Shown: positions 1-64,000 of the stretch, in pieces | How positions within the stretch are numbered: the stretch's first letter is position 1 | How the letters are laid out: each line of letters opens with the position of its first letter | Source of the DNA: Candidatus Omnitrophota bacterium | Lineage (GTDB): Bacteria; Omnitrophota; Gorgyraeia; Gygaellales; Profunditerraquicolaceae | DNA: 64,000 nt | Reading direction: 5' to 3' | Assembly: GCA_016208765.1 (NCBI GenBank) | Contig: JACQXK010000038.1 | Span: forward strand, 14,955-78,954 | The notes under the pieces: model-generated | Databases searched by the model: none | Seen by the model: the letters and a program-made list of their open reading frames with translations, nothing else | What the model was told of the DNA's origin: nothing | Made by a program: the position numbers and the translations under genes

Positions 1-3000
1 CATTTTTACATTATTCTCCACCTCAAGCTGGGAGAGTTGTTTATATACATCAGGGATCAGGATTGTTTCGTATTGATCAATAATACCTGTGTAATAGTTA
101 ACTAAAAACTGATTATGAGCCTGTTCTGCCTGCGTGCGTAATGCCTTATACTGATTTACCTCGGACTGATAAGTAGCAATTTGTGCTAAGAGCGCCGGCC
201 TCCATGAATTTCTGTCATCTATTTCTTTTTGCAGATCAACCATGGTTTTGTCCAGATTCTGGTCTAAATCAGCAAGGCTTACTGTCCTTTTTCCGCCCAT
301 TTCAATTTCTATCTGCCTTCTCCAAAACTCAAGGCCGTCAACTAAATCAGAATAAAATCTCAACCTATCCTCAGTAACAGCATCGGCAGCAATGGCCTGA
401 TAAATATCGCTAAACCCGCGCAGCTCGCGGCGCATCTGCATCAGCTTAAACACCTCATCCCAATACATATTAGTTAATCTTGTCAGATGATCTGCTTTTG
501 CATTTGGATCCCTTCTTGCCGCATCTTCAAACGGCTTATCTCCCTCTAAGACAGGAAGCATTTCTCCTTCTTTTACCCCAAAAGGCTGGGTGGCAAGCCT
601 GCTGAAATCATTTTCCACCACAGCTTCATTGCTTAAATAATCCTGGTCTTTGGCGAATTCTATAATACCGGCTCCCAAAGGACTGGCTTTTTCATCATAA
701 TACCAGCGCAGCGCTGTTCCTGTGGTAAGCTCAATCTTTAAACCGTTATCAAATCTGATTTCTTCCGGCTCGCCGACAATTTCAATATTAACCAATTCTT
801 TTTTATCATAAATAAACTGTGTGGGAATTCTTGGGCTGGTGCTGTAAACTATAGCTATAGGAACATTGATCTCTTTCTCAGCAATAACCAAAACTTTTTC
901 TCCGTCTATCTCAACATACCTTGTTCCGGCGGAAAACACAATTTCCCTTCTTCCTGACTTAAACTTAAATTCCTTACCGGCAACCTTAACCTGCAAGCCC
1001 TGATCCCCTGTCCTGATATCAACATTATCCCCGTCAAAAAGCACCGCGAATTTCTGCTTGCCGGTTTCTCCCATTTCCATCGCCCAGCGTATCAATGCCA
1101 AGTTAAGTGACGGCATCTTCACATTACCTGCATAAGGATCAAGCGGCAGGCCCTTGGCATCATAAACAACAGGAGGAATATCTTGTTCCCTTCTTACCTC
1201 GTAAACTTCTCCGGTGACCGGATTGACTTCCGCGCCAAACTTGCCTTCCTGTATGGAGTTAACGTAGTTACGCGCATAATTAAGCCTTAATATGGAAGGC
1301 AGGACAATTGCCTCACCGTCGTGCATATACCAGCCCACATCCTGAAGGAATTTCCTGGTTTCCTCTTCAAACATCAGGGTTTCGCTAATGATCTCATATT
1401 CCCTGGAGGAAAGATTGTGTTTAACAATATACTGATACTTGCCCTGACGGATGGCGAAATAAACGTCATCTGCGTTTTTATTAAAAAATGCCTGGCGATA
1501 CGCCAAAAGCTGCTGCGTCCCCAGGAAAACAATGGCTTTATAGTCCTTGCGTTCAAAAGGAGATTTTAAATGAAGCAGCCTGGATATTACATTGGTTACC
1601 TTTTCCCACGGGAAATCCACTTTTACAGGCGTAACTGTTTCTTCTTCTGAACCCTTGATTACCCTGCCTGTTTTAGGATCATAGCGCATATTCAGCAGTG
1701 CTTTTGGCCAGGCAGCGCTTAAAATACCCGCATTAAATTCCCTGCCGTCTAAATACATGATCCCGCCGCGCTCTTCAAGCTTTTCCATTTTTGGCGCTGA
1801 ATAAAGATCAATTATTGCATCTGCCGCAGCCAAAGTCCCGATAATGCTGATTCCATTCTTGCTTAACCCATAAACATTATTTAAAAGTGAAGGTATTGCC
1901 CCGTATTTACCGCCCAATTGCAGGCCTATGCCAAGGTTACAATCATCGCCAAAAAGCGGGAAGGAGCCAAAGTTAAAGGAAAACAGCGAATTAAATAATC
2001 CGCCCGGGCCGATCTTTATGATCGGAGCCAGATTTATAAGATCTTCTCTTTCTTTCTCAGTCATGGCCAATCTTTCCTGGATTTCTTTCACCCACGATTG
2101 AGCGCCATAAAGCGACCTGACCATATCAAATACCGCATATTCAGCCTGCTTTAAACGGTAGGTCTCCTCGCTAAAGCTAAAATTCTTAAGCATTGAATCT
2201 AAATTCCCTGCATTGATCTTCGCCCCGGAACAATGCGGGTCAAAAATGTTTGCGCCAGACTGCGCAAGCAAATTCCAAAGGCTTGAAACTAACGCTCTGC
2301 CTCTTGAGGTGCTCCAGCCAAAATATGTAGAAACATCCGGCTCAGTAGCATACTCCAACATACCATTTACTGCAGCCCTGTTTTGTGAATCAAGCAAGCG
2401 GCGGGAAAGTTTTACTCTGCCTGTTTTAGCTGCTGCCAATGCCGCAAAACTTGTCCATTCAAAAGTTACTACCTGTTTTTGATCTAACCTTGCCCTGCCA
2501 AAAGGAAGTCCTTCAACCTTAATTTTTTCCCCTTGTTTCCTATAGTCAACTTTAATTACCTGCCCCTCAACAAAATCCAGCATCTGTTCTTGAGCAGGCC
2601 CGGCAATACCCGCAAGTATCGCCCATGAATTAAGATCGTTGGCATAATCCGTGTCCCAAGTGTTAGTGTCAATACGATAGCCAACTTTGAAATAACCTTC
2701 CTGTGTAATATAAGCCGCAGTCAAGTAATCTTGCAGGCTGTTGCGCACAAGCTTATAATCAACATCGCCGGTTAAAGCATATAATTGATTAAATGCCGCA
2801 TAAGAGGAAATTTGATGCTCGGTAGAAACCACATTATAAAGATCAAGATAATCTTCTTTATTATTGGTGAATCTGAACATCGTCATTCCATTTGCGCTTG
2901 TTAATAAATTCTTCTGCATAAACCTTGCGATATTTTCTGCCACATGGCGGTATGTGCCGTCTCCGCTTGTTCTTTCATAATTACACAAAGCAATGATCAT

Positions 3001-6000
3001 ATGCGCAAGCGGGCCGGCACTCTTATTTTCTATGTGGCGCAGGTCGGAAAGGATATAGGCATTGTAAAAACCATTTTTCCCATCACCAAAGAAACGAGTA
3101 AAAAGCCTTAATAACTCTGCAGCTTTTTTATTCTCTCCGGCAAATGTCAGGGCATCAATCAGCACTGCAAAATCATACAGGTATGTTTTGCCGAATTCCG
3201 CCGGGTCGTCTGCAAATGAAACAGGCATTAACTCAAGAAATGCCTTGCGCTGCGCGTCATATCTGGAAATCTTCAGGTATTTCTCGTATTTGGCTGTTTT
3301 CTTCTTAAGTTCAAACTCGCCTTTTTCAACGCGGATATAAGAAGCTTTTCTGGCAATTGTGGTTTCTAAGCCCCTGATTTGCTCTAATACCTGTTCCTTT
3401 GCTGCTTCAAAAGCGCGGAAAGCCTTAATATAATCCCAAAAACCATTATATTTTTTGTCCCATGACTTCGGGCTTTTTAACAGATGGACCCTTGCCTTTA
3501 AAGCTTCAAGGTCTGTTGAGATTGTTTGTAATGGAATCAGGAGATCGTCTGCTTTCTTGGTAAGATCAAGCTCTCTTGGGATCCTGCGCCCTAAAGCAGC
3601 TAATGCCTGCGGCACGCTTCCTAAATCCCTGATACCTGAATAATCAAGAGGCTTATAAGGCGCTGGTTTTGGCTTTGGCGTAACTGCCGGTTCTGGGGAA
3701 GCTTTAGCGCCTGTTGTTGGCCCGGATTTAACAGCTTGGTCTGCTGGTTGAGGCTGAGCTGTCTGCGCAGGAGCTGCTGTCCTTGCTGATACAGGTATTT
3801 TAATTTGCCTTTCCGGGAATATACGATTAGGATTCGCTCCAATTACGCCCTTATTATAATCATACAAATCCTGCCACTTGATCCCATATCTTATGGCGAT
3901 TTTGGAAACAGTATCACCGGATTTAATTGTATAGATAATATCTGCGGGTGCGGCTGGTGCTTGACGAGGAACAGCTACTGGGTCAGGCCTTCTTGCTACC
4001 GGAGCAGGCGCAGGAACTGCCGCGGGAACTGCTGCGGCAAAAGCCTCGGTGGCGCCTAAAGAATTGAGGAATAATGCTGAAGCTAAAACAACTGCTTTAG
4101 CTTTCTGTCCAAAGGTATTGTTGGCTTGTTTTGCAGGTGGAGCGCGCGACATAGTGGTTTCTACCGGAACCTGTCCTGGAACTTTTACACCTTTATTTAT
4201 TACAACCTGGGCTGGAGCCTTAGGCGCAGCAACAATTTGCCTGTCTTGCGCCTTTGTGCCCTGCTCTTCTTGCTGCCTGATCTGATCGCGAATGTCAATG
4301 CTGTTTGCAGGCTCAGTTACAGGCACTGCAGGTTTCTTATCCTTAAGCTCTGCTAATTCATCATAAGCCTGCTGCAAAGCTGTTTCTCTGAACATCTCCG
4401 CTTCCTGCCCAGATACTCCGCCAAAACCCTGCGCGCTTAATTCTGCCATAAATTCTTCTGTAGTTGCTCTTTCCAATCTATAAACTTTTCTCTGCGCCAA
4501 AAACAACTCTAATGCATGCTTTTGTTTTCTTAACCCTTCAAGCTTAACTGCGCCTTTTTCATTATTTATTTCCAGCTCTAATAAAGCAATCCTGCGGCTG
4601 AGCTGATTATCTTCTGATTTTTCTTTTGCGCTATTATTCTCCCTGAGAACCTCATCCTGCAAGTCCAGATCTACAATGCGCGCCAAGATCATAAATCTCT
4701 CTTTTTGCACATCGTCTGCCTGGGCCAAAGCCTTAAATTTATACTCAACGCTCATAAGCATAAGCCGGCGCGCTCTTTCACTTATCCCCTCCTGAGCTTT
4801 AACTGCTCTCACAGAAAATGCATGACGGATATTTAATAAATTTTTAGAATCTTTACCCACCATGCCAAAACCAGAAATTATCTCATCTAAATTCGCGCTT
4901 CTTAACAGCCTTCTTAAATCATCTGCGGAATTAATACGCACGCGATAAACCCTATCAATTACCCTGATAATATTCGCCCGGCGAGAATGAGAGAAAATTC
5001 TGTCAAAATTAAACCTGCCTTTAAAAGACTCTAATAACTTAGCTGTTTCATTCCTGTCTAATTCTTTACTAAGAGGTTTTCTTCCCACATACAAAGCGTG
5101 GAAATCATCCAGATTTAAACCGCCGGGTAAAATATGGCCGTCTTTATTTTTTAATATTTGGCCATTCTGATACAAAGGATAAAAATTATACGCAGTAGCA
5201 AATATGCCGGGCTCTTTATTGCCGCTAACCAAAGAATATGCAAATTCTGTCAAATCTGCTCCGACAAACTGATTCACCGAATTTAAAGCGTGGCTGCCCC
5301 AGCTAATTGCGCCATTCTCGCCTTCAAGGCTTCTGCCGATAATATCCAGCTCCGTGCCGCCGAAATGCTTTAACACCGGATGTTCTGCCAAGAACCCGCC
5401 TGACGCAATTACAGCATTAATTTCTGCGCCAATGGTCCACATATAAAGCATGCTGGAGAAAAATTCCCCTGATAAGCTTACCCACAAATTCTTATAAGGA
5501 TCAGCAAAGAAAGCTTTTTTACGAATAGATTGGGCAACATACAACCCCAAACCTAATAATCCAAGCGGCAACAATACCGGGAATTTTAACATTAATACAA
5601 TCGGCGTAACTACTGCCAAGATAACTGCCAAAGCAACTATATCAGCCTTAAGATAAAGCCATTGCCTGCTGGAAATCCTGGCTACTTTTTTACCCAGCCC
5701 GTTCATTACTACCTTCTCAAATAAACTATTTCCCATTGCGCCCCGGGAAATTATATACTCTAGATCGGCCTTAGCCTTTTCACGTACCTGTTCTTTATCG
5801 CTGTTTAATGCCTGGTAATAACTCATCACATTAATGCTTCTTCCAAGCCAAAACTCAATAATCCTGTTACGGATATGTCCTAAATTAATTACCTTGAGCC
5901 CAAAAACAATGGCAAGAGTACCGAAAATATCTCCCGTATGATAACTTAAATGCAAGGCGCTAAGATACGGCTCAAGGAATTTGATTCCGTAAACTGCAGG

Positions 6001-9000
6001 CAATGAATTAATTACTGCATCACCCAGGATAACCGGTGCAAAAATATGTCCTAACAAAGAACTCAACAATATCAATTGTAACCTGCCAAAGAAGAACATT
6101 GTAGTTGCAGACAAAACAGGGAAAGCAACGTTTAACCTGACAAAGAAAAATGCAATATGTAATACGGCCTTGGCCGGCCAACTCAAGTTTGCATATTCAG
6201 CAGCCAATTTCTTTTCAAGATTATTAATAAATTCGGTTTGCGCTGCCTCAAGCTGGTTGTCATGATGCTTAAAAATTAAACCTGTTCTTTCCGCGTTATA
6301 CAACGCGCGGTCAAAAAAGAAGTTGCGTAAAACATTCCAAAGATAAGGCATGGTATACCCCAGCACAGCCGCGATGATGATAAGTTTTACGCTGGCTATT
6401 CCTGAGGTTAATACCACTGCCAAAGATAAACCGATATAAGCTGCGCGGGTCTTTAATGTAAAATGGCGGATACTAAACAGGTCGCGGAAAGAGTGCCTTT
6501 CACCTAAGGTCTTCTGAGTGTGGACAGCCTGATGTGCCAAGCGTAAAGCAATAAGCCTGGTTAATAGCATGCCGAATGCAAGTTTTAGAAATTTAACACC
6601 GCTATACTCTACACCGTGCTTGGTTAAGAAACTTGCAGTTAAAAGCATGCTTATGCCAAGCATAATAACTACTGAAGGCAGTAATTTGGCAAGTAAACCA
6701 GCGCTGATGATTAACGGTGTAATCTTGAGCCCGCCGATAATAAGCAAGGTACCGGCTGCCACATACAATGCCGCAGGCATGGCTTTTTTAAGTGCGGCGG
6801 CAGGAGTGATCTGGGTTTGCGGATTTAGCCGGATATTTTTGCGCGCAGTAAAAGAAGCATACAACAATCCAAAAGAGGCTGCCGATAAGACAACCGGCAA
6901 TAGCGGCAAAAATCCTTTTATGTTGACAAGCAAACCAAACAGAATAATTATAGTTGCAACTGATGCGATCTTTACCGTTTTAACAACTAAATTTCTGACA
7001 CTACTGGACGAACAAATAGTAACCAAACTCCCCACCGGCCCTGCGCGGATAAGGCCCTTGTTTGCAACATCGCTAAGATATTTTCCTGCTCCAAAATTAT
7101 TAAATAACGCCGATGAGCTCTTTGCCGCTTCCTGTGAAGCAATCGCCCCAACCACAGCGCCCACGGGTGAAGACGTGCCCGTCTTTGTCACCATCAGCGC
7201 TCCAACCGGAGAAGAAGACTTAACTATTGCATCAAATGGTTTAGAAAATACATTGCCATTTTTAGAGAAATTAAATGCTTTAAAGAATGCCCCGTCACCA
7301 ATCCTTGGATCCACTACGATGCTTACAGTAGGATTAAAATCTGTGCCATGATATTTTGCTATTTCTTTTTCTTGTTTCCAATCAACTAATATCAAGCTCA
7401 GGAATTTCAGTAATAAAATCGGAGAAAGATACTCATTACGCCTGCTATTTATAACTCCGAAGCAAAAAACAACTATATTATTATTGTTTTCGTCATATCT
7501 ATACACAACGGCTCCTATAGGATGGTCGCCATTGGATTCCTTCTTTCCAAAATCTCTTTCATGCGCAAAGAATACCTTTAATCCGCGCTTAGCCAATACA
7601 GCATGGATATAACTCCTCTCATATCCGATATCTAACAGGATTTTGAATAATACACTGTCTTCTACTATCTTAATATCTCTCTCTCCGGATATGCCATATG
7701 AGCCGCTATATTCTTTTAGCAGCATATGTGCGGAAAATATAGAAGTAAGGACTAAACCGGGTATCTCCACCATATCCCGATATTTATTTTCAAATTCCGC
7801 AACAGCATACCGCATTGTTTCTCCTGCTGTTCCAACAGTATTTCTTGCTTCATTATCTCCATCTATGGTATCAACGAAATTCAAGATGTACTTAACCTGG
7901 TTTTTGAGAAAATTCAGCCTTGGCAAAAGTATCTCTTTTTTAATCTCATCCCATGTGTTATCAGTTAATTTCACCGAAGCTGGAGCACCGGTGATATTCT
8001 TGATAGATTCAACAAATAGAACAGGATCCGGATCAAGATTAGAAGCAATTTCAGCAACAGAAGGTTGTTCCATGCTTAAAACCTCTTCAATAAATTTAAG
8101 CATACTCTGACACCCATCTATTATTTCGCTCTTTATCACATCGGGAGAAGCCAGATACGAAGCATAAGCCGGATCTTGCATAAGTTTAATATTACCAACA
8201 ATCGGCCCTATGGAATTGCCCATAAAATGGTTCAATGTCTTAAAAAATGCCCTAAACAATTCGCTCCAGCCCATCTCAACAACAGCCGAACTGGCTTGCG
8301 TGGTGTTAATTGCCACTACCGCCCCTACTGCAGATGAAGCGGTGACGGCTTTTTTCATCAGGTCAATTATAAAGGCTTCATTATCAGCAAATCTCTTTGT
8401 GAACATCTCAATAAACAAAATGCCTCTTTCTCTGAAAGTAGTCTGTTCCGGATCAACATTCTGATCCCTGGTAATAACCATTATGTAATCTTTCATAAAC
8501 TCCCGGACTACTTCTTCGGCTTTTCTTAGGTTGCGCCCGCGTAAAGTTTCTAAATTCAACAAGAATGTTCCTTTTATATCAATTAAAAGTTCGTTATTAT
8601 CCCTATGGGCCTTAACAAAGTTTGCACCAGCATTAATACTTGCTAACACAAACTCCATTTTCCCGATTTCGCTCTCTATCCAAGCAAAGGCCTCTTTTCT
8701 TTTCTCCGGCTCTGATACTTTTTTAAGACGATATAAAGCCCCATTGATCACGAACATCGCGGCGTTAAGGTCATACTCAGAAATCTTGGTTATTGTCTGG
8801 CACAACATACCAAAAATATCCTGCGCGTCTGTTTTTGTTCTCTTGCGTCCGCCCTCTATACTCTTGCTGAACCCTATGATCAGTTGCTCCAACGCGGTTA
8901 AACCCTTCTTATTATTTTTCTTATATTTAGACAAAGCATCCTTAAATTTATCAAGGGTAACGGTAAATTCGCTCAGGAACACTTTGATCATTTCTTTTGA

Positions 9001-12000
9001 TTCCTCTGAAACGGGCAATTCTCTTGTAACTTCGTCAACACTGGAAGAGGCAACCACCACAGCTCCTACGTTATTGGTTAACGCAGAAGAAGCATGCCCG
9101 GCGGTAACAGCTTCAATAGCCTGATTCCTTAAATTGTTTCTCTGTTTTTTAGTTGCGTTGATAAACCGGGCGTCAAACATCCTTTCAAATAACTCATTAA
9201 GGAATTTCTTTGTTATCTTTGCTCCGGTTTCTCGGGCTAACTTTACAACCTCTTCAAATTCATCTACAAACACATTAAACAACTCTACAACGCCGTCTGA
9301 TTCCTTAAACAATGTGTCACTTAAATCAATTACCGCGCTTGATGAGCCTTCTGTCCTTGCCACAGCTCCGAGATCATTATTCAGGGCGCTTGAGGCCGCT
9401 TTACCGGAGACAGGAGACAGGTGACTGGTGACTGGTGACACGTGACCGGCGACACGATTAGAGCGGCCTTTCTGCGTTGATCTTGTAGACCGGGATCTTG
9501 CCGCGGCAGGCAATGATGAGTCGTTTAAGGACCATATCACGGTCATTATCTGTGAGTATTTCCCAGGAATCTGCCCGGCCATTACGGCTATAGACATTAC
9601 CCGTGCGGTCGTTAATAAGGAAAAGCCGCAAATGACTGTTGTCTCTACCCGCGGCAAAGATAGTTGAGTCTTTAGTGAATTCCACCATGTGGTCAAAATC
9701 AATTTCTGAATAGTTAGGTCTACACATTTTGCACCTCCTGTTAATTTAAAATATGTGGTTAAATTTGATTGTGGCTCTACTGCCACGCTATAGTTTAATA
9801 TTTTAGTAACTGCGTTGGATGCAGATTTAGTTGTCACGCAGGCGCCGAAGGAGGTCAGTCCTTGGAGGGAGGCCTTCTGGCGGCCTGCGTAAACAACAAT
9901 AGCCTTAACTATCGTTCCTGCCACGGAAGGGATAGAATAAGGCTTGGTTAAATTTGTAATCGGGCTGGAAGTTGAACGAGAACGATTTCTTCTAACTGGC
10001 TTTTGATTTCTTAATAAACCCTGCAAACCAACATCTCTTTTACCCATGCTTTCTTTAGGCTCGGCAGTCCAGCGATTATAAAGAACCAAAAGTAACGTGC
10101 CTGCTGCATATGCCAAAATATCATATGGATCATAGGTAAGATTTTTCCAATAAAAGGCGTGAATAAAATTACGGGTAGATTCGTATTTAGTGAGAATCTC
10201 CTGCGCGCTAAGCAAGCTGAAGAAAACCGCCGCCGCAATATTTGCTCCTATAACGCTAATTTGGGTGATCGGTTTAGCCGCCAAACCATTTTCTAACTCG
10301 CTGTTATTTTCTTTAATATACCTTGATAACTCCACAAGCCCCAAAGCAAAACCCATATAAACTGACACATCAAGGAAATTATAGAACCAATTGTGGAAAA
10401 ACCAGTTAAGATTGGCAAAATTAAAAGCAAAATTAAATATTACTATGCTGGATGATAAAGCCGCAAAACGCATATTCTTCCTGATAAAACCATAGAAAGC
10501 TGCGGCAGAGAAACTCACACAGGTTAACGTCCAGAGAATTCCTGATAATGAAAAATCAGCAACAAAAATACTGGAAAGCCCTGAAGAAGCAGTTGTTTTA
10601 GTTGTCACGCAGGCGCCGAAGGAGGTCAGTCCTTGGAGGGAGGCCTTCTGGCGGCCTGCGTAAACAACAATAGCCTCATCTACCATTCCTGCCACGGAAG
10701 GAGTAAAATGAGGCTCGTTAGAAATAAAAGCCGAAATAATCTCTTTTAAATAGTATTTTAATAATTGGTAAATAGAAGACAGGGAAACAGAACTTGAACC
10801 AATCCTGACAACTGCTCCATAATTTACAGGTATTGCGGATGATACAGTTTGATTTAATGGATAATCTGCGGGCGGACCACGGGCACCATACTTTTCAACG
10901 AGAATTTGATTTCTTGTATGAATAGATGAAGACGCACTTTCTCCGATTAACGGAAGTTTATCATCTTCTCGCCTTAAACCAATAATTGCACTACTGGAAC
11001 CTCTGGATTTACCTACAGTTCTTGCTACTGCGCCAACATTTGCTGCAACAGGTAAGCCTGTTTCATTGCTCCTGCTTTCAGCTGCACCTCTGGCACCTAC
11101 GATTGCACCTACTGCACTGCTACCAACTAAAGCTCCTAATTTTCTGCCCGCTTGTCTGTTACCACGACCTGACATTGGGCTAATGCCAGTCGCCACGTTG
11201 ACACCGCCAGCTTGGCCAAACAGCTGCGTACCCGCGACTGTTGACATTATTGCTGACGAAGATACTACCAGTCCTTCCGTGGCGGGTTTAATTACTAAAG
11301 GTAAAGCCGGTGATGATCCAAGCATTTCCGCAAAAGTTCCTAATCCTCCCACTACCGCCCCAATGCTTGTCGGAACAGGCACTCGTGCCGGCGCAACTGG
11401 CAGATTTGCCGGTAATTGATTTTCTGCAGGGCTTTGAACTGGAGAAGAAGCCTGATCCAAAACAGCATCCACATCAATAACTTCTCGCGCAAGATAGCCA
11501 TCAGTAAAAGCAACTATGCGTAGAGGTAACTTAGGGTTATTATTATTGAATAAAGACAGGTCTAAAGACATTCTGCCTTCTAAATCAGACGCAGATTCAA
11601 ATATCATTTCAAGAACTTCTTTTTTCTCATTTTCCGAAGAACCGTTAAACAACTCCACATAACTTTGCAATCCGAATGCAGCGCTATACGAATCAAATGC
11701 GCTAAATTGTCTGCCGCCTTCTCTGCCATAATTATCACCGCTAGTCTTAAAGCTCAATCCTATTATAGCTAAAACAGGATCTGCATCTTTCTTCGCGATA
11801 GCTTCATTAATCCATTTCATCACTTCATTAGAGACGCTATCTAAAACACCTGCTAATTCACGTATTTTATCAACCGAAGCGCCCTCTGCCATCGCCTTAC
11901 CTATATTAGCCCTTGCCTCAACCAACTGCTCTTTTATCGCGGCAAATTTGGCAATTTCTGTTCTATGCTCTGGGGCAAGTTCAATAAACCTCTGGCCGTT

Positions 12001-15000
12001 CTCCACAACCACCGGCGACGCTGCAGCATTACCCTGCCTCTTCGCCGCTACCATTGCCTGGGCAAGGCTAGCGATAGCCTTAACTTCTTCATTTTCAACC
12101 AAAACACTACTGGCTGAAACATCTACCACAACAGGCTGTCTTGATTGTTGCGCCAATGTTTGCCAAGCCAAAGAAGCAACAGGTTTGCTGGAAAATTCTC
12201 CAGCAAAATAAGTTCTTCTGACGGCCGGATCTCGAAAAGAAAAATGTTGTTTATACTCAAGTTCTGAAGCTCTTGAGCTATAAAGAGGGTTGATTTTCTC
12301 AAAACGACGAGCTGATAATAATTCCCCTGCTTTAGAATAATAATCTATTCCATAGCTATACAAAAATTTGTTTATAAGCTTTACTTCAAACTTATTCCCG
12401 CCAGCTACCACTAGTGCACCTTCAGGTTTTAATGCTTGAGTCATTGCCCAAATAGCTGTTTTTTGTTGTTCTGGTTCCCAGTAGTGTCCAAGCACGTTAG
12501 CAGTTAAAATTAAATCTACACCATCTCTCAATGCTCTTATTCCTCTACCAGCAAAACTTCTAACATCAGGGAAAAGAAGAAAATTATCATTAATCCCAAA
12601 ATCCATTCTTATCCCAACAGGAACTTCTTCTCTTTCCAATCTATCCCGAGCCGATACAAGATGTTTAACAGTATTATCCACACCAATCAGGTCAACATTA
12701 CGATATCCAGCGTCAGATAAAACACGCGCAAATTCAAACACAGTCGGTGCTCCGCTATGGCCAATACCCAAATCAACAATTGTCAAATGCTGTTCAGGAG
12801 CCTTACCGGCGCTCTGTAAATATCCAACTACATCCTGATGCACTAGTCCAAGCCGGCCCGGATAAGTTACACTCTGTGTACGCTTGTTAAGAGTAAACCT
12901 TGTAGCTTGAGCAGTTGGCGAGGAAACTATTGCTGAAGAGGCACTGGCTTTTTTCTGAATATCCACAGCTACTGGCACAGCTTTAACTACTGCATGGTCA
13001 ACTTTAATAGTTCTTACTATATGATTATTTTCACCCCTTACAACAAGGTTGGATGGGTTGCCAACCTTCACAACTTCGCTTACTGCCTTAGGAGAAGCGC
13101 TTTTAACATTATCTGCTAGCGCTCCGGTAACAAGGCCAAATTTTACCCCGCCCGAAATTAAAGCAGCCACTACCACAGGAATAAGGAACTTCACCGGATT
13201 AAATTTAATCTTACCAACGGCATCGCGAGAAATCATTTCATCAACTGTTTCAGAAATAACACCACCGCTATCAATTCCTGACTTAGCGGGCCTTTCCAGA
13301 GTATGCCCTTGAACAATATCAAAAGCGTCAAACCCGATACCAATAACGTTTGCCCAACGAGCAAGTCCTTTTTCCTTAACAACAGAATAACTTGCTCCAG
13401 CAATCTGCATGGCGTTTCCTACCTGACTCACTGCTCCACCGAAGAAAACATCAAGCGGAGTGCCAAGAGTAATCGCCAACTGCGATAACCAAGCGCCTTT
13501 TGAGCTGTTATTTCCAGAAACTAAATCTATAGTTCTTACTGCAGTTCCCAAGCCGGCAACTGTTGTTAATAAACCACCCTGTACATACGAGAGAATTTCA
13601 ATAGATGGAGCATGATCAATAGCAAACATACTACCTAATACACCGACGGAAGTTAAAGATAAACCTGCAGCAGTCCATCTTAATCCCTTACGCAAATCAT
13701 TAGAATTAATTGCTGAAGAAGACTGGTTAATTATATTTCTTGGAGAGACATAAGCGGCAACAATAGATGTTACAACTGGTGTTGCAATAGGAGCCGATAA
13801 AACAACTTCTTTTTTACCAGTAAGTGCTGTTAATACAGCTGAGGAAACGATAATTTTCTTATCTACGGCCTGATTATTTTCTGGAGGCTGAACAAAGAAT
13901 GCTGCGCGTTTTAACAAATTAATTAAGCTTGAATCTTTAACCTCTTGCAGAGATCTTATTAATGGCACCAAAGGAGCATTGTCTTTTTGCTTGGTAAATT
14001 GGGTTGCTTTAACAACTGCCGGGCTGGCCTTAACAACTCTTTCTATCTGCTGATTTTCGTCATTTAAAATAAAGTTTGAAGGTCTGCTCACCTGCACAAC
14101 CCTGCTTACTGCTTTTGGAGTAGCACCAGAAACATTATTTGCCAATGTTCCGGTAACAGGACTTAATTTTACTCCACCAAAAATTATTACTGCTAATGCC
14201 AAAGGAATAAATAACTTTGCCAGATAAGACTTCATTCTTCCAACAGATGAAAAAGTTGCTCTTTGTGCGCTTGCAGGAGTTACTGATGGGATTACCACAG
14301 GGGTTACTACTGGAACAGTAATTGCTTGTTCCGGCGGGCTGCGTCCGCGGGAAGCTTCTATTGCTGCGCTAACTACCTTTTGTGCTTCAGGAATTCCCAC
14401 TTTGTCGGTGGCTGATAAAGGCACATCGGAAGACGCATTTTCTTTTGAATCAGAAAGCGCCGCTAATACAGATGAGGAAGCGATAATCTTTTTATCTTTA
14501 GCACTCTCTACTTCCGGAGGAAGGCCATAAACTGGCTTGCGTTTTAAATTCATAATAATAGGAGAACTTGTATCATCATCTTCCTCTGGCTGCTGGCCAT
14601 TAGTTTGAGCTGTTGGCGTAACAAACTTAATCTTATTTCCATTGGTACACTGCACAAAATCAATAATATAATCCATTGCTTCACCAGTATTTTCCATTTC
14701 AAGCATTCTTTCAGATAAGCTTAATAATGAATTCCCTCCCTGATTAATGGTTCGCTGGATTAAATCCTGAATATTATAGCTTCCCGGGCAGAATTTAGCT
14801 AAGTGCAAATTTTTATCTTGATCTAAAAAGTGCAATAAATCAACCATGCTATAATATTGAACCAAAGCTTCATTTAAACCCCACTCTGTAATACCTAAAT
14901 CTACACGTTGAAATTCTTCATTATCTAACCCCAATCTATTCTGAAATTGGTTTAAAAAGCCTTCGTATTGTAATCTGGTATTATTATCTATTATACGCCT

Positions 15001-18000
15001 CGTATCGTGCTGCACATAATCAATTACACTGTGATGCAACTCATGAGCTCCTCCGCCAACGTTATACTCGCCTACAACATTAGTCGTAACAGAAAGTCTT
15101 CCTCCTGAGGAAACCTTATAATTAAAATTCATTGCAGCATCAAGTCTAAAATCGCCAGTTTCCTTATCCACCTGTGCCGGGGTAACCGCATTAGTTTCTT
15201 CATTTCTGATACTATTTGCCGGCATCAAGTTTACCCTGCCTCTTTTACCCCTCATTGCTGCCTGCCACATTCCAACCCCCCATCTTTCATCAACTGCCGC
15301 CTGACCTCTTGCTATCAGAATCTCTGCTTTTCTCTGAAGAGATGGACGCATTGCCGCTGAAACTTCTTCTGGAGTAGAGGTAAAAAGTGCTAAACCGCGG
15401 ACATTATTTAAAGCTGCTCGATACTGAGTTATCATATCATTTAATGCTGCTTGTCTTGTTTGAACCATTTCTGTAGTTAATGCAATAGGTCTCCCATTTC
15501 GTAACCGATTTTCCGATCCCCTAGCATTAGAACCTTCTGTCAACCTCTTGTTTAGAACATTTTTTGCATTTTCAGCGTTGTATATTTTCTTCTTTAAATA
15601 ATCAATCGCTTGTCCCCTGCTAAACACATTCACCCTGCCTGCCATTCCATTAGGCGAAAGTATTTCCTGCAAAATTTCGCTTAATTGCGATGCTTTAGAT
15701 GGGGATAAAAATGCCCCAAATGGCAAGAAATTTAAAGCCGCCTGAATAAACTGTTCAGTTACTGTCTCTTCAACAGTTCCAGTTACCACCATGCTATAAA
15801 GCCGCTGCCCAATAATCTTTCCTGCTCCCAAAGAGCTTTCTCTTGGAGAAGATTTTAACAACATCCCGGCACCCAAAGTTTCTTCTACTCCTTTACCTAT
15901 TGCCTGAAATTTATATCCGAAGTTGCGCCACTTAATCGCCCCAAAAGCTGATTCTGCAAAAGGCTGTAACCCCGCTAAAGTTGCCGAGAAAATTAAATTA
16001 GTTCTATCTACCTTCTTAAAGAAACCGCTTAGTGTCTTTGGTGCCTGGTCAAATGAATCTACTTTTATATCACCAATCTTCTTCTTATTATCTTGAATAT
16101 TGTCACCCTCTGCGTAAGAACCAAATAACCCGGCAAAATATGCTCTCTCAGCAATCCTACCAGCAACCCTTAGCTTGCTTTCGAAACTCCCTGCTTTATC
16201 AAACGCACCCAACAAAACTGCATATTTATCTCTGCTTGCCGGGCCTTTGCCCTGTTTTGATTCTTCAGGCGTAATCCAGAAAGCTCCGTAAGTAAAATTC
16301 AACAGCGATTTTTCCCAATCTCCATATGCTGCAGGAGAAATGTATGTTTTAGTAAAAGCTGATAAAGACTCCACTACTCCTTGTAACGGAGCAATTACAG
16401 TAAACAAATTAATCATCGTTCCTCTTAAAGCAAAATCCCAAGCTATACCTTTAGTTCCTGCTAAACTAAGTCCGGCCACTTGCCGCGAAGTTTTATCAAG
16501 AAATGAATCCCTTAATCCCGGTATACGGGAAGCTACAGATGCAACCAAATTAACTGTTCCTAGCCATTTCATACCAGTACCAATTCGCCCAACAATTAAT
16601 CCTAAATCCGCTCCATTTTCACCAATTGTTGCACCTTTTAAACCGAATGTACCCTCTACAGCCCCCCAATGCTCTAATCCATAACCTGCGCCAATCATAA
16701 GGGTAGAAGAAATTATCGGATGCTCTACACCAAATAAATGTATATCACTTAATTTAAATTTACCAACCTTAGAAACAAAATAAAGAGCCGGCAAAATCAT
16801 CATTGCCTTGCCAATATTTTCCCCATATTTTGTACCAGAGAAGCCGTATGTCGCTAAACCAGTCAATGCTGTAGCAACAGGAATAACAAATTGCGGGCTA
16901 CTAACAGATTTCCAGAAAGTTGTGGCTCCGGCATTAACTCCTCCTACCGCGCTACTGGCATGTCCTTCTCCCGGAGGAACGCCGCCTTTTCTCCTCGAAC
17001 TAAATACCCAATCCCACATTTTTTCCCCGCCATTAATTACATTTTCTCTAATACCTTTTGCTGCGCCGCGTCCAAAACCTATCTGAGGCTCTAACGGGCC
17101 TTTAATATAAGTTTCGCGCGCAATAAGGCCAATTTTAGTTGCACCCAGCATATTAGCGCCTAAAAATAAAGCGTAGCGCCAATGATTCAACTTACCAGCT
17201 TCTTTATATTTATATGGGTAAACTTCTAATTTCTTACCATCTCTTTCTACCAATACTTTCTCTTTTGTTGTATCTAACTTTTTCTGGCCATATTCATCTT
17301 CCTCAATCATAAAAACTTTCTGCTCTTCAAAAAGATACGGCCGGGTTGCCTCAGCAAAGTCAGGTTTTCTTTTCTGTGGATCAAGCTTCCAAGCCCATTC
17401 CTCAAGCTTGCCATCAACCATTTTCTTTGTTCCATAAAATAGCGCAGCACCAGAAGCTAAATTGCCAGCTAATAATCCTGCTTGGCCAGCTAATCTTAAT
17501 ATTGGGAATACATTGCGCAAACCAACTCCAAATGCTGCACCAGCAATAACATCTGTTTTCCAACCATCGCCAAACAATTCTCCTGTAAGTTTATAATTCG
17601 CATAAATTCCACTTGCTACACCAAGAGATATATAAGGAGCATAATATGCTACACTGTGACCTAAAGCCTTCCATCCTTCTAATCCATTAGCCACAGTACC
17701 AAAATATTTTGCTTCAGTCCTCCCCAACAACGACCTCTCTAAAGCAGATTCAGTGGTACCAGGAAGACGTTCCTTCCTAGCAACAAAAGCTCTTGAGCTC
17801 AACACACCAGACAAACTTTTCATCATTAATAATCCACCGATACCAGCAAGCACTAATCCGGCGTCTGCCACATAATTCCATGACTCTGAGGGCTTATCTT
17901 TAGGACTATTACTCATTCCCCATCTATATAAACCATATCCTCCGACAATCATCCCAACTGAAGTACCAATAGCCCAGCCTCTTCTGCTGTTATATTTCGC

Positions 18001-21000
18001 TTCCTTTTCCCCTAAACTATTCCAGAATTTACCTGCCCTGGTTTTTCCTAATTCCCCGGAAACTAAACCTAAAGAATTAAATACCGCGCTCAACCCAAAA
18101 GCACCTTTAGCTACAGTATCCATACTATAAGCCATAGCAGTTACCTGACGGGAAACATCCTCCAGGCTAAACTGCCCGCCGCTCATAGCATTACCTACAA
18201 AAGTAGAAAATACCGTATTCCAGACTACTAAATTTGCTGCATCACTATGAGTCTTTACAAAAACAGCTCCTAACCGCTGCGTAAACTTATAGTTTGTTAT
18301 TCTTAGGCCGGTATCGGTACCAATAAGTTTATATGTCTGGCCTTTTAATAGTCCCTTTGGAATATTAAAATACTCCGATTCGCTTATTCTAGTAGCCATT
18401 GTTTTATATCCCTTAGTAGCCCCTATTAAACCACCCAAGAACATACCCCACTCTGCACCAGTTGCAGTAGGCACTTCGCCTGTTTGGTCAATCAACATCT
18501 GTTTTGCATGGTCCGCAAAAGAAATTAAACCATGTAAAGTATCCAAAGGATGTGCTGCTGCAGAAATAGAATAACTTCCGCTTGCTGCCTGCGCAAAAGT
18601 ATCTGCAAAAGAATAAAGATAAGCGCCTACAGCCGCGCGCATCCAGCCAAAACTGCTATTCTGCTGCACATCTCTTAAATAATCAGTTACCTGCTTTCTT
18701 TCTTGCATTTTCAATTGGTCAATTACTGCATTAGTTTTGCTGTAACTACGTTGCCCGGAAAATACGCCTATAAAATTTCTACCAGAATTAACTAATACAC
18801 CCCTTAATACTGGTCCCAAGAAATCCAAATTCCCGCCCTTAACAGACTCAGCAACTACCCTGCCGTTTGCATCCAAATCATATTTTACGCCGGCAAGATC
18901 ATATTTTGCAAGAGCAGTAGAAACAGTTAGAGGATGAGTAAGAAGACGCACCGCACCATTGCCAAACAAACGAAGCTTAGAAATCTCATTAGTTTTTTCA
19001 CTTACTTTTAAGAAAATGTTCCCTGTGGCAAAAGATGGCTTAAGCAATGCCACTCCGCCCCAGCGCGCAACTAAACCTAACCCTGCGCCTTTAAGCGCGT
19101 TAGACCAAGTGTGGCCTTCTTTTGTGAAAAACGGGTAAATCCCAGCGCCGGCAGCAGACCAACCAGCACTATAAATTAAATTACCTCTTAGAGGCGTTTT
19201 CCAAATCCATTGGAATGTCGCACTTTTTTCCGCCTCATTCAAACCTAAACCAAAAAGTCTTGCTGAAGACACATAAGATAAATACGCAATATTGCGCGCA
19301 ACGAAGCCAACAGCAGCGCCCTCAAGAAAGTTTCTTCCACTCCAGCCATTAACAGCGCTATTAATCAACCCGCCCGCACCTGCCCAACCTAAAGAATAAC
19401 CAATATGTGCAGCGCGGCTTGCTTTCTGCGCTCCAATAAGATAGCTCATTCCCTTGCCTAAAGCCCCAACTCCTCTTAATTGCCCAACCGCAGACGGAAT
19501 ATATCCCGAAGCTAAAGATACAGCTCCCTCACCAAAAGTCAGCGGTCTACCGGAGCTGGCAATACTTCCGGCATTACCAAGGGCGTATGAAGCATACGCA
19601 AAAGTTGCTCCACTTTCTAGCGTCCTGCCAGATGCAGCAATAATTTGTGTGGCAACTCCTGCCACTCTTGCAAGACGACTTGCCTGAACAACATTTACCG
19701 CTGCCTCAGTAAAATCCATTGCCCCAGCTCCAACACCAGCGCCACTAACAACCGAAGCAGATGCTCTGGCAAATTGAGCTGCTTTTCCTAAAGCAGCCGG
19801 AGCAGCACCCAAAACACCAGCAGTAACTCTTTCAGACCAAGTTAACGTTTCACCAGTAAGCCCGTATTTTAATATTTCCGCTCCGGCAATAGAATATGCT
19901 GCGGCTCCGGCAATCATAATTAAAGATACACCTGTAGGAGCGCCTACGCCAGTTGCAGACAAAACTGTCCCAGCGACATAAGCTGCTGCTGCTCCACCGT
20001 ATATTGCCGCAGATCTTGTTGTTACCGCATCATCCACTACCGCGATCGGTATATAACCGTGTTTTAATGCCCTTTCAGCAAATGCTCCCATAAATACCCG
20101 CTGCGCCTGCGCATAGGATGTCCTTAAAGCATAATTATTGAATACCCTAACTTCACCTGAGCTTACATCAATATCACTAAAACTTATATATTCCATTATC
20201 CCGGTTTGTGGGTTTATCACCAATAACTTGCGGCTTCTCTCAGAATCACTCCTCCAAAAAGCCATTTGGCCACGCCAGGAATCAGTAGTATTAAACAAAG
20301 CTACCATATTCTCTGCTGCCCTTGGATTATTAGATAACATTTCACGCAGAACTTTTCCCCGCGTCTGTACACTTAATGCCTCAGTAGACGCCAAAAGCGT
20401 GCCGCTATTAGCTTCTTTTCTTGTCTTTCTTTCAAGCCATTTCATTTTTCCGTCGGCAGAACGATAACAATCATAGGCAAAACCAAGCTGCTGAAGCCAC
20501 GGCTGCAGAGTATAACGAGTATCGCCTATCTGAATATACTGCTCAAATACACCTCTATTAAGACTACGAACCCATCGCCCTTTTTCTCCGGAAGCAAAAG
20601 CAACATCTTCTGACAACTGAGTGCCACTCGCATTTGCCAGGCTAACATAAAACAACTTATTTGAATATTGCGCGCCAGATAAACAAAGATACCTAACGCC
20701 GTCAATTTCTGTCTCTCCTTTTACATATACCCGCGCGCCATTAAACATATAAGCCATTTCGCCTTGCGGAGTTTTTACCTGCCTTAAACCAGTGCCCGGA
20801 AGCACTTCCAAGCCGTAAGGCATATAATCGGTCAAAAGCGGAGCGCCAACCTCTGTTTTCTTTCTTGTCTTGCCCTCTTGATAAGAAATGCTTAATTGAT
20901 TACCATCCTGAGTTACGATCACCTTATCTAAATCTCCAGCAGCTTGGGCTTTAACTACAATATTCATTATGCTGGTTAACCCTGCGCCTAATTGAATATT

Positions 21001-24000
21001 AAATTTATTTGCTATATTGGCATACTGTATTGCCCTAGCTTTGTTATCCACTCCGCCGGCAGCAAGATAACGCGAGACTAACATACAGGCAAGATCTGGG
21101 AATATATTGGTTGGGCCAAATTGCTCTGCTTTAGCAAGGTAAGCACTTCTTGTAACCGGATCAACTGTGCGTTTTGCCATTTCTGTGTAATACATCTGCA
21201 TTACATGAAATCCAGATAAGCTTTTTCCATTAGCCGCGTTAAACTCAGAGGTAGTCAAATGCAATAATTTTCCATCTTTATATACCACAATTCTCACAGT
21301 ACCCTTGTTACCCGGAAGCCCGTCGTACGCTTCAGGCCTCGTGATTAATTCTCGCACATCAACAATTCTACCCTTACTATCTACTGTAGTTTCTCTATGA
21401 GTTAAATCCACTGGTATCAATTTACCGTCTTTATTTCTAAACAATCCCGCCACATGCGGCTCTTCCAGGCCATCTATAATCCCCGAGGTAACCCTGCCTT
21501 TAAGCCCGGTTAACTCAGCCAATTGATAAAAAAGAGTAGTTGCAGCAACACAATTGACTTTTCCAGTACTTGGATCTTTGAGCTCTTTTGTTAAAGCAGT
21601 GTTAAGCAAAATAAATGCTTTTATAAAAGCGACCTTGTCTTCTTCTGTTTTCTTTAAACCTCTTAGAACACCATCAAGATCTTGCCAGCTTGCTTTAGCG
21701 CCATTCGTATCCAACCATTTCAACGTCAACATAACTAATCTATCAGCGCCTTCTTCTTTAGGGATCGGCCTCCCTCTATTTGCCTTTATAAAATTCCTTA
21801 GCCACTGATCAAGATTCTGTTCCTTTCCTAAAGCACCTAAAGCAGCTAACGGATCAAAAGCCCCCTGCTCAAATTCAGGCATGACTAATTGGCCGTCTCT
21901 AACTTTAAAAACTGCTCCACCTTGGCTAATCGCTCCACTTGATATTTGACCATTGGAATCAAAGGAAACTTTACTAGAACCATCAAAAACTAAATCATTA
22001 CTTCCAACTACCTTGCCATCTTTATCAAGAATTGCCTGATATTTCAAATTACCCTTAAAGCCATTACTAACAATTTCATAATTTCTTAAGTCTTGAGATA
22101 TTGATCCGCTAAAATTATAATTAAGACGAGTTAAGAAATTAGAGGAGGCTCCAGAGACCTTGCCATCAACACCTAAACTTAAAGTATTCAACCCCCTGTT
22201 TGCTGCAACAGGCTTTTCTACTTTGTCTTCACCCACACCAGTTTCCTGCTGACCACCAGTTGTTTGAGCATAAAGAGCCTGTTTTCCATTAGCTAAGGTC
22301 ACGCTTACCTGCTTAGTGCCATCTCCTTCAACTCCAGTAACCGCTCTCCATTTACCAGGTTCAGTCATGAATCTGGCTGATGTATCTATTCCTTTAATAT
22401 TACCTGCTGCATCCCAACTTACTCTCTTGGCAAATTCACCTAAAGCTCTTTTCTCATAAACATCAGTAAATAATGCTGTGTATTTCTTACCATCTAATGG
22501 CTGCCAGTAACCTGCATGTCCGCCTTTTATCTGCCCCTTTGCATCAAAAGATACTTGTTCTCCTTTTGTTCCAGTAAAGGTTAGACCGCCGTCGGCAGCA
22601 GCATAAGAAACAGCATCTTTATCTCTAAATTGTCTAACAAGATTTTTATCTCCTTTATACCCTTGATTAACTACTGTATAATTCCTTAAATCTTGGCTGA
22701 TAGAACCACCAAAGTTATAGCTTAATCCTGCGATATAGTTTGAAGATACACCGGATAGATTACCATCAACACCTAAATGCATTGTCTGCGCATGGCGGGC
22801 TGTAGCAGTAGCAGAACTCTCTTTATCTTGAGGAGAAGCGTTGGTTTCCTGGCCCTGAGATCTTTCGCCAAACCAGGCCTGTTTTCCATTAGCTAAGGTC
22901 ACGCTTACCTGCTTAGTGCCATCTCCTTCAACTCCAGTAACCGCTCTCCATTTACCAGGTTCAGTCATGAATCTGGCTGATGTATCTATTCCTTTAATCT
23001 TACCATCTAATGGCTGCCAGTAACCGCCAAGCTTGGTTTCAAGGGTACCATCTGCATTAAAAACAGCTTTATCTCCTGCCCTCACAAAAGCTAAGCCACC
23101 TTTTGCCAAAGAATCATTATTTCTGCTCAGCTGAACTGTCAAAGATGCATCCCCAGAAAAAGTTGAATGCAAAGTTGAATTTCTGAAATCTCCAGACAAA
23201 TTCATAGAGGCAGAATTAAGCTGAGACACAGAAATGTCTGCTATCTGCACACCAGAAGATCGAAGAACGCCAGAACGTTTGGATAATGTTAGCTCCCTAT
23301 GGCTATAACTTACCTTATTATTATCATTACCTGATTCGTCTTTCCTGAGTTCCGGCTGAGGTGTCTGTGCCAAAACCAATTCATTATCTCCGCCAAATTG
23401 CAAATATGGTTTCCCTGCGGCATTAACTCCAGCCACCAAATCCTGCACCGAACCACCAGGCATAGTTAAACTTCTTACTTTAAAATCAAGCCATTTCTTA
23501 CCACCATCCTCTACCCAGAAACTTACACCTTTAAGTGTTACATGCCTTAATGCCACATTATTTCTATCAGTCAAATCCACATAATAATTTCCCGACGCAT
23601 TAATTCCTCTCCACCCTGACTGGAATCCTCTATCTTTAACAAATCCATTTTCATTTAACGTAAATGTCTGCCCCTTTAAAGAACCGCCGTCTTTACGCGC
23701 GGCGGCAATAATTGTTCCTGTCCTACCTTGTTCTCCGGAAACAAACTCTCTAATATCACTTCCAATTGCATGCCTCGTATTCTCAAACATCGGCGAGAAG
23801 TTGATGTTGGTGCCGAGGTTAGCAGAATTAACTTCAAAGATTGCTGCACGCTGCAAGCCGCCAGAAGCGCCCTTTGAATGATATCTTTCTGTATCGCTCT
23901 TTGGATTAATTTCTTTGGTGGACCAAGATGTAATAGGTAAAGTTTTAATGTCGGCTTGCTTATTCTGCGCGCTGTCTTTTTCATCAAATTTAATTTCTTC

Positions 24001-26769
24001 AGGAATAACCATAGCTCCATAGCGCACTTCTTTAAAACGAAGATAATCTTTGCCCTGCTCGGTAACTAAATCTCCGACTTCAACTTCTTTCTTAACACCT
24101 GTCTGCCCATATTTATAAAAAGTAACGGTAGCCTTCTGGTTCTGCTTGGCAACACCGTTTCTTTTCCACTCACTACCTTGATAAGAATACGGAGTTCCAA
24201 CAGCAAGCTCGGTTAACCTCTGAGTACCGTCATTTGCCGAGACCAAATCCGCAAATACCATTGCACTTGCAGAACAACCGGCAGCAGGAGTTACTTTATC
24301 TTTACCAACGATAACTGCAGGATTCGCGCCTTTAACTGTATACTCAGCGCCATTCCAATTAAATTTTTCTCCTAAAATACGCGAATTAGAAAAATACGGA
24401 TTTAAATTTGCACCTTGGCCGGTAAGGCCCAAAATAATATTCCCAGTTGCCCGCATAGTGTAGCGGTCAAGAGTATGATTATTAAAAACAGACTGCACGC
24501 CATAAGCCGTGCTTGATTCGCTTCCTGTAGCAGGCTTAGGAGTTATCGTCGGCAGTGTTCCGGCGTTAATTCCCACTGCATCCACATAGCCATTTTTATC
24601 AGCGTAATAACCAATAACTCTTCCAACAGTATCCCAATCTTTTTTGTCGGCGACTCCGGAATAAGCAACTCCAGCGCCGCTTAGCGCTTTATCTAAAGCT
24701 ACCTTATTCGGCAAGCCAAACTCATTATGTCCAATATCCCATTTTGCACCAGATAACGGCGAATAAAAAGACTGCCAATAAGTTCTGTCGGCAATAGTCT
24801 GCGCGCCTTGGCCATTAAAACGCAAATCCGTCCGGCCCCCGCTATTTTCCATATTTAAACCCATCACCTGCCATGGCAAAGTGCCTCCGTCCCTAATCGG
24901 CTCAGGAAGAAAGTTTACCACCCTTTTATATTCCGGCACGGAATTTCCTTCGGGCGAATAAAATATAATCTCAGGTAAAATTTCTACTCTTTGTCCTGGC
25001 TTAAAACCAATTTGATTGAATCCCGGATTCCAACCAGCACGATTACAATAAAGAGTAAAGCCCGTGTCTCTACCATATTCATCAAGTACTCCCGAAACTT
25101 TAACCAACCCACTCTCCACAGAAAATCCATCATATTCTGAAAGCCTTACACGCGTCGGCGCAGTTACAGGCACATCACGCGGAGCGCTATCTCTATCTAA
25201 CGCATTTACTCCAGACGGATTCATTACCGCATTAGCCATAGTCCACAATGGAACAATTACCGACATCTTCCCATCTCTACCCTTATCAAAAGACTGCTCA
25301 TTTAAACTCACCCTAAAATCCAGTTCACTTCTCTGCTTGCTGATCCATACGTAACCAGTATCCTTGGCAGACCTGCTGCGGAAAGCGCTCTCAGCATGCG
25401 CCACTTGCCCATTAGCCTTTGTTTCAAAACCTTCAAATTTACCTTCCATAGGAGTGGCAAAAAACTGTCCAGTCTGCCCTTTTGCCGCCGGAACAATAGT
25501 CTTATTATTAAAACGCGCTTCCACTAATCTACTGTTGCTGTCAAAACGCTCCTGAATAGCCACAGGCTTTGCAGCAGCGGTGGTATCGCTAATAAATCCG
25601 TAAGTCGCCCTCCACTCAGCGGTCTTTGCCGGATTTGTAGAAGCCTGCGCAAAACCATAGGTGCTGCGCACGGTGTTTGCCGGCCTCTGATTAGGATCAT
25701 AAAAAGTAACGCTCATAGACATTGGCGAGCTGACTTGGCGGGTAATATTGACATTTGCATTGTTAGACCTGGCATCGTAGGCAACAAAACCTGAATTATA
25801 ATTATTTGTCGCCGGACTGCTATAACCTTGATAAGAATTGCTGAATATCTCATCTCTCTCACGCAGCCAATCTCCGGCCCCTCTTATTTCCTTAGCCTCT
25901 TTTTCAGATAAAATTATATCCGTGCCTTGCGGCTGGGCAATTAAAGCATAGCCGCTAAATTTTTCTGCGAATTTTTCGGTCGGCAGAAATTCTTCTTTAT
26001 GCTCGTCACTATAATAGATCTTATCCGGGGTAATCCGGGTTACTAAAACGAAATGGTCTTTTTTAAAATGCGCAATGAATGGCGCTGCATTTGCTGCATT
26101 AGCCGAATTGGTTGAACTAAAATCTAACTTAACCGGATAAAGCTTGTCCCCAAAAAATTCTGCTGATTTTGAAAGGGCAAATAAAGAATTCTTAATTTCA
26201 GTTGGATTTCCTTCAGGCTTAACAATGTCATTTAAAATATCAAAGGTTAAAGCCATAACCGCCACATCCTGCTCCTGAGCGCTTATTCCTTTGTAAACTA
26301 AATAATCAAATAATGCCTTTGCGCCGCAAGGCTTGCCAATTAACCAATTGTAAATTTCTTCAATGCGGCCCTTAGATAATTTTAATGGCTTGGCTAATTC
26401 AATACTCTGTGTGGGAGAAATCTTAATGCTTGTAACCGGCTTACCTGAAAGGTCAATAAGGACATTTTTAACTGCTGTGGGGACATTCAAATCTTGAGGA
26501 TTCCTGACAATTGAGGCAGGGCCCATATTAACTGAAGGAGCATAAGGTTTGTTCCAGAGTACACGCCAATCATATTCAATGGCGTGGGCAACCTGCTCCG
26601 GTAGAAAAACCGCTACCAGGATAAAAGCAACAACTCTGATCCAGCCTTTGAAATTTGAATGAAATGGTGTTTGTTCGGTTTGGATTGTAGGATTTGTAGA
26701 TTGTTCAGATGAGATTACAGTTTGTGGGACAGGCCTGCGCAATACTATATAAAAAATAATTGAGAGCAT
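1..26769 (-). CDS. Giant multidomain membrane-anchored/secreted protein A, partial (>8,900 codons in window; 3' end beyond window position 1)
   Basis: I translated minus frame 0 by hand at 1-60, 3900-3960, 6361-6480, 9400-9780, 12750-12780, 15018-15060, 17281-17340, 25920-26400 and 26581-26769. All are open and in the same frame. The ORF track shows no stop-delimited minus-strand ORF in this frame, consistent with an ORF running off the window edge. ATG at 26769 is preceded by AAGGGGAGG (SD) 4 nt upstream. N-terminus MLSIIFYIVLRRP...GWIRVVAFILVAVFLPEQVAHA is a signal anchor. Plus-strand ORFs here are antisense shadows. Confidence 0.8.
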   Translation of the reverse strand, partial: MLSIIFYIVLRRPVPQTVISSEQSTNPTIQTEQTPFHSNFKGWIRVVAFILVAVFLPEQVAHAIEYDWRVLWNKPYAPSVNMGPASIVRNPQDLNVPTAVKNVLIDLSGKPVTSIKISPTQSIELAKPLKLSKGRIEEIYNWLIGKPCGAKALFDYLVYKGISAQEQDVAVMALTFDILNDIVKPEGNPTEIKNSLFALSKSAEFFGDKLYPVKLDFSSTNSANAANAAPFIAHFKKDHFVLVTRITPDKIYYSDEHKEEFLPTEKFAEKFSGYALIAQPQGTDIILSEKEAKEIRGAGDWLRERDEIFSNSYQGYSSPATNNYNSGFVAYDARSNNANVNITRQVSSPMSMSVTFYDPNQRPANTVRSTYGFAQASTNPAKTAEWRATYGFISDTTAAAKPVAIQERFDSNSRLVEARFNNKTIVPAAKGQTGQFFATPMEGKFEGFETKANGQVAHAESAFRSRSAKDTGYVWISKQRSELDFRVSLNEQSFDKGRDGKMSVIVPLWTMANAVMNPSGVNALDRDSAPRDVPVTAPTRVRLSEYDGFSVESGLVKVSGVLDEYGRDTGFTLYCNRAGWNPGFNQIGFKPGQRVEILPEIIFYSPEGNSVPEYKRVVNFLPEPIRDGGTLPWQVMGLNMENSGGRTDLRFNGQGAQTIADRTYWQSFYSPLSGAKWDIGHNEFGLPNKVALDKALSGAGVAYSGVADKKDWDTVGRVIGYYADKNGYVDAVGINAGTLPTITPKPATGSESSTAYGVQSVFNNHTLDRYTMRATGNIILGLTGQGANLNPYFSNSRILGEKFNWNGAEYTVKGANPAVIVGKDKVTPAAGCSASAMVFADLVSANDGTQRLTELAVGTPYSYQGSEWKRNGVAKQNQKATVTFYKYGQTGVKKEVEVGDLVTEQGKDYLRFKEVRYGAMVIPEEIKFDEKDSAQNKQADIKTLPITSWSTKEINPKSDTERYHSKGASGGLQRAAIFEVNSANLGTNINFSPMFENTRHAIGSDIREFVSGEQGRTGTIIAAARKDGGSLKGQTFTLNENGFVKDRGFQSGWRGINASGNYYVDLTDRNNVALRHVTLKGVSFWVEDGGKKWLDFKVRSLTMPGGSVQDLVAGVNAAGKPYLQFGGDNELVLAQTPQPELRKDESGNDNNKVSYSHRELTLSKRSGVLRSSGVQIADISVSQLNSASMNLSGDFRNSTLHSTFSGDASLTVQLSRNNDSLAKGGLAFVRAGDKAVFNADGTLETKLGGYWQPLDGKIKGIDTSARFMTEPGKWRAVTGVEGDGTKQVSVTLANGKQAWFGERSQGQETNASPQDKESSATATARHAQTMHLGVDGNLSGVSSNYIAGLSYNFGGSISQDLRNYTVVNQGYKGDKNLVRQFRDKDAVSYAAADGGLTFTGTKGEQVSFDAKGQIKGGHAGYWQPLDGKKYTALFTDVYEKRALGEFAKRVSWDAAGNIKGIDTSARFMTEPGKWRAVTGVEGDGTKQVSVTLANGKQALYAQTTGGQQETGVGEDKVEKPVAANRGLNTLSLGVDGKVSGASSNFLTRLNYNFSGSISQDLRNYEIVSNGFKGNLKYQAILDKDGKVVGSNDLVFDGSSKVSFDSNGQISSGAISQGGAVFKVRDGQLVMPEFEQGAFDPLAALGALGKEQNLDQWLRNFIKANRGRPIPKEEGADRLVMLTLKWLDTNGAKASWQDLDGVLRGLKKTEEDKVAFIKAFILLNTALTKELKDPSTGKVNCVAATTLFYQLAELTGLKGRVTSGIIDGLEEPHVAGLFRNKDGKLIPVDLTHRETTVDSKGRIVDVRELITRPEAYDGLPGNKGTVRIVVYKDGKLLHLTTSEFNAANGKSLSGFHVMQMYYTEMAKRTVDPVTRSAYLAKAEQFGPTNIFPDLACMLVSRYLAAGGVDNKARAIQYANIANKFNIQLGAGLTSIMNIVVKAQAAGDLDKVIVTQDGNQLSISYQEGKTRKKTEVGAPLLTDYMPYGLEVLPGTGLRQVKTPQGEMAYMFNGARVYVKGETEIDGVRYLCLSGAQYSNKLFYVSLANASGTQLSEDVAFASGEKGRWVRSLNRGVFEQYIQIGDTRYTLQPWLQQLGFAYDCYRSADGKMKWLERKTRKEANSGTLLASTEALSVQTRGKVLREMLSNNPRAAENMVALFNTTDSWRGQMAFWRSDSERSRKLLVINPQTGIMEYISFSDIDVSSGEVRVFNNYALRTSYAQAQRVFMGAFAERALKHGYIPIAVVDDAVTTRSAAIYGGAAAAYVAGTVLSATGVGAPTGVSLIMIAGAAAYSIAGAEILKYGLTGETLTWSERVTAGVLGAAPAALGKAAQFARASASVVSGAGVGAGAMDFTEAAVNVVQASRLARVAGVATQIIAASGRTLESGATFAYASYALGNAGSIASSGRPLTFGEGAVSLASGYIPSAVGQLRGVGALGKGMSYLIGAQKASRAAHIGYSLGWAGAGGLINSAVNGWSGRNFLEGAAVGFVARNIAYLSYVSSARLFGLGLNEAEKSATFQWIWKTPLRGNLIYSAGWSAAGAGIYPFFTKEGHTWSNALKGAGLGLVARWGGVALLKPSFATGNIFLKVSEKTNEISKLRLFGNGAVRLLTHPLTVSTALAKYDLAGVKYDLDANGRVVAESVKGGNLDFLGPVLRGVLVNSGRNFIGVFSGQRSYSKTNAVIDQLKMQERKQVTDYLRDVQQNSSFGWMRAAVGAYLYSFADTFAQAASGSYSISAAAHPLDTLHGLISFADHAKQMLIDQTGEVPTATGAEWGMFLGGLIGATKGYKTMATRISESEYFNIPKGLLKGQTYKLIGTDTGLRITNYKFTQRLGAVFVKTHSDAANLVVWNTVFSTFVGNAMSGGQFSLEDVSRQVTAMAYSMDTVAKGAFGLSAVFNSLGLVSGELGKTRAGKFWNSLGEKEAKYNSRRGWAIGTSVGMIVGGYGLYRWGMSNSPKDKPSESWNYVADAGLVLAGIGGLLMMKSLSGVLSSRAFVARKERLPGTTESALERSLLGRTEAKYFGTVANGLEGWKALGHSVAYYAPYISLGVASGIYANYKLTGELFGDGWKTDVIAGAAFGVGLRNVFPILRLAGQAGLLAGNLASGAALFYGTKKMVDGKLEEWAWKLDPQKRKPDFAEATRPYLFEEQKVFMIEEDEYGQKKLDTTKEKVLVERDGKKLEVYPYKYKEAGKLNHWRYALFLGANMLGATKIGLIARETYIKGPLEPQIGFGRGAAKGIRENVINGGEKMWDWVFSSRRKGGVPPGEGHASSAVGGVNAGATTFWKSVSSPQFVIPVATALTGLATYGFSGTKYGENIGKAMMILPALYFVSKVGKFKLSDIHLFGVEHPIISSTLMIGAGYGLEHWGAVEGTFGLKGATIGENGADLGLIVGRIGTGMKWLGTVNLVASVASRIPGLRDSFLDKTSRQVAGLSLAGTKGIAWDFALRGTMINLFTVIAPLQGVVESLSAFTKTYISPAAYGDWEKSLLNFTYGAFWITPEESKQGKGPASRDKYAVLLGAFDKAGSFESKLRVAGRIAERAYFAGLFGSYAEGDNIQDNKKKIGDIKVDSFDQAPKTLSGFFKKVDRTNLIFSATLAGLQPFAESAFGAIKWRNFGYKFQAIGKGVEETLGAGMLLKSSPRESSLGAGKIIGQRLYSMVVTGTVEETVTEQFIQAALNFLPFGAFLSPSKASQLSEILQEILSPNGMAGRVNVFSRGQAIDYLKKKIYNAENAKNVLNKRLTEGSNARGSENRLRNGRPIALTTEMVQTRQAALNDMITQYRAALNNVRGLALFTSTPEEVSAAMRPSLQRKAEILIARGQAAVDERWGVGMWQAAMRGKRGRVNLMPANSIRNEETNAVTPAQVDKETGDFRLDAAMNFNYKVSSGGRLSVTTNVVGEYNVGGGAHELHHSVIDYVQHDTRRIIDNNTRLQYEGFLNQFQNRLGLDNEEFQRVDLGITEWGLNEALVQYYSMVDLLHFLDQDKNLHLAKFCPGSYNIQDLIQRTINQGGNSLLSLSERMLEMENTGEAMDYIIDFVQCTNGNKIKFVTPTAQTNGQQPEEDDDTSSPIIMNLKRKPVYGLPPEVESAKDKKIIASSSVLAALSDSKENASSDVPLSATDKVGIPEAQKVVSAAIEASRGRSPPEQAITVPVVTPVVIPSVTPASAQRATFSSVGRMKSYLAKLFIPLALAVIIFGGVKLSPVTGTLANNVSGATPKAVSRVVQVSRPSNFILNDENQQIERVVKASPAVVKATQFTKQKDNAPLVPLIRSLQEVKDSSLINLLKRAAFFVQPPENNQAVDKKIIVSSAVLTALTGKKEVVLSAPIATPVVTSIVAAYVSPRNIINQSSSAINSNDLRKGLRWTAAGLSLTSVGVLGSMFAIDHAPSIEILSYVQGGLLTTVAGLGTAVRTIDLVSGNNSSKGAWLSQLAITLGTPLDVFFGGAVSQVGNAMQIAGASYSVVKEKGLARWANVIGIGFDAFDIVQGHTLERPAKSGIDSGGVISETVDEMISRDAVGKIKFNPVKFLIPVVVAALISGGVKFGLVTGALADNVKSASPKAVSEVVKVGNPSNLVVRGENNHIVRTIKVDHAVVKAVPVAVDIQKKASASSAIVSSPTAQATRFTLNKRTQSVTYPGRLGLVHQDVVGYLQSAGKAPEQHLTIVDLGIGHSGAPTVFEFARVLSDAGYRNVDLIGVDNTVKHLVSARDRLEREEVPVGIRMDFGINDNFLLFPDVRSFAGRGIRALRDGVDLILTANVLGHYWEPEQQKTAIWAMTQALKPEGALVVAGGNKFEVKLINKFLYSYGIDYYSKAGELLSARRFEKINPLYSSRASELEYKQHFSFRDPAVRRTYFAGEFSSKPVASLAWQTLAQQSRQPVVVDVSASSVLVENEEVKAIASLAQAMVAAKRQGNAAASPVVVENGQRFIELAPEHRTEIAKFAAIKEQLVEARANIGKAMAEGASVDKIRELAGVLDSVSNEVMKWINEAIAKKDADPVLAIIGLSFKTSGDNYGREGGRQFSAFDSYSAAFGLQSYVELFNGSSENEKKEVLEMIFESASDLEGRMSLDLSLFNNNNPKLPLRIVAFTDGYLAREVIDVDAVLDQASSPVQSPAENQLPANLPVAPARVPVPTSIGAVVGGLGTFAEMLGSSPALPLVIKPATEGLVVSSSAIMSTVAGTQLFGQAGGVNVATGISPMSGRGNRQAGRKLGALVGSSAVGAIVGARGAAESRSNETGLPVAANVGAVARTVGKSRGSSSAIIGLRREDDKLPLIGESASSSIHTRNQILVEKYGARGPPADYPLNQTVSSAIPVNYGAVVRIGSSSVSLSSIYQLLKYYLKEIISAFISNEPHFTPSVAGMVDEAIVVYAGRQKASLQGLTSFGACVTTKTTASSGLSSIFVADFSLSGILWTLTCVSFSAAAFYGFIRKNMRFAALSSSIVIFNFAFNFANLNWFFHNWFYNFLDVSVYMGFALGLVELSRYIKENNSELENGLAAKPITQISVIGANIAAAVFFSLLSAQEILTKYESTRNFIHAFYWKNLTYDPYDILAYAAGTLLLVLYNRWTAEPKESMGKRDVGLQGLLRNQKPVRRNRSRSTSSPITNLTKPYSIPSVAGTIVKAIVVYAGRQKASLQGLTSFGACVTTKSASNAVTKILNYSVAVEPQSNLTTYFKLTGGAKCVDLTIQKLILTTWWNSLKTQLSLPRVETTVICGFSLLTTARVMSIAVMAGQIPGKYSQIMTVIWSLNDSSLPAAARSRSTRSTQKGRSNRVAGHVSPVTSHLSPVSGKAASSALNNDLGAVARTEGSSSAVIDLSDTLFKESDGVVELFNVFVDEFEEVVKLARETGAKITKKFLNELFERMFDARFINATKKQRNNLRNQAIEAVTAGHASSALTNNVGAVVVASSSVDEVTRELPVSEESKEMIKVFLSEFTVTLDKFKDALSKYKKNNKKGLTALEQLIIGFSKSIEGGRKRTKTDAQDIFGMLCQTITKISEYDLNAAMFVINGALYRLKKVSEPEKRKEAFAWIESEIGKMEFVLASINAGANFVKAHRDNNELLIDIKGTFLLNLETLRGRNLRKAEEVVREFMKDYIMVITRDQNVDPEQTTFRERGILFIEMFTKRFADNEAFIIDLMKKAVTASSAVGAVVAINTTQASSAVVEMGWSELFRAFFKTLNHFMGNSIGPIVGNIKLMQDPAYASYLASPDVIKSEIIDGCQSMLKFIEEVLSMEQPSVAEIASNLDPDPVLFVESIKNITGAPASVKLTDNTWDEIKKEILLPRLNFLKNQVKYILNFVDTIDGDNEARNTVGTAGETMRYAVAEFENKYRDMVEIPGLVLTSIFSAHMLLKEYSGSYGISGERDIKIVEDSVLFKILLDIGYERSYIHAVLAKRGLKVFFAHERDFGKKESNGDHPIGAVVYRYDENNNNIVVFCFGVINSRRNEYLSPILLLKFLSLILVDWKQEKEIAKYHGTDFNPTVSIVVDPRIGDGAFFKAFNFSKNGNVFSKPFDAIVKSSSPVGALMVTKTGTSSPVGAVVGAIASQEAAKSSSALFNNFGAGKYLSDVANKGLIRAGPVGSLVTICSSSSVRNLVVKTVKIASVATIIILFGLLVNIKGFLPLLPVVLSAASFGLLYASFTARKNIRLNPQTQITPAAALKKAMPAALYVAAGTLLIIGGLKITPLIISAGLLAKLLPSVVIMLGISMLLTASFLTKHGVEYSGVKFLKLAFGMLLTRLIALRLAHQAVHTQKTLGERHSFRDLFSIRHFTLKTRAAYIGLSLAVVLTSGIASVKLIIIAAVLGYTMPYLWNVLRNFFFDRALYNAERTGLIFKHHDNQLEAAQTEFINNLEKKLAAEYANLSWPAKAVLHIAFFFVRLNVAFPVLSATTMFFFGRLQLILLSSLLGHIFAPVILGDAVINSLPAVYGIKFLEPYLSALHLSYHTGDIFGTLAIVFGLKVINLGHIRNRIIEFWLGRSINVMSYYQALNSDKEQVREKAKADLEYIISRGAMGNSLFEKVVMNGLGKKVARISSRQWLYLKADIVALAVILAVVTPIVLMLKFPVLLPLGLLGLGLYVAQSIRKKAFFADPYKNLWVSLSGEFFSSMLYMWTIGAEINAVIASGGFLAEHPVLKHFGGTELDIIGRSLEGENGAISWGSHALNSVNQFVGADLTEFAYSLVSGNKEPGIFATAYNFYPLYQNGQILKNKDGHILPGGLNLDDFHALYVGRKPLSKELDRNETAKLLESFKGRFNFDRIFSHSRRANIIRVIDRVYRVRINSADDLRRLLRSANLDEIISGFGMVGKDSKNLLNIRHAFSVRAVKAQEGISERARRLMLMSVEYKFKALAQADDVQKERFMILARIVDLDLQDEVLRENNSAKEKSEDNQLSRRIALLELEINNEKGAVKLEGLRKQKHALELFLAQRKVYRLERATTEEFMAELSAQGFGGVSGQEAEMFRETALQQAYDELAELKDKKPAVPVTEPANSIDIRDQIRQQEEQGTKAQDRQIVAAPKAPAQVVINKGVKVPGQVPVETTMSRAPPAKQANNTFGQKAKAVVLASALFLNSLGATEAFAAAVPAAVPAPAPVARRPDPVAVPRQAPAAPADIIYTIKSGDTVSKIAIRYGIKWQDLYDYNKGVIGANPNRIFPERQIKIPVSARTAAPAQTAQPQPADQAVKSGPTTGAKASPEPAVTPKPKPAPYKPLDYSGIRDLGSVPQALAALGRRIPRELDLTKKADDLLIPLQTISTDLEALKARVHLLKSPKSWDKKYNGFWDYIKAFRAFEAAKEQVLEQIRGLETTIARKASYIRVEKGEFELKKKTAKYEKYLKISRYDAQRKAFLELMPVSFADDPAEFGKTYLYDFAVLIDALTFAGENKKAAELLRLFTRFFGDGKNGFYNAYILSDLRHIENKSAGPLAHMIIALCNYERTSGDGTYRHVAENIARFMQKNLLTSANGMTMFRFTNNKEDYLDLYNVVSTEHQISSYAAFNQLYALTGDVDYKLVRNSLQDYLTAAYITQEGYFKVGYRIDTNTWDTDYANDLNSWAILAGIAGPAQEQMLDFVEGQVIKVDYRKQGEKIKVEGLPFGRARLDQKQVVTFEWTSFAALAAAKTGRVKLSRRLLDSQNRAAVNGMLEYATEPDVSTYFGWSTSRGRALVSSLWNLLAQSGANIFDPHCSGAKINAGNLDSMLKNFSFSEETYRLKQAEYAVFDMVRSLYGAQSWVKEIQERLAMTEKEREDLINLAPIIKIGPGGLFNSLFSFNFGSFPLFGDDCNLGIGLQLGGKYGAIPSLLNNVYGLSKNGISIIGTLAAADAIIDLYSAPKMEKLEERGGIMYLDGREFNAGILSAAWPKALLNMRYDPKTGRVIKGSEEETVTPVKVDFPWEKVTNVISRLLHLKSPFERKDYKAIVFLGTQQLLAYRQAFFNKNADDVYFAIRQGKYQYIVKHNLSSREYEIISETLMFEEETRKFLQDVGWYMHDGEAIVLPSILRLNYARNYVNSIQEGKFGAEVNPVTGEVYEVRREQDIPPVVYDAKGLPLDPYAGNVKMPSLNLALIRWAMEMGETGKQKFAVLFDGDNVDIRTGDQGLQVKVAGKEFKFKSGRREIVFSAGTRYVEIDGEKVLVIAEKEINVPIAIVYSTSPRIPTQFIYDKKELVNIEIVGEPEEIRFDNGLKIELTTGTALRWYYDEKASPLGAGIIEFAKDQDYLSNEAVVENDFSRLATQPFGVKEGEMLPVLEGDKPFEDAARRDPNAKADHLTRLTNMYWDEVFKLMQMRRELRGFSDIYQAIAADAVTEDRLRFYSDLVDGLEFWRRQIEIEMGGKRTVSLADLDQNLDKTMVDLQKEIDDRNSWRPALLAQIATYQSEVNQYKALRTQAEQAHNQFLVNYYTGIIDQYETILIPDVYKQLSQLEVENNVKM
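3820..3960 (-). other. LysM domain in giant protein A, flanked by Pro/Ala-rich linkers
   Basis: Verified translation APAAPADIIYTIKSGDTVSKIAIRYGIKWQDLYDYNKGVIGANPNRIFPERQIKIP. Canonical LysM pattern YxVkxGDTlxxIAxxYgv...L...N.l....i.pGq.l.iP. Confidence 0.75.
5400..6480 (-). other. Polytopic membrane segment (8 or more predicted hydrophobic helices) embedded in giant protein A
   Basis: Translation of 6361-6480 verified (AAYIGLSLAVVLTSGIASVKLIIIAAVL). The adjacent stretch continues with several about 20-aa hydrophobic runs (approximate read). Confidence 0.4.
9403..9451. repeat. Heptanucleotide array (GGAGACA GGAGACA GGTGACT GGTGACT GGTGACA CGTGACC GGCGACA) inside gene A
   Basis: Seven imperfect 7-nt units. 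Verified to encode ...VAGHVSPVTSHLSPVSGK in frame. Confidence 0.85.
9826..9930. repeat. Internal direct repeat copy 1 in gene A (80-nt perfect identity with 10596-10675)
   Basis: ttagttgtcacgcaggcgccgaaggaggtcagtccttggagggaggccttctggcggcctgcgtaaacaacaatagcct is identical at both sites. It contains an imperfect internal palindrome (gcaggcgccgaagg...ccttctggcggcctgc). In frame; encodes VVYAGRQKASLQGLTSFGACVTTK. Confidence 0.9.
10596..10700. repeat. Internal direct repeat copy 2 in gene A
   Basis: See copy 1 at 9826-9930; 770 nt apart. Confidence 0.9.
12400..12900 (-). other. Class I SAM-dependent methyltransferase-like motif set within giant protein A
   Basis: Verified translation PEQHLTIVDLGIGHSGAPT (motif I hh(D/E)hGxGxG), followed by DLIGVD (post-I acidic), VDLILTANVLGHY (motif II) and KPEGALVVAG (motif III). 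Confidence 0.45.
15031..15045 (-). other. HExxH zinc-metallopeptidase-type motif (GGGAHELHHSVIDY) in giant protein A
   Basis: Verified codon by codon. The motif alone is not proof of a peptidase. Confidence 0.35.
22277..22398. repeat. 122-nt perfect direct repeat copy 1 in gene A (tandem ~200-aa domain repeats)
   Basis: gcctgttttccattagctaaggtcacgcttacctgcttagtgccatctcc...cctttaat is identical at 22877-22998. The surrounding about 600-nt units (21900-23100) are diverged copies of the same unit; copy 2 lacks an about 85-nt segment. Confidence 0.9.
22877..22998. repeat. 122-nt perfect direct repeat copy 2 in gene A
   Basis: See 22277-22398. Confidence 0.9.
25920..26340 (-). other. Peptidase C39-like (papain-fold Cys/His) domain within giant protein A
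   Basis: Hand-translated: IGKPCGAKALFDYLVYKGISAQEQDVAVMALTFDIL...NAAPFIAHFKKDHFVLVTRITPDKIYYSDEHKEEFLPTEKFAEKFSGYALIA. The Cys, His and Asp/Glu spacing and the HFVL...D..E..F..W/F.G motif match the C39 bacteriocin-processing peptidase pattern. Confidence 0.5.
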
Positions 26770-26885
26770 GCGCCTCCCCTTACCCCAAATTTCTTTAATC
26801 ATCGCGTTTATCTTCGCGCTCGTCATAATTTAATTAAAGAGAATTAAAATCTGTTTGTGAAACTGTTTAATAAGCAATTAAATAA

Positions 26886-27070
26886 AAAACCGGATTGTCA
26901 AAACCTTGTCTCGGTTCGGCAACCCGGCCATCCTTTGATAATACTCAATTTATCTTTTAGGACCCGTGGCTTTGCGCCCCCCGATTACTCGTCCCGTTCA
27001 ATAATCTTTCTAACGGGATCCCGCTTTTTTTGCGGGAGGGTTTGCCCTTCTCGTTCCAACCTCTAATTGC
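26886..27070 (-). promoter_or_regulatory. Conserved 5' leader L1 of giant gene A (structured RNA candidate ending in hairpin + U-tract)
   Basis: Homologous to 35088-35296 and partly to 45303-45489. Shared blocks: GCGGGAGGGTTT, CCCGTGGCTTTG(C/T)GCCCC, CGG(C/T)AACCCGGC, a hairpin, then AAAAATAAAA(A)CCG (U-tract on the sense strand). Confidence 0.5.
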
Positions 27071-27076
27071 ATATTA

Positions 27077-27105
27077 AGTATATATGATGCTTACAAGTGT
27101 GTCAA
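27077..27105 (-). promoter_or_regulatory. Sigma70-like promoter of giant gene A (TTGACA, 17 nt spacer, TATACT)
   Basis: Sense strand reads TTGACAcacttgtaagcatcataTATACT. An AT-rich UP-like region lies upstream. Confidence 0.5.
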
Positions 27106-27212
27106 GTATATTTTTAGTACTTTTTGAAAGTGTTTTCTTTCTACTCTTTTCTGCGGTTACCGCCCTATTTGCAAAGGGTTTAGTTGCTGATTAATTTTTG
27201 TTTCCTCTTTGT

Positions 27213-27279
27213 TGTCATTCCCGCGGACACGGGCATCCAGGCATTTAAACGGTTGGATTCCCGCTTTCGCGGGAATGAC
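27213..27279. repeat. Palindromic intergenic repeat, GTCATTCCCGCG...CGCGGGAATGAC family, copy A
   Basis: gtcattcccgcggacacgggcatccaggcatttaaacggttggattcccgctttcgcgggaatgac. The outer 12-nt arms are inverted repeats, and the inner gggcatccagg/ctggattccc arms are also inverted. ORF-track ORFs here (WIPAFAGMT / VIPAKAGIQ) are translation artefacts of the repeat. Confidence 0.85.
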
Positions 27280-27327
27280 AAACCTCCCCTACGATTTTCG
27301 TAGAGAGGTGTCCAATACTTCTCTATT

Positions 27328-27417
27328 GTCATGCCCGCGGACTCCAGCGGCCTTGCCGCTAGGCAGGCGGGCATCCAGGCGTTCCAATAGCTGGATTCCC
27401 GCTTTCGCGGGAATGAC
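27328..27417. repeat. Palindromic intergenic repeat copy B (with extra inner hairpin insertion)
   Basis: gtcatgcccgcggactccagcggccttgccgctaggcaggcgggcatccaggcgttccaatagctggattcccgctttcgcgggaatgac. Confidence 0.85.
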
Positions 27418-27423
27418 GAGCAT

Positions 27424-27460
27424 GACGTCATCCTGAACGAGCCACGCGAGTGAAGGATCC
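27424..27460. repeat. S-element short repeat (GACGTCATCCTGAACGAGC...GAAGGATCC), copy 1
   Basis: Related copies at 35532-35567 and, in reverse orientation, 47798-47823. Confidence 0.7.
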
Positions 27461-27469
27461 AATAAGCTC

Positions 27470-27536
27470 AGATTGGACAATTATATTGGACTTTATTTCA
27501 CTTTGGACATTTTACAGGCATTTAATAATGTCCAAA
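27470..27536. promoter_or_regulatory. Cluster of TTGGACA(T) motif sites just downstream of the gene B stop, including the inverted pair TTTGGACAT(17 nt)ATGTCCAAA
   Basis: cagattggacaa (27470-27480), attggac (27485-27491), tttggacattt (27503-27513), aatgtccaaa (27527-27536). Confidence 0.6.
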
Positions 27537-27545
27537 CTGAAACCT

Positions 27546-30500
27546 TTAAAATTCTTCACGGGTTTCTCCTGAAGTTGAGAAAGTAACAGACTTATTTGTT
27601 TCAGTTGAGCTGCTTAAATCAGGATCATTGGATGGCTTTGCTTTAATATAATCCCACCTATAACCAACAGTGTCATCTCCCATTAAAGGCTTAACAAAAG
27701 CCTGCGGCATACCGTTAGCATTCCATGCCGGAGGCAGCATAATTGAAGCACGGCCTTCATAGGCAGCTCCAAGAGTAAGATCCTCAGGATTATCCTGCAC
27801 CAAAGTAATACCATTGCCCATATCCACCAGTTGGATCTTAAGTAATCCATCTCGTGCCTCTTCCAAGCTGATAATAGATTGTGCGGGATCCTGCCAGCGG
27901 CCCAATTCTTCACTAAGTTTCTTTATTTCTTCCTGCACTTCCTTTAATTTCTTTTCAGCTTCTTTTTTCTGCTGGCTATCATCACTCATCGCTTCCAAAC
28001 CTTTATTAATATTTTCTTCTTGTAGAACTAACTCTTCAACACTGCTTTTCTTATCCCTCAGATAATTTATGTCTTGAGTATAAATATTATATGCTGTGCG
28101 AATATTTGCCTCAATAGAATCTCTATTGTACGCTCCGTTACGGGGCAGGGTAAATGCCGGCGCCAACTGCAGATTATTTTCTGCCCGATAACCGGAAGTA
28201 ACGCCCCATTGCAATAACGGCGCATTTTCTTCGGTATTAAAACGGGTATACTTATAAACACCCGACTGCCAAACCACATTTGCCGGAGCGCTAAGCTGCC
28301 CTATCTGTTTCACATATTCAGTCCTCTCAAATAATTCTCCCGAGGTATGCTTATCTGCCTTGGCTCTTTCAGCATTGAACCTGTCAAACACAACGCGCTT
28401 TGTAAGCGGCAGATCTTTCTGCTCTTGGGCATCATCACCTTGGATAGCCTCAAACTGTTTAAAGTCAAATACAACACTCTGCGCAATTTGCCATATCTGG
28501 TCGGTTAAGCTGCTTGGAATTGCTGAATCAAATTGAGGTTTATTGCCACCGGCGTAAGCCGCATTCAATGCCTCTTCAAACATACGCTTCCCCTTGTCTC
28601 TTAAAAATGCTGCTTCTCTGCCTGTGTTTAAATACATATAAGGCTGCAGTGCCGGGCCTGAGCGGGTTTCAGAAAGGCGCCATGAGTAAGACGGATTTCC
28701 ATAAGGGCTGTGCCCTTGGCCGATAGAATAGAAGTTATAATTGTAGTCTGTATTTGCCCCGACGGAAACTGGAGCGTAGCCAGATGGCTGTATTTCAACT
28801 GTAGGAACAACTTCCGGCTTCTTAGGCTCCGGATCCCTCATCATTACCTCAAGGCTGCGCGGCAACCATATCACGCTGGCAGCAAGCATGTTAGCAACAT
28901 GGTGGCGAGGAGCTTTGTCTGGATCATAATCCTGGATAACCGCAGTTGTTGCAGCATCTCTTTTCATATTATTGCTCGGATAATCTGAATTGGATTGCAT
29001 ATTCCAATCTTCTAAGACAGTTGCCCAGCCAACAAATTTAACGGTAAATCTTTCTTTGTCTTTAGCAGACATTTCATTCCAAGCATCATGATTATTGGCA
29101 ATATACCACAAAAGCATTGTATTATGCGAAGTTGGCTTGTCGCTCTTAAACCCGCGTCCAACCCTTCCTTGTTTTTTATACCAACGCCTCACAATGCCAT
29201 CAAGTTCTTTCACCAAATCCGGATTATCAGCAAACAATTTCTCTGCATCCCGGTAAGAAACTTTCACCACTTCCACATCTTTGTTTTCAACTGCAGCTAT
29301 AAGCCTTTTTGTGGCCACAGCTTTAGCGGCCCTTTGCACCGGATCATCCCTGCTAAACAGCTGTTCCGTCGCTGTAGGCAGTTTTGGAAAACGAATAACT
29401 ACCCGAGCCTCAACAGGAACAGGGCTCTGCCCTTGAGGAGCAGCTGCTTGATCTTGCTTGCCAACTACGCTTTGCTCTTGCACATACTCCGGAGGAGTAA
29501 TCGCGGTGTAATCCGTTGTCCTGGTCAATGCAGAACCAAACGGGCCGTAATAATATTCGGTTGTCTTGGGCAATTGCACCAAATTCCAATTACCATTGGC
29601 AAAATCCTGGCCATCCTCACTAACAAAATCCTGCCCGAAATATTCTGTGCTTCTTGCCCTGCCCCATAAATCAACTCTGGTGCGCGATAAAAGGCTGGTA
29701 ACCGGCGAGAAAAATACCGGCCGCGCAGAAGAAAATTTGCGGATAATTTCTTTTTTATCTTCAAGTGACAAAGCCAATAATTTTTCTTTTTCGGCATTAA
29801 ATTCCTGCACTGCTTTTTCATCCTGAGCATCAGGCAATTGCATACGTTTTACAAATTTATCAAACTGCTCTTGCATAAACTGATCCTGAGTAACAAGGTC
29901 ACTCTTTTGAGCCTTAAGCATATCTTGTGTCAACGCCTGCATTACCGGCTGGGCGATAACAGAACGCCCATAGGTCAACTGATCCAGAGGCAATCCGCCG
30001 GCAACTGACAAAGAATAAGTGCTGTTTACTACTCCGTCGCCAATATTAGGTAAAGATAAATATTTACCCAAAATACCTCTTTCCTGCGGCTTAAGCATTG
30101 TTGAACTGCTGGCGCTAAAATGCCGCATAAATAATGCTTCATTAGTATTTAGGGATGCGTCCATACCTGCGGCCTCATCTCTGCGCTGGTAATGATAAAT
30201 ACCGCCGATTTGCCCATGGCCAAGGCTTGAATCATACACGGAATATTCCATTTGCCTTGCCTCTGCCATCTGCCTTGCCACAGGCAGAGCTTGCTGCATC
30301 CAATTATCTTCACCTTCTCCGCCTTTCTTGCTAAAGAAATAAACCGACTTATCTCTAAGCGCCCAACCTTGAGTAATTTCTGCAGTAGTAACAGGAGCAG
30401 AATCAGGTAACTTAGCGCTATACACAGGTGTTAACCCTTGTGCCGCAACCACCCACTGGAATATTTCCTGGCGCGGAATTGATAAATCTTGAAGTTGTCT

Positions 30501-33500
30501 ATTTATTTCTGGTAAAGGCGCTTTTATTGCATCCATTTCATCTCTCAATCCATTAATGCGTGTCTCCTGGATACTAACAAAATCCTTAACCTTACCTTCA
30601 AAAACACTGATTTCTTCTGCACCAAGCGCATCACGATTCATAGATTGTCCAGCAAGCTTATTAATATTTTCTACTTGCTCTTCTTCCCCAGCAAAAACAC
30701 CAAACTGAGCATTTGTGGCAACCACAAGCGAAATTGTATTAACATCCGGATTTAAACCTTGCTCTTTTGCCTTCTGCAAATCTTGATATGCTGCGTAAAT
30801 CGGATCTGCTTCCAGCTCTTTTTTCTTTTTCTCTTTTTTATTCACTTGCTCTGCAATTTCAGTTTTCTTTACTTCTAAGCCAACTATTTGCTCAGCTGTA
30901 TCAGGCTTATATCTCTTCGCAGTATCAATAAATCTTTCTGCCTGCTCTCTTAAGGCCTTTCTTCTTTGCGTTTCCTCTTTTACTAACTCGCTTGTAGGCT
31001 TAAAACTTGCGTAGGTGCGGGAAGAGCGAGGCAATATTGGATTTGTAAAAACAGCAGAAACAGATGAAGCCAGCCTTGAATTTGCCTGCTGGCTCAATGA
31101 TTCAAGCATTAATGCCCTATTAGCTTGTAACGGGCTGTAACCCTTTGCCCGCATTTTCATATATTCAATAAAACGATCCTGCTCATTAAATCTTGCCTGC
31201 AAACCATTCATTCCGTTAATCGGCGTCCTTAAATTAACCGGGAACAATGTGGCATTAACCGTTGACAGGAATAAATTATCCCCTATATTTTCCAAGGTAG
31301 CAGGAATAAACCTGCCCAACACATCACGCATGCTGAAATTAATTCTTCCTTTGCTGATTGGATCCTCGCCCAGAGAAGGCATTCTCCTGGTTTCTCCGGA
31401 GTAATCAAACCCAGCTATATTTAATCCATAAACAGTCCTGGTAATTTCGCGTGTGCGCACGCGGAAATCCTCCGGAGCAAGCTCTACTTCTTTTCTTTCT
31501 TTGGAAGATAAAACAATTATACCGGTTTCTTTCTTACCAACAACAACACCTTTCTCATTTACTACATCCATTATCTTACGGGTATCTTGTGCTACCGAAT
31601 ACACCGTAGTAGTATCTGCATCCAATTCAAATTCTCCGGTGGATTCACTTCTTGCTGTCCCGCCTTGCGCTCTTATCTGGCTGACTGAAGCATAATGCAC
31701 ATCGCCAGTGGCAGACTTTAAAGAAATAAGCGGATCAGCGGTATTTTCTGTCCAAAATTTAGTCCCGTTAATCTCATATCCGGGGAGAGTAATCATTTTT
31801 AATGGAGAACGCTGAGACGGGCCGGCAAAAATAAATTCACCTTCTCCTAAAATATTATACACATCAACTATCTCAGTTTTCTGAACCGATTTGTTAAATT
31901 CTTCTCCGCTCATCTCTAAAATATTGCCATCGGTAGAGATAAAAGTGTGTTCCGGAGAAGCATTGCCTTCTTGGTCAGTAGCTCTAATATAAGTCCGTCC
32001 ATCTCCGGCAAACCGATAGTATTCTACGCTCCGTCTTGGACCCGACTGGGCAATCGCAGCCCACTGCTCTGAAGAAACTTCTTTATTTTGTCCATCACCT
32101 AATGAATGCAAAATAACACCAGCTGGCTTAGCCTGCTGGCTAAATTTCTCCGGCGTCATAAAAGTCCTCTGGCCACCTGGAGTTGATGCTCCCAAAAGCA
32201 CTCCAGTAACTGTACTCACGCCCTTTAATGCCTGTCCACTGCCATATTGGACAACATTTGCGGATAAATCTTCCAACGACACTGAGATCTTCTTTTTAGT
32301 CGTTCCTTCGCTTTCCAATTCAACACTATTGCTATCCTGGCTATAGCCAACAATATGATAATATTGTATCTCACCTGAACCAGAACTAAGGCCTACTCGC
32401 ATAGGAGCATTATTTGATGCTGAAGTTTCTGATGATTTCTGCTGCAAACTTACCGCCAACTCTCTGCCGAAGTCATTTTGAAATTCATCCATTGTCTTAA
32501 GTTTTTCACTGCCGGCAACTATGATCGGCTGTTGATCACTTTTTTTCTCGTCTTTGTTTTCTTCCGGTTTATTCGCCACAAAATCAACAACCATTATATT
32601 TCCAGTAGCTATTACTTGGCTGATATTACCATCTCTGACATAAACCTGAATATCTGTTTTCTTTGCTCCTTGCTTTTCTTTTACCTCATCCAATGTTTCA
32701 GAAGAAAAATCTATATACTGGCCATCGGGGGCATGAGCCCTTGTTATATCTTTTGCCGGTGCGCGCAAGACCAAAGCATCAACCACTGAACCAGCCACTA
32801 CACCACTGGCAAGATGTAATAATTCCTGCAATGCCTGCGGTTGGCGAATTTCATTCACCCGGCAATACTGCCCCCAGGCAATTTGCAAGCCGGCATCCAC
32901 AGCATTATCAATTAGCGACTTTGCTATATATTTAGAAAGAGATAAACTTCCTCTTGTTCGCCAATAATTATCCTGGACTTTATTACCTGTTTTATCATCT
33001 GTCCAAGTCGTTCCGGAATACCATGTGTTTAAAACATCTATATTAGAAAACACACCGCTAGAAAAACCGGCAATTGCTCCAGCACCTACGCGCTTAACCA
33101 AATTATCAAAAATCTTATCATCATCGTCGCCGTAATGAGTCTTATACCCCATTGCTGATAAGACTGCAAGCTTAACCCCCAAATTAACAAAGGGTGCCAG
33201 CCCCATATTCTGCACCGCCTTAAAAGACTGATTCAATATGCCAAAATCACTCATTGTGTTTCCTTGCACATCAGTCATCAATCCACCGGTTGCATTTAAC
33301 AAAGCAGCTGTGTTAACATGCGCTTGTGTTAATAAATTCAACGTACTCAGTTGTGCCTGAGCAAGCTCTCTTCCTGAAACCTGGAGCAAAACATTTTCCT
33401 TTTCACCTGTTGGAATAATAAGAATTACTTTTTCGGCAGATTGTAAAATACCAGCGAGCGCTTTATTTTGCGCAACATCAGAAAGGGCGATACTCCCAGC

Positions 33501-35045
33501 ATTATCTATGGACGCTGTTGCCCCATTTAACTGCGCAGCTGTAAAAGAATATTCTTTACCGCTAATATCTCTGATAGACACCGCAGCCTGCTGCGCCTGA
33601 TTAACCGCATTTAACATAATAGCATCTGCCTGATCCAACGCTCCACCTACTGCACTTAAGCTATACCCTCCCACATACTGCATTAACGACCTATAAACAG
33701 AACCCTTGTTCATATCAATATCAAGCGTATATGTGTCTTCACCAATTTTTAAAACTAGCGCCTTCTGCAACTCTCCAATTTCTCCCGTATTAATTCCTTC
33801 CTGCAATGATGTACCTTTAGTAGTTTTGCCTTGAGATAATTCCTGGATACTAATTTCTACAGTTTCAACCTTACCGTCTTTTGTTTGCCGCGTAACTTTA
33901 ACTTTGTCATTTGACGTAGCCTGATCAGAAACTGCATCTAATGCAGAAAATGCCAAGTTTGAAACAAATTGGTTTACAAAAATCCCGGAAACGCTGGCTC
34001 CAAACTGCGACACTAAATCAGCCAGCAACTCATCCCACCCGGCTTCTTCAAGCTTATCCTTTATTCCCTGCTGTGTCCAAAGCTTAAATGTGCCGACAAT
34101 CATATCGCTTGCCAAATGCACCAATGGCTTCTTTACAGATAATTCAATCCCATATTGAAAATAAGGGCTGCGCATACCGTAGCTTGGTGAGAACTTTTGC
34201 AGCAAAGCTTCAATCTTACCCATAACAACATCAAAGGTAGATAAATTACCTAACACACCCTTAATAATATTTTCTTTAATGAGCGCTAAACTTTCTTCAG
34301 TAACCTGCGCTGTTATCTCTTTTGGAAGAATTTTTACTGCCTCACTTGCTGCCTTTTCCAATGCCTCTGCTGTAGGCTTTCCGCCTGCCTTGGCTACACT
34401 GGCTACTGCCGTTACCACAGCATTTTTTATTGCAGCCTCACAAACAGAGCTTATTACTTCCTCAACTATCTGATCCACGCCTTCTTTGCCAAGCGTTTTC
34501 AATACTTCTTGAGGCAACTGTTCAATTGCTTCCCTTGCAGCGCTCTCCATCATTGCCAGCGAGGCTCCTTTTGGCAATTCTTCTATTGCCTTTTTAGCAG
34601 CGCTTTTAGCTGTTTCCTTTGCCATTTCTTTTGCTGACTGCGCCACGCCGGCACCATAAGCCACGCCTACAGAAACTACCATACCGGCAACCATAGAATA
34701 AAACTGCCCCTTAGTAACCGTAACCCCAGCCACCTCAAACATCGGCTTTGCATACTGATTATAATTGTAATAGTAAAGCGCGTAACCAGTTACATCAGAA
34801 GCAGCAGAGCCCGCCGCTGCTGCAGCAGCTCCCCATGGGCCCAGAGCGTAAGCTCCCAAAAGTATTCCCGCATCAGTTACTGCACCTGCCAAAGCGCCTC
34901 CGGCAAAAGACTCCAGAGAAGTAGTGTTGCCATAATTGCCTTCTCTTGCCCAAGCCGGAGAAAGGCTGCTAAATAGAAAAACACCCGCCAGAATTAAGTA
35001 TGGGATTTTAAATCTTTTTAGGTTAGAGAAAAAGTTACTTTTCAT
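27546..35045 (-). CDS. Giant secreted protein B (about 2,499 aa), function unknown
   Basis: ORF track 27546..35060. I prefer the ATG at 35045 (MKSNFFSNLKRFKIPYLILAGVFLFSSLSPAWA, signal peptide with AWA cleavage site). The N-terminus has Gly/Ala-rich hydrophobic stretches. Long coiled-coil and charged segments; contains LASSVSAV and SPVTS-like motifs. Confidence 0.85.
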   Translation of the reverse strand: MKSNFFSNLKRFKIPYLILAGVFLFSSLSPAWAREGNYGNTTSLESFAGGALAGAVTDAGILLGAYALGPWGAAAAAAGSAASDVTGYALYYYNYNQYAKPMFEVAGVTVTKGQFYSMVAGMVVSVGVAYGAGVAQSAKEMAKETAKSAAKKAIEELPKGASLAMMESAAREAIEQLPQEVLKTLGKEGVDQIVEEVISSVCEAAIKNAVVTAVASVAKAGGKPTAEALEKAASEAVKILPKEITAQVTEESLALIKENIIKGVLGNLSTFDVVMGKIEALLQKFSPSYGMRSPYFQYGIELSVKKPLVHLASDMIVGTFKLWTQQGIKDKLEEAGWDELLADLVSQFGASVSGIFVNQFVSNLAFSALDAVSDQATSNDKVKVTRQTKDGKVETVEISIQELSQGKTTKGTSLQEGINTGEIGELQKALVLKIGEDTYTLDIDMNKGSVYRSLMQYVGGYSLSAVGGALDQADAIMLNAVNQAQQAAVSIRDISGKEYSFTAAQLNGATASIDNAGSIALSDVAQNKALAGILQSAEKVILIIPTGEKENVLLQVSGRELAQAQLSTLNLLTQAHVNTAALLNATGGLMTDVQGNTMSDFGILNQSFKAVQNMGLAPFVNLGVKLAVLSAMGYKTHYGDDDDKIFDNLVKRVGAGAIAGFSSGVFSNIDVLNTWYSGTTWTDDKTGNKVQDNYWRTRGSLSLSKYIAKSLIDNAVDAGLQIAWGQYCRVNEIRQPQALQELLHLASGVVAGSVVDALVLRAPAKDITRAHAPDGQYIDFSSETLDEVKEKQGAKKTDIQVYVRDGNISQVIATGNIMVVDFVANKPEENKDEKKSDQQPIIVAGSEKLKTMDEFQNDFGRELAVSLQQKSSETSASNNAPMRVGLSSGSGEIQYYHIVGYSQDSNSVELESEGTTKKKISVSLEDLSANVVQYGSGQALKGVSTVTGVLLGASTPGGQRTFMTPEKFSQQAKPAGVILHSLGDGQNKEVSSEQWAAIAQSGPRRSVEYYRFAGDGRTYIRATDQEGNASPEHTFISTDGNILEMSGEEFNKSVQKTEIVDVYNILGEGEFIFAGPSQRSPLKMITLPGYEINGTKFWTENTADPLISLKSATGDVHYASVSQIRAQGGTARSESTGEFELDADTTTVYSVAQDTRKIMDVVNEKGVVVGKKETGIIVLSSKERKEVELAPEDFRVRTREITRTVYGLNIAGFDYSGETRRMPSLGEDPISKGRINFSMRDVLGRFIPATLENIGDNLFLSTVNATLFPVNLRTPINGMNGLQARFNEQDRFIEYMKMRAKGYSPLQANRALMLESLSQQANSRLASSVSAVFTNPILPRSSRTYASFKPTSELVKEETQRRKALREQAERFIDTAKRYKPDTAEQIVGLEVKKTEIAEQVNKKEKKKKELEADPIYAAYQDLQKAKEQGLNPDVNTISLVVATNAQFGVFAGEEEQVENINKLAGQSMNRDALGAEEISVFEGKVKDFVSIQETRINGLRDEMDAIKAPLPEINRQLQDLSIPRQEIFQWVVAAQGLTPVYSAKLPDSAPVTTAEITQGWALRDKSVYFFSKKGGEGEDNWMQQALPVARQMAEARQMEYSVYDSSLGHGQIGGIYHYQRRDEAAGMDASLNTNEALFMRHFSASSSTMLKPQERGILGKYLSLPNIGDGVVNSTYSLSVAGGLPLDQLTYGRSVIAQPVMQALTQDMLKAQKSDLVTQDQFMQEQFDKFVKRMQLPDAQDEKAVQEFNAEKEKLLALSLEDKKEIIRKFSSARPVFFSPVTSLLSRTRVDLWGRARSTEYFGQDFVSEDGQDFANGNWNLVQLPKTTEYYYGPFGSALTRTTDYTAITPPEYVQEQSVVGKQDQAAAPQGQSPVPVEARVVIRFPKLPTATEQLFSRDDPVQRAAKAVATKRLIAAVENKDVEVVKVSYRDAEKLFADNPDLVKELDGIVRRWYKKQGRVGRGFKSDKPTSHNTMLLWYIANNHDAWNEMSAKDKERFTVKFVGWATVLEDWNMQSNSDYPSNNMKRDAATTAVIQDYDPDKAPRHHVANMLAASVIWLPRSLEVMMRDPEPKKPEVVPTVEIQPSGYAPVSVGANTDYNYNFYSIGQGHSPYGNPSYSWRLSETRSGPALQPYMYLNTGREAAFLRDKGKRMFEEALNAAYAGGNKPQFDSAIPSSLTDQIWQIAQSVVFDFKQFEAIQGDDAQEQKDLPLTKRVVFDRFNAERAKADKHTSGELFERTEYVKQIGQLSAPANVVWQSGVYKYTRFNTEENAPLLQWGVTSGYRAENNLQLAPAFTLPRNGAYNRDSIEANIRTAYNIYTQDINYLRDKKSSVEELVLQEENINKGLEAMSDDSQQKKEAEKKLKEVQEEIKKLSEELGRWQDPAQSIISLEEARDGLLKIQLVDMGNGITLVQDNPEDLTLGAAYEGRASIMLPPAWNANGMPQAFVKPLMGDDTVGYRWDYIKAKPSNDPDLSSSTETNKSVTFSTSGETREEF

Positions 35046-35087
35046 ATTTTTAAGTGGCAAATACTTTTTGAAACTGTTTAGGATTTA

Positions 35088-35296
35088 AGCAAAAATAAAA
35101 CCGAGCTGCCTTTATTCAAACTCGGCAACCCGGCTACCCAAAAAATGATTCCAAATAAACTCGGTAAACTACATTTCTCCGAGGGGCCCGTGGCTTTGTG
35201 CCCCCTGATTACTCATCCCGCTCAATAATCTTTTTAACGGGATCCCGCTTTGCGGGAGGGTTTACTCTTATCGAACTGACCTTTATTATTTACTAC
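35088..35296 (-). promoter_or_regulatory. Conserved 5' leader L2 of giant gene B (paralog of L1) ending in hairpin CCGAG...CTCGG + UUUUAUUUUU, 45 nt before the ATG
   Basis: About 85-90% identical to L1 over the core cccgtggctttgtgccccctgattactcatcccgctcaataatctttttaacgggatcccgctttgcgggagggttt. Confidence 0.5.
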
Positions 35297-35302
35297 AATG
35301 CA

Positions 35303-35332
35303 AGTATAGCATTCATATATATATATTTCAAG
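35303..35332 (-). promoter_or_regulatory. Sigma70-like promoter of giant gene B (TTGAAA, 17 nt spacer, TATACT)
   Basis: Sense strand reads TTGAAAtatatatatatgaatgcTATACT. Confidence 0.5.
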
Positions 35333-35419
35333 GGTGTTTTTAACTCTTTTTGAAAACGCTTTCTTATGCATTAAGATTCTTCAGCCCCTTCGCGGTGAGG
35401 CATTCAACACTTTTCTATT

Positions 35420-35509
35420 GTCATGCCCGCGGACGCCAGCGACCTTGCCGCTAGGCAGACGGGCATCCAGGCGTTCCAACGGCTGGATTCCCGCTTTCGC
35501 GGGAATGAC
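35420..35509. repeat. Palindromic intergenic repeat copy C
   Basis: gtcatgcccgcggacgccagcgaccttgccgctaggcagacgggcatccaggcgttccaacggctggattcccgctttcgcgggaatgac. Nearly identical to copy B. Confidence 0.85.
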
Positions 35510-35531
35510 ACGAGCGCCAAGGAAGACCAAC

Positions 35532-35567
35532 CAAATGAATACGTCATCCTAAAGGAGCGCAAGCGAC
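35532..35567. repeat. S-element copy 2
   Basis: acgtcatcctaaaggagcgcaagcgactgaaggatc. Confidence 0.6.
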
Positions 35568-35586
35568 TGAAGGATCTAAGATACCC

Positions 35587-35622
35587 AGATTGGACATTAT
35601 CACAGCTATTAATGTCCAATCT
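35587..35622. promoter_or_regulatory. Near-perfect palindrome AGATTGGACATTA(9 nt)TAATGTCCAATCT, 6 nt after the lipoprotein gene stop; operator-like and/or terminator hairpin
   Basis: 13/14-bp arms. There is no U-tract afterwards on the sense strand. Confidence 0.55.
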
Positions 35623-35628
35623 GACAGA

Positions 35629-36135
35629 TTATTTAGCTCTAAAACTGGTGATTATTTTATTAAAGATAGGCTCATATTTCTTATCCTTACCTACCTCATA
35701 AGCATAGGTTAAGACATAAAAATACTTTCCCTTGCGGAAAACAACGCTGGTCATTCTTAAAGTAAATTCTTTTATCTTGGTGACAAATGAAAATTTCTTA
35801 CCTGGCAAAAAACCTGCGAATGCGCTTCCTTCCTGTTGATCATACGCTCCCGGCAAATTGCGTAAAAGTTCTTCACGATTTAACTCGTAAAATGTCCCCA
35901 AAGAAACCTGTTCCGGCAATTCTGTTACTACCACGTTAATATTTTCCGGATACACATCCCCTTTACCTTCAAGCGGCGCCTTGGCAATCAAAGCCACCTT
36001 ATCCATTCCTTCTTTACTCCAGGAATTTGGCAGTAGTAAAGAAAATTTATATTCTTCATTACTATATTTCTGCCAGAATAAATTACACCCTGCCAGAAAA
36101 AATGTGATCAAAAATATAATAAATAACTTACGCAT
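35629..36135 (-). CDS. Lipoprotein, unknown function (about 168 aa; lipobox FFLAGC)
   Basis: Track ORF 35629..36174. The internal ATG at 36135 gives MRKLFIIFLITFFLAGC. The N-terminal extension in the track overlaps a degenerate repeat copy. Confidence 0.7.
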   Translation of the reverse strand: MRKLFIIFLITFFLAGCNLFWQKYSNEEYKFSLLLPNSWSKEGMDKVALIAKAPLEGKGDVYPENINVVVTELPEQVSLGTFYELNREELLRNLPGAYDQQEGSAFAGFLPGKKFSFVTKIKEFTLRMTSVVFRKGKYFYVLTYAYEVGKDKKYEPIFNKIITSFRAK

Positions 36136-36143
36136 AGTATTGC

Positions 36144-36180
36144 GTCGTCCCCGCGCAAGCGGGGATCCAGGCATAATGAC
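36144..36180. repeat. Degenerate half-copy of the palindromic repeat family (reverse orientation)
   Basis: gtcgtccccgcgcaagcggggatccaggcataatgac versus the reverse complement of gtcattcccgcgaaagcgggaatccagc. Confidence 0.5.
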
Positions 36181-36186
36181 ATTTGT

Positions 36187-37074
36187 TTAGAACGCCCCCT
36201 TGGGAATTAATTCCCCCTCGGTAAATTTAATAATGATCGGCCCGGCAACCACAATCATAACCGCCGGCAAAATACAAAAAATCAAAGGAAAAAGTATTTT
36301 TAGGGATGCCTTGATTGCGTATCTTTCACCAGCCTCAAAACGCATAGTGCGCGTATCTTCAGAAAGGTTCTTAAATGTTTCCTCAATGGGAGTACCCATT
36401 CTTTCAGACTGCACTACCGAGCGCACAAAACTATTTACCTCGGGGATATTTAATCTTCTTGCCATATCCTTTAATGCCTCAGCGCGGGTTTTACCCACCT
36501 GGACCTCGCTTAACACCACGCCAAGCTGTTCAATAAAGGGATTATATTTACTTTTCTCAACCACCCATTTTATAGCCGAGAGAAAATCAGCTCCGGCGCT
36601 CACACACATATCCAAAAGGTCAATCGTCTCCGGGAAAATACGCACAATATCCTGTTTTTTCTTTTTGAATTTATTAAGCATGATCGCATCCGGCACAAAA
36701 AAACCAAAGAAAACCCCCAATAAGCCGTACAACACAGAAATAAACGTAGTGGCAATAACACCGCAAAGGATCGCTAATGCCAATTTAAAAAAAACTAATG
36801 CATACACGTTCATATCAATACGCAAAACCTCAGACTGCTGTTTTAATTTTTTAATGTACTGCAGATGAGAAAGCGGCTCAATAATAAAGTTAAGCGGCTT
36901 TAAGAAATTATCAAGCGAACCAGCCATGCTAAACGGCTTCTTCATGGCAGCTGCCATAGAATTCGGCTCGGTAATAAAATATGTGCGGCGCCTGCCCATA
37001 CCGGAAACAATGGATATAAGCAGGTAAAAAACTATAGCCAAAACCATAAAAATCACCACTAAATATATTGTCAT
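36187..37074 (-). CDS. tadC: Tad pilus inner-membrane platform protein TadC (GspF/T2SSF family)
   Basis: 295 aa, polytopic, T2SSF-like. Adjacent to tadB. Confidence 0.75.
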   Translation of the reverse strand: MTIYLVVIFMVLAIVFYLLISIVSGMGRRRTYFITEPNSMAAAMKKPFSMAGSLDNFLKPLNFIIEPLSHLQYIKKLKQQSEVLRIDMNVYALVFFKLALAILCGVIATTFISVLYGLLGVFFGFFVPDAIMLNKFKKKKQDIVRIFPETIDLLDMCVSAGADFLSAIKWVVEKSKYNPFIEQLGVVLSEVQVGKTRAEALKDMARRLNIPEVNSFVRSVVQSERMGTPIEETFKNLSEDTRTMRFEAGERYAIKASLKILFPLIFCILPAVMIVVAGPIIIKFTEGELIPKGAF

Positions 37075-37135
37075 ATCCTTCTTTCTATTGATCCTTAAGT
37101 CGGCCGAAGGCCTCCTTCAGATGACGGTAGCGCAA

Positions 37136-37993
37136 CTACATCTTAATCGTACTGATCTTTTTAATTAAGAACATTCCCACTATCTGCAGCCCAACCGCAG
37201 TCATCAAAAGTTTTTTCCCGGTTACAGTAGAAAGCATCACGTCAAAATGCTCAGGATTCTGCCGGTAAATAATGTAAGTAAAGACAAATGGCAAGAACAT
37301 CATGATTATACCCTGAAGCTTTCCCTGCAGCGTAAGGGTAGCGATTTTTTCCTTTAATTTAATATTGCTGCGGATAGTATCCACCAAGCGCGCTAAAACA
37401 TGAGGCAATTCTCCTCCTGATTCGCGAGCGATCAAAATTGAGGTTACCAGAAGATTGACTTCGTCTATCGGGACCCTCTCCCTGAGATTTTTTAAAGATT
37501 CCTCAAGGCTGACGCCGAGGCGGTTTTCTTTAAGGATCAGGTTAAATTCCTGCGAAACAGGCGCGGGCATTTCTTCGCACAATACTTCAATTGCCTGCAC
37601 AAAGCTTAATCCTGCGCGGATAGACGAGGAAAGTATGCGCAGGGTATCAATGAGTTGGCCGCGGAATTTCTTCAGTCGCTGTGCGCGGGCGATCCTTAAA
37701 ATTACCTGCGGAGCAATCAACCCTGCGACAAACCCTGCGGAAAGCACAATGGGGTTCCTGGCAATCAAAACAAAGGCAGCCCCGGCAAAAACCAAAGGCA
37801 GGAAAGAAATCAGGAAAATCTTGCGCTTCTCCCAAAAAAGAAATGATTCTTCAAGCTGGGCGGAGAATTGCTGGGTCCTGCGCTCATGCATTTTTTGGTA
37901 AAAGTCAAGCAGCATCGGGACGATGCTTTCAGATATAATATATGTGATGATAAAAACAGCGAAGAAAATAAACAGAAAAAGAAAAATTTCCAT
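37136..37993 (-). CDS. tadB: Tad pilus inner-membrane platform protein TadB (GspF/T2SSF family)
   Basis: 285 aa, T2SSF-like. Operon context with flp and tadC. Confidence 0.75.
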   Translation of the reverse strand: MEIFLFLFIFFAVFIITYIISESIVPMLLDFYQKMHERRTQQFSAQLEESFLFWEKRKIFLISFLPLVFAGAAFVLIARNPIVLSAGFVAGLIAPQVILRIARAQRLKKFRGQLIDTLRILSSSIRAGLSFVQAIEVLCEEMPAPVSQEFNLILKENRLGVSLEESLKNLRERVPIDEVNLLVTSILIARESGGELPHVLARLVDTIRSNIKLKEKIATLTLQGKLQGIIMMFLPFVFTYIIYRQNPEHFDVMLSTVTGKKLLMTAVGLQIVGMFLIKKISTIKM

Positions 37994-38002
37994 AACTATA
38001 GT

Positions 38003-38203
38003 TTATTCGTTTCCGACCTGCGAGTCAACTGTTGTTTTTTCCGGCTCATAAACTTCTCCCTGCCCGAAGGTATCGGCAGTATCGCGGATCTTTGAGGTAA
38101 GGGCGTTCTTGATATATTGCCCCATAATGATAATTGCCGCGATAATTACCGCGAAGACAACGGCAAACTCAATAATGGACTGGGCTTTATTTTTCCTGGA
38201 CAT
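38003..38203 (-). CDS. flp: Flp-family type IVb pilin (flp7), about 66 aa
   Basis: ATG at 38203 preceded by AGGTG. MSRKNKAQSIIEFAVVFAVIIAAIII carries the Flp motif (G/A)QS(I/V)(I/V)E(Y/F) plus a hydrophobic helix. The track ORF is extended N-terminally. Confidence 0.75.
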   Translation of the reverse strand: MSRKNKAQSIIEFAVVFAVIIAAIIIMGQYIKNALTSKIRDTADTFGQGEVYEPEKTTVDSQVGNE

Positions 38204-39029
38204 AAGACACCTGCACAAAAGAACCCTGGCCTTCCTGGCCATAGTTGTTATTAAACACAGAAACTTCCGCCTTACCGGAAGAAGATTTAAATTTTAATAT
38301 ATATCCTCCTTCTACCAATTGAGGAATTGTTATCCCGCTTAACGGCAGTTGCGGGGCATTCTTCATCGCAGGCAGCCTTTCTGCTTCACGATATGCTTCC
38401 TGCATATCTATAGGCTCTTCAGCTTCCCAACCCAAGGCCAGCATTTTATGCCGGTAAAAGTTCATCAAATCCTTGCTGGATTCTTTACTGGAATAAAATA
38501 TAAAGGTAAGCTGGTTGTTCTTATTGTAAAGAACCCTTATGCTTTCCGGAGGGCGGGGTATAAAATCAAGGTCCTCTCCGGCAACGTCTTCTTTGGGCAA
38601 ATACCCCTGCGCATTTTTCCAGTTGCGCAGCAATTCTTCCGGGCCGGGGGCGTTTTGCGGCTGGAGGTATTGCGCGATTACCACCTGATTTTTACCCTGC
38701 TTTGGGGTAATCACAATATTTACCACTAAATCTTCTTTTCTAAAACGCAGTAACCTGCCGATTTTTCCCGCCCTATCCTGCACAGGTTCAAATTTACTTT
38801 TCTTAAAATAATCTTCATAAAATTTATTAATGGTTTCTTCTTCAGCCTGCGACTCAAACAAGAATGACATGATTTTCATTCCCTCAAGCTGTGTTTGATG
38901 CGTATCCAACATAACACTTTGAGGAGGAACAGGAACAGACAGCTCATCCTGAGAAAAAACAGGGTCTGTAGCTGTAAATAATAAAAATAAACACACAGCT
39001 AAAAATCTAAAGACAGTTTTAATACGCAT
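38187..39029 (-). CDS. Secreted protein of unknown function (signal peptide MRIKTVFRFLAVCLFLLFTATDPVFSQ)
   Basis: ORF track entry. Lies in Tad locus context. Confidence 0.6.
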   Translation of the reverse strand: MRIKTVFRFLAVCLFLLFTATDPVFSQDELSVPVPPQSVMLDTHQTQLEGMKIMSFLFESQAEEETINKFYEDYFKKSKFEPVQDRAGKIGRLLRFRKEDLVVNIVITPKQGKNQVVIAQYLQPQNAPGPEELLRNWKNAQGYLPKEDVAGEDLDFIPRPPESIRVLYNKNNQLTFIFYSSKESSKDLMNFYRHKMLALGWEAEEPIDMQEAYREAERLPAMKNAPQLPLSGITIPQLVEGGYILKFKSSSGKAEVSVFNNNYGQEGQGSFVQVSYVQEK

Positions 39030-40293
39030 GTGTCAATTTAGTCTCAAACAGGTGGCGCTCCGTATCAAAGAAGCTCCAGTCACTGCCCTTGCAGCCGAAA
39101 ATATTAGTGATCAACTGCCCGGGATTGAACTGCGGCCTGATTGTTTCTTCATCATCTAAATCCGTATGCTCCCTGAAGGCAACGCCAACCCCCGAAGCTG
39201 AAACTTCTCCGTACCTTAATTTCCAAACTCCCAGGTCTTTTGGCTTTTTGTAACGAGTAACCTTGACCACCAGCGGATTATCATCTGTCTGCGCTTTGGT
39301 GCGGTCTTTTAACTCCAGCCCGGCAAAGTCTATACCGGTAGGCATAAACTCTGTCATACCCTTTACAATTGCCTTAGTAGTCTCAATAATAAATCCAAAC
39401 CCAAGCCATTCTAAATACCAGGGAATACTTAAATTTCCTGTTATGAAATTTAAAAGGCAATTCAAGATTTCTGCTATCCAACTATAGAAATTAATCGCAT
39501 AAGTACCGGCGCCTGTAACCTGCACTTCTATCCAATTTTCATAATTCTTATAACTGTCTCCATTACTATAACTATTTCCTCCTCCTGATGACTTATCATT
39601 CCATCCATAACCGGAATTAACCTCAGCCTCGCTATAATCACCCGGCTCTACCTTGCCAAAGCTATCGCGCCAATAACCATTATGTATATCTTGCATAAAA
39701 TTAGAAAACCCGCTTCTGGCATACCTGACTGCGCTTCCTGTTTCACCTTTCATATATTCATCATAATATATGCGCAATTGATCGTTAGTCAACTTTTCAG
39801 GCGTTGTTTTGTACGCGTTGGATAAAAAGCTTTCAAAAGTAGGCTGAGGCTCTTCAACACTAATATTATTAAATGCGTATTGAACTGCGGTTTTCTTGGC
39901 ATTAGTCCAGCCCATATTTGAATCACCCATCGCATGTAACAATTCAATGAACATGTTAATAAAAAACGCTACGGCCAATATAATTACTATTACCCATCCT
40001 AAAACAGGTATGCATGCGGAAATAATTATTGGGATAATTACCTCTGTTGCCCTACCGGACATCATGTCGCTTTTTAAGCCAAGCCCAAGGAGCGTACTGC
40101 TTAACACGCTCGCGCCTGAAAGCGCACCCGCATCAGCGGCATTTGATACCTCAGTCTTAAATATGCCTAACTGCCCCAGATTAAGCGTGATCATTGCCAT
40201 TACCAAAAACACCGCGATGACGGCCACAAGAAAAGGAAACACCTGCCCCTTTTCATAATGGTTTTTATTCTGGGAGAATTCCTTAAATATCAT
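39019..40293 (-). CDS. tadG: TadG-like Tad pilus assembly / minor pilin protein
   Basis: N-terminus ...GQVFPFLVAVIAVFLVMAMITLNLGQLGIFKTEVSNAADAGALSGASVL resembles the TadE/G N-terminal helix plus the NAADAAALAGA motif. Confidence 0.55.
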   Translation of the reverse strand: MIFKEFSQNKNHYEKGQVFPFLVAVIAVFLVMAMITLNLGQLGIFKTEVSNAADAGALSGASVLSSTLLGLGLKSDMMSGRATEVIIPIIISACIPVLGWVIVIILAVAFFINMFIELLHAMGDSNMGWTNAKKTAVQYAFNNISVEEPQPTFESFLSNAYKTTPEKLTNDQLRIYYDEYMKGETGSAVRYARSGFSNFMQDIHNGYWRDSFGKVEPGDYSEAEVNSGYGWNDKSSGGGNSYSNGDSYKNYENWIEVQVTGAGTYAINFYSWIAEILNCLLNFITGNLSIPWYLEWLGFGFIIETTKAIVKGMTEFMPTGIDFAGLELKDRTKAQTDDNPLVVKVTRYKKPKDLGVWKLRYGEVSASGVGVAFREHTDLDDEETIRPQFNPGQLITNIFGCKGSDWSFFDTERHLFETKLTHAY

Positions 40294-40329
40294 TTCAAGA
40301 CCTCTTCTTAGGCACTTAACCTATAGCGC

Positions 40330-42084
40330 TTATTGAGCAATAGGAGTTAAAGCCTGAATACACGCTGCGCGCTCAGCCTGTGTCGGCTTCAGGCAACATT
40401 TTCTATATTCTTCTTTTTGGTTAACAACTTTCTTGCCGGCCTCTTCAATTATATTTGCGCTTCTATACGACAAAAGGTATCCTAACATATAGTCTGCACC
40501 GACGAAAAATGGGTCTCCGGGGGGACAGGGTTGATACAGCCATTGCCAATCGCACCATTGATGGCATTGTGCTTCTGAATTAAATATGGGAGATGCGCCA
40601 AGAGCGGCGAAACACCACCGAAAACCAAACCAAGGATCTTCTATCCAGATTTTGCACCATTGATACCTGCCCCCGCCAACTTCTTTACAATTTTGTTTCG
40701 GATGATTTGCCCTCCACGGGATTGCGCATTGCGCTTCGGTAAAATTCTCATCTTGCCTGCCATCATTACAAAAGTCACAGGCCATGCCGCTGTTTTCTGC
40801 TGCGCAATTCAGGCATTTAGCCCTGTTTCCCGCGGCGAGCGCCCCGCATCTTTGACAGGAAACAATGTAAGCATTACAAGCTGCTGCATTACATCCGGCT
40901 TCAAATCCGGAAAAACAAGTTTTACAAGATACGGGGCTATTTGCACAAGTTTTACAATCATTATTCAACTGAACCTTGTTACAGTTTAAATCACTGCCGC
41001 AGTAAGTTGAAATCGCCCCGTCAAACGCAGCTGAAGATTGGGCGCCGCAAACACATTGGCCAAAGCACCCGCAATTAACGTTAAAAGTATTAACAGTTAA
41101 ACCGCATCCTTCTTTGCCCAAACAAGATTGTTTACAATCTTCACCGGGCTCAAAAGGAGTAATGCTATAAATCCTTTTATTTATGGAATCCTCGCATGCC
41201 TGTCGCAGCCCCTGATCAACAATGTGTGAGCACATACATTGGGCCTGTTCTTCAACCGACCGATAGCTGCTGCAACGGCACTCAAGCTGCTTCTGCGGGT
41301 TATCCTCTTTCACATTACAAAAACATCTTTGCTGATCCGCAAAAGTTGCCTGGCTGCAACAACCGACCATGCCGTCTCTTTTCTGTTTAAGTTTGGCGCC
41401 TTCAGTTTCAAACTTAGAGGCCAGATCCCAAAGCTTGTGTGCTGCCTTTTTCAATTCACTGGCGGTTTTACCCCAATTACCCCACCAACAGATTTCCCAC
41501 GGGTCATCGCATTGGCTTGCCTTATCCCACATACTATTGGCGTTTCGCCAAAAATTACAGGCCATCCCGTCTCCGCAGCGATTTCCCCCGATTTTTCCGC
41601 AATCCTCATTCTGCCCGCAATATTGTTTCACCTGATTAGTCAGGGCATTTACCATCGGCTGAACCCTTGACAGACAGATACAACGGGTATAACAAGGACA
41701 CTCCTTATTAAATTTTCCATCTTTATCAAAACAGGCTTGATCATTATTACATTGCTCAAGGCACTCTGAGGGGCTGAACCCGCCGCCCTCAAATAAACCT
41801 TTACTCCAGGCATCAACCTGTTGCCCGGGTTCTCCCTTAAAGACCCACTCCTCGGTTAATTCCAAAGGCCTAAAAGGCACAACACTAACAAGATCTGTTT
41901 TTTGTTCCTGAACGGCAGGTGTCCCTGCCTGAAGGCGGGTTTTTTGATAGATGACATCGCGCGCGGCATAATTGGCATTAAACCAAACCATGACCCTCGC
42001 TATGCCGATTACCAAAATAAGAATGCCGACAAAAGTAAAAACAAAATCCAGTATTGACTGGGATTTCTTTTTATTCATTGGCAT
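40330..42084 (-). CDS. Cysteine-rich (about 75 Cys) pseudopilin-like protein with a Flp/TadE-type N-terminus; candidate pilus tip adhesin
   Basis: N-terminus MPMNKKKSQSILDFVFTFVGILILVIGIARVMVW (pilin-like KSQSILDF + TM), followed by about 520 aa with dense C-x-x-C / C-x(3-6)-C spacing. Confidence 0.6.
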   Translation of the reverse strand: MPMNKKKSQSILDFVFTFVGILILVIGIARVMVWFNANYAARDVIYQKTRLQAGTPAVQEQKTDLVSVVPFRPLELTEEWVFKGEPGQQVDAWSKGLFEGGGFSPSECLEQCNNDQACFDKDGKFNKECPCYTRCICLSRVQPMVNALTNQVKQYCGQNEDCGKIGGNRCGDGMACNFWRNANSMWDKASQCDDPWEICWWGNWGKTASELKKAAHKLWDLASKFETEGAKLKQKRDGMVGCCSQATFADQQRCFCNVKEDNPQKQLECRCSSYRSVEEQAQCMCSHIVDQGLRQACEDSINKRIYSITPFEPGEDCKQSCLGKEGCGLTVNTFNVNCGCFGQCVCGAQSSAAFDGAISTYCGSDLNCNKVQLNNDCKTCANSPVSCKTCFSGFEAGCNAAACNAYIVSCQRCGALAAGNRAKCLNCAAENSGMACDFCNDGRQDENFTEAQCAIPWRANHPKQNCKEVGGGRYQWCKIWIEDPWFGFRWCFAALGASPIFNSEAQCHQWCDWQWLYQPCPPGDPFFVGADYMLGYLLSYRSANIIEEAGKKVVNQKEEYRKCCLKPTQAERAACIQALTPIAQ

Positions 42085-42110
42085 GAAAACATTATGAACA
42101 TGAAGTTGTT

Positions 42111-42176
42111 GTCATGCCCGCGGACGCGGGCATCCAGACGTTCCAATGGCTGGATTCCCGCATTCGCGGGAATGAC
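42111..42176. repeat. Palindromic intergenic repeat copy D (between the tadE-like gene and the Cys-rich pseudopilin gene)
   Basis: gtcatgcccgcggacgcgggcatccagacgttccaatggctggattcccgcattcgcgggaatgac. Confidence 0.85.
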
Positions 42177-42183
42177 GGTTAAG

Positions 42184-43008
42184 TTATTCCAAAGATGTTT
42201 CCCAAGTCTTCTGCCTGACAATTTTATTATCTACTTTGTCTTTGCTGTATTCCGCGGTAGTGCGGACCAAACGCCCGGTATCCGGGTCTCTCTCTTCTTT
42301 GCTGGATACGCCAAAACTATAAGCTGCAGGCTGAGCATTATATTCATACTCAGGAAGCTTTCCTTGCTCCCATGGTTGCTTATCATCCCACGGCTCTTCA
42401 TCTACAGCCTTATCAAAACGGGTATAAATCTTAGTTTCAATATTACTTGTCAGCTCGGATTTTTTACTGGTTCTAATCCCGTTACCAGCAGGAAGATTTT
42501 CCTCCCGCTTGGCATACGAATCATATTTCTCAACAACGCGTCTTTCTTCCTTCCAAATACTCTCCGGAGCTGTAATCTCGCGTTTGCTGCCGTCAAATCC
42601 TACAACTTCTTTCTTCTTACGGGCAAGGCCGGTATCAGCATTACCGAGCGGCTGGCCGTTGATTTCATAAAACGCGTAGGAAGCATCATTGTCAACACCC
42701 TGCGGCCCCGGCATTCCCTTTTGCCACATCAGGCTTGCTGATGCTCCTATTGTTGAAGGCTGCCCCTGGCCAAAACCACCTAAAAGATTAAAAAAACGTG
42801 CGTCCTTTTTTATTGTATATGAAACCGTGCCGTTTTTTTCGTAGGCTTTTTGCATTGCTATGCGAAAGGCGTCCATTTTAAGCTTCTGCTGCATTTCAAG
42901 CCTCTGGCCGAAACTTAATAAAAGCGAAGCGCCTAACAGCATCATGCTGCTAAGCACCGCTAATTCCACTACTGACTGTGCCTTCGCATTGCGAGAATAT
43001 ATTTTCAT
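42184..43008 (-). CDS. tadE: TadE-like pseudopilin
   Basis: MKIYSRNAKAQSVVELAVLSSMMLLGASLLLSF has the prepilin-like motif plus a hydrophobic helix. Confidence 0.6.
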   Translation of the reverse strand: MKIYSRNAKAQSVVELAVLSSMMLLGASLLLSFGQRLEMQQKLKMDAFRIAMQKAYEKNGTVSYTIKKDARFFNLLGGFGQGQPSTIGASASLMWQKGMPGPQGVDNDASYAFYEINGQPLGNADTGLARKKKEVVGFDGSKREITAPESIWKEERRVVEKYDSYAKREENLPAGNGIRTSKKSELTSNIETKIYTRFDKAVDEEPWDDKQPWEQGKLPEYEYNAQPAAYSFGVSSKEERDPDTGRLVRTTAEYSKDKVDNKIVRQKTWETSLE

Positions 43009-43050
43009 TTTAATTTATATCTCTTGCCGGGTCAACTATTATTTAAATAC

Positions 43051-43551
43051 TTACCCTCCTAATTTGTCATTAACATCGCTGCTTAAATTATTGCGCAGAG
43101 CGTCTACCTCATCCCCAAGATCTTTCTTCGCAGGAAGAGCGTGATTATCTACAGAATATGCTCTGAGCGCTGAACGAAAATCTTCTCCAACAGCAACGCT
43201 CAGGCTATGCTCAGTGTTTCCGACTGAGGAAGAAAAGCTGATATTCCGAGGAGAAGATGTCTCGGTTAATTGCGTATCCTGCTTATTCTGGCTCACAGAT
43301 TTAGTTACCACAGAATCATCGCCTTTATACTGCTGAGTGTCCTGCCCCCACCTGCCCCAGAAACAATAATCCGCGCTTGCTGCGACTTTTGCGCGCAGAG
43401 AGCGGGAAACTATCTTCTGGGTAAAAAGCCAACCCATTGACAATACCGCCAAAACCGCTACCCACATACTAAGGCTTTGGCCGCAACGGCTGTTAAATAA
43501 CTTATTTTTCGTCAGCAAAGGCATCCACCCCCTCTGTCTTACTAAAAGCAT
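43051..43551 (-). CDS. Minor pilin-like protein (weak prepilin motif RCGQSLSMWVAVLAVL); start uncertain (43551 or 43524)
   Basis: ORF track entry. Overlaps the 3' end of flp6 in another frame. Confidence 0.4.
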   Translation of the reverse strand: MLLVRQRGWMPLLTKNKLFNSRCGQSLSMWVAVLAVLSMGWLFTQKIVSRSLRAKVAASADYCFWGRWGQDTQQYKGDDSVVTKSVSQNKQDTQLTETSSPRNISFSSSVGNTEHSLSVAVGEDFRSALRAYSVDNHALPAKKDLGDEVDALRNNLSSDVNDKLGG

Positions 43552-43834
43552 TGGTGGTTTGGCTCTGAGTTACAGTCATCCCAAGAGGAATATTATCGCT
43601 CTCAACACCGGTCCTGGAATCAGAATAGGTAGAGGTTTTTGTAATTGTGGTAGAGGCAGTATGCCCGGGGGAATATTGCATCCCGACTTCATCTACCTCT
43701 CTTTTGATCCTGCCCTCATAACACCTCTTTACATAAAACTGCATGATCATCAGTGCGCTGAGGATCAGGCAGAACAATACCGTATATTCTACAATGCTCT
43801 GCCCGATCTTAGACTTTTTCAATGCGCGAAACAT
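43502..43834 (-). CDS. flp: Flp-family pilin with C-terminal extension (flp6, 110 aa)
   Basis: MFRALKKSKIGQSIVEYTVLFCLILSALMI. RBS TCAGGAGGC. Confidence 0.8.
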   Translation of the reverse strand: MFRALKKSKIGQSIVEYTVLFCLILSALMIMQFYVKRCYEGRIKREVDEVGMQYSPGHTASTTITKTSTYSDSRTGVESDNIPLGMTVTQSQTTNAFSKTEGVDAFADEK

Positions 43835-43860
43835 AACTCAGCCTCCTGATAAAAACGATA

Positions 43861-44298
43861 TTACTTGGCGTATTCGCCCGATAAATCTTCTGCGTTTTCC
43901 GCAGTATATTCAGACCAACGAGTCTTTTCCTGGTTAGCTGAATCAGTTGAAGACTTCGTAGCCATTGTCATTTCTCCGCCTGTCCTCTGATTAACAGAAT
44001 AAGTATCCTTCTCCAAAGTATTGACTGACGCATCTATTCCTTCGGGAAGAAAATCTCCGATCGCACCAGTTGTAGCAGAAGCATCAACTATTTCCTGAGG
44101 GCTATTCATTGTCCTTTTATTAAGGACAGTGGTCCCTCCTGCAGAAAACTGCTCGCCCATTTTATCCGCAGATTCCTTAAGGTTACCCTGGAACCCTCTT
44201 TTTACAAACACCTGCATGATCAAAACTGCAGCCACGACCACACCCAACAAAACTGCATATTCAAGTATTGACTGACCTCTATTACGTTTATTAAACAT
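43861..44298 (-). CDS. flp: Flp-family pilin with C-terminal extension (flp5, about 145 aa)
   Basis: MFNKRNRGQSILEYAVLLGVVVAAVLIM. GGGAGGTG lies upstream of the ATG at 44298. Confidence 0.8.
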   Translation of the reverse strand: MFNKRNRGQSILEYAVLLGVVVAAVLIMQVFVKRGFQGNLKESADKMGEQFSAGGTTVLNKRTMNSPQEIVDASATTGAIGDFLPEGIDASVNTLEKDTYSVNQRTGGEMTMATKSSTDSANQEKTRWSEYTAENAEDLSGEYAK

Positions 44299-44326
44299 CT
44301 TACCAATCACCTCCCTTTAAATAAAG

Positions 44327-44704
44327 TTATTCTGCCGCATCCAGAGTTTCAATGCTGACTGCGCTGGTTGTAGTAGTCTGGCTCTGTTCACGATCTTCCT
44401 TGCCGCCTTTATGCAGAATGCTCTTGTCTACAAAAGTCTTATCATCAACGGTTGTTTTACGCAAATCCTGGGTATACAAAGATTGATCGCTACCTGAAGT
44501 GCTGTAGCTGGACAAATCAAAATCTGAATCGTTCGCCTTATCTTCTTTTCCCCCGGCTTGCTGCAAGAAATTCAATGACTGCGTGCTCTTATCGCGTATG
44601 CCGCCTTTTAAGGCCACAGACAAAAATCCTGCCGCAACTGCCACCACCAATCCTAATGTAATCGCGTATTCTGCTGTTGATTGCGCTCTTTTACTTAAAA
44701 ACAT
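44327..44704 (-). CDS. flp: Flp-family pilin (flp4, 125 aa)
   Basis: MFLSKRAQSTAEYAITLGLVVAVAAGFL. RBS GAGGAGGTGAGC. Confidence 0.8.
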   Translation of the reverse strand: MFLSKRAQSTAEYAITLGLVVAVAAGFLSVALKGGIRDKSTQSLNFLQQAGGKEDKANDSDFDLSSYSTSGSDQSLYTQDLRKTTVDDKTFVDKSILHKGGKEDREQSQTTTTSAVSIETLDAAE

Positions 44705-44727
44705 TTTTGCTCACCTCCTCTTAAATT

Positions 44728-44916
44728 TTATTCTTTAAATATACCTGTTGTTAAATCATTGGTCGTGTTTTGAATGGCATCTCCCGCCTTATCATATGCG
44801 CCCTTTATTTTCGTTTTAACTCCTCCGAACAACGCCACAACAATTACAGTGATCACCGCGCCCAATAACAGAGTGTATTCCAAGATGCTCTGGCCTTTCT
44901 TAAAATCACGTCTCAT
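44728..44916 (-). CDS. flp: Flp-family pilin (flp3, about 62 aa)
   Basis: ATG at 44916 preceded by GAAGGAGGTGA. MRRDFKKGQSILEYTLLLGAVITVIVVALF. Confidence 0.8.
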   Translation of the reverse strand: MRRDFKKGQSILEYTLLLGAVITVIVVALFGGVKTKIKGAYDKAGDAIQNTTNDLTTGIFKE

Positions 44917-44975
44917 TTTCTCACCTCCTTCACAATAAGTGAACACTTGCCTATCCAATAAGGCAAGGTGCCTTT

Positions 44976-45119
44976 TTATTTTAATTCGTCCTGAATCTGT
45001 TTAATTCTTGCGTTCATTGAACGATATACATAACGCTGCGTAATTAACAGTGCCCCGGCCACTACGGTAAACAATAAAACAAACTCAATAATACTTTGTG
45101 CTCTTTTATTCCTAATCAA
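44976..45119 (-). CDS. flp: Flp-family pilin missing from the ORF track (flp2, 47 aa, TTG start)
   Basis: Hand translation: (M)IRNKRAQSIIEFVLLFTVVAGALLITQRYVYRSMNARIKQIQDELK*. GGGGGTG lies 5 nt upstream of the TTG. An upstream in-frame TAG rules out a longer ORF. Confidence 0.6.
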   Translation of the reverse strand: MIRNKRAQSIIEFVLLFTVVAGALLITQRYVYRSMNARIKQIQDELK

Positions 45120-45291
45120 CTTGCACCCCCATAAATGCTGCTATGGTCTGAAAATGATTCTCAAACACATTATTCTTTGTTTTTAGAAGAAAATCAGTGC
45201 TTACTAAGGCAATCACAGCTACTGCTGCCAAAAGCAGATATTCTACGAAAGATTGTCCAATCTGGTTTCTTAAAGACTTTTTAAATTTCAT
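45112..45291 (-). CDS. flp: Flp-family pilin (flp1, about 59 aa), first gene of the pilin array, under promoter/leader L3
   Basis: ATG at 45291 preceded by AAGGAG. MKFKKSLRNQIGQSFVEYLLLAAVAVIALV. The track ORF 45112..45444 reads through the leader. Confidence 0.75.
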   Translation of the reverse strand: MKFKKSLRNQIGQSFVEYLLLAAVAVIALVSTDFLLKTKNNVFENHFQTIAAFMGVQVD

Positions 45292-45302
45292 TAGTATCTC
45301 CT

Positions 45303-45489
45303 TAAATAAAAAACCGACGTCTCTTTTACTTTCAAAGAAACCTCGGCTTTCGGTAACCCGGCTAATGCTCTCGCTCTTGACCTTAAAGCTTAAAGCAATG
45401 AAGACAAATCTTGCGAGCGTCATCCCGTGGCTTTGCGCATCCACCCCTCCAAGAGTGGAATTGCCTTTTCGTTGCCGCCCTTCAACTAC
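45303..45489 (-). promoter_or_regulatory. Leader L3 upstream of the flp array, sharing the 3' half of the L1/L2 leader
   Basis: Sense strand: ...GCGCAAAGCCACGGG...GCCGGGTTACCGAAAGCCGAGG...GACGTCGGTTTTTTATTTAAGGAGatactaATG. aaataaaaaaccg matches L1 exactly over 13 nt. Confidence 0.45.
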
Positions 45490-45495
45490 ATCATA

Positions 45496-45524
45496 AATAT
45501 AACATGCACAAACATGGGTGTCAA
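45496..45524 (-). promoter_or_regulatory. Sigma70-like promoter of the flp array (TTGACA, 17 nt spacer, TATATT)
   Basis: Sense strand: TTGACAcccatgtttgtgcatgtTATATT. An ATGTCC half-site abuts the -35. Confidence 0.5.
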
Positions 45525-45555
45525 GGACATTTCAGCTCAAACAGGAAAGCGCTTT

Positions 45556-47370
45556 CTAAACCTGAAACCAAATTGACTTGTTGTCACAAGACTTAATCTC
45601 ACGCTCATTTAACCTCAGGCAGGCGTATTTGAGCTCCCTTAAATAGCGAAAACCCTGCGCAGGCTTAAAAATATAAATTAAATCATTGCCTTTGTGCTCA
45701 ACATGCACTTCCATGGAGTAAAACTGCTCTTTTACCGTCGGAAAATCAATATTTTCCGCGCCGGCAGGAAAAAAATACCTTTTAAAATATGCGTCTAATG
45801 CCAAAAGATACTGATTAAACAAGGTTAATGTGTCACTCTTCACATATTGCTGCAGGCTTAATGATTCTGCAGAAAAACCCTGCTGCGAACTTGCCGTGTA
45901 AGTAAAAAATTCTATTTTACGCTGAAAGTCCTGCAGGCCTTCTTCAAAATTTGGCCAATGCTCCAGATAAAGCACAGCCAGATCTTCAATTTTAATCTCT
46001 TCCGGAGCAATATTTGAAAGAATAAAAAGGCGAGGCTTATCCGAGAGGGAGTTTTGTAAAACGCACCCTCTTAATGTAACATTATGCGTTGCATGTGGTT
46101 GCGATAGGCTGACTTCAATTGGAGCAAGAAAATATTCCTTATTTAGGGTGCTAAAATAATATGGCCTAAATTCCCCTGTTTTCTTTATCTTTCTATAACC
46201 ACTGTATTGCCAAGGCCATAGCGCAAGAATAAGCCTTCTTTTTTGCGGTTTCATGGTGAAGATCTCCAGCTCATCCAAACGGTTGCCATAAAAAGTTAAT
46301 GAGCGGATTTGCTTTTGCTGGTTTTCTAAAGCCAAAAGAAAATTCAAGAATTCAACTGGTAAATCTTCCCCTCCAGGGCAAGAATAAAAAACAAGCGGCT
46401 CATTTTCAAAGAAATGCCTGTTTATGTAATTCTTTGCAGCCAAAAGAGTTGTGCCAAAATCATAAGGCACATATGCTGCCGACCAAACTGTGCGTAACTG
46501 CCCGTCTAAATACAGGCTCTGCCCGTCTGAAAGCACAACCTTGATACAACGCACAGGCTCAAAGGTATTAACGATCGTACGAAACACATCTATATTAATT
46601 TCTTTAACCGTTTGGATACTATCAAGATATGCGTTAATTTCCTCCTGGGAGAATTGCTTTCCGGTTAGATTTGCTGCTAAAGAAAGCCTTTCATAAGATA
46701 AATTTGCCAAACCTTCTAATTGCAAGTAAATTACGCTTTCAGTAATTAGCGAAAAATCACCTGAGACAAGTTTTATCCTGCGCTTGATCACCTCGGCAAT
46801 ATGTTTAGAGCCTTGCAGGAGATAATCCATGGCTTTCAACAAGATCAAACCATTCAACAGGATTTCTTTTTGCGGTTTTATTTCAGGCAGCACCTCTGGT
46901 ATTTCTGCCACGGGGGTTTGCTCAGTAACAGATTCTCCGACGGGAATCTTTTCTTTTTCACCGGTTATCTCTATGGGCAGGTTTATTTCTTCAACAGGCT
47001 TTAAAGGTACAGCTGCTTCGGGCATAATTACTGTTTCTTCTGGTTTTGCCTGCGCAGCAACCGGCATGATTTCTATTGCCGGCTCGGCTTTTACTTCATC
47101 GGGCTGTTTCAAAATGCCTTTTAAGTCATCCTGAGAGAGGGCATTGGCCGGCCGAAGGATCTTAACTCTGCGGCGCTTACAAGGCCTTCCTACCGGCATG
47201 CTTAAGCTGGCATTCTTAATGATAAAATTAATACTTGATTTGGAAAGCTTAATATTAAATTTGTGCTGAACCAAAGAGGTGAGGCCACGGCAGCTCAGAG
47301 AATGATCATTCTTTTTTTCCTCTAAGACGAAGCTGATTACCTCTGATTTAATTTTGTAGATTACGCCCAT
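45556..47370 (-). CDS. 604-aa protein with N-terminal helix-turn-helix (transposase-like HTH, ...SMPVGRPCKRRRVK), Pro/Glu-rich linker and a large C-terminal domain; candidate locus regulator
   Basis: ORF track entry. RBS GGAGAGAG. Its promoter is bracketed by AGATTGGACATTT sites. Confidence 0.5.
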   Translation of the reverse strand: MGVIYKIKSEVISFVLEEKKNDHSLSCRGLTSLVQHKFNIKLSKSSINFIIKNASLSMPVGRPCKRRRVKILRPANALSQDDLKGILKQPDEVKAEPAIEIMPVAAQAKPEETVIMPEAAVPLKPVEEINLPIEITGEKEKIPVGESVTEQTPVAEIPEVLPEIKPQKEILLNGLILLKAMDYLLQGSKHIAEVIKRRIKLVSGDFSLITESVIYLQLEGLANLSYERLSLAANLTGKQFSQEEINAYLDSIQTVKEINIDVFRTIVNTFEPVRCIKVVLSDGQSLYLDGQLRTVWSAAYVPYDFGTTLLAAKNYINRHFFENEPLVFYSCPGGEDLPVEFLNFLLALENQQKQIRSLTFYGNRLDELEIFTMKPQKRRLILALWPWQYSGYRKIKKTGEFRPYYFSTLNKEYFLAPIEVSLSQPHATHNVTLRGCVLQNSLSDKPRLFILSNIAPEEIKIEDLAVLYLEHWPNFEEGLQDFQRKIEFFTYTASSQQGFSAESLSLQQYVKSDTLTLFNQYLLALDAYFKRYFFPAGAENIDFPTVKEQFYSMEVHVEHKGNDLIYIFKPAQGFRYLRELKYACLRLNEREIKSCDNKSIWFQV

Positions 47371-47379
47371 GCTCTCTCC

Positions 47380-47450
47380 AGATTGGACATTTCCTCTACA
47401 ATATTACCATTTTTATGCGGCGTGTCAAGCTCTTTATAGATTGGACATTT
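47380..47450 (-). promoter_or_regulatory. Promoter of the HTH-protein gene (TTGACA, 16 nt spacer, TAATAT) flanked by two direct AGATTGGACATTT sites
   Basis: Sites at 47380-47392 and 47438-47450. -35 at 47423-47428, -10 at 47401-47406. Confidence 0.5.
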
Positions 47451-47793
47451 ATTCTTGAACAGCTAAGATATCACCAACTTGGGCTTGAGATGCGGAAATA
47501 CTGCCTGCGGAAAATTCTACAACATAGCGCGCCTGCCAGAAAATCGAGCTAAACTTAAACGGCTTAAGCGCAAAAAGCATAGCAACAACTTTGTAATTTT
47601 TGTCTAAAAAGAGCGCATCAATAGAGAAGCGCATAAAAAAGGTGTGAATTGAATTGCAGGGTTTAATTAATAACGCTGTATCTTGCGCCAAACTGCTTCT
47701 ACCCAGCAATCCCCTGGTCCTTGACCAAAAATTATCTGCAATAATCAGCTTCTGGGCAAGCACAATATTCTTAGTTTGATTTAGTAAGCGCAT
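47449..47793 (-). CDS. DUF192 (COG1430) family protein
   Basis: ...LIKPCNSIHTFFMRFSIDALFLDKNYKVVAM... matches the DUF192 core. Confidence 0.55.
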   Translation of the reverse strand: MRLLNQTKNIVLAQKLIIADNFWSRTRGLLGRSSLAQDTALLIKPCNSIHTFFMRFSIDALFLDKNYKVVAMLFALKPFKFSSIFWQARYVVEFSAGSISASQAQVGDILAVQE

Positions 47794-47797
47794 TTAG

Positions 47798-47823
47798 ATC
47801 CTTCGCTCGTTCAGGATGACGTC
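47798..47823. repeat. S-element copy 3 (reverse orientation) spanning the tadZ-tadA stop codon
   Basis: gatccttcgctcgttcaggatgacgtc. Confidence 0.6.
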
Positions 47824-49967
47824 TTAAAGACATCATCGGACAAAGCAATGCCTTTAATTTTAAGCTCTTGCACAAATGGAGGGATGTAACCGGTAGCCGT
47901 AAAATTTCCTAAAACCTTGCCCTGATTGTCAACGCCGGTCTGACGAAAATTAAAAACGTCTTTTAAGCCGATATGTACTTCGTCTTTCATGCCGCTCAAC
48001 TCTGATATTTGTATTATTTTACGCGTCCCGTCGCTAAGGCGGGCAGTGTGCACAATAATATGCAATGCAGAAGCAATCATCTCACGAATAGCCCTGATCG
48101 GAAGCTCTACTCCTGACATAAGGATCATAGAATCAAGCCTGACTAAAACATCCTGCGTAGAATTAGCATGCACAGTCGTCATAGAGCCGTCGTGGCCTGT
48201 GTTCATTGCCTGAAGCATGTCCAGGGTTTCTGCGCCGCGGCACTCTCCTATAACAATTCTATCGGGGCGCATACGCAGAGTGTTACGAAAGAGTTCACGG
48301 ATAGAAATCATCCCTTTCCCTTCAATGTTAGGCGGACGCGACTCTAACCTGATCCAATGCTCCTGGCTTAATTTAAGTTCAGCCGCATCTTCAATAGTAA
48401 CAATTCGCTCGGTATTTGGGATAAAAGCTGAGAGGATATTTAAAACCGTAGTCTTACCCGAACCCGTCCCACCGGAAACAATAACATTCTTTCTGGCGAC
48501 AACACACGCCCTGATAAAATCTGCCATTGCCTTACTAACAGAGTTCATGGCGATTAATTCTTCTATCTTAAATTTTTCTTTTCTAAATTTACGGATCGTC
48601 AGCGTCGGCCCGGTAAGCGCCAAAGGCGGGATAATCGCGTTTACGCGCGAGCCGTCGGCAAGGCGGCTATCCACCATCGGCACAGATTCATCAATGCGCC
48701 GGCCGGTAGGAGCAATGATACGCTCAATAATCGTTTTTACCTGATCATTAGAAATAAACTTTTTGCTGGTCAGCTCTATTTTTCCATGACGCTCAATATA
48801 CACTTCATCTTTGTTATTAACCATGATGTCGGTAATGCCGGGGTCTGCCAAAAGGTCTTCTAAAGGGCCCAACCCAAGCGCCTCATCAACTATTTCCTTG
48901 ATAAATTTGTTGCGCACCTCCATAGAAGAAATAAAACTGCCGGCCTCATCGGTGAGTAAGTTAGAAACAATTACTTCTGCTTTCTTCCTAAGCTCATGTT
49001 TTTTCACCGCGTCGCTAAAGATCTTGACGTCTAGCCTTTTAATATTCATTTCATCAATCAGGCGGTTATGGATCCGGCGTTTGATCAAAAGCACCTGATC
49101 GGTTTCTGCTGCCACCTCTTCCTCTTGCCCGGCAACGCTAACACCGAATTCTTTCCAAAATGCCGCAGGCTTCTCCAACTGCTCCTTACCTGCCTCAAGA
49201 GCCCCGATCTCTCTGTGAGAAGTATATAATCTTTCTTCAACGATAAGTTTGTGCGCGAATTTCTTGATTGCCTGAGAGATGCCGGATTTAGGCACATCTA
49301 CCACTACCGGAACGCGGCGGTTAATAGAAAGCCCGACGATTTTACCCTCTGAGGGCAGTGCCGCAATAATCTCGCTGGACAAATTAACCTGCAACTCTTC
49401 AAGGCTGATACTTGAAACAGATTCTGAACGGTTAATCACCACCTTGATCATCGTCAAAGGAAAATGCATTGACTGCAAAGTATCCACAACCCACTTCGTC
49501 TGGTATACAGATAAAATATCCGGAGTTACCAAAAGAAGGATCAAGTTTGACTGATTAATTGAACGCATAAATATTTCATTAAAACTCTTACCGGCATCAA
49601 TTACAACATAATCATAATCGCTGGCATATAATTTAAAAATTGTATCAATGCACTCAGGAGGCAAAATCGCGGCCTGTTGCGGTTTTAAAACCGCAGGAAG
49701 GAAATCAAAACCAAAAGCAGTATGCGTAATAAATGCCTGCTTTTCCGCATCAGCCTTTTGTCTTTTAATGGCTCCGGAGATATCAATCATTGATTTTTGC
49801 GGGCCAAGATTAAGCATCCTTGACAGATCCCCTACACCCTGCAAATCAAAATCCATTAACAAGACGCGTTTTTTCTCGTCGCGGGAAAGGCTCGCGGCAA
49901 GATTAGAGGCGACAAAGGTTTTACCCACTCCACCTTTTGTGCTGAATATTGATATTACCTTAGACAT
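47811..49967 (-). CDS. tadA: Fused TadZ/CpaE-like (MinD/ParA-type) N-terminal domain + TadA/CpaF secretion ATPase
   Basis: N-terminus MSKVISIFSTKGGVGKTFVASNLA (deviant Walker A). C-terminal part VSGGTGSGKTT...DRIVIGECRG...TGHDGSMTTVHANS (VirB11/CpaF Walker A, Walker B, His box). Confidence 0.8.
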   Translation of the reverse strand: MSKVISIFSTKGGVGKTFVASNLAASLSRDEKKRVLLMDFDLQGVGDLSRMLNLGPQKSMIDISGAIKRQKADAEKQAFITHTAFGFDFLPAVLKPQQAAILPPECIDTIFKLYASDYDYVVIDAGKSFNEIFMRSINQSNLILLLVTPDILSVYQTKWVVDTLQSMHFPLTMIKVVINRSESVSSISLEELQVNLSSEIIAALPSEGKIVGLSINRRVPVVVDVPKSGISQAIKKFAHKLIVEERLYTSHREIGALEAGKEQLEKPAAFWKEFGVSVAGQEEEVAAETDQVLLIKRRIHNRLIDEMNIKRLDVKIFSDAVKKHELRKKAEVIVSNLLTDEAGSFISSMEVRNKFIKEIVDEALGLGPLEDLLADPGITDIMVNNKDEVYIERHGKIELTSKKFISNDQVKTIIERIIAPTGRRIDESVPMVDSRLADGSRVNAIIPPLALTGPTLTIRKFRKEKFKIEELIAMNSVSKAMADFIRACVVARKNVIVSGGTGSGKTTVLNILSAFIPNTERIVTIEDAAELKLSQEHWIRLESRPPNIEGKGMISIRELFRNTLRMRPDRIVIGECRGAETLDMLQAMNTGHDGSMTTVHANSTQDVLVRLDSMILMSGVELPIRAIREMIASALHIIVHTARLSDGTRKIIQISELSGMKDEVHIGLKDVFNFRQTGVDNQGKVLGNFTATGYIPPFVQELKIKGIALSDDVFKTSS

Positions 49968-49970
49968 AAT

Positions 49971-51647
49971 TTACTCTAACTGATAGGAAATCGGGATATC
50001 CACCCATAATTCTTTAGTGCCGATTGTCGTAGGAAACGGAGGATACTGAGAAATCTGTTTTGCAACTTTTAAAGCGTTATCGTCAAGTATTTTATAGTTT
50101 GAGGAATTCTTAACCACGGCATCCAGCAAATCACCTTTGTAAGAAATAAGCAGGCTCAGTTGCACTGTCCCTTCAAACCCGGATTGCTTTGCTTGGGCAG
50201 GATAGGCTAAATTCTTCATAATCTTTTGTTTGATTATGCCTGTGTATTTTGCAACAGGGTCTAACGCATACTCGTCTGCAACTTCAACTGTAGAAGCAGC
50301 TTTTTTTGCCTGCTCCATGCTAATATCCATTTGTTTTGCATCTGGGGTTAACGGTTGTTGAGGTTTTTCGGCATCTGCAGGCTGCTCCTCGGTTTTCTTT
50401 TCCAAATAAGGAGTTTCCCTGCTGACAATCGTCGGGGTAATGATAATATATAATTCGGTATCTGCTTTCTGCCCTGTGCCGCCGCCGGTCTTGGTTACTC
50501 TTTTTCTAAAAGCTCCCCCAACCAAAGGAAGGTCCCCGAACCAGGGAACCTTGGTTACCTGTTCCTCGGTTTTCCTGCGCATCAGGCCGCCGATGGATAA
50601 TGTCTGCCCGTTCAACAGGAATAGCTCTGTTGAGGCATTGCGCTTGGTTAATGGGAATGCCTTTGCAGTAATGTTGGTCGCTGTGCCAAGAGTTTCCGCC
50701 TCGCCGTAATCGCTAACCTCCATTTTCACTCCCAACTTAATACGGTCATCGGGCATTACTGTTGGTTTCATCTTAAGCTTAATCCCAAATTCTTTATACT
50801 CAACTTCTGTGCCGGAAGAACCTGCTGTCGCCGCCACAGAAGTAGTGAGCACGGGCTTTTCTCCTCCGACGAGCAATTCAGCTTCTTTGCCGCTTTGACA
50901 GGCAAGCCGCGGACGGGAAAGAATCTTTGCCTTACCCTCCTCTATTAAAGCATCCAGCTTTAAGGTAAATGCGCTGTCTCGCTTAACATTTAAAAGCCTG
51001 AATACATTAGAAAATGCCGTACCACCAGCAGCCAAACCCGGAGAGCCTACTTCAGTAAGACTGACAGAACTCGGCCAGGTAACTCCGAGAGTTTTGCTTG
51101 CATCCTGATCAAGTTCTAAAACCTGCACATCAATTTCTACCACAGATTCTTCTTCGCGGACAGTAGTCAAATTTATTGTTTTTGCCATTAAAGGGCCGAG
51201 CGCCAAAGAAATTTTTTTAATGTCATCGTCGCTTTTTACCCTGCCTAAAAGCATTACCTTGCCTTCCTCATCAGAATCCTTTGTATATACCTCGGGAAGA
51301 TCTAAAGTTTCGAGCATGCTGTCTATTCTACGTTTAATATCCTTCATATCTTCTGTATAGACCCTTATTTCCTGTGACTTTTCTCCGGAAGCATCCCAAT
51401 AAAAAAGAGTAGTTGTGCCTCGGCCTTTGGCAGCAACAATGATAGTATCTTTGCTGACCTCTACCACATCAATTACCTGAGGGTTAGAAATTACTATTCT
51501 CGTCGGGTTAGAAGCAGAAATAGGCCGCGTGTCTCCGACATACATAACAAATTCCTCGCCTGATTTATCCGCAGCGCCCAAAACGCCAAAACAACATAAA
51601 ATTGCAAACCCCGACACAATAAAACTCTGCAAGATTCTTTTTGTCAT
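49971..51647 (-). CDS. cpaC: Tad secretin (RcpA/CpaC family) with C-terminal TonB-C-like domain
   Basis: Secretin core ...TLSIGGLMRRKTEEQVTKVPWFGDLPLVGGAFR...ELYIIITPTIV. C-terminus YPAQAKQSGFEGTVQLSLLISYKGDLLDAVVKNSS...LDDNALKVAKQISQYPPFP matches the TonB_C pattern. Confidence 0.75.
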   Translation of the reverse strand: MTKRILQSFIVSGFAILCCFGVLGAADKSGEEFVMYVGDTRPISASNPTRIVISNPQVIDVVEVSKDTIIVAAKGRGTTTLFYWDASGEKSQEIRVYTEDMKDIKRRIDSMLETLDLPEVYTKDSDEEGKVMLLGRVKSDDDIKKISLALGPLMAKTINLTTVREEESVVEIDVQVLELDQDASKTLGVTWPSSVSLTEVGSPGLAAGGTAFSNVFRLLNVKRDSAFTLKLDALIEEGKAKILSRPRLACQSGKEAELLVGGEKPVLTTSVAATAGSSGTEVEYKEFGIKLKMKPTVMPDDRIKLGVKMEVSDYGEAETLGTATNITAKAFPLTKRNASTELFLLNGQTLSIGGLMRRKTEEQVTKVPWFGDLPLVGGAFRKRVTKTGGGTGQKADTELYIIITPTIVSRETPYLEKKTEEQPADAEKPQQPLTPDAKQMDISMEQAKKAASTVEVADEYALDPVAKYTGIIKQKIMKNLAYPAQAKQSGFEGTVQLSLLISYKGDLLDAVVKNSSNYKILDDNALKVAKQISQYPPFPTTIGTKELWVDIPISYQLE

Positions 51648-51657
51648 TATTTTTCCT

Positions 51658-52611
51658 CTATTTATTGGATAAAGGCATTCTTTCTTTGTTTAAGCCCCGA
51701 TAAATCTCTACGAAACCTTTTTCTTCCCGCGGCTTTTCAGCTTCCACGTTAGAAGGAGTTATATAATTTAACAAGGTATCCCAATCAGCCGGCTTGGTTT
51801 TGTCAATCTGGGTATCTCCCGGAGAGCGCAGCACCAGCCTGATTTTTCCTTGTTCGTTAACAAACGATATTAAGTTCGCCTCTTCCGGAGAAAGCGCCAA
51901 TGTAATTAAAGGTGAAATGTCTTTCTTTTTGTCGCTGCCTTTGGATTTAAAAATCATTCCTGCTTGCGGAGATAAAATTTCATCTCCAACTGCCAGCACT
52001 AAAACGTTTTGAAATAAAGGCACAGTGCTTTTATCTTTTTGCTTTTCATTATCTTTTACGCCCATTGGCCCGCTGTTAGGCAGGGCAATAATAGCAATCA
52101 AATCCACAAAATCACCCGGCTTAATCATTCCTGCCAAAGAAGAGATATTGTCTACCGAAATCGTGATCGCCCTTTTCCCTGCGGGAGTAACTTCGGCTAA
52201 TCCGCTTTCTTTTTGGGTATATTTTTGCTTTCCGCCACCTTCTATCTGCGTGACCTTATTTGCAGTGATCTGTTCCCCTTTTAAAATATCTTCAATAACA
52301 CCCATTCCCGCTACTGCATCCATAGCTGTTGCCGCATTAGGACGGACATATTTTTCAGGGATTACTTGCGCAACAACCATAGAAGGATCTATAACTGTGC
52401 CGCGCGGAAGATCCTTATTTGCCACCAACACTGCCACCATAGAAGATTGTAAACGCTTAAATTCTTCTTTAGCGTTCTCTGTAACTTTTTTCTTTTCAGT
52501 CTCTATTAGATACTTGACCGTAAAGACAGTAACCACTGCCAAGACGATACTGATCAACACCATCGGGATTTTTTTCTGCATATTCTGCATATTATTTAAT
52601 TTCTCCCTCAA
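51658..52611 (-). CDS. cpaB: Flp pilus assembly protein CpaB/RcpC
   Basis: N-terminal TM followed by ...DLPRGTVIDPSMV... (SAF/CpaB). Operon position. Confidence 0.65.
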   Translation of the reverse strand: MREKLNNMQNMQKKIPMVLISIVLAVVTVFTVKYLIETEKKKVTENAKEEFKRLQSSMVAVLVANKDLPRGTVIDPSMVVAQVIPEKYVRPNAATAMDAVAGMGVIEDILKGEQITANKVTQIEGGGKQKYTQKESGLAEVTPAGKRAITISVDNISSLAGMIKPGDFVDLIAIIALPNSGPMGVKDNEKQKDKSTVPLFQNVLVLAVGDEILSPQAGMIFKSKGSDKKKDISPLITLALSPEEANLISFVNEQGKIRLVLRSPGDTQIDKTKPADWDTLLNYITPSNVEAEKPREEKGFVEIYRGLNKERMPLSNK

Positions 52612-53509
52612 TAATTTCTATTTTTGCTCCGCGGTTTAGCTGATCAATCATATTTTCCATTTTCTGCTGCTGCTTTAAAAATACGAGCGCGCGCTTAATA
52701 TCATCCCACATTTCAGACAATGTCTTTTGCTTACCCCCACGCTTACCTTCTAATTTAACAATATAATAACCGTCGGGGCCTTTAAATATGCTGCTGACCT
52801 TGCCGACTTCCAGCGAATCGGAGAAAGCCACTGTATCAAACTGTTCCGACTTTTTACCTCTCTGCAAATATCCAAGGTCGCCTCCGGATGCCGCGCTCTT
52901 TGCCCTTGAGCGATCTTTTGCAATAGTGGCAAAATCTGCTCCCTGCAAAAGCTGGATCATAATATCTTTTGCATCCTGCTCGCTGGGAACCATAATCTCC
53001 CTGATCTGCCGCTCTTCGGGTTCCTTCAGCTTATCTTTATACAAGTTATAATATTCTTCAATTTCTCCTGAAGTAACATCCACATTTTCGGTTTCTTTAC
53101 GCACAAGCTCTAAGACAAGCAGATTCTGTTTTGTTTTTTCAAGCGCCAAAAGAATGTCTTCTTTTTTATCAAGCCCTTGCTTTAATGCCTCCTGATATAA
53201 AAGTATCTGGCGGACCTTGTCATTTTTCAAATACTCAATTTTTTTATCACGGGTGGTGATTTTTAATTCCGGCTTATCTGCCGGGACGGAAGCATTGTAG
53301 GCCTCTATATCCTGATTCAGATCTTCAAGTGTAACCGCTGTGCCGTTAACCTTAGCTACTATCGGCCCCTTTCCCACAAAAGCCGTAGAAACAGAAGCAG
53401 ATTTTTTCGCCGGGCTCTTTTTTTGCTGCAACATCGGGAGCTTATCGCAACCTATTATTACCATGATAGCACAAAATAAAACTAAAAGGATCCTTCTGTT
53501 CATCTTCAT
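52592..53509 (-). CDS. PpiC-type peptidyl-prolyl isomerase lipoprotein (SurA/PrsA-like)
   Basis: Lipobox VIIGC. Parvulin motif ...QGADFATIAKDRSRAKSAASGGDLGYLQRGK...SSIFKGPDGYYIVKLEG. Confidence 0.65.
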   Translation of the reverse strand: MKMNRRILLVLFCAIMVIIGCDKLPMLQQKKSPAKKSASVSTAFVGKGPIVAKVNGTAVTLEDLNQDIEAYNASVPADKPELKITTRDKKIEYLKNDKVRQILLYQEALKQGLDKKEDILLALEKTKQNLLVLELVRKETENVDVTSGEIEEYYNLYKDKLKEPEERQIREIMVPSEQDAKDIMIQLLQGADFATIAKDRSRAKSAASGGDLGYLQRGKKSEQFDTVAFSDSLEVGKVSSIFKGPDGYYIVKLEGKRGGKQKTLSEMWDDIKRALVFLKQQQKMENMIDQLNRGAKIEIIEGEIK

Positions 53510-53521
53510 CCTCCTTTAAAA

Positions 53522-53764
53522 CTACTCTTTTTTTATCTCGTTAATAATCTTGATCAACAATTCCGCAATCTTGGCGATAATATATAGGAAAAAGAACAGG
53601 AACCCGTATACAGCCAAAACCACAAGGCCCATCCAGCGCGGATACGTGCTGGCAAAACCCAGCATGATCGCAGCTCCCCCTACCGCTCCAAAAAACAAAA
53701 AAATCCAGGCAGCAGCTTTCACCACCACACTGGCAAATTTAAGAAACTCTAAATGTTCGCGCAT
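53522..53764 (-). CDS. Small membrane protein (about 80 aa), unknown function
   Basis: ATG at 53764 preceded by AAGGAGG. Two hydrophobic helices. Confidence 0.5.
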   Translation of the reverse strand: MREHLEFLKFASVVVKAAAWIFLFFGAVGGAAIMLGFASTYPRWMGLVVLAVYGFLFFFLYIIAKIAELLIKIINEIKKE

Positions 53765-53799
53765 CAAACCTCCTTGTTCAATATATTACTTGATTATTA

Positions 53800-53860
53800 T
53801 CATAAAGAAATTAAGAATGCAAGATATTTTTTAAATATTCTAATTTCAATGGGGAAAACT
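53800..53860 (-). promoter_or_regulatory. Possible promoter of the Tad operon (TTGCAT, 17 nt spacer, TAATAA, or TTGAAA, 17 nt spacer, TATCTT)
   Basis: AT-rich region upstream of the 53764 start; weak hexamer matches only. Confidence 0.2.
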
Positions 53861-54007
53861 GCTGCTATCTTAGTATTTTTACGTAGATTTTTTCGTTACG
53901 GACATGCTCTTGGTGGCAAGAGTTATATTGTGCCTATACTCTGAGATTTACAACTATTCGGTGGTGCAATCTCACCCAGCTATTTATTTGGTAACGGGAG
54001 AATTTAG

Positions 54008-54082
54008 TAGCCCCAACCGGATTTGAACCGGTGTTTAGTGGCTGAGAACCACGCGTCCTAGACCAGGCTAGACGATGGGGCC
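54008..54082 (-). tRNA. tRNA-Glu (anticodon CUC), 75 nt, no encoded CCA
   Basis: I folded it by hand. Acceptor GGCCCCA/TGGGGCT (7 bp, one G-U); D-stem GTCT/GGAC with an 11-nt D-loop containing GG; anticodon stem 4 bp plus one mismatch; loop TTCTCAG; T-stem ACCGG/CCGGT; T-loop TTCAAAT; discriminator A. Confidence 0.7.
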
Positions 54083-54137
54083 AAAAGCAGAATTCTTATT
54101 TTAGTTTAACAACATCATCTCGTCAATTAGTTTCTCC

Positions 54138-54210
54138 AATGAAAAGGGGGCACTGGCGTTCGGCATGATCATTTCGGCTGATAAGCCTACAGGCGGGCAG
54201 CGCCCCCTAA
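54138..54210 (-). terminator. Intrinsic-terminator-like structure after gene C (10-bp GC-rich stem GGGGGCGCUG/CAGUGCCCCC with structured loop, then UUUUCAUU)
   Basis: Lies immediately downstream of the gene C stop codon at 54216-54218. Confidence 0.5.
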
Positions 54211-54215
54211 TTTAT

Positions 54216-57200
54216 TTATTTAGATACAAAGTTTATACCGGCTAAACTTGATTGAAATTCTTCTCCTGTTTTTTCCGACTCAAGCGCAACTAAAAATTGT
54301 TTTAAACCGGTGTCTGTCGCGCAACATTCTTCTTCCTGCTTTCTTAATATATCTGCCATCAGGCTGATTACTTTATCTATTTCCTGATCAAAATTATTTA
54401 CAGCGCAACAATTAGATAAATACTCTTTAATTCTTTGCGCTGAAGGAGTAATTCCTCCATTGAACATCCTCTCAATTGCTTGCCATTCTTTGGCTAAAGA
54501 GCCATCCGTAGAGTAGAGGAGGTTTAAACCTCCTCTACTAACTGGTGACTGGTGACTGGTGACTGGTGACAGCATCCCCGGCTGTGTCACAATCGGCAAA
54601 ACGCGCATATCAATACCACCTTTTTTGTCCGCTGATGATGAAACAGGATACTCAGTATTAACCATCGCAATATTTTCAGCTTCCTTCTTTTTTCTAGCGT
54701 CAACTAAACTAACTACCTTAGGCGGACTTTGTAATGTCAAATTAACACCTAATATCTTTGCTGATTTTTCCCTGATAAGATTAATCTCATCTGTAATAAG
54801 CCCATAATCGGATTGAGAAATAATCTCTTCACCTCTAACCTCTTTTGCATATTTTGATATTATCGTAATAAAACGGTTTACTGCATTCCAAGCATCTTCA
54901 TTGCTTCCGGAAATATTAATCTCGTAGCGCGGTTGTCCAAAAATCTCGTTAAGCTCATCACGAAGCTCTTTAACATTATCCGAACTCAAAGTCGTGTTCT
55001 GCAATATATAATCCCCCAGATGCATTCTTAAAAGCAACAGCAAATCTTTTACCTGTTTTTTATCTACGTTCAATCTGACATCTTCTTGTCCCGCGCTTAA
55101 CGAATAATCCCGGTTTATATTTATCACAGGAGGATATTTTTCCACCGCCGAGGAGGCTGTCGCACCGGCTCCCGCATTAACGTTATCTCTTTCGGTTTTT
55201 ATATTACCTCTCGTGGCATTGAGAATCTGTGATAACAATAATACTGCAGAAGTATCCGCTGCCTGCTGATTATATTTATTCTTAAAACCTATATATGTAT
55301 TAAACGCTCTTGCACCAGCTGCCGCAGGGTCAGCCATGAGTTTCTTAAAATTTTGAAGACTAAATTTCAAAGCTCCTTTTCTTCTGGAAATAAAATCCTT
55401 AGCCGATAAATTAAACAACCAATCCCCAGGAAAATATAAAATTGGTTTTACAAGGCCTGCCGGCTCAAATATATTTCTATCTTCACCGACAATACACAAA
55501 TCTGCGATTGCAAACATTTTTAACAATTCTCCTGTTGTATAGAGAATCAAAACATCCTTTTCCGACATGTCTACAAACTTTTCCGTAGTTGTTCCCCGGA
55601 TTTCAACGATTTTGCTTGCGACCGTTTCAGGTAAACCACCGGGCCATTTTTCTCTTGGCGCAAAAATTAATAGCGGCCTATCCTGACGGGGTAGATTACC
55701 ATATAATTCATCAAATGCCTTAGCCACAGCATTTGCTTCGTGATAATAAGGAGAGCCCACAACAATAATTTTTCTCTTACCGACATTTAATTCTTTTTTT
55801 ATCCGGGCTGCTTCCTCAGAAGCCACAAATTCCTGCATACTGTGTTTAAAAGGAAAGTAGGGCAATGAAACAGAGGCGCCCACCTCTTTATCAACTCCGC
55901 GATGATCATGAAATTCTATCCAGATATACCTCCCATCATCCTGAACCTTGTTGGGCGCAACGAGCTTTTCTGCACGATAACCTGGAAATTCTTTTTCTAC
56001 AACTTCTTTTTCTTGGATATCCCCAAGAAAACTAAATTCGGCTGTGCCGCTATCCAAACCTAATGCTTCAATAAAACCTCTGGCGGCACGAAGCGAAGCA
56101 AACTCATAGGCGACAAACTTAATTTTTTTTCCGCTTAATTTTAAAGCATTTTTAAAAATACGGCCGATTGCGATGATTTGATCGCGGCCGACAGCCTCAT
56201 CTGGCCTGCCCAATTTATCAACTAACTTATTAAATAAAATTAACGCGAGATTCTCAAGTTCTGCCTGAGCATTTTCTTTGCCTATTCTTTCAGCGCCAAA
56301 AAAGACATTGCTGATTCGTAACAAATTTGCTTTGGTTTGCACAGAATTACCGACAACAACTATTTCATCTTTTAAGACAGGAAAGGCAGTCTCAAATAAA
56401 TCCACTGCGTTTTCTTTCGCCAATACACCGGCTTCTACAAGGGTCTCAAAATACCTATCAAAAAACTCCATCCCAAACTCTTTAACAAAAACCTGTAGGC
56501 TATCAATAAACAAGTTATTAGATTCTCTGCCGCTAGCCATAAGCAGAGAAACAAGGCCATTGCCAATTCTTTGCAGATTCTTGGTAGTTTTTTCTGCATC
56601 ATCTTTTACGACAATTAACTCTTTAAATATTACCAAACCCAACTCACACAGAACCCATGCTTCCTCGCCTGAAGATTTAAAAAGCTCAACAAGAACATTC
56701 CAATTTGTTTCCATAAAATGCTCTCCGTATGCTTTATAGAAAACTGGCAGGCTATTTGCAAATAAGAGAATGGCGTTTTCTCCGGAGCTCTGGGCAATCT
56801 CTACCAAGCTATCCCAATGTTTAGTGACAAAGGCCATGCCGACTTCTTTTGTTAACCTGGGTAAAGCAATACGGAATAGAGGGCTTGCTATTTTTTTATT
56901 AGCCCCACAGAACTCAACCAGTCTTTCAGAAATTCCTGTCAAAGAAAGAATTTGCTGAGTCTCTTCAGGAAGGTCATTAAATGAAATTTTTGTAAAAGTA
57001 AAGATTTCTTTATTATAATCTTCCCTGATTGAGCCTCCCACCGCCGATGAGGAAACGTTGGATAACTTAGGCTTAAATGCGATCGCCGCAGGAGAATTGT
57101 CTTTTTCATTTTCAAAAATAATTCTCTCAACTTCTTTCTTTCTATTTTTATAAATGTCAGCTATCAGTTCATCAACATAGGGAACCCTTTTTTCAATCCT

Positions 57201-60200
57201 CGCGCCAATATCGGGAAGCATAAAATCCACAAATAATATATAGCCGTTATCACCCAAAATTTCTTGCGCTTGGGCAATGTATTGCCATACATTCCAATTT
57301 TCATTCCCTATGCCAAGATTAACAGGAGCATATAAATTCATAAATTGCCACATGTTATAAAACACTACCACTACAGGGCCTTTTTGCAGTCCGAATCTTT
57401 CTTTTAAACTATCCTGAAAGTCATCTTCAAAAAAATCTTTTTTGAATATTTCACAGCCTTCTACAGCAGGAAGCGATGCGTTAGCGTCCACATTAATTAC
57501 CCGCCAACCTTTCGTAATAAGCGGGTTCCGGCCACTTCCAATATTTAAAATCACGCTACCCTTAGGAATCTTTAATTTCTCAAGAAATATTTCCAGGTTT
57601 TTTGAAGCCGCTTCCCTGTAATGGCCATTTAAATCATTGAGATGGGGCATTAGAGATACGCGTACGCACGAAGACACATCCTCCACCGCAGAGGAAGCGA
57701 CAGTATCTATATCCTTAGGAGCGAGCGAAGAATCAAGAGGCAGCTCAATAATCTTAGGCTCAACAGAAAGAACTTGGTTATTCAAAATATTAATCATTCT
57801 CCGGCATTCTTTTGTAAGAGCACCCTGAGCGTCATAATATGGCCTCAAACAATAAAGCTCGTCTCCTTTTTGCGAAATCGCTACCTGCCCACCAAGAGGT
57901 TCAAGATAATTTACCAGGGTATCTTCCTTATCTCTAAACCAAGCGGCAAATTCTCTTATTAACAAGTCTTCATTACCCGTATCATAATAAAGACTGAAAA
58001 ATGTTTTAATAAATTCTCTATTGGCTTCTGAAAGACTTAACCATAATTTTTTTAATTCAAGGCGGTAATCAGGATTAATAAAGTATTCCGCGTGATTTAA
58101 TTCATGTTCAACTGTAGCTTTTCCTGCGCCTTGATAGTAAGTTACAATAGCTATGTCAGGAGCGCCAATATATGTATGGCCTGTTCTCACAAGCAACCCC
58201 AGCTTTATTAATTCTTCTTTCATTCTTTCCTCTATGACGTTTAAAGACATGCCCTGTTGCGCTGCCAATGTAAAGAAATTTGCCATATCCTCCAACTTGA
58301 AATCATGGCCCAATGCTCCTTCACACCCAGTTTCTGCCAACTCTTGGTCAAGCCGGCTATCCGAAAGCAAGCCATTTTTCTGTTCTACAAAAAAACTAAG
58401 CCGGTCAAAGGCTAATCCTTGAAACGTAGACTTGTTAAATACGAAAAAGAATACCGGCTTAGAACCATACTTTAATAATCTGTAAAACTCACTTTCCCGC
58501 AGGTTAACATTCAAAATATCCTCTGCTTGCATAAAACTGGATAATACTTCAGAGGCCTGAAGAGGATATCCAGACAAAGATGTTTTTAACTCTTCCAATC
58601 TCCCCTCTTTAAAATACCTGTACCGGAAAGCTGGATCATATTTCAAACTCCTTGCCATCATGTCTCTGTAATAAATACTAGATTCCATGTTTTCTTTTAT
58701 AATTAATCTAAATTCTTTTGAATCAAGAAAATGTTTCAAAATATCTGCTACGGGTTTTACACTACCGTCTCCCTGTAGGATAGCCGGTGCAATAACGAGC
58801 ATTGCCCATAAAAGAATTCTTTTAATAACCCTATTAAAATTAATCATCTTATGATTTCCTGAAAGAATATTGGTTATTGTTGCCGATTCTGTTCCTTCCG
58901 CTACTGAAGAGTTAGCAGATTGCTTAATCGCCGAGGAGGCGACAGTGCTTTTGGCATGAGGCGTAAGCGAAGAATCAAGAGGCAGCTCAATAATTCTTTC
59001 TTCAACAGCAGGCGGGTTAACTTGCGGGCCTGGAAAAACACTTTCTTCCTCTTGCGGTTTTTTTGTTCCGCTAATCATGCCTTCAACGACATTCACCGAA
59101 ATTTTCTTTTCTTTGCCTTTGCCGTCGCCAAGAGTAGCCACCACTAAAACAATCGTATTCCCTTGGTGGATGAGAACAGTATTAGAGCAAGTTACATCTT
59201 TAAAATCATCCTCGGCAATGCCTAAACGCCTGCAGACCTCTTCTTTGCTCTTGATTAAAATATCTAAAGCATCAACTACGGCTTTTTGGGAAACTATATC
59301 CAAATTGCTATTATTCGTGCTCTTGAGCAATTCTAAACTTAGATTATGCGCCTGATATTCCACCTCAAGACGCGGTTTGCTATCAGGGCTTCCTGAATAG
59401 ATAACCATATAGGCAATATGCTGAGCCAGGGCCATAGCTCTTTCTTTCCTTCCCCCTTGCAGCCGGCTGAACCATTCCCACCCAACCACTATAATTGTAG
59501 TAAAAGAAGTTTTGCCGGAATTATACGTAGTTTTCGTCTGAAGAAAAGCCGTGCCATCCCCCATGCCTATTCCTTTCATAAAAAGAACCTGAAAATGATT
59601 ATTTTCATTTCTTAAAAAAGGTTCTTCCGGTAACTTATCCGCCAAATATTTGATGCTTTCCTCAACTAGCCCTGCGTGCTCATTAGATATTCTTATGGAT
59701 TGTTGCAGCCGTTCTTTTGTAACTCTGCCCGGGGCATACCTTTGCACAAAACCTAACAGCCTGTCTGAATAAACAATATCCTCTTGCTCATTGTTGTCAA
59801 AATCTTGCTGGCCTACCACTTCTCCCACTGTCTTTTTTATGCCCTCCAATGCCGTTGCGTTCATAGGCATAATGCCCAAGGCTGCTACAAAAGCAACCAA
59901 AGAAAGCAAGCCCGTCGCTGCTAACTTTTTCTTCACCGCCGAGGAGGCGAAGGATCCAGAGTAAGTAGCCCGATAGGCTTTTTCAAAAGAGCGCAATGCA
60001 ATATCAGAATACTTACCGAGAGACCTATACAGCTCAAAATACTCAGTCTCAATATTATCCTCTGAGACTTCGTTCAAGCTGTATACATTATTAAGATCAA
60101 CTCTCAACACTTCAGAGACCTTGTCATTTTCAACCCTGACAACAAATTGGCCAAGATGGGTATCCCCGGCGATTATTTCTTGATTATGAAGCGTGGCTAA

Positions 60201-63200
60201 AGTTATACCCAAAAACGCTCCCATCTCGCGCAGGAGATTCTCGCTATGCTGATGAACGGATATAAATTCTTTTACGTTTGGCCCGACCCAGTCAGAAACA
60301 AAAATAATCTTGCTTGATTGTGTCATCACTTCAAAAAACTGCTCTTTGTTTAATCCTAATTCACCTGCTACAGCATTATATTCATCCTCAGTACGCATCT
60401 CTACTAATTGCAACATATTTTCTTGTTGGGCGTTGCGTAAAATAGATAGCGTTTCAGAAGGCAAAAGTTGCTCATTCTTTTCTGAGAATGTAATTTTCTT
60501 CTGGGCTATCGTTGCTTCAACATCTAATCTTATCATCGGCAGGTAAACACGCAAAACCCGCGGCACAACCCTTTTACCTCCCGGAGTCCGTATTTGCAAA
60601 CTTAAACAATAGTTCTTAATACTTCTTGGATCAGGCGTTATGCCTCGCACATGCGCCTGTTTGTTATCCACAACCGCCTTAAAACCACTTTCTAATAACA
60701 ACGAATCAACTACTCTGCCTTTTGTTTCATTCACCGCCGAAGAAGCAAAATTTCTTTCACCTATAATTATCTTATCTCCCGGCCGTATATCGGGTATTTT
60801 TGAAAAAAGATTGAATCTGCCCTCGTCATTAACAACGGCATTTAATGCTCTTATTTTACCCGTACTTATTCTATACCTACGCCCAATCCCCCAAAGAGTG
60901 TCTCCTTTTCTCACCACGTGCCGAATCTCGAGAGGCAATCTCAGTTGCTGGCCTGCTTTAATTCTATGCATGCTGCGTAAACGGTTAATCCGGGCTAACT
61001 GCCCTGCAAGTTTTGCATTGCCATAATATTTAATTGCGATATGTCCCAAAGTATCGCGCGGCTTAACATCAATATATACATCTCCACGCTGCGGAGGTGG
61101 CTGAGCAAACTCTGGCGGCGGAATTTCAATGAACTTTTTAATCTCCATATCTAACAATCCCGGGAACCCGGCTGTGATAATTCCGAAAATTAAACCGGCT
61201 GCGATAATTCTAAAAATAGAGACAAGCCCTGATGTTTTTTCTTTATTCAAATGCTTTATCAAATTTATTCTTGGCGTTAAAAATAATTGGCTTGTAGGAA
61301 CCCTGTTATAATTAATAGGTTGAATATTATCTGATTCATCAAATTCAGGTACATTAAATTCAGGCCCATCATTATACGGCCCAGTAATTTCCTGATCCGT
61401 GATAGCTTCCACTGGCTGAGGCATCTTTGCATTGTAATAACCTAATTTTTGTAAAACTTTTTCTAAATCCCTGCGAACCGCCTCAGGTTTGCGGGTAACC
61501 CCCGATTCCCTATTTTCTAATGCTAATGCGCGCAATACTGCGTTAATTGTTTGTTGGTCTCTAAACAGCACCGGCAAGGTTAATTCCCTAAAAGCAGCAG
61601 AACGCACAGAATAGTCCTTATCTCTAATTAAGATTTCAACTAAAATTGGAGTTGAAAAACGATAATCAATCTTAGTAATTATTTTAATTATATCCTTTCG
61701 GACAGGAGATTTCTGGTCTTTTAGTCTATCGCGAAGCAGCTCTAAAGCAGGGTTACCTATGCGAATTAAAACATTTCCTATATTTTCATACCCAGAATCC
61801 CTATTCTCTAAAGCTGAAATAAGCTCAGGCACAGCAGCCTCTCCAATGCTGACCAAAATTTCAGCTGCGTCTTCCTTAATCGGACTGGACACTCCTTTTA
61901 GTAACGCGTCAATCAACGGCTTAACCGCCGGCTTACCAAAATTGGTTAAATCTTTGACAATAACTGTTCTTTCCTGAAAACCAAGTTTTTGGTTTAATCT
62001 GTCAATAAGCAACGAAATTACATAATCAACCCCGCCGTACTTAATTAAACCTTCAAGCGCGGCTTGGTGAACTCCCGGGTCATCATCTCTTAATAAGTTA
62101 AGTAAAATTAACACCGCAGGCTGAGGTACAATGTTTTTTAAAATATTATTACCGGCAAAAAATCCGTTCTTTTCTGAATATTCACGGACAGACCTGTCCC
62201 GCATAGCATTTTCTCTCAATGCCTGGCGCAAACCTTTGATTGAATATGGAGAACGCACCCAGCCAATCTGAACTGCTGCCCGGGCGACCTCCTCCCGGAC
62301 ACTCTTGTTTTCATCCCCGCTTAAATCAATTAAAACAGGAAATGCGGCAGGGTCTTTCATTTGAGCTAATGTTTGGACAACCTTTACGCGAATATCGGGA
62401 TTGGGATCATCGGCTAATCTCAGCAATGAATGTACTGCAATCCTGATTATTCCATCACGAAGAGGGGGGTCAGCCAGTTGAAGCAAAATATTCGTTATTG
62501 CTGAATAAACAGTTAAGCCGTGGTCAGGAAAATATTCTTCTGGAAACATTCTTTCTAAATCACGCAGTATCGTCAACAGATAATCTGTATTATTTCTTCC
62601 TCGCACAATTAATTCAATACGCGCAGACTCACGAGGAAGCAAACCTGCATATAAATCTTTAAGCAAAGGCCCGATGCTTGGATCGTCCGTTGCTGATAAT
62701 ATTGGAGAAGAGGAATTTACATAATTTCCAACCGCCGAGGAGGCGCTGGTACCTTTGACAGGTGCAATCGCGGAGCTTGCATTTTGTTTAGTTAGGGACG
62801 GTTCTGAAACATGCTTAAAAGTATCCCCCAGCGATGGCGCGGCTGCCGAAGAAGCACTATTTCTTCCCGCAAAAATAATTCCGCTATGTGCTTCAGCCTC
62901 TTTTGAACCTTCTCCATAGGCCTTAATAAACTCGTCCATCTCAGCAATGACTTCGTTTTCTAACGGAACCCCCTGAGAAAATAACCTTGCTTTAATTTTC
63001 TCTTTCTCTTGATAGGCTAAATTAAAATCAAAATGCGATAGTGCATCTGCAAAACTATCTATCAACGAAAGGTATTCTTTTCTTGAAGACGCCGCGTCAA
63101 AACTCCTTAACAAGAGAATCAGTTCATTAAAAATGTGCTCTCTAATCCTCTCCTTTTTAACAAATAATTCCACATAACCCTTGTCTTTTTCCTCCAGGCA

Positions 63201-64000
63201 AGCTTTTAAGTCCGGACGTTCATTTATAGCTATAAAAATACACCGTTTAAATTGACGTTTTAATTCTTCCAAAGATTTATCTAAGGTATCAACAGATTCC
63301 ATACGCCCATATTTATTTCCAAATTCAAGTTTATAATGGTCGGGGTATCCAGTAATAAGAACTTCTCGTCCTGCAAAAGCTATCGTTTCAAGTTCTTTAT
63401 CCACTGATGGCGAAGGCATTGTCGCAAGATCAAGATGAGTCTTGTTTCCTCGTTTCTTCATTAGCCAATCTATCTCGGATAATACAGAAGGGTCATTTTT
63501 ATAAGCCACTCTTAACGATAAGAGCGCTTCTTTGTCTCCTTCGTTTTGCAAAGTCTCCAAAGTTTTAGTCCAGTGATCAGAATGAGGATTAAAACAATTG
63601 ATTCCTTTCTTTCTCAGGGCTTCTTTATAGGCAATTTGCATATGCGGATTGTTTTCCCACCCCCAAAATTTATAATCAGGCAAATTATTTAACCCTGTTA
63701 AAGCCTTAAGATAGTCTTCAATGCTTGTTAAATCATTGTTCTCAACATAAAAAATTCTAGCTGTATCTGGTAGCGTAACATCGCCTAAGAAAAATGTATC
63801 GGTTTCATTAGCGCTTAAAAGATTGTTTTCTGTATTAGCCAAAACATCCCCAGCTGGAACAACAATAACATAGTTCATACCTGTCCAATCTCCTCCCATA
63901 GACAAAGTATTAACGTAATTATTAACTGAAAAATGTATTGTTTCTCTCCCCGGCTCACGATTAGGTATTAATTTCCCATTCTTTGGAAGCGCCTCGGCAT
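54216..64000 (-). CDS. Giant multidomain protein C, N-terminally partial (at least 3,260 aa; ORF is open to the window end)
   Basis: Track ORF 54216..63905 starts at an internal TTG. I translated 63906-64000 in frame (…EALPKNGKLIPNREPGRETIHFSVNNYVNTLSMGGDW) and found no stop, so the N-terminus lies beyond the window. Confidence 0.85.
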   Translation of the reverse strand, partial: AEALPKNGKLIPNREPGRETIHFSVNNYVNTLSMGGDWTGMNYVIVVPAGDVLANTENNLLSANETDTFFLGDVTLPDTARIFYVENNDLTSIEDYLKALTGLNNLPDYKFWGWENNPHMQIAYKEALRKKGINCFNPHSDHWTKTLETLQNEGDKEALLSLRVAYKNDPSVLSEIDWLMKKRGNKTHLDLATMPSPSVDKELETIAFAGREVLITGYPDHYKLEFGNKYGRMESVDTLDKSLEELKRQFKRCIFIAINERPDLKACLEEKDKGYVELFVKKERIREHIFNELILLLRSFDAASSRKEYLSLIDSFADALSHFDFNLAYQEKEKIKARLFSQGVPLENEVIAEMDEFIKAYGEGSKEAEAHSGIIFAGRNSASSAAAPSLGDTFKHVSEPSLTKQNASSAIAPVKGTSASSAVGNYVNSSSPILSATDDPSIGPLLKDLYAGLLPRESARIELIVRGRNNTDYLLTILRDLERMFPEEYFPDHGLTVYSAITNILLQLADPPLRDGIIRIAVHSLLRLADDPNPDIRVKVVQTLAQMKDPAAFPVLIDLSGDENKSVREEVARAAVQIGWVRSPYSIKGLRQALRENAMRDRSVREYSEKNGFFAGNNILKNIVPQPAVLILLNLLRDDDPGVHQAALEGLIKYGGVDYVISLLIDRLNQKLGFQERTVIVKDLTNFGKPAVKPLIDALLKGVSSPIKEDAAEILVSIGEAAVPELISALENRDSGYENIGNVLIRIGNPALELLRDRLKDQKSPVRKDIIKIITKIDYRFSTPILVEILIRDKDYSVRSAAFRELTLPVLFRDQQTINAVLRALALENRESGVTRKPEAVRRDLEKVLQKLGYYNAKMPQPVEAITDQEITGPYNDGPEFNVPEFDESDNIQPINYNRVPTSQLFLTPRINLIKHLNKEKTSGLVSIFRIIAAGLIFGIITAGFPGLLDMEIKKFIEIPPPEFAQPPPQRGDVYIDVKPRDTLGHIAIKYYGNAKLAGQLARINRLRSMHRIKAGQQLRLPLEIRHVVRKGDTLWGIGRRYRISTGKIRALNAVVNDEGRFNLFSKIPDIRPGDKIIIGERNFASSAVNETKGRVVDSLLLESGFKAVVDNKQAHVRGITPDPRSIKNYCLSLQIRTPGGKRVVPRVLRVYLPMIRLDVEATIAQKKITFSEKNEQLLPSETLSILRNAQQENMLQLVEMRTEDEYNAVAGELGLNKEQFFEVMTQSSKIIFVSDWVGPNVKEFISVHQHSENLLREMGAFLGITLATLHNQEIIAGDTHLGQFVVRVENDKVSEVLRVDLNNVYSLNEVSEDNIETEYFELYRSLGKYSDIALRSFEKAYRATYSGSFASSAVKKKLAATGLLSLVAFVAALGIMPMNATALEGIKKTVGEVVGQQDFDNNEQEDIVYSDRLLGFVQRYAPGRVTKERLQQSIRISNEHAGLVEESIKYLADKLPEEPFLRNENNHFQVLFMKGIGMGDGTAFLQTKTTYNSGKTSFTTIIVVGWEWFSRLQGGRKERAMALAQHIAYMVIYSGSPDSKPRLEVEYQAHNLSLELLKSTNNSNLDIVSQKAVVDALDILIKSKEEVCRRLGIAEDDFKDVTCSNTVLIHQGNTIVLVVATLGDGKGKEKKISVNVVEGMISGTKKPQEEESVFPGPQVNPPAVEERIIELPLDSSLTPHAKSTVASSAIKQSANSSVAEGTESATITNILSGNHKMINFNRVIKRILLWAMLVIAPAILQGDGSVKPVADILKHFLDSKEFRLIIKENMESSIYYRDMMARSLKYDPAFRYRYFKEGRLEELKTSLSGYPLQASEVLSSFMQAEDILNVNLRESEFYRLLKYGSKPVFFFVFNKSTFQGLAFDRLSFFVEQKNGLLSDSRLDQELAETGCEGALGHDFKLEDMANFFTLAAQQGMSLNVIEERMKEELIKLGLLVRTGHTYIGAPDIAIVTYYQGAGKATVEHELNHAEYFINPDYRLELKKLWLSLSEANREFIKTFFSLYYDTGNEDLLIREFAAWFRDKEDTLVNYLEPLGGQVAISQKGDELYCLRPYYDAQGALTKECRRMINILNNQVLSVEPKIIELPLDSSLAPKDIDTVASSAVEDVSSCVRVSLMPHLNDLNGHYREAASKNLEIFLEKLKIPKGSVILNIGSGRNPLITKGWRVINVDANASLPAVEGCEIFKKDFFEDDFQDSLKERFGLQKGPVVVVFYNMWQFMNLYAPVNLGIGNENWNVWQYIAQAQEILGDNGYILFVDFMLPDIGARIEKRVPYVDELIADIYKNRKKEVERIIFENEKDNSPAAIAFKPKLSNVSSSAVGGSIREDYNKEIFTFTKISFNDLPEETQQILSLTGISERLVEFCGANKKIASPLFRIALPRLTKEVGMAFVTKHWDSLVEIAQSSGENAILLFANSLPVFYKAYGEHFMETNWNVLVELFKSSGEEAWVLCELGLVIFKELIVVKDDAEKTTKNLQRIGNGLVSLLMASGRESNNLFIDSLQVFVKEFGMEFFDRYFETLVEAGVLAKENAVDLFETAFPVLKDEIVVVGNSVQTKANLLRISNVFFGAERIGKENAQAELENLALILFNKLVDKLGRPDEAVGRDQIIAIGRIFKNALKLSGKKIKFVAYEFASLRAARGFIEALGLDSGTAEFSFLGDIQEKEVVEKEFPGYRAEKLVAPNKVQDDGRYIWIEFHDHRGVDKEVGASVSLPYFPFKHSMQEFVASEEAARIKKELNVGKRKIIVVGSPYYHEANAVAKAFDELYGNLPRQDRPLLIFAPREKWPGGLPETVASKIVEIRGTTTEKFVDMSEKDVLILYTTGELLKMFAIADLCIVGEDRNIFEPAGLVKPILYFPGDWLFNLSAKDFISRRKGALKFSLQNFKKLMADPAAAGARAFNTYIGFKNKYNQQAADTSAVLLLSQILNATRGNIKTERDNVNAGAGATASSAVEKYPPVININRDYSLSAGQEDVRLNVDKKQVKDLLLLLRMHLGDYILQNTTLSSDNVKELRDELNEIFGQPRYEINISGSNEDAWNAVNRFITIISKYAKEVRGEEIISQSDYGLITDEINLIREKSAKILGVNLTLQSPPKVVSLVDARKKKEAENIAMVNTEYPVSSSADKKGGIDMRVLPIVTQPGMLSPVTSHQSPVSRGGLNLLYSTDGSLAKEWQAIERMFNGGITPSAQRIKEYLSNCCAVNNFDQEIDKVISLMADILRKQEEECCATDTGLKQFLVALESEKTGEEFQSSLAGINFVSK
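54540..54568. repeat. (ACTGGTG)x4 perfect heptanucleotide tandem repeat inside gene C
   Basis: Encodes LSPVTSHQSPVS; paralogous to the array at 9403-9451 in gene A. Confidence 0.85.
55500..56000 (-). other. KdtA/WaaA-like (GT30) glycosyltransferase domain in protein C
   Basis: KRKIIVVGSPYYHEANAV...LPRQDRPLLIFAPREKWP (compare THEGEE...LILVPRHPERF) and ...IVGEDRNIFEPAGLVKPILYFP (compare GGHNPLEPAALGKPVIFGPH). First segment verified from nucleotides. Confidence 0.45.
57480..57580 (-). other. Methyltransferase-like motif I in protein C (KGSVILNIGSGRNPL...VINVD)
   Basis: Verified PKGSVILNIGS from nucleotides. Weaker than the motif set in protein A. Confidence 0.3.
58082..58140 (-). other. HExxH motif in protein C (KATVEHELNHAEYF)
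   Basis: Verified from nucleotides. Confidence 0.35.
60750..61080 (-). other. Two tandem LysM domains in protein C
   Basis: Verified YIDVKPRDTLGHIAIKYYG...AGQQLRLP and HVVRKGDTLWGIGRRYRISTGKIRALN...PGDKIIIG. Confidence 0.7.
61600..62500 (-). other. HEAT / PBS-lyase-like repeats in protein C
   Basis: ...DPNPDIRVKVVQTLAQMKDPAAFPVLIDLSGDENKSVREEVARAAVQIG... and further similar repeats. Confidence 0.5.

Follow-up and report, generated by a model that had tools for sequence, protein, structure and literature searches.

A cysteine-rich pilin-like protein as a candidate tip subunit of an Omnitrophota Tad pilus

The protein of 584 residues encoded here begins with a pilin-type signal and helix, and on balance we think that it is probably a minor pilin-like subunit, specific to this lineage, of the Tad (type IVc) pilus of Omnitrophota. 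The best reading is a minor pilin with a swappable head at the pilus tip. The case for this role is mostly computational, and we infer both the tip location and the adhesive function from the order of the genes, the extent to which the distal half has diverged, and analogy with KilL, KilM and KilN of Myxococcus (PMC12075869).

Results

Gene and locus

The open reading frame lies on the minus strand with the position and length given in the preliminary description. NCBI annotates it from the second methionine, as the 582-residue 'hypothetical protein HY761_06755' of a Candidatus Omnitrophica MAG. Its translation contains 53 cysteines, not the roughly 75 first claimed, and cysteine makes up 9.1% of all residues and 10.9% of residues 101–584 rather than about 13%. 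The repeated CxxC and CxC patterns are indeed there (five and seven, respectively), and every cysteine is located after residue 107, hence beyond the membrane helix. Histidine is rare (4 of 584 residues, 0.7%). A local phmmer search found no paralogue elsewhere in the window (the whole 64-kb stretch of DNA analysed), the self match of the distal half scoring 662 bits.

That this gene belongs to a Tad pilus locus is supported by Tad genes identified with Pfam and by a gene order conserved across Omnitrophota genomes: Flp pilins, a ~160-residue gene, a ~275-residue gene, the cysteine-rich gene, a TadG-like gene, TadB and TadC. The same order was seen in related loci L001, L002, L003, L005–L013, L018 and L019. 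Where genes had been called (L001, L003 and L019), a gene similar in size to the ~160-residue gene occupies its position. Giant open reading frames, of at least 8943, 2512 and 3260 residues, flank the Tad locus on both sides.

A palindromic repeat had been placed just before the gene, at 42111–42176; a REP-like repeat does occur just upstream, at 42106–42176 (Table 1). It is present in four copies in the window. The RNA hairpin of the copy upstream of the gene has a folding energy of −42.8 kcal/mol (z = −4.8), and L005, the closest related genome, retains the repeat at this site with 2 differences over 66 nt. At the head of the pilin genes, the c-di-GMP-I riboswitch aptamer RF01051 scores 40.2 bits against a gathering score of 35. 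The same aptamer is found upstream of the first Flp gene in L002, L005 and L011, and c-di-GMP-I riboswitches also accompany both downstream giant genes.

Table 1. Features of the cysteine-rich protein, its gene and the surrounding Tad locus
Feature	Position	Strand	Basis or remark
CDS, 584-residue cysteine-rich pilin-like protein	40330..42084	minus	ORF list and translation
Leader MPMNKKKS, residues 1–8	42061..42084	minus	Basic; ends in small Ser8, the predicted prepilin-peptidase site
Residues 9–54: Q+1, D+5, F+6, hydrophobic stretch of ~20 residues, then GIxRIWxWFNANYAxRQxxYQxSRLxAG (conserved in the family)	41923..42060	minus	AlphaFold2 and family alignment
Residues 55–100, low-confidence connector with P-L-x-L-T-E-E-W-V-F-x-G at 73–84 (nearly invariant in the family)	41785..41922	minus	Alignment and AlphaFold
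Domain A, residues 101–305, conserved, all-α with one Trp-rich β hairpin	41170..41784	minus	Alignment and model
Distal half, residues 306–584, diverged tandem copy of domain A	40333..41169	minus	Sequence comparison, tblastn and model
Insert with five CxxC, residues 377–439	40768..40956	minus	Aligns only among the query, P0002 and P0003, the last two being its closest homologues
REP-like palindromic repeat	42106..42176	none	In the 100-nt gap between the 274-residue gene and the cysteine-rich gene
274-residue pilin-like protein (NAKAQSVVEL...)	42184..43008	minus	Keeps its place upstream in the related loci that were examined
166-residue protein, degenerate pilin-like N-terminus (CGQSLSMW...)	43051..43551	minus	Similar-sized genes in L001, L003 and L019
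Group of six Flp-like pilin genes of small or medium size	43502..45291	minus	Each with a G/A-QS-x-x-E-Y/F motif
The six genes individually	43502–43834, 43861–44310, 44327–44704, 44728–44958, 44976–45119, 45112–~45291	minus
c-di-GMP-I riboswitch aptamer RF01051	45349..45475	minus	Just upstream of the first Flp gene
Sigma-70-like promoter	45496–45524		Best in the region; precedes the aptamer
424-residue TadG-like protein	39019..40293	minus	PF13400 'Tad', E 2.2e-5; conserved downstream neighbour
280-residue exported protein	38187–39029	minus	Downstream, same cluster (whole block 36187..39029)
65-residue Flp-like pilin	38003–38242	minus	Downstream, same cluster
TadB	37136–37993	minus	Downstream, same cluster
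TadC	36187–37074	minus	Downstream, same cluster
ParA/TadZ-TadA fusion ATPase	47811–49967	minus	Upstream Tad machinery (block 47811..53509)
Secretin with TonB_C domain	49971–51647	minus	Upstream Tad machinery
RcpC/CpaB	51658–52611	minus	Upstream Tad machinery
PPIase	52592–53509	minus	Upstream Tad machinery

N-terminal signal

The translation contains the N-terminal string KSQSILDFVFTFVGILILVIGIA, and its original reading as a pilin-type N-terminus held up in a motif count, in the family alignment and in a profile comparison with Flp pilins. When the six-frame translation of the whole window was searched for the class III motif [KRN]x0-2[GAS]Q[SAV]x[ILVFA][DE][FYL], nine matches were found, while 0.1 were expected from shuffles. 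Each of the nine opens an ORF on the minus strand, all of them fall between 38.1 and 45.3 kb, and the motif is thereby common to the cysteine-rich protein and eight other pilin ORFs within a 7-kb stretch. In the family alignment (n = 86), the residue at −1 is small in 83 members (A 34, S 30, G 19), position +5 is D in 58, E in 8 and G in 18, position +1 is Q, and +6 is F or Y. The protein itself has Ser at −1, D13 and F14 at +5 and +6, and a hydropathy of 2.7 over residues 11–29. Its Ser at −1 and Asp at +5 depart from the classical Gly and Glu.

Within the family, conservation is highest around the predicted cleavage site, where the residues agree with those of Flp pilins. An hhalign comparison between the family and the Flp pilins of the same loci gave a probability of 95.7% (E 8.6e-9), and AlphaFold2 predicts residues 8–54 to form a single unbroken helix of 47 residues with a pLDDT of ~90. 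Judged by these sequence comparisons, the N-terminus is a true class III signal followed by a hydrophobic α1 helix homologous to that of Flp pilins. The profile homology to the Flp pilins of this locus covers the leader, the cleavage motif and the start of the α1 helix; those pilins are 47–150 residues long with 0–2 cysteines, whereas the present protein adds ~530 residues of cysteine-rich ectodomain. A Pfam search of the window and of the related ~20-kb loci returned no Peptidase_A24 or prepilin peptidase gene.

Ectodomain

In the AlphaFold2 models, no β-sheet pilin head packs on α1-C after the α1 helix. A disordered connector is followed instead by an all-α domain, and the only predicted strands in the protein are hairpins at residues 198–207 and 467–475. 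The preliminary description named as its refutation a predicted cytoplasmic metal-binding protein lacking a pilin-like N-terminal helix; the long helix is present, but the canonical pilin head after it is missing. Because no β-sheet head is predicted after α1, the modelled protein is not a canonical pilin fold.

Domain A, with its Trp-rich hairpin (CDDPWEICWWGNWGK), has conserved core cysteines at positions 108, 112, 118, 129, 131, 135, 137, 192, 199, 242, 243, 254 and 283, and the all-α AlphaFold model of residues 98–310 has a pLDDT of 91.8 and a pTM of 0.80. The relation of the distal half to domain A can be seen in an internal repeat, in which residues 311–374 resemble 101–166 and residues 541–580 resemble 222–254. 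Model confidence is low in the distal half (pLDDT <50 over most of 310–530). In place of the disulfide-knotted distal domain earlier pictured, the AlphaFold models of the protein give a helical bundle and not small knotted repeats.

A search for EGF/TB-like or metal-binding repeats had been suggested; Pfam and NCBIfam match no known cysteine-repeat domain. No family scored above threshold in Pfam and NCBIfam for this protein or in Pfam for 90 family members, and the cysteine-poor and very long members are likewise without a Pfam domain. DUF3285, DUF6381 and WXG100 came up as candidates and were set aside as weak helical or transmembrane look-alikes. A sequence-profile search of the PDB returned only weak coiled-coil matches (E of at least 0.02); we found no specific PDB relative of the helical domain and no homology of the protein to any binding domain.

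Cysteines

The number of cysteines beyond the membrane helix is even in 59 of 71 family members and odd in 12 (p = 7e-9), and many of the counts are 2 modulo 4. C112 and C131 co-vary across the family (phi 0.81). Essentially all 53 cysteines are kept in two homologues, although non-cysteine identity in the C-terminal half is 50–65%. The protein and these two closest homologues have an odd count. The odd cysteine may pair with the TadG-like neighbour, whose three cysteines are also odd in number, but this idea is unsupported: at 8 of 12 loci the two counts share the same parity (not significant).

The haem-binding motif CxxCH is found nowhere in the protein and in one of 113 family proteins, and the insert at 377–439 has neither CxxCH nor histidine partners. 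A cytochrome or metal-site reading was rejected (0 CxxCH, 4 His in 584 residues). Given the even counts, the absence of CxxCH and the rarity of histidine, disulfides are more likely than metal sites. Cysteines of the ectodomain are gained and lost in pairs. The description of the protein as disulfide-rich is thus supported indirectly, by the even-number rule, by the outward-facing topology and by the absence of haem or histidine-type metal motifs.

Family distribution and the variable head

The family has 108 representatives, and every named genome among them is an omnitrophotan. No Pfam or NCBIfam model exists for it, and by these searches it appears to be an undescribed family found, among named genomes, only in Omnitrophota. 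Its members range from 239 to 1059 residues. When residues 306–584 were compared by tblastn with 10 loci, seven gave no match, L001 and L002 gave short partial matches (11–22% of the query), and only the closest locus, L005, matched over the full length. Every other protein of the locus aligns essentially full length, at 26–66%, in the loci that carry it. In L019, a 453-residue head with 2 cysteines occupies the same slot. By these comparisons, no other segment of the locus diverges as fast as the distal half, and a cysteine-poor head can take its place.

Discussion

How does this protein compare with known Tad subunits? Its closest parallel is in Myxococcus xanthus, where KilL, KilM and KilN, homologues of TadE, TadF and TadG, are the 'Tip' minor pilins of a Tad pilus (Herrou et al., 2025, PMC12075869), and the variable, disulfide-rich distal domains of the Tip complexes set prey range (PMC12075869). 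Like the Kil proteins, the present protein is a large pilin-like product of the Tad locus of a putative predator, with an N-terminal α1-N helix bearing a predicted prepilin-peptidase site, a C-terminal domain that is variable and of unknown fold, numerous predicted intramolecular disulfides, and different heads on its relatives (paralogues or orthologues). The likeness is one of architecture and published description. The Kil proteins also retain a β-stranded pilin head, with a large β scaffold in KilN, whereas our protein is predicted to be almost wholly helical, and Myxococcus has four paralogous tip clusters per genome, while here a single slot varies from one genome to another.

TadE and TadF (PF07811) fall well short of 584 residues in length. 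Their genes too lie between the Flp genes and tadG, and the proteins have a leader with a small −1 residue and then a hydrophobic helix; in Aggregatibacter, TadV processes them (Tomich 2006, as cited in PMC12075869). PF07811 had no match in our protein (E ≤ 0.1) or in any of 90 family members (E ≤ 0.01). TadG/CpaL, modelled at the tip of the Caulobacter Tad pilus (PMC12607857, PMC13533445), shares with our protein its rank as the largest minor pilin-like protein of the locus, a proposed tip position and a modular C-terminal domain. However, PF13400 matches the adjacent 424-residue protein in this locus, and the vWA domain of Caulobacter CpaL was not found in ours, which points to an additional, lineage-specific subunit. 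The early judgement that the protein is unlike TadE, TadF and TadG in sequence therefore stands, as no family member matches the TadE or Tad Pfam models and the next gene does match PF13400.

Other explanations have to be weighed against a Tad tip subunit. The protein could be an uncleaved bitopic inner-membrane protein, N-terminus inside, whose single transmembrane helix anchors a periplasmic cysteine-rich helical domain and which serves outside the filament as a static part of the Tad assembly, such as a scaffold or ruler. We consider this unlikely. A static machine part would be expected to be constant in length and sequence, but no protein of the locus is more variable than this one, with an unalignable distal half and a cysteine-poor head in L019; and a plain anchor would not need the Flp-like conservation around the putative cleavage site. 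Very improbable, in our view, is a metal-binding or redox protein whose CxxC and CxC motifs bind Zn, Fe or Fe-S centres or serve as sites of thiol-disulfide oxidoreductase activity. Five CxxC within 63 residues, seven CxC and an odd cysteine count kept in the two closest homologues would suit such a protein, but the even counts elsewhere in the family, often 2 modulo 4, point to pairs and not tetrads, the CxxC-rich insert is aligned in three sequences only, CxxCH is absent and histidine rare, no Pfam match to metal-binding, zinc-ribbon, DnaJ-CR or thioredoxin families was obtained, and the N-terminal signal puts the domain outside the cytoplasm.

A different role at a tip is also conceivable: the protein may cap, as a structural tip, the short pseudopilus of a T2SS-like machine that exports or presents the neighbouring giant proteins, without itself being a host-binding adhesin. 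GspK, the largest minor pseudopilin of the T2SS, bears a helical insertion and would be the model for such a cap. The flanking giant ORFs and the c-di-GMP-I riboswitches common to the pilin operon and both downstream giant genes fit this possibility, as do surveys that find this 'secretion system' beside Omnitrophota giant genes (bioRxiv 10.1101/2023.11.21.568195; 10.64898/2026.06.07.730766). We nevertheless regard it as quite unlikely, as RcpC, TadZ-TadA, TadB/TadC and multiple Flp pilins mark the machinery as Tad-type, the strong divergence of the distal half is more in keeping with an external ligand than with a conserved cargo, and no similarity to GspK was found by sequence or fold.

If the protein is a Tad tip subunit, prepilin peptidase would cut it after Ser8, and the mature helix (residues 9–54) would pack with the helices of the 166-, 274- and 424-residue neighbours in an initiation or tip complex that primes Flp polymerisation. 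The conserved connector motif and the Trp-rich hairpin would hold it to these partner subunits, and the disulfide-stapled helical stalk (101–305) would project the variable module (306–584) outward, where it may bind some structure on the surface of its host or prey. Disulfides would keep the protein folded under the tension of pilus retraction, and c-di-GMP may set expression of the operon through the riboswitch. Possible as well, though we lean against the full claim, is that the family represents a novel structural class among the type IV pilin-like proteins, which retains only the cleavable α1 helix and replaces the β-sheet head with a disulfide-stapled all-α stalk, and whose exchangeable recognition module at the tip, co-regulated with the flanking giant proteins via c-di-GMP riboswitches, sets the host range of ultra-small epibionts through its distal half.

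Omnitrophota are widespread, uncultured and ultra-small bacteria thought to be predators or parasites, and the Tad locus with its flanking giant genes is the main genomic evidence for such a lifestyle (PMC10066038; bioRxiv 10.1101/2023.11.21.568195). Because its conserved anchoring helix bears a disulfide-braced stalk and a very fast-evolving outer end, this protein is the best candidate for the host- or prey-recognising part of the Omnitrophota adhesion pilus. Of the components of a locus that is otherwise conserved, it alone differs strongly from genome to genome, and is therefore a concrete candidate for the specificity determinant. It might serve as bait in the search for hosts, as a marker of host-range evolution, or as a target for antibodies that label pilus tips. 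If this reading is true, the idea of an adaptable Tad tip would extend from Myxococcus to a distant phylum, in an all-helical, disulfide-stapled architecture.

The cysteine-rich gene and its Tad locus

The gene for the 584-aa cysteine-rich pilin-like protein (hereafter the target) is a genuine ORF, and NCBI holds an identical product from a Candidatus Omnitrophica MAG, a 'hypothetical protein' of 582 aa annotated from the second methionine. What the preliminary description had observed was partly confirmed: the ORF, the N-terminal string that it cited and an upstream palindrome are all present, but the cysteines had been overestimated (about 75, or 13%, vs. the 53 counted, which make up 9.1% of the protein and 10.9% of residues 101–584). 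CxC occurs seven times and CxxC five times.

The target lies in a Tad pilus cluster in which the genes run in the order PPIase, RcpC/CpaB, secretin fused to a TonB_C domain, ParA/TadZ-TadA fusion ATPase, DUF192 protein, a conserved 604-aa protein, six Flp-like pilins, two pilin-like proteins of 166 and 274 aa, the target, a TadG-like protein (424 aa, PF13400), an exported protein of 280 aa, one further small Flp, TadB, TadC and a PsbP-like lipoprotein. This gene order, with a target-family member in the same slot, was found in all related loci examined. The secretin and ATPase fusions are unusual and recur in two of these loci (L002 and L003). At the position of the 604-aa protein, which has no Pfam match and may be a regulator, similar-sized genes are found in L002, L003, L005, L008 and L019 (in L019 with a faint Pfam HTH_32 match). 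Giant ORFs flank the locus on both sides, with a tRNA gene between one of them and the PPIase gene. A Tad locus of this type beside Omnitrophota giant genes has already been described; a text search for cysteine found no mention of the target component in PMC10066038, bioRxiv 10.1101/2023.11.21.568195 or 10.64898/2026.06.07.730766.

Features of the window and of related Tad loci (L numbers) from other Omnitrophota genomes
Sequence	Positions	Strand	Feature	Remarks
Window	1-26829	-	Giant ORF	at least 8943 aa; runs off window start
Window	26915-27056	-	c-di-GMP-I riboswitch (RF01051)	ahead of a giant ORF downstream of Tad locus
Window	27209-27279		REP-like palindrome	intergenic
Window	27347-27417		REP-like palindrome	intergenic
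Window	27546-35060	-	Giant ORF	2504 aa
Window	35121-35276	-	c-di-GMP-I riboswitch (RF01051)	ahead of a giant ORF downstream of Tad locus
Window	35439-35509		REP-like palindrome	intergenic
Window	about 53.5 to 35.6 kb	-	Tad pilus cluster
Window	39019-40293	-	TadG-like protein	adjacent to target
Window	40330-42084	-	Target
Window	41488-41532	-	CDDPWEICWWGNWGK	residues 185-199 onward
Window	42106-42176		REP-like palindrome	intergenic; upstream of target
Window	45349-45475	-	c-di-GMP-I riboswitch (RF01051)	between best promoter-like site and first Flp gene
Window	45496-45524		Best promoter-like site
Window	45556-47370	-	604-aa protein	between ATPase/DUF192 genes and pilin operon
Window	47811-49967	-	ParA/TadZ-like + TadA ATPases	one 718-aa protein
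Window	49971-51647	-	Secretin	C-terminal TonB_C domain
Window	54008-54082	-	tRNA gene
Window	54216-63905	-	Giant ORF	3229 aa
L002	5179-5314		RF01051	pilin-operon arrangement
L005	4600-4729		RF01051	pilin-operon arrangement
L005	~7912-7980		REP hairpin	same site as in window
L008	15287-15373		RF01051
L011	3841-3936		RF01051	pilin-operon arrangement
L019	6575-7936		453-aa protein	target slot

A pilin-type N-terminus

When 1.84 billion representatives were searched exhaustively with phmmer, a family of 108 proteins emerged, 239 to 1059 aa long. Its common part corresponds to target residues 3–260, and no Pfam or NCBIfam model covers it. All 14 family loci in GTDB species genomes belong to Omnitrophota MAGs, some bearing the placeholder title 'uncultured Planctomycetales'.

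Judged by sequence and model, the target has a pilin-type N-terminus with a predicted cleavage site. A six-frame translation of the whole window contains nine instances of the class III-type motif [KRN]x0-2[GAS]Q[SAV]x[ILVFA][DE][FYL] with a hydrophobic stretch after it (0.1 in shuffled sequence); every one opens a minus-strand ORF within the interval 38.1–45.3 kb. In a survey of 90 family members, 83 of 86 carry A, S or G at position -1, 80 carry Gln at +1, and 66 carry Asp/Glu and 18 Gly at +5, while +6 is Phe or Tyr without exception; the nearly invariant GIxRIWxWFNANYAxRQxxYQxSRLxAG follows. In the target itself, -1 is Ser and +5 is Asp. In a profile-profile comparison, the N-terminal segment matched 63 Flp-like pilins of the same loci with 95.7% probability (E 8.6e-9). 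In line with the pilin-type N-terminus noted in the preliminary description, the AlphaFold2 model has a single N-terminal helix spanning residues 8–54 (pLDDT about 90). No prepilin peptidase gene was found in the window or the related loci.

Ectodomain and cysteines

Beyond the helix, the full-length AlphaFold2 model has a low-confidence connector (residues 55–100), which contains the nearly invariant motif PLxLTEEWVFxG, then a confident helical domain; residues 310–530 are poorly modelled. Modelled separately, residues 98–310 (pLDDT 91.8, pTM 0.80) form long helical hairpins and a single Trp-rich beta hairpin, CDDPWEICWWGNWGK, the best-conserved motif of the ectodomain. This hairpin is probably closed by a disulfide and may serve to contact a partner protein or to bind a glycan.

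All cysteines of the target are distal to the membrane helix. Among family members with at least 12 cysteines beyond that helix, the number is even in 59 of 71 (p = 7e-9), and many family counts equal 2 mod 4, as would be expected of disulfide pairs but not of tetrahedral metal sites. Across the family, gain or loss of C112 goes with that of C131. There is no CxxCH in the target, and His makes up only 0.7%. The target shares all 53 cysteines with its two nearest relatives, at a background identity of 50–65%. Their number is odd in each of the three proteins. Three cysteines, again an odd number, are present in the neighbouring TadG-like protein, and an intermolecular disulfide with the target is conceivable; parity agrees in only 8 of 12 loci.

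A conserved stalk and an exchangeable head

The distal half (residues 306–584) seems to be a second copy of domain A (residues 101–305) that lies in tandem with the first and has diverged from it, since residues 311–374 echo the cysteine pattern and sequence of 101–166 (BLAST E 1e-8; phmmer E down to 3e-10 against domain A of other members) and residues 541–580 weakly resemble the CC-helix of 222–254 (best domain E 0.013, in family member P0017). Within this half, an insert with five CxxC could be aligned for three proteins only, the target and its two nearest homologues.

Each locus protein was compared with ten orthologous loci. All others aligned essentially over their full length, at 26–66% identity in the distant loci carrying them. 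Residues 306–584 had a full-length match in L005, the closest related locus, only; they were unmatched in seven loci, and L001 and L002 gave short partial matches (11–22% of the query). In L019, otherwise identical in layout, the slot is filled by a protein of 453 aa that shares the N-terminal module, has only two cysteines and matches no Pfam model, so the head domain is exchangeable. Together with the range of family lengths, these comparisons show that the anchor and stalk are conserved and that the head is swappable and evolves fast.

Riboswitches and a repeat hairpin

Three c-di-GMP-I riboswitch aptamers score above the Rfam gathering threshold in the window, and the pilin-operon arrangement is repeated in three related loci. 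The papers on Omnitrophota giant genes refer to PilZ and GGDEF domains, not to riboswitches. A REP-like palindrome of 66–71 nt has four copies, two of which sit at operon boundaries with a riboswitch close downstream. The copy ahead of the target forms a hairpin (-42.8 kcal/mol, z = -4.8) and recurs in L005 with two changes in 66 nt, much better kept than the flanking coding sequence (proteins about 72–75% identical); in more distant loci there is no space for it. The hairpin may tune the ratio of upstream to downstream pilin transcripts. The element weakly matches Wolbachia sRNA 46, below threshold.

Interpretation

The best-supported reading is that the target is an Omnitrophota-specific Tad minor pilin-like subunit. 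Through its helix it would enter a tip or initiation complex that also contains the three larger pilin-like proteins encoded nearby, and its ectodomain, braced by disulfides, would expose a variable recognition module. Tip location and adhesion are inferred; the interpretation in the preliminary description is partly supported overall. The main alternative, an uncleaved component of an inner-membrane machine, is hard to square with the target's extreme variability and with the conserved cleavage motif.

Such a minor pilin would be a variation on known Tad minor/tip pilins. TadG/CpaL has been placed at the tip of the Caulobacter Tad pilus. The most similar known case comes from the Kil pilus of Myxococcus, where TadE/F/G-like minor pilins form interchangeable tips whose variable, disulfide-rich distal domains determine which prey is killed (PMC12075869). 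The target differs from these substantially: it has an all-alpha fold with no beta head and, as the preliminary description held, is unlike TadE/F/G, both the TadE and Tad Pfam signatures being absent; a canonical TadG-like gene also adjoins it. The finding is of moderate interest because the target is a concrete candidate for host recognition by Omnitrophota.

Follow-up and report, generated by a model that had tools for sequence, protein, structure and literature searches.

The window analysed here is a 64,000-nt stretch of contig JACQXK010000038.1 from a Candidatus Omnitrophica MAG. Identical or closely related contigs are present in the metagenome runs SRR12113402, SRR12113406 and SRR12113407. 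It carries a complete Tad locus, in which the genes for RcpC, a secretin, TadZ-TadA and TadB/C enclose an array of pilin genes; all genes and leader elements of the pilus locus described below lie on the minus strand. The assembly genes from RcpC to TadZ-TadA form a block (47811..52611), the synteny of which was kept in the related loci L083, L084 and L086. This block consists of RcpC/CpaB (51658-52611, Pfam RcpC match), a secretin fused to a TonB_C domain (49971-51647, Pfam Secretin with T2SS-T3SS_pil_N) and a fused TadZ-TadA ATPase (47811-49967, Pfam T2SSE with a ParA-like N-terminus). On the other side of the tandem pilin genes we found TadB and TadC, two single-domain T2SSF platform proteins (36187..37993, Pfam T2SSF E = 4.9e-21 and 1.4e-15), and a TadG-like protein of 424 aa (39019..40293) that matched Pfam Tad PF13400 with E = 2.2e-5 (25.1 bits, with a cut-off of 22.3). 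The Pfam matches in the window thereby cover the type IVc gene set (RcpC, secretin, TadZ-TadA, TadB, TadC and TadG-like). Canonical Flp loci have the same TadA, TadZ, two platform paralogs, RcpA and RcpC, which are the components that define type IVc systems (PMC6916266). The order of the Tad machinery genes around the array was kept across Omnitrophota loci, and Tad complexes have been reported in this phylum previously (PMC10066038). For the prepilin peptidase, neither an A24 peptidase domain (Pfam) nor a GxGDxK motif was present in the window or in eight related loci. Giant ORFs of >8943 aa (1-26829), 2504 aa (27546-35060) and 3229 aa (54216-63905) lie on the two sides of the locus.

The earlier note had read this array as six tandem flp paralogs with a seventh at 38003-38203, and this reading held, with ORFs of 59, 47, 62, 125, 145, 110 and 66 aa (here p1 to p7). 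The first gene, p1 (45112..45291, HY761_06795), has the leader MKFKKSLRNQIG and a mature start of QSFVEY; its dN/dS against L084 was 0.10, and it was the least conserved pilin type across genomes. It is followed by p2 (44976..45119, HY761_06790, MBI4707615.1; dN/dS 0.02) and by p3 (44728..44916, HY761_06785; dN/dS 0.03), whose positional ortholog in L086 scored 153. Four long C-terminal extensions had been counted earlier, where we found three, belonging to p4, p5 and p6. For p4 (44327..44704, dN/dS 0.15) the ortholog in L086 scored 265 and three copies in L087 scored 211-221, with conserved ends and a hypervariable middle. The longest pilin, p5 (43861..44298, HY761_06775; dN/dS 0.19), contains the motif MQxFVKRGxQG, and its C-terminal domain is conserved. 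Its family comprised 68 matches of 92-167 aa, most of which were 140-150 aa long and covered at least 86% of the query. An AlphaFold model of p5 made from a 51-sequence alignment showed a helix (residues 11-51) and four strands, although with low overall confidence (pLDDT 65); pLDDT was above 90 over roughly residues 11-30 and had dropped to ∼63 by residue 50. The last of the tandem genes, p6 (43502..43834, HY761_06770; dN/dS 0.13), had an L086 ortholog scoring 249, while p7 (38003..38203, HY761_06740; dN/dS 0.09) lies directly upstream of tadB and was conserved in L083 and L084.

Between p6 and the TadG-like gene are three further pilin-like genes. A degenerate member of 157 aa (x7, 43051..43524) reads G-QSLSMW and thus has no Glu at +5; its orthologs by position are g7 (L086) and h12 (L087). 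The next, x8, encodes 274 aa (42184..43008) with the motif A-QSVVEL and had orthologs scoring 342 in L086 and 284 in L087. The third is a Cys-rich protein of 584 aa (40330..42084) with a pilin-type N-terminus (S-QSILDF), conserved in L083 and L084, and is a candidate tip adhesin. These three genes, the TadG-like gene and the riboswitch nature of the leader (see below) had been missed by the earlier note.

All seven pilins (p1 to p7) have in common a short basic leader and the sequence [G/A]↓QSxxE[Y/F], followed in each case by a hydrophobic helix of ∼20 residues. The predicted leaders of p1-p6 are 7-12 residues long. When the seven N-termini were aligned, as had been suggested, Gln and Glu were invariant; the motif takes the form G-QSxxEY in p1, p3, p5 and p6, and A-QSxxE[Y/F] in p2, p4 and p7. 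The six-frame translation contained nine matches to a regular expression for motif plus helix, each of them from the minus strand and within 38-45.3 kb, compared to ∼0.02 (0.01-0.03) in shuffled sequence. Lys or Arg occupied position -2 in 7 of the 9 N-termini, position -1 was Gly (4), Ala (4) or Ser (1), and Gln was at +1 in all. A basic residue at -2, Gly, Ala or Ser at -1, Gln at +1 and Glu at +5 make up what we take to be the archaeal class III signal rule, and the N-termini found here fit it. With 47-66 aa, p1, p2, p3 and p7 are within the size of Flp pilins (∼44-68 residues; PMC6916266), whereas p4-p6 are longer (110-145 aa).

Standard family models did not recognize these proteins. Scans of the pilins against Pfam, NCBIfam and PHROGs gave nothing at threshold, and Pfam Flp_Fap (PF04964) did not match any of p1-p7 even at E <= 1, although five canonical Flp pilins from other loci scored 32.2-65.8 bits on this model. 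Pfam Flp1_like likewise had no match among the window proteins, and N_methyl, the model for type II pseudopilins and type IVa pilins, had none at E <= 1, with Gln at +1 throughout. The best matches, all below threshold, were to archaeal class III families: Class_IIIsignal (PF04021, gathering score 23.7 bits) gave 16.1 bits for p2 and 17.1 bits for p3 and did not match the other pilins, and TIGR04205 gave 22.4 bits for p7 against a cut-off of 65. In PDB sequence searches with paralog, p5-family and p2-family profiles only chance-level matches were obtained, the best pilin-related ones being Geopilin (E = 0.83) and Caulobacter PilA (8u1k, E = 1.6), and a Foldseek search of the PDB with the p5 model returned nothing below E = 2. 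A profile-profile comparison with canonical Flp pilins, on the other hand, gave an hhalign probability of 96.8% (E = 2e-10, 50 aligned columns) and lined up the cleavage Gly and the Glu-Tyr pair of both. As judged by this alignment, the pilins are remote Flp homologs (type IVc), in keeping with the earlier reading of Flp-like genes, which here also lie inside a Tad locus. The evidence points to a distinct Flp-related subfamily that the standard pilin models miss, so that surveys based on these models would undercount such pilins.

The 47-aa gene p2 deserves separate mention because it had been described as absent from the ORF track. This is true for a length-limited ORF list but not for GenBank, which annotates it as HY761_06790, and gene callers also predicted it on two Logan contigs. 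Its TTG start overlaps the p1 stop by 8 nt and is preceded at 5-6 nt by the Shine-Dalgarno sequence GGGGGTG, in agreement with the start and ribosome binding site proposed before. The p2 C-terminus carries the conserved motif RSMNAR[IL]KQxQ[DE]EL, and an exhaustive phmmer search found 44 homologous cluster representatives with full-length matches; a word-indexed search, limited by its index, had returned only one cluster for p2 and two for p6. Its annotation, its homologs and its dN/dS of 0.02 show p2 (flp2) to be a real gene under strong constraint.

Strong Shine-Dalgarno sequences precede p1-p6. Of the small hairpins that had been placed between the genes, only the one after flp2 was found (44943..44971); elsewhere there is the 8-nt overlap or a spacer of 23-28 nt that holds only a Shine-Dalgarno sequence. 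The hairpin lies in the 59-nt p2-p3 spacer and has no U tract after it. A 69-nt stretch around it folds at -17 kcal/mol (z = -2.4), its stem was invariant and its loop variable in L083 and L084, and the spacer was far better conserved than synonymous sites. In L086, L087 and L001 this hairpin is absent, and the corresponding spacer is only 11-19 nt.

The array is preceded by a single regulated leader, as the earlier note had supposed. A sigma-70-type promoter (45496..45524) has the -35 element TTGACA, a 17-nt spacer and a TG-extended -10 element TATATT, and matches 11 of the 12 consensus positions in addition to the TG extension. Both hexamers were invariant in L083 and L084, whereas the spacer between them varied. 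It was the only strong conserved promoter for the array, in which the inter-gene spacers are short; promoter-like matches inside the array were no commoner than in shuffles and were not counted. Downstream of this promoter is a c-di-GMP-I (GEMM-I, RF01051) riboswitch aptamer (45349..45475) that scored 40.2 bits with a gathering score of 35, and its counterparts in L083-L085 also exceeded the Rfam gathering score (42.2-42.4 bits). The leader was 96% identical between genomes with near-saturated synonymous sites. A G occupies the column 5' of the first pair, which we take to be G20, and the ACC on the 3' side is retained at what is presumably C92. In Vc2 numbering, G20 and C92 are ligand-contact nucleotides of c-di-GMP-I aptamers (PMC6140456).

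The aptamer is followed by an intrinsic terminator and an AAGGAG Shine-Dalgarno sequence (45303..45351). RNA folding predicted a 17-pair terminator hairpin with a U run, in which relatives showed only two substitutions, one on the loop and one on an unpaired stem position. The hairpin overlaps no paired aptamer position. This arrangement points to OFF logic, and the modeled architecture of the pilin leader looks like that of an OFF switch. In co-transcriptional folding, however, two candidate anti-terminators appeared, although a substitution in L083 and L084 makes one of them less stable. No riboswitch was detected ahead of the more distant arrays in L001, L086 and L087 at permissive thresholds, which makes it a clade-specific add-on and not part of the core system. 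In the literature searched we found no report of a c-di-GMP riboswitch ahead of this kind of pilin operon.

Two more riboswitches precede the neighbouring 2504-aa and >8943-aa genes, in leaders at 35330-35055 and 27110-26820, with a terminator architecture opposite to that of the pilin leader. Here, the 5' arm of the terminator is the aptamer's own P3 3' strand, which on the folding model is a classic ON arrangement. One of these two aptamers has an A at the G20 position, a signature of cGAMP-binding or bispecific aptamers. A riboswitch link between pilus production and giant genes was not mentioned in the Omnitrophota papers or in the results of full-text literature searches.

We then considered what the paralogs are for. 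Pilin switching or antigenic variation, in which the paralogs would be alternative major subunits used one at a time, was one of the two possibilities raised by the earlier note. It could account for the many tandem paralogs and for the finding that the p3, p4 and p5 types occur in two to three copies in L087/L088. The leaders of these copies are nearly identical and their C-terminal parts conserved, but their middles are hypervariable, a pattern that resembles exposed-surface diversification. However, the paralogs in the window share only ∼23% mean column identity, and a search of the array DNA for repeats and inverted repeats gave only short chance matches, so that recombination and inversion models of switching were dropped; neither is there a recombinase near the array. 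The genes are on one strand behind one strong promoter, and their translation is coupled or Shine-Dalgarno-led. In addition, each type has a conserved positional ortholog (one-to-one with L086, type-by-type with L087, and in genomes as distant as 43-49% identity), and all seven pilin genes were under purifying selection (dN/dS 0.02-0.19 at dS 0.76-1.39). Pseudogenisation of the paralogs in related genomes, named earlier as a sign against the pilin reading, was not seen, since orthologs were intact in all six related arrays that were read (L001 and L083-L087). Switching is therefore very unlikely. The low paralog identity, the lack of DNA repeats and the one-to-one positional orthologs instead point to fixed, non-redundant subunits rather than to variation cassettes. 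Mixed filaments of major and minor pilins would then be the surviving reading.

A different view is that the locus encodes a short pseudopilus as in type II secretion systems, a piston or conduit that exports the neighbouring giant proteins, and not an external adhesive pilus. This would fit the giant ORFs on both flanks and the predicted control of both the pilins and two giant genes by one riboswitch family, and a large set of minor-pilin-like genes is typical of T2SS pseudopili. Nevertheless, the components are of the Tad type (RcpC, TadZ, two single-domain platform proteins and an RcpA-type secretin N-domain), no T2SS-specific Pfam family such as GspC, L or M occurred among the locus proteins scanned, and the pilins show neither a Pfam N_methyl match nor a G-FTLxE motif. 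Moreover, L086 keeps the pilin array while the 7 kb downstream of it contain housekeeping genes and no giant genes. We therefore regard the pseudopilus as improbable. It is, in turn, hardly credible that the short ORFs encode small membrane proteins unrelated to pili, with the common N-terminus as a mere membrane anchor. That no curated pilin model matched at threshold would agree with this, but it leaves unexplained the profile-level Flp homology with the processing motif in register, the invariant Gln and Glu where a class III signal expects them, and the fact that the genes are always found together with Tad machinery in the related loci.

The most probable reading, which we consider likely, is that these genes form an operon for the subunits of an Omnitrophota-type Tad (type IVc) pilus, with a c-di-GMP-I leader and fixed, non-interchangeable paralogs. 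According to this reading, the promoter at ∼45524-45496 would drive a leader with the c-di-GMP-I aptamer and the intrinsic terminator, and since the leader holds both, the second messenger would set the amount of transcript that reaches the pilin genes. Each gene would be translated from its own Shine-Dalgarno sequence, giving the short p1-p3 (47-62 aa), the longer p4-p6 with their conserved C-terminal parts, and then the larger pilin-like proteins (157, 274 and 584 aa), the TadG-like protein and the last short pilin, p7. Each precursor would presumably be cut after the Gly, Ala or Ser ahead of the invariant Gln by a prepilin peptidase encoded elsewhere in the genome. The N-terminal helices may then pack into a filament built by TadZ-TadA, TadB/C, RcpC and the secretin, the bulk of which would most likely consist of the short pilins, while the longer ones would most likely serve as minor, priming, tip or surface-decorating subunits.

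The locus is of a known kind, but the number of conserved subunit types in it is unusually high. Canonical Flp pilins (Flp-1/Flp-2 of A. actinomycetemcomitans and Caulobacter PilA, PDB 8u1k) are also short prepilins with G-xxxx-E-Y and a hydrophobic helix. The genes described here differ from these in their leader, which is short and basic (the Lys or Arg at -2) and not acidic, in the nearly invariant Gln-Ser at +1/+2, in the Ala or Ser allowed at -1, in the three members of 110-145 aa with conserved C-terminal parts, in the number of at least 10 such genes in one locus, in the lack of an adjacent tadV, and in the lack of a Flp_Fap match. Several Flp-type pilins together with a predatory or parasitic lifestyle are also found in Bdellovibrio bacteriovorus, of which the four genes flp1-flp4, two of them in the tad operon and under FliA control, were then called the largest known type IVb complement (Avidan et al. 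2017, PMC5430801). The Omnitrophota TadB/C proteins group phylogenetically with those of Bdellovibrionales (PMC10066038), and the basic-leader GQ-type pilins of Bdellovibrio-like loci likewise miss Flp_Fap. Compared with Bdellovibrio, there are here seven small or medium and three larger genes in one locus, six of them in tandem behind a riboswitch. Proteins with archaeal class III signal peptides (PF04021, UPF0333; Epd/Aap-type pilins) share the signal rule and the sub-threshold matches described above, and several homologs carry the IMG name 'UPF0333 family'; the present host, however, is bacterial, and its Tad machinery is a bacterial one with an outer-membrane secretin. As regards regulation, the nearest case is pilA1 of C. 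difficile, reportedly governed by a class II aptamer that acts as an ON switch for a type IVa pilus. The present aptamer is of class I, serves a Tad-type pilus, and has a terminator clear of it. According to the account given in PMC6916266 (citing Bordeleau et al. 2015), the two cases have in common a c-di-GMP riboswitch and terminator directly upstream of a pilin gene cluster.

A more far-reaching proposal, which we put forward only tentatively as it is improbable, is that, with opposite polarity, the three GEMM-I riboswitches within 20 kb place a single attack locus under the control of cyclic dinucleotides, and that the filament is a composite one. If true, Omnitrophota would time a program by second messenger, low levels of which would call for Tad pili and high levels for giant surface or effector proteins. 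The filament would then have ∼10 conserved subunit types that bear signal peptides of archaeal style, and such a composite Tad filament would have no described counterpart. The Omnitrophota are uncultured, ultra-small and probably predatory or parasitic, and the main hints in their genomes at how hosts are attacked come from the Tad machinery and the giant genes. The locus gives a parts list of the filament with at least eight conserved subunit types, most of which are annotated as 'hypothetical', and the c-di-GMP riboswitches provide a concrete proposed regulatory link between pilus production and the expression of the giant genes.

Six successive minus-strand ORFs of 59, 47, 62, 125, 145, and 110 aa (p1 to p6) occupy 45291-43502, each preceded by a strong Shine-Dalgarno sequence, and a seventh pilin gene, p7 (38203-38003, minus strand, 66 aa), lies upstream of tadB. 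In GenBank, p1 (HY761_06795), p2 (HY761_06790), p3 (HY761_06785), and p7 (HY761_06740) are named 'hypothetical protein', and p5 is matched at 100% by HY761_06775, which lies on a 79.5-kb contig of a 'Candidatus Omnitrophica bacterium' MAG. Alignment of the N-termini showed that all seven share a basic leader peptide of 7 to 12 residues. The motif after it reads [G/A]QS, two aliphatic residues, and E[Y/F], with Gln and Glu fully conserved and Ser almost so, and a hydrophobic stretch of about 20 residues comes next. The six tandem paralogs and the seventh copy described in an earlier note, with their common motif and hydrophobic helix, were thus recovered, and its count of four long C-terminal extensions became three (p4 to p6, 110 to 145 aa). 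When all six reading frames of the 64-kb window were searched with a regular expression for this N-terminus, nine matches were obtained, every one of them on the minus strand at 38-45.3 kb, versus 0.01-0.03 in shuffled sequence. The extra matches were x8 (43008-42184, minus strand, 274 aa) and a 584-aa Cys-rich protein (42084-40330, minus strand) with the class III-like N-terminus KKS-QSILDF, which is conserved in the near relatives L083 and L084 and is a candidate pilin-fused tip adhesin. A degenerate relative, x7 (43524-43051, minus strand, 157 aa), was also present.

None of the window pilins matched Pfam Flp_Fap, even at E <= 1, whereas canonical Flp pilins from other loci scored 32-66 bits against this model; weak matches were obtained only to archaeal Class_IIIsignal and TIGR04205. 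In an hhalign profile-profile comparison we set 22 Omnitrophota N-termini against 32 Flp candidates from other Tad loci, five of which were confirmed as Flp_Fap members. The profiles matched with 96.8% probability (E = 2e-10) and were in register at both the cleavage Gly and the Glu-Tyr pair, which identifies the window pilins as remote Flp homologs. Position -2 before the cleavage site is K or R in seven of nine proteins and position -1 is G, A, or S, whereas canonical Flp leaders have acidic residues there; the basic window leaders resemble archaeal class III signal peptides. Similar basic-leader GQ-type pilins occur in Bdellovibrio-like, Elusimicrobia, and one unclassified locus, where they match Class_IIIsignal or Flp1_like and fall below the Flp_Fap cut-off. 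Because of the profile homology to Flp, the missing Flp_Fap match, and the basic leaders, the window genes are, as judged from sequence, a divergent Flp-related subfamily outside Pfam Flp_Fap.

The long members of this subfamily carry more than a pilin N-terminus. A search with p5 returned 68 matches of 92-167 aa, most of them 140-150 aa long, at least 42% identical, and covering at least 86% of the query. Since the motifs GEQFSAGGTT, YSxxxRTGG, and TDSAxxEKxR are conserved through the C-terminal part, the extension is a real domain. AlphaFold predicted four strands after a long N-terminal helix, with a pLDDT of only 55-66, and neither the fold search nor the sequence searches against the PDB gave a match.

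At the other end of the size range, the 47-aa p2 had been proposed as a gene missed by the ORF track, and the GenBank annotation, gene calls on relatives, and selection on its sequence all confirm it. It was called on two independent Logan contigs and in L084 (a 78%-related genome), and orthologs were called in the more distant L086 and L087. Intact orthologs in L083 and L085 were skipped by the recorded gene calls (L083 7223-7378; L085 3112-3309); in L083 the following gene was lengthened to 78 aa in those calls. The window's clade uses TTG as the start codon and more distant relatives use ATG, and in every case it is preceded by a G-rich Shine-Dalgarno sequence. Searching 1.84 billion representatives exhaustively with phmmer yielded 44 homologous clusters at E <= 1e-3, mostly 47-70 aa and aligned over the full length, with the consensus KKAQSIxEY...RSxNARLKQxQxEL. 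Between p2 and its L084 counterpart we counted 16.5 synonymous and 2.5 non-synonymous differences (dN/dS = 0.02).

The array spacers are 23-28 nt, except for an 8-nt overlap of p1 and p2 and a 59-nt p2-p3 spacer. Of the small hairpins reported between genes, RNA folding supported the one in the p2-p3 spacer (44971-44943, minus strand), the only spacer able to hold one. Only about 5 of 60 positions in this spacer differ from L084, far below expectation at a dS of ~0.9; within the hairpin, the loop is variable and the stem fully conserved. No U tract follows, so the hairpin is not a canonical terminator; it may plausibly make the p1-p2 segment of the transcript more stable or tune how p3 is translated. 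The more distant arrays lack it.

We then weighed the suggestion that the paralogs serve pilin switching. The paralogs share a mean column identity of only ~23%, and a repeat search of the array found no DNA repeats or inverted repeats among them. Cross-genome score matrices were diagonal, p1 to p6, x7, and x8 each matching best at the same position in L086, and every subunit type was recognisable in L087. This argues against switching, and the diagonal is, at the sequence level, the signature of old, non-redundant subunits. Relative to L084, the six pilin genes other than p2 had dN/dS values of 0.03-0.19 at a dS of 0.76-1.39, and pseudogenisation, named beforehand as a refuting observation, was seen in none of six related arrays (L001, L083-L087). 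In L087 and L088 the array is expanded (L087 3626-11406 and the same region of L088) to at least 12 pilin-like genes, with two copies of the p3 type and three each of the p4 and p5 types; roughly 160-410 nt separate the copies of one type. Such copies are hypervariable in the middle but nearly identical in their leaders and conserved in their C-terminal parts, which suggests that p3-, p4-, and p5-type subunits are surface-exposed and diversifying in some lineages.

According to Pfam, the array lies inside a complete Tad locus ordered RcpC/CpaB, secretin, TadZ-TadA ATPase, DUF192 protein, 604-aa protein, operon leader and pilin genes, TadG-like protein, p7, TadB, and TadC, an order that recurs in L083, L084, L086, and L087 (Omnitrophota contigs and a complete 1.28-Mb genome). 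Tad complexes in Omnitrophota were already known (PMC10066038). The secretin (49971-51647, minus strand) joins a Tad-type N-domain to a C-terminal TonB_C (E = 1.4e-16), a fusion conserved in L083, L084, and L086, and the 718-aa TadZ-TadA fusion (47811-49967, minus strand; ParA-like plus T2SSE) has full-length matches in many phyla. The 604-aa protein (45556-47370, minus strand) has no Pfam match and keeps its place between DUF192 and the leader; a weak HTH_32 match of its L086 ortholog makes it a possible regulator of the array. In the more distant genome L001, between DUF192 and the array promoter, a tandem pair of a ~35-nt palindromic element (cagtagggtgggtttaaacccaccctactgttgaa) occupies 11094-11200, with only a sub-threshold, chance-level match in Rfam. 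Neither in the window nor in any of eight related loci was an A24 prepilin peptidase found; processing would rely on one encoded at another place in the genome. A SurA-like PPIase (Rotamase_2; 52592-53509, minus strand) heads the locus, and West-Roberts et al. found such a protein conserved next to giant genes as well.

The single regulated leader postulated for the array proved to contain a promoter (45524-45496, minus strand; TTGACA, 17-nt spacer, TG-TATATT), a c-di-GMP-I aptamer (RF01051; 45475-45349, minus strand; 40.2 bits, gathering score 35), and a terminator of a 17-pair hairpin and U run (45351-45303, minus strand), followed by an AAGGAG Shine-Dalgarno sequence and the p1 start codon. 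Across genomes with nearly saturated synonymous sites, the entire leader keeps 96% identity; in L083 and L084 the promoter hexamers are unchanged and the spacer between them varies, and the terminator's two substitutions sit at unpaired positions. This aptamer precedes the array only in the window's clade (L081-L085); none was found in front of the L001, L086, and L087 arrays. Literature searches, including full text, returned no report of a class I c-di-GMP riboswitch before a Tad pilin operon. Since the terminator overlaps no paired position of the aptamer, both structures can be folded at once. The terminator 5' arm AGCCGAGGUUUC mimics the aptamer P3 3' strand AGCCGGGUUACC and so could compete for the P3 5' strand without ligand. 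On folding grounds the leader resembles an OFF switch: bound ligand would favour termination.

Giant ORFs flank the Tad locus on both sides, all on the minus strand: one of >8943 aa that runs off the window (1-26829; Peptidase_C39 domain in the first ~300 residues), one of 2504 aa without Pfam match (27546-35060), and one of 3229 aa with HEAT repeats and LysM domains (54216-63905). Further minus-strand c-di-GMP-I aptamers lie directly upstream of the first (26915-27056, 46.6 bits) and second (35121-35276, 35.6 bits). Here the terminator 5' arms (26929-26919; 35134-35124) are each aptamer's own P3 3' strand, a predicted ON-type architecture opposite to that of the pilin leader. The 35121-35276 aptamer carries A rather than G at the column that we take to be G20 of the Vc2 riboswitch. 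A G20-to-A change marks cGAMP-binding or bispecific GEMM-Ib aptamers (PMC6140456).

Altogether, the sequence comparisons show a genuine multi-subunit pilin operon, conserved and under strong constraint, that belongs to an Omnitrophota Tad-type machine. Systems of this kind are known; this operon is set apart by how many subunit types are conserved in it, by archaeal-like leaders and long members that escape standard models, and by the placement of a class I c-di-GMP riboswitch in front of Tad pilin genes.

Follow-up and report, generated by a model that had tools for sequence, protein, structure and literature searches.

The c-di-GMP-I riboswitches (GEMM-I, RF01051) were described as a P1 hairpin, made of 2-bp and 6-bp stems around a 3-nt internal loop, that is joined by AAA to the hairpin P2, with a GNRA tetraloop "almost always" present on P1, frequent and not obligatory (PMC1950547). 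In that founding paper, 78 of 322 examples have terminators that overlap P2 on its 3' side, the ligand is predicted to raise expression, and the targets include the pilus genes cpaA, pulF and pilM/O/Q as well as lysin-domain genes (PMC1950547). In Vc2 of Vibrio cholerae, the type example of RF01051, G20 recognises one guanine of c-di-GMP and C92 pairs with the second, and a G20A change lets the RNA bind both c-di-GMP and cGAMP (PMC6140456). The GEMM-Ib riboswitch before pilM of Geobacter metallireducens is a characterised transcriptional ON switch in which aptamer and terminator are mutually exclusive and the terminator takes the ligand-pairing C (PMC9262584). In Clostridioides difficile, c-di-GMP relieves termination at Cdi-2-4, a c-di-GMP-II riboswitch upstream of pilA1, and sister riboswitches switch on adhesin genes (PMC6366702).

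A locus described in Omnitrophota by West-Roberts et al. 2023 (bioRxiv 10.1101/2023.11.21.568195) encodes a rotamase, RcpC, a secretin, an ATPase, GspF-like proteins and many small proteins with class III signal peptides, and adjoins giant genes that encode C39-like domains at the N-terminus. The paper also noted PilZ genes and GGDEF domains near the giant genes, which point to c-di-GMP signalling. In the text of that paper the words "riboswitch" and "c-di-GMP" have zero occurrences in the searched spellings, and section 11 has cyclic di-GMP. The word "riboswitch" is absent from the searched literature on Omnitrophota and giant genes, and "c-di-GMP riboswitch" searched together with "Omnitrophota" gave nothing.

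The leader analysed here precedes an array of Flp-type pilin genes at a locus of the West-Roberts kind, in a 64,000-nt stretch of an Omnitrophota genome (the window); two further copies, L1 and L2, precede the first and second giant genes. With Vc2 the pilin copy shares the two-hairpin aptamer, the 2-bp GC stem, the AAA linker and the equivalents of G20, A47 and C92, and with the c-di-GMP-I class at large the 5' leader position and a terminator laid over the 3' side of the aptamer. It departs from Vc2 and the RF01051 consensus in having no GNRA loop on P1, where the loop reads CUUGGAGG, in the 3' side of the P1 internal loop (UGC and not GAC), in a 39-nt insertion in P2, and in its Omnitrophota host. 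Geobacter pilM has the same aptamer fold before a pilus assembly gene; it carries A at position 20 and senses 3',3'-cGAMP, whereas the window pilin copy carries G, and only L2 (A, 35266) resembles pilM there. Cdi-2-4 is likewise a c-di-GMP riboswitch in the leader of a pilin gene, but with the unrelated class II aptamer fold, type IVa-like rather than Flp/Tad pili, and a Gram-positive host.

Methods

All genes in this part of the window lie on the minus strand, so the leader was read as the reverse complement; on that strand the shared blocks read CGGUUUUUUAUUU, GCGCAAAGCCACGGG and GCCGGGUUACCG. The window was scanned with Rfam at curated thresholds (gathering score of RF01051, 35 bits) and again permissively, with E up to 1. 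Model positions 11, 38 and 83 of RF01051 were assigned to G20, A47 and C92 of Vc2 by our own count. Structures were folded with RNAfold. Homologues of the 604-aa protein encoded upstream of the leader numbered 132 at E ≤ 1e-5, and all source-named ones among the 120 matches listed of these 132 are Omnitrophota. Nine loci with a homologue were fetched (L083-L091) and gave, with the window, ten leaders, which were aligned using MAFFT without fitting to structure. A MAFFT alignment of the three window leaders misplaced the pilin copy, the insertions lying in different hairpins, and Rfam alignments were used there instead. An own covariance model, R1, recovers its training sequences by construction and missed the copy at L083:1605-1703.

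Results

Features of the window are provided in Table 1. The pilus locus sits between the second and third giant ORFs and runs, downstream along the minus strand, through a rotamase (PPIase), RcpC/CpaB, the secretin, a fused ATPase and the 604-aa protein, which matches no Pfam family, to the riboswitch leader; then follow six Flp-like pilin ORFs, larger pilin-like proteins, two T2SSF (TadB/TadC) proteins and a lipoprotein. The 604-aa protein has an identical NCBI entry from a metagenome-assembled Candidatus Omnitrophica genome. In the ATPase, a ParA/MinD-like (TadZ/CpaE-type) domain is fused to a CpaF/TadA domain, and the secretin has a TonB C-terminal domain (47811-49967, 49971-51647); both recur in related Omnitrophota loci. 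The set that marks a Tad/Flp locus is present in Flp pilins, TadB/TadC, the TadA/CpaF ATPase, RcpC/CpaB and the RcpA/CpaC secretin; no prepilin peptidase (TadV/CpaA) turned up in the scanned proteins of the window. The earlier note on this DNA had spoken of an flp pilin array, and the six short ORFs with the Flp-type G-x4-E-Y/F motif inside a Tad-type locus agree with that name. Between the second and third pilin ORFs, at 44946-44967, a scan flagged a 7-bp GC-containing hairpin as terminator-like for the plus strand; its U tract on the coding strand is weak, and the hairpin could adjust how strongly the first two pilins are expressed relative to the genes downstream.

Near the N-terminus of the first giant protein lies a C39-like peptidase domain, and the protein also has a LysM domain; at the N-terminus it shares 38% identity with the product of a 40,116-aa ORF of the related locus L087. 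The ORF list is empty between 9 kb and 27.5 kb because, as a stop-to-stop scan shows, a single open frame extends from 26829 past the low end of the window; the plus-strand ORFs listed inside this frame are probably spurious. In contrast to the pilin genes, both giant genes with a leader in the window have no obvious Shine-Dalgarno sequence at the first start codon.

Table 1. Positions, strands and supporting observations for leader elements and genes of the window
Feature	Position	Strand	Basis and remarks
Sigma-70-type promoter, flp leader	45496..45524	-	TTGACA, 17 nt, TATATT, TG before the -10; 11/12 matches
c-di-GMP-I aptamer, flp leader	45344..45479	-	RF01051 at 45349-45475, 40.2 bits; includes outer P1 helix
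Outer P1 helix, flp leader	CGGC 45477-45474 with GCCG 45347-45344	-	
P1a hairpin UCCACU / GGUGGA	45440..45459	-	8-nt loop at 45446-45453; GGAGG at 45450-45446
G, equivalent of Vc2 G20	45465	-	RF01051 model position 11; Rfam alignment
A, equivalent of Vc2 A47	45434	-	Model position 38; first A of linker after 2-bp GC stem; Rfam alignment
C, equivalent of Vc2 C92	45353	-	Model position 83; Rfam alignment
Predicted intrinsic terminator, flp leader	45304..45350	-	RNAfold; stem 45350-45310, then U6AU3 to 45304
Shine-Dalgarno AAGGAG of flp1	45298..45303	-	Read from sequence; flp1 start codon 45291-45289
flp1, 59-aa Flp-type pilin	45112..45291	-	Contains NQIGQSFVEYLLLAAV
Five further Flp-like pilin ORFs	45119-44976, 44916-44728, 44704-44327, 44310-43861, 43834-43502	-	Motifs AQSIIEF, GQSILEY, AQSTAEY, GQSILEY, GQSIVEY
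First giant ORF	1-26829	-	Single open frame of >8,943 codons, runs off window
Second giant ORF	27546-35060	-	2,504 aa
Third giant ORF	54216 to beyond 64000		Runs off other window end; leader outside window
Second c-di-GMP-I aptamer (L1)	26915..27056	-	RF01051, 46.6 bits; leader of giant ORF 1-26829; promoter 27105-27077
L1 terminator	26880..26929	-	5' arm GGCCGGGUUG (26929-26920) is P2 3' strand; then U tract
Third c-di-GMP-I aptamer (L2)	35121..35276	-	RF01051, 35.6 bits, barely over 35; leader of 2,504-aa ORF 27546-35060; promoter 35331-35303
L2 terminator	35091..35134	-	5' arm GCCGGGUUGCC (35134-35124) is P2 3' strand and C92 region; then U tract

The sequence shared by the pilin and giant-gene leaders was followed by block. 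The 13 nt reported earlier as identical to L1, AAATAAAAAACCG, do occur exactly twice in the window, at 45304-45316 and 26880-26892; two or more matches arose in 9 of 100 shuffles, so that the 13-mer alone is weak evidence. Two further blocks that had been called conserved recur in both giant-gene leaders: CCCGTGGCTTTGCGC is exact at 45424-45438 and 26963-26977 and has one mismatch at 35187-35201 (three matches in 0/100 shuffles), and CGGTAACCCGGC is exact at 45351-45362 with one mismatch at 26917-26928 and 35123-35134, a count again reached by none of 100 shuffles. A fourth one-mismatch match of the latter, at 61161, lies within a gene and looks like chance. On the RF01051 consensus, GCGCAAAGCCACGGG comprises the end of P1, the AAA linker and the 5' strand of P2, GCCGGGUUACCG the 3' strand of P2 and the 3' tail, and CGGUUUUUUAUUU is the end of the terminator. 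The module left unnamed in the earlier note consists of the P2 half and the 3' tail of a c-di-GMP-I aptamer together with its terminator.

At curated thresholds the Rfam scan gave three RF01051 matches in the window, all on the minus strand and all above the gathering score; the permissive scan, with E up to 1, returned no further RF01051 copy. The score of the pilin copy is only 5 bits over the cut-off. Its P1 reads GC / AAU / UCCACU … GGUGGA / UGC / GC, followed by AAA and P2, which gives the 2-bp and 6-bp stems and the 3-nt internal loop of the family. Besides the equivalents of G20 and C92, it retains that of A47, likewise a ligand-contact nucleotide of Vc2. Strong promoter matches stand 20-30 nt upstream of each of the three aptamers. 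By score, architecture, contact nucleotides, covariation and position, as judged from sequence, the leader at 45304-45524 is a member of the c-di-GMP-I (GEMM-I) class; it is a known class of RNA and not a new kind, and standard Rfam-based annotation would label it without difficulty. The Rfam matches above the gathering score, each with its own promoter upstream, agree with the earlier proposal that the element acts as an RNA and not as a coding feature or a promoter feature of giant genes only.

The terminator of the flp leader has a stem with the arms AAAGCCGA-G-GUUUCUUU and AAAGAGAC-G-UCGGUUUU, and its 5' arm takes the GCCG of the outer P1 helix. It begins one base past the inner P1 pair, and its overlap with the aptamer is confined to the 4 bp of the outer P1 helix, and the minimum-energy structure predicted for this leader contains P1a, P2 and the terminator side by side. 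The earlier note had placed the same hairpin with U6AU3 immediately before AAGGAG. The hairpin and U6AU3 do end 1 nt before AAGGAG (45303-45298), while the sequence of the hairpin differs from those in the giant-gene leaders and only its last bases (CGG) and the U tract are common to them. None of the three window terminators was picked up by a simple consensus terminator scan. Against an enforced aptamer fold, the terminator fold is more stable by 10.7 (pilin leader), 4.9 (L1) and 9.6 (L2) kcal/mol, which makes termination, the off state, the predicted default of all three.

In every leader with a resolved terminator, its 5' arm comes from the 3' part of the aptamer and the remainder varies; L085, for instance, has CCGGGUUACC…GGUAACCCGG followed by U9. 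Of the ten orthologous pilin leaders, six have a terminator that takes the 3' strand of P2 and the C92 region, and so do five leaders of the giant-gene type (the two of the window and those of L083, L087 and L090); this excludes coexistence of aptamer and terminator in them. The predicted terminator stem and the predicted aptamer share nucleotides, as in a transcriptional ON switch. The ribosome-binding site of flp1 lies outside all predicted pairing, and for that reason no translational component is seen.

Each of the nine related loci has the same leader in the interval from the 604-aa homologue to the first pilin gene, and gene order is conserved. It is about 270-310 nt long in eight of them and about 500 nt in L089; the 604-aa homologue and the first pilin gene are divergent in L089, with the leader nonetheless ahead of the pilins. 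In three loci (L086:9305-9787, L087:7879-8361 and L089:11969-12451) a gene for a Y1-type (IS200-like) transposase adjoins the 604-aa homologue, and none is present there in the window. The ten leaders align end to end as promoter, GGCGGCAACGAAAAG, P1a hairpin, UGCGCAAAGCCACGGG, extended P2, UAGCCGGGUUACCGAAAGCCG, terminator and CGGUUUUUU, and TTGACA with a TATATT -10 is conserved in all ten. The Rfam cut-off is reached independently by six leaders, the five besides the window at 37.4-44.6 bits, and four fall below it.

In the alignment of the ten leaders, 90.8% of cells are paired, compared with 24-39% for slid controls. Changes on both sides are seen at five pairs, four of which are among the six of P1a, and the observed covariation score was reached by 0 of 500 shuffles. 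The P1a stem occurs in three unrelated versions, UCCACU/AGUGGA, GGUGAGA/UCUCACC and GCUUAA/UUAAGC. These compensatory changes keep the base pairs, and no reading frame is conserved across the module, which bears out an RNA function. The P1 helices never vary among the orthologues and are therefore uninformative, being neither supported nor contradicted by covariation. The P1a loop contains GGAG in 10/10 pilin leaders, though the stem below it is fully replaced in some. A search by eye of the leaders for a conserved partner of the GGAGG loop gave only U-rich tracts, which have no discriminating power. A uORF from the GGAGG-AUG pair was considered as the reason for this conservation and rejected: the uORF varies in length, and its start codon is missing from L083.

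Position 20 is G in seven pilin leaders, C in L083 (L083:3815-3934) and A in L087 (L087:11758-11910), where an extra hairpin is inserted just before it, and L088:12459-12587 has lost the GC/GC stem and the GCGCAAAG motif. To judge by these substitutions, ligand binding may be altered or lost in some of the L083, L087 and L088 pilin riboswitches. The A47 and C92 equivalents are retained in nearly all orthologues.

The giant-gene leaders are paralogous copies of the pilin-leader device. At the equivalents of G20, A47 and C92, L1 has G, A and C as the pilin copy does; in L2, the Rfam alignment places the A of position 20 beside a compensated GU/AC stem (G-C/U-A). By the GEMM-Ib definition, A for G20 as in the cGAMP-sensing or bispecific RNAs of that type, the pilin copy is excluded, and L2 agrees in sequence at this single position. 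A20 was tried as a feature conserved between orthologous giant-gene leaders and discarded, the other A20 copy (L083:1605-1703) preceding an unrelated FHA-like gene. Both L1 and L2 carry a 50-54-nt insertion in P1a (26983-27036 and 35207-35256) that folds into extra hairpins, and they keep a GUAA loop on a short side hairpin that reads CGAGUAAUCG in one and UGAGUAAUCA in the other, a compensatory difference. The orthologous giant-gene-type copies of L083, L087 and L090 have a plain GNRA hairpin.

Several other repeated sequences lie near these leaders. A REP-like palindromic repeat, TCCCGCGAAAGCGGGAATCC, stands at 27255-27274, 27393-27412, 35485-35504 and 42152-42171, with no matches in shuffles; copies precede both giant-gene promoters, and a single one lies within the pilus locus. 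The first hairpin of the P1a insertion of L1 and L2 resembles this repeat. An identical 12-nt box, TAAACAGTTTCA, follows the terminator and precedes the start codon in each of the two giant-gene leaders, at 26858-26869 and 35069-35080. Some orthologous pilin leaders with longer tails (L090, L091 and L083) have similar, AAACAGUUU-like sequences in those tails.

In the related loci, additional GEMM-I copies stand before orthologues of the first giant gene (L083:13244-13346 and L087:20959-21053, the latter ahead of the 40,116-aa ORF), before two proteins with a putative FHA-type N-terminus (L083:1605-1703, at 64.9 bits in Rfam, and L088:8336-8428), and before small or truncated ORFs (L091:5772-5867 and L090:21619-21708). 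The N-termini of the L083 and L088 proteins appear, by our own reading of their sequences, to be of the filamentous-haemagglutinin type. Over the window and the related loci, the genes after the copies are pilins, giant proteins or FHA-like proteins where they can be identified, and otherwise small or truncated ORFs. The earlier note had reasoned that copies before unrelated housekeeping genes, or randomly placed, would indicate a mobile repeat; every copy found is in a 5' leader.

The association is not universal. The 505-nt leader of a 30,621-aa giant ORF (L086:20021-20524) gave no c-di-GMP-I match in Rfam, whereas the orthologous leaders of L083 and L087 have one. By TadZ/CpaF protein, the nearest matches are Omnitrophota at 52-54% identity at best, and in the nine closest of these loci Rfam detected no GEMM-I, so that the pilin-riboswitch association belongs to the clade that carries the 604-aa gene. 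In an Omnitrophota of another lineage (L003), a pilin array is present without a riboswitch detectable by Rfam or R1. R1 was near-silent on 80 CpaF loci from other phyla, which says little since it missed L083:1605-1703. In an unrelated uncultured bacterium (L054:420-522), a canonical c-di-GMP-I riboswitch with a terminator precedes six Flp-like pilin genes and a Tad locus; an extra promoter-like TTGACA-17-TATAAT lies there between the terminator and the first pilin.

Discussion

The pilin leader most probably combines a promoter, a c-di-GMP-I aptamer and a terminator that work as a transcriptional ON switch, with the same device in the giant-gene leaders and the genes co-induced. Without ligand, the terminator hairpin would form and transcription would end at the U tract. 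With c-di-GMP bound, the pilin aptamer would close the outer P1 helix and hold the GCCG needed for the base of the terminator, and with GCCG so held RNA polymerase would read through into the pilin array. In L1 and L2 the terminator would compete directly with the 3' strand of the aptamer P2. High c-di-GMP would in this way turn on the Tad-type pilins and the giant proteins together. In the window pilin leader the ON logic rests on the outer P1 helix, and the invariance of this helix in the orthologues means that it draws no support from covariation.

The pilin copy could act in another way, as a constitutive attenuator or an OFF switch: aptamer and terminator would form together, and the ligand would leave termination unrelieved or even favour it. 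Such an arrangement would suit a minimum-energy pilin-leader fold that contains the terminator together with P1a and P2, and an overlap of four invariant P1 pairs only; OFF switches of this aptamer class also exist, for instance Cd1 of C. difficile (PMC9262584). This is nevertheless unlikely, because in six of the ten pilin leaders and the five giant-gene-type leaders the terminator itself takes the P2 3' strand and the C92 region; an OFF switch also requires a separate anti-terminator, of which none is apparent, and c-di-GMP usually induces pili and surface proteins (PMC6366702). Less probable still is that the pilin-type aptamer senses another ligand, 3',3'-cGAMP or a further dinucleotide, with the GGAG loop, the UGC internal loop and the extended P2 as signs of changed specificity. 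Position 20 is not fixed among the orthologues, as L083 and L087 show, the Vc2 RNA with G20A takes both c-di-GMP and cGAMP (PMC6140456), and the pilin copy scores near the family cut-off; yet G20 stands in the window copy and six other orthologues, the A47 and C92 equivalents in nearly all, and the odd features are peripheral, outside the junction that holds the ligand.

Two readings that deny the shared sequence a riboswitch role altogether are scarcely plausible. Were it a mobile or REP-like intergenic repeat that reached three leaders by accident, the exact blocks common to the three copies and the true REP-like repeat TCCCGCGAAAGCGGGAATCC in the same intergenic regions would be accounted for. 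Against this, only three copies occur in 64 kb, all oriented with the downstream gene and between promoter and start codon; the pilin copy is at the same place in loci whose neighbour protein is only 35-60% identical, and the leaders show compensatory substitutions rather than change as a unit. Equally improbable is a coding stretch, as an N-terminal extension of flp1 or a leader peptide. A GTG at 45444 does open a stop-free frame into flp1 in the window, and an AUG stands 5 nt past the P1a-loop GGAGG in seven of the ten leaders, but stops fall in all three frames in 8/10 orthologous leaders, the differences in leader length are not multiples of three, and the AUG frame ends after 6 codons in the window and has no AUG in L083.

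A wider reading, which we regard as rather unlikely, is that the pilin-leader riboswitch is a distinct Omnitrophota subclass of GEMM-I in which an invariant GGAG(G) loop, and an extended P2 with a conserved GGGUCRRA motif, have taken the place of the GNRA loop and its receptor. The Shine-Dalgarno-like loop could then be a second input, for a CsrA-type protein or a ribosome, or a new tertiary contact. As a separate point, c-di-GMP riboswitches would be the shared switch of the Tad-like pilus and the giant proteins. Others have proposed the giant proteins and the Tad-like locus as tools of Omnitrophota for prey attachment or predation.

As riboswitch biology the finding is routine, GEMM-I having been found in 2007 before pilus and surface-protein genes with the same terminator design. 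Its value is for the Omnitrophota, an uncultured phylum with giant genes of up to about 40,000 codons in a related locus. The regulation of the giant genes and of the Tad-like locus is not addressed in the searched literature, and the riboswitches give a hypothesis, testable in vitro, of their joint induction by c-di-GMP, which would fit the PilZ and GGDEF domains already noticed near giant genes.

Follow-up and report, generated by a model that had tools for sequence, protein, structure and literature searches.

In insertion sequences such as IS1, IS2 and Tn5, a transposase or repressor (InsA of IS1 and of IS2, Tnp/Inh of Tn5) regulates its own synthesis by acting at a terminal repeat that overlaps the transposase promoter, while autoregulated repressors such as lambda CI, LexA, GalR and AraC, the last by looping, use operators at the -35 and -10 elements and cooperate through helical phasing. 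TldR, a nuclease-dead TnpB that represses flagellin genes, is an exapted transposon protein that acts as a transcription factor. Control of pilus and adhesin genes by c-di-GMP-I riboswitches (RF01051, RF03167) is a further, already known layer. Here we have characterized a 12-base word, AATGTCCAATCT, that is found on both sides of the promoter of a gene for an unannotated 604-aa protein with a predicted helix–turn–helix (HTH) domain. Because the layout of these sites recurs across a phylum, we regard the word as a candidate binding site, and most likely a genuine one, of a previously undescribed regulator of pilus and giant-protein genes.

The logic of this system, in which an HTH protein would control its own gene through operators at the promoter, is classical. 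As in IS1/IS2 InsA and Tn5, a predicted HTH of transposase type is paired with a short asymmetric site lying over the promoter of its own gene and, as in Tn5, the modelled C-terminal domain of the 604-aa protein has, tentatively, a Tn5-like fold; the annotation 'IS2 insertion element repressor InsA' was itself met among the database results. In contrast to insertion sequences, the 604-aa gene is fixed in the tad locus throughout the phylum, has no inverted repeats, gives no DDE_Tnp Pfam match and is accompanied by further arrays of sites that adjoin giant adhesin-like genes of the host rather than the ends of an element. Like the operators of lambda CI, LexA, GalR and AraC, the copies lie before the -35 element and at +1, sometimes also in the spacer, and are separated by integral numbers of turns. 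Unlike those operators, however, the motif is asymmetric and mostly present as direct repeats instead of a dyad for a symmetric dimer, it occurs additionally in arrays at the 3' ends of operons, and the protein is some 600 aa long with an extended disordered linker and an unrelated large C-terminal domain. The likeness to TldR would be one of concept, namely a transposon-derived DNA-targeting protein that is fixed beside surface-appendage genes and acts at promoters, although TldR is RNA-guided and derived from TnpB whereas the 604-aa protein is predicted to be a protein-only HTH joined to a DDE-like fold of tentative ancestry. The known riboswitch layer is present too, with the same aptamers leading flp and two giant genes, but the 12-mer is situated upstream of, and outside, these aptamers. 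What is new is the unannotated and possibly transposase-derived family, the stereotyped bracket of sites found phylum-wide and the phased arrays beside the giant genes.

The window (the whole stretch of 64,000 nucleotides that was analysed) comes from a metagenome-assembled genome (MAG) of the Omnitrophota and consists of a tad/flp pilus locus between three giant genes, with all of its long ORFs on the minus strand. In order of transcription, giant gene C (63905..54216; 3229 aa) is first and is separated by a tRNA gene (54008-54082, minus strand; 51.9 bits) from the first genes of the tad locus, which are an 81-aa ORF, a PPIase, RcpC/CpaB, a secretin–TonB_C fusion, a ParA–TadA fusion ATPase and a DUF192 gene (47793..47449). 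The 604-aa ORF (47370..45556) begins after a 78-bp spacer, and 3' of it follow the flp pilin, the pseudopilins, a TadG-like protein, two T2SSF proteins (TadB/C) and a PsbP-like lipoprotein, whose gene ends at 35629. Giant gene B (35060..27546; 2504 aa) and giant gene A (26829 to past the start of the window; >8943 aa) complete the series. Both fusions are unusual and both are kept in relatives: the ATPase combines a ParA/MinD-like (TadZ-like) N-terminus with a TadA/T2SSE ATPase (47811-49967, minus strand) and the secretin bears a C-terminal TonB_C domain (49971-51647, minus strand).

Omnitrophota are uncultured bacteria, mostly of ultra-small size, that are believed to live as predators or parasites and for which Tad pili and giant proteins are signature 'host-interaction' genes (PMC10066038; bioRxiv 10.64898/2026.06.07.730766). 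In term searches of these two Omnitrophota genomics papers, and in wider library queries, we found no mention of the motif, the regulator or the riboswitches in these loci. Our analysis supplies a concrete cis-element, a candidate family of trans-acting factors and a second layer of control in the form of the c-di-GMP riboswitches, and tests of the proposal are feasible in vitro or in a heterologous host, with no need to cultivate the organism.

Copies of the motif are concentrated outside the genes of the window. The initial annotation had described a 13-mer occurring about seven times; this count is accurate for the 10-base core AGATTGGACA, which is present in seven copies against approximately 0.1 expected, but not for the exact 13-mer AGATTGGACATTT, of which there are two copies (47380-47392 and 47438-47450; 0.01 expected), and toleration of up to two mismatches raises the number of 13-mer matches to 10 against an expectation of 2.7. 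Six of the seven core copies fall in non-coding DNA, a fraction that makes up about 4% of the window, and seven of the nine strong matches to a position weight matrix (PWM) of the motif are intergenic. Apart from the two copies at the promoter of the 604-aa gene, an inverted pair at 35587..35622 (22.6 bits each) forms a perfect palindrome with 13-nt arms and a 10-nt spacer, 7 nt past the stop codon of the PsbP-like lipoprotein gene, which is the last gene of the tad locus, and roughly 255 bp upstream of the promoter and 310 bp upstream of the c-di-GMP riboswitch of giant gene B. Another cluster, at 27470..27538, contains three or four copies, depending on whether a partial one at 27485-27491 is counted along with those at 27470-27482 and 27500-27512 and the inverted copy at 27526-27538 (PWM scores of 21.3, 17.2 and 21.2 bits), and is located about 365 bp upstream of the promoter and riboswitch of giant gene A. 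The palindromes that had been noted after the stop codons of gene B and the lipoprotein gene were both recovered in this way, the latter as the perfect pair and the former as an imperfect palindrome (27500-27538) that begins 8 nt past the stop of giant gene B and is accompanied by the extra copy at 27470.

Two other core copies, which the initial annotation had not described, can be regarded as putative sites whose status is uncertain. One (63879..63891, minus strand) is flanked by GGGAGG and by the likely start codon (ATG) of giant gene C, in the orientation opposite to that of the promoter copies and with weak flanks that keep its PWM score below 10 bits. The second (45251..45263, minus strand; 19.5 bits) is embedded in the coding sequence of the flp pilin, where it spans the codons for Q-I-G-Q-S and hence the G-Q-S processing motif of Flp; this copy is kept only in two related loci (L001 and L004), and coding constraint may account for its sequence.

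On the coding (minus) strand, the region ahead of the 604-aa gene reads TAAATGTCCAATCT-ATAAAGAGC-TTGACA-16 nt-TAATAT-TGTAGAGG-AAATGTCCAATCT-GGAGAGAGC-ATG, with gaps of 9 nt (ATAAAGAGC) and 8 nt (TGTAGAGG). The distal copy (47438..47450; AAATGTCCAATCT on the coding strand; 21.8 bits) stands 9 nt before the -35 hexamer, at a place where the DUF192 gene ends and its stop codon (TAA) overlaps the motif. The -35 hexamer TTGACA (47423..47428), which is conserved in orthologues, and the -10 hexamer TAATAT (47401..47406) constitute a promoter with 10/12 consensus matches, a 16-nt spacer and a TG ahead of the -10 element. Located 8 nt past the -10 element, the proximal copy (47380..47392; again AAATGTCCAATCT) attains the maximum PWM score of 23.9 bits, adjoins the GGAG Shine–Dalgarno sequence and is expected to extend over the predicted start of transcription and the early leader. 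The initial annotation was therefore correct in describing two direct copies that flank the promoter, one before the -35 element and one between the -10 element and the Shine–Dalgarno sequence. Elements of sigma-54 or ECF promoters were also considered and, as judged by eye, gave no consensus match.

We examined the conservation of this bracket by scanning one genome per species, which returned 116 relatives, and retaining the best 80 loci, nearly all of which belong to Omnitrophota MAGs while about 15 are otherwise labelled, mostly as 'uncultured Planctomycetales'. Counts for upstream regions refer to the 59 non-identical orthologous regions in this set. The two closest orthologous loci, which encode proteins with 60% and 40% identity to that of the window, have the same bracket. 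A sigma-70-like promoter was found in 58/59 regions, the proximal copy between the -10 element and the Shine–Dalgarno sequence in 57/59, the distal copy, at up to 45 nt upstream of the -35 element, in 45/59 and both copies together in 44/59, while six of the 59 have an extra inverted copy between the -35 and -10 elements. The placement of the proximal copy is exact in many cases, as ATGTCC begins precisely 20 nt ahead of the ATG in 42 regions. The consensus of the motif is AATGTCCA-A-(T/A)-C-T, with an invariant TGTCCA core. The order of distal copy, -35, -10, proximal copy, Shine–Dalgarno sequence and ATG recurs where the proteins share only 30–60% identity, and the bracket is retained in loci in which the 604-aa gene runs opposite to the tad genes on either side (L011, L015, L016 and L038). 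This comparison of site positions among relatives, which had been suggested at the outset as a check, strongly upholds the proposed autoregulatory operator layout as a conserved cis-element; that the adjacent protein is what binds there is a part of the original claim that we infer.

The distribution of the motif beyond the promoter was determined with a PWM built from the orthologous promoter sites and applied at a threshold of ≥15 bits to 1.27 Mb of sequence around the 80 loci, which yielded 220 matches as compared with two in shuffled sequence. About half of these matches are at the promoter and a second hot spot occurs at +9 to +12 kb downstream, with almost no matches in the flanking DNA outside these two hot spots. 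The second hot spot is the spacer past the last tad gene (TadC or lipoprotein), making it the counterpart of the 35587-35622 palindrome of the window, and it typically contains two or three copies upstream of a c-di-GMP riboswitch and a giant-gene homologue. Since matches in the 1.27 Mb around the 80 loci are concentrated at the two hot spots, a DNA uptake sequence or a dispersed repeat of the REP type is disfavoured as the main reading of the motif.

An unbiased scan of metagenomes for exact direct pairs with copies 8–38 nt apart recovered 91 stretches, where by our own estimate fewer than one would be expected by chance. Among the 80 of these stretches that were retrieved, 42 adjoin TadB/C or a homologue of the giant-A N-terminus, and others occupy the interval from rsmI to a giant ORF or precede genes for TPS-type adhesins, while at least six 'pairs' (L084, L118, L124, L134, L137 and L157) are unrelated tandem repeats with a chance 12-mer. 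A c-di-GMP-I or c-di-GMP-I-GGC riboswitch heading a giant gene was detected 250–560 bp downstream of the cluster in 16 of the 19 loci tested. The window itself has three c-di-GMP-I aptamers (RF01051), all on the minus strand, in the 5' leaders of giant gene A (26915-27056; 46.6 bits), giant gene B (35121-35276; 35.6 bits) and flp (45349-45475; 40.2 bits), and the riboswitch preceding giant-A homologues in related metagenome loci is often the GGC variant RF03167. The initial annotation had envisaged a dedicated regulator that ties together the HTH gene, the pilin promoter and the upstream regions of the giant genes; the second hot spot and the metagenome scan argue for the sites at the giant genes, whereas the link to flp is weak. 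Some metagenome contigs, including L093, L151 and L154, contain arrays with 5–11 copies of the motif. Long tandem arrays on short contigs (L093, 37-180; L154, 2179-2340; L147, 1075-1135; L151, 4450-4716) have periods of either 14–16 bp or 20–40 bp.

The product of the 604-aa gene matches, at 100% identity, a hypothetical protein from a Candidatus Omnitrophica MAG and belongs to a family of approximately 874 clusters at 50% identity for which there is no existing annotation. A lookup of the exact protein returned no record. No match of its own was obtained in Pfam or NCBIfam, a sequence profile search of the PDB with the family returned nothing at E≤10, and a HMMER representative search provided no bridge to annotated transposases among the matches listed, all of which were strong family members. 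AlphaFold predicts an N-terminal three-helix HTH (residues ~9–53, pLDDT around 90), a disordered Pro/Glu-rich linker (residues 59–167) and a folded C-terminal domain (residues 168–604, pLDDT 90.8, pTM 0.89). The earlier designation of the product as an HTH protein thus draws no support from a Pfam or NCBIfam match of the protein itself but agrees with the confident three-helix model and with weak matches of its homologues to HTHs of transposase type (HTH_33 in 27/33, HTH_32 in 22/33 and HTH_Tnp_Tc3_2 in 7/33). Conservation along the protein is highest in the HTH, with LSCR, SKSS(I/V)N and the G-R of a PVGRR tail essentially invariant, and the invariance of SCR and SKSS(I/V)N parallels that of the TGTCCA core. 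Recognition helix and motif core are accordingly both invariant, and the variable positions of the motif differ even within one genome.

In a survey at the level of Pfam and NCBIfam combined with the structural model, the 604-aa protein was the only one of the locus with a predicted DNA-binding domain. The argument that links protein and motif is built on this absence of another DNA-binding protein in the locus, on adjacency and on co-conservation, and a reader may prefer to see in the motif a real operator of a different, unlinked transcription factor of which the 604-aa gene is a target and not its own regulator. We consider this unlikely, because in 57 of 59 lineages the promoter of the 604-aa gene itself has the sites that are tightest, best conserved and most stereotyped, because the protein has an invariant HTH and because occurrences of the motif track the locus of this gene across the 1.27 Mb sampled.

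Whether the motif acts as DNA or as RNA can be addressed through its spacing and orientation. Start-to-start spacings of direct copies peak at 21, 30–31, 40–43, 52–54 and 63–64 bp and fit best to a period of 10.75 bp with a vector strength of 0.5–0.65, for which the nominal p-values ignore sequence relatedness. The spacing of direct copies is one of helical phasing; the promoter copies of the window, at 58 bp or 5.5 turns apart, are out of phase. More than 85% of copies are oriented along local transcription (137 on the transcribed strand versus 24 on the other), which means that nearly all of them would also be present in mRNA, either in the 3'UTR of the upstream operon or in the 5'UTR of the gene, and which makes a function at the RNA level a genuine rival. 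In this alternative, AAUGUCCAAUCU would be a signal in the 5' leader and in the 3'UTRs of tad operons that is bound or processed by an sRNA, an RNase or some RNA-binding protein, as is suggested by the strand bias, by the fixed distance from the ATG of a proximal copy that adjoins the Shine–Dalgarno sequence and by the first copy of downstream clusters, which overlaps or adjoins a stop codon. Such a signal is, nevertheless, quite unlikely given that inverted copies are frequent (in both clusters of the window, in six promoter spacers and as pairs in L028, L029, L065, L069 and L075), that the spacing tracks the helical repeat of DNA, that the distal copy is kept where the gene diverges from its neighbours and has no co-directional gene upstream, and that the leader of the 604-aa gene has no significant RNA structure (z = +0.6). 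An inverted copy between the -35 and -10 elements, moreover, lies where repressor sites are typically found and is hard to explain as an RNA signal. Helical phasing, together with the persistence of the layout on inversion of the gene, favours binding of a protein to DNA. A CsrA-type GGA site, assessed by eye, was rejected separately, as the promoter orientation has no GGA on the mRNA strand.

Protein binding to DNA could also serve recombination. In Foldseek searches with both models, the five best PDB matches were Tn5 transposase or its inhibitor (E = 4e-4 to 4e-2, probability up to 0.91), at TM-scores of only ~0.2, and the C-terminal domain can tentatively be said to resemble Tn5 transposase. 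Alignment with hhalign against an IS4/IS186 alignment was not significant (probability 0.6%, the IS4 homologue search having given only close relatives), and the sole region it paired with IS4, again without significance, was 'ILSN...YL..WPNlEE.FQDf' with 'LLTSM...YshRWeIElgyreiK' of the YREK region. The segment Y468-x2-H/R-W-P-N-x-E-E...K485 resembles the YREK signature of IS4. D289 (in YLDGQ), D481 and E487 are invariant in the family and E477 is at least 90% conserved, while no second Asp of the kind expected for a DDE triad is clearly conserved in the family alignment, in which P332 of 'APGYD' is invariant. DDE_Tnp_1 (PF01609) matched neither the 604-aa protein nor its homologues. As the Tn5 matches come with TM-scores near 0.2 and the pairing with IS4 is non-significant, a transposase ancestry of the family, although plausible, is unproven.

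The gene is not a mobile insertion sequence: it is usually single-copy, is syntenic between DUF192 and the flp/tad genes in nearly all loci, and is without flanking inverted repeats, with both promoter copies upstream and in the same orientation and no motif copy regularly found past the stop codon in relatives. These features bear on the explanation that the product functions, or functioned until recently, as a Tn5/IS4-like transposase or recombinase, with the motif copies as end-binding sites that serve rearrangement of the locus by inversion, excision or mobilization instead of control of transcription. The Foldseek matches, the transposase-type HTH, the YREK-like segment, a resemblance of the arrays of several direct binding sites to the ends of Tn7 or Mu and a variation of gene orientation and tad gene order among genomes would all be in keeping with such an activity. 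We judge it very unlikely in view of the low TM-scores, the hhalign result, the absence of a DDE_Tnp Pfam match and of a clearly conserved second Asp, the synteny of a usually single-copy gene across the phylum, the lack of inverted terminal repeats and the single orientation shared by the two main clusters. With respect to gene order, we observed that the 604-aa gene runs opposite to the two halves of the tad locus in L011, L015, L016, L023, L038 and L078 and that the order of the TadB/C and pseudopilin blocks varies among lineages, indicating that the locus has been repeatedly rearranged around this gene.

A domestication event, as distinct from present mobility, is a reading that we put forward tentatively and at somewhat less than even confidence. 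An ancient Tn5/IS4-like transposase would have been domesticated in the common ancestor of a large Omnitrophota clade and would have become a sequence-specific master regulator or DNA-architectural organizer of the tad-pilus/giant-protein 'attack' locus, its former end-binding sites having been turned into phased operator arrays that work with c-di-GMP riboswitches. A literature query returned no example of a bacterial DDE-type transposase exapted as a transcription factor, and to our knowledge no other is known. If the transposase ancestry is true, the 604-aa family would therefore represent an unusual bacterial case.

The palindromes of the window can form hairpins of -19 to -20 kcal/mol (z = -4 to -5) and begin 7–8 nt past stop codons, yet it is hardly credible that they are ordinary hairpin terminators or REP-like repeats to which the promoter copies are coincidentally related, because they have no U-tract, a terminator scan was empty at their positions, the clusters of relatives are mostly direct repeats unable to form hairpins, the promoter bracket is conserved independently and the genuine REP-like and GC-rich hairpins of these spacers are different sequences. 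An intrinsic (Rho-independent) terminator was likewise rejected, the stems being AT-rich and the structure not being conserved. The preponderance of direct repeats in relatives implies that it is the sequence and not the structure that is conserved, and the palindromic copies, although present in the window as first described, are a minority variant. The REP-like repeats mentioned above are GC-rich ('gtcattcccgcgaaagcgggaatccag...ggatgcccg...cgcgggcatgacaa'; 27230-27420 and 35420-35510, minus strand), share a k-mer, CGCGGGAATGAC, with five occurrences, and occupy the spacers that separate the motif clusters from the giant-gene promoters. In relatives, these spacers contain other GC-rich hairpins, for example 'ggggacggttctc...gagaaccgtcccc'.

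The reading that we favour, and hold to be probable, is that of a new autoregulated regulator–operator pair that also marks the upstream regions of giant genes. The sequence AATGTCCAAtCT would be a DNA operator of 12 bp, and the N-terminal HTH of the 604-aa protein encoded beside it would recognize it as a monomeric, asymmetric site. As the proximal copy extends over about the first 20 transcribed positions, its occupancy may block or trap RNA polymerase and so repress the gene's own promoter, a sign of regulation, negative autoregulation, that we infer from this position. The distal copy, and sometimes a copy in the spacer, would act cooperatively; the promoter copies are usually five or six helical turns apart, so that bound protomers could cooperate via the large C-terminal domain. 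The same protein may occupy the helically phased arrays of two to three or more copies past the last tad gene, and occupancy there, upstream of riboswitch-led giant genes, could link expression of the pilus to that of the giant surface proteins. The downstream clusters adjoin the preceding stop codon and are ~110–400 bp or more from the next promoter, a placement that is unusual for a classical operator. Their proposed role may be that of a roadblock or insulator or, alternatively, that of a distal regulatory site for activation or anti-silencing of the giant genes.

Matches to the motif were also observed within giant-gene coding sequences. An in-frame match, AAATGTCCAATCAG (K-M-S-N-Q), is situated ~100–135 codons into the giant-A homologues of L041, L042, L056, L065, L074 and L081 and is preceded by a copy of CGTCCAATCTGAC (V/S-S-N-L-T) in at least L042, L056, L074 and L081. 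At the position of AAATGTCCAATCAG, giant A of the window has KLSKGR and no motif match.

A half-site, AAATGTCC, adjoins the -35 hexamer of the flp promoter at 45525..45532 (minus strand), much as the initial annotation had indicated. The regulatory link that had been drawn from it was not sustained, since the half-site is restricted to the window and to L001, L004 and L005 and is absent from most relatives; sequence comparison thus makes only a weak case for its function. A perfect palindrome, GAAAGCGCTTTC (45545-45556, minus strand), overlaps the stop codon of the 604-aa gene 30–31 nt upstream of the flp -35 element. In 31 of the 59 regions a conserved palindrome, (G)AAArCGyTTTC, is located at this distance and is followed by a c-di-GMP riboswitch; a second regulator of the pilin promoter, one that acts as a dimer, probably binds there.
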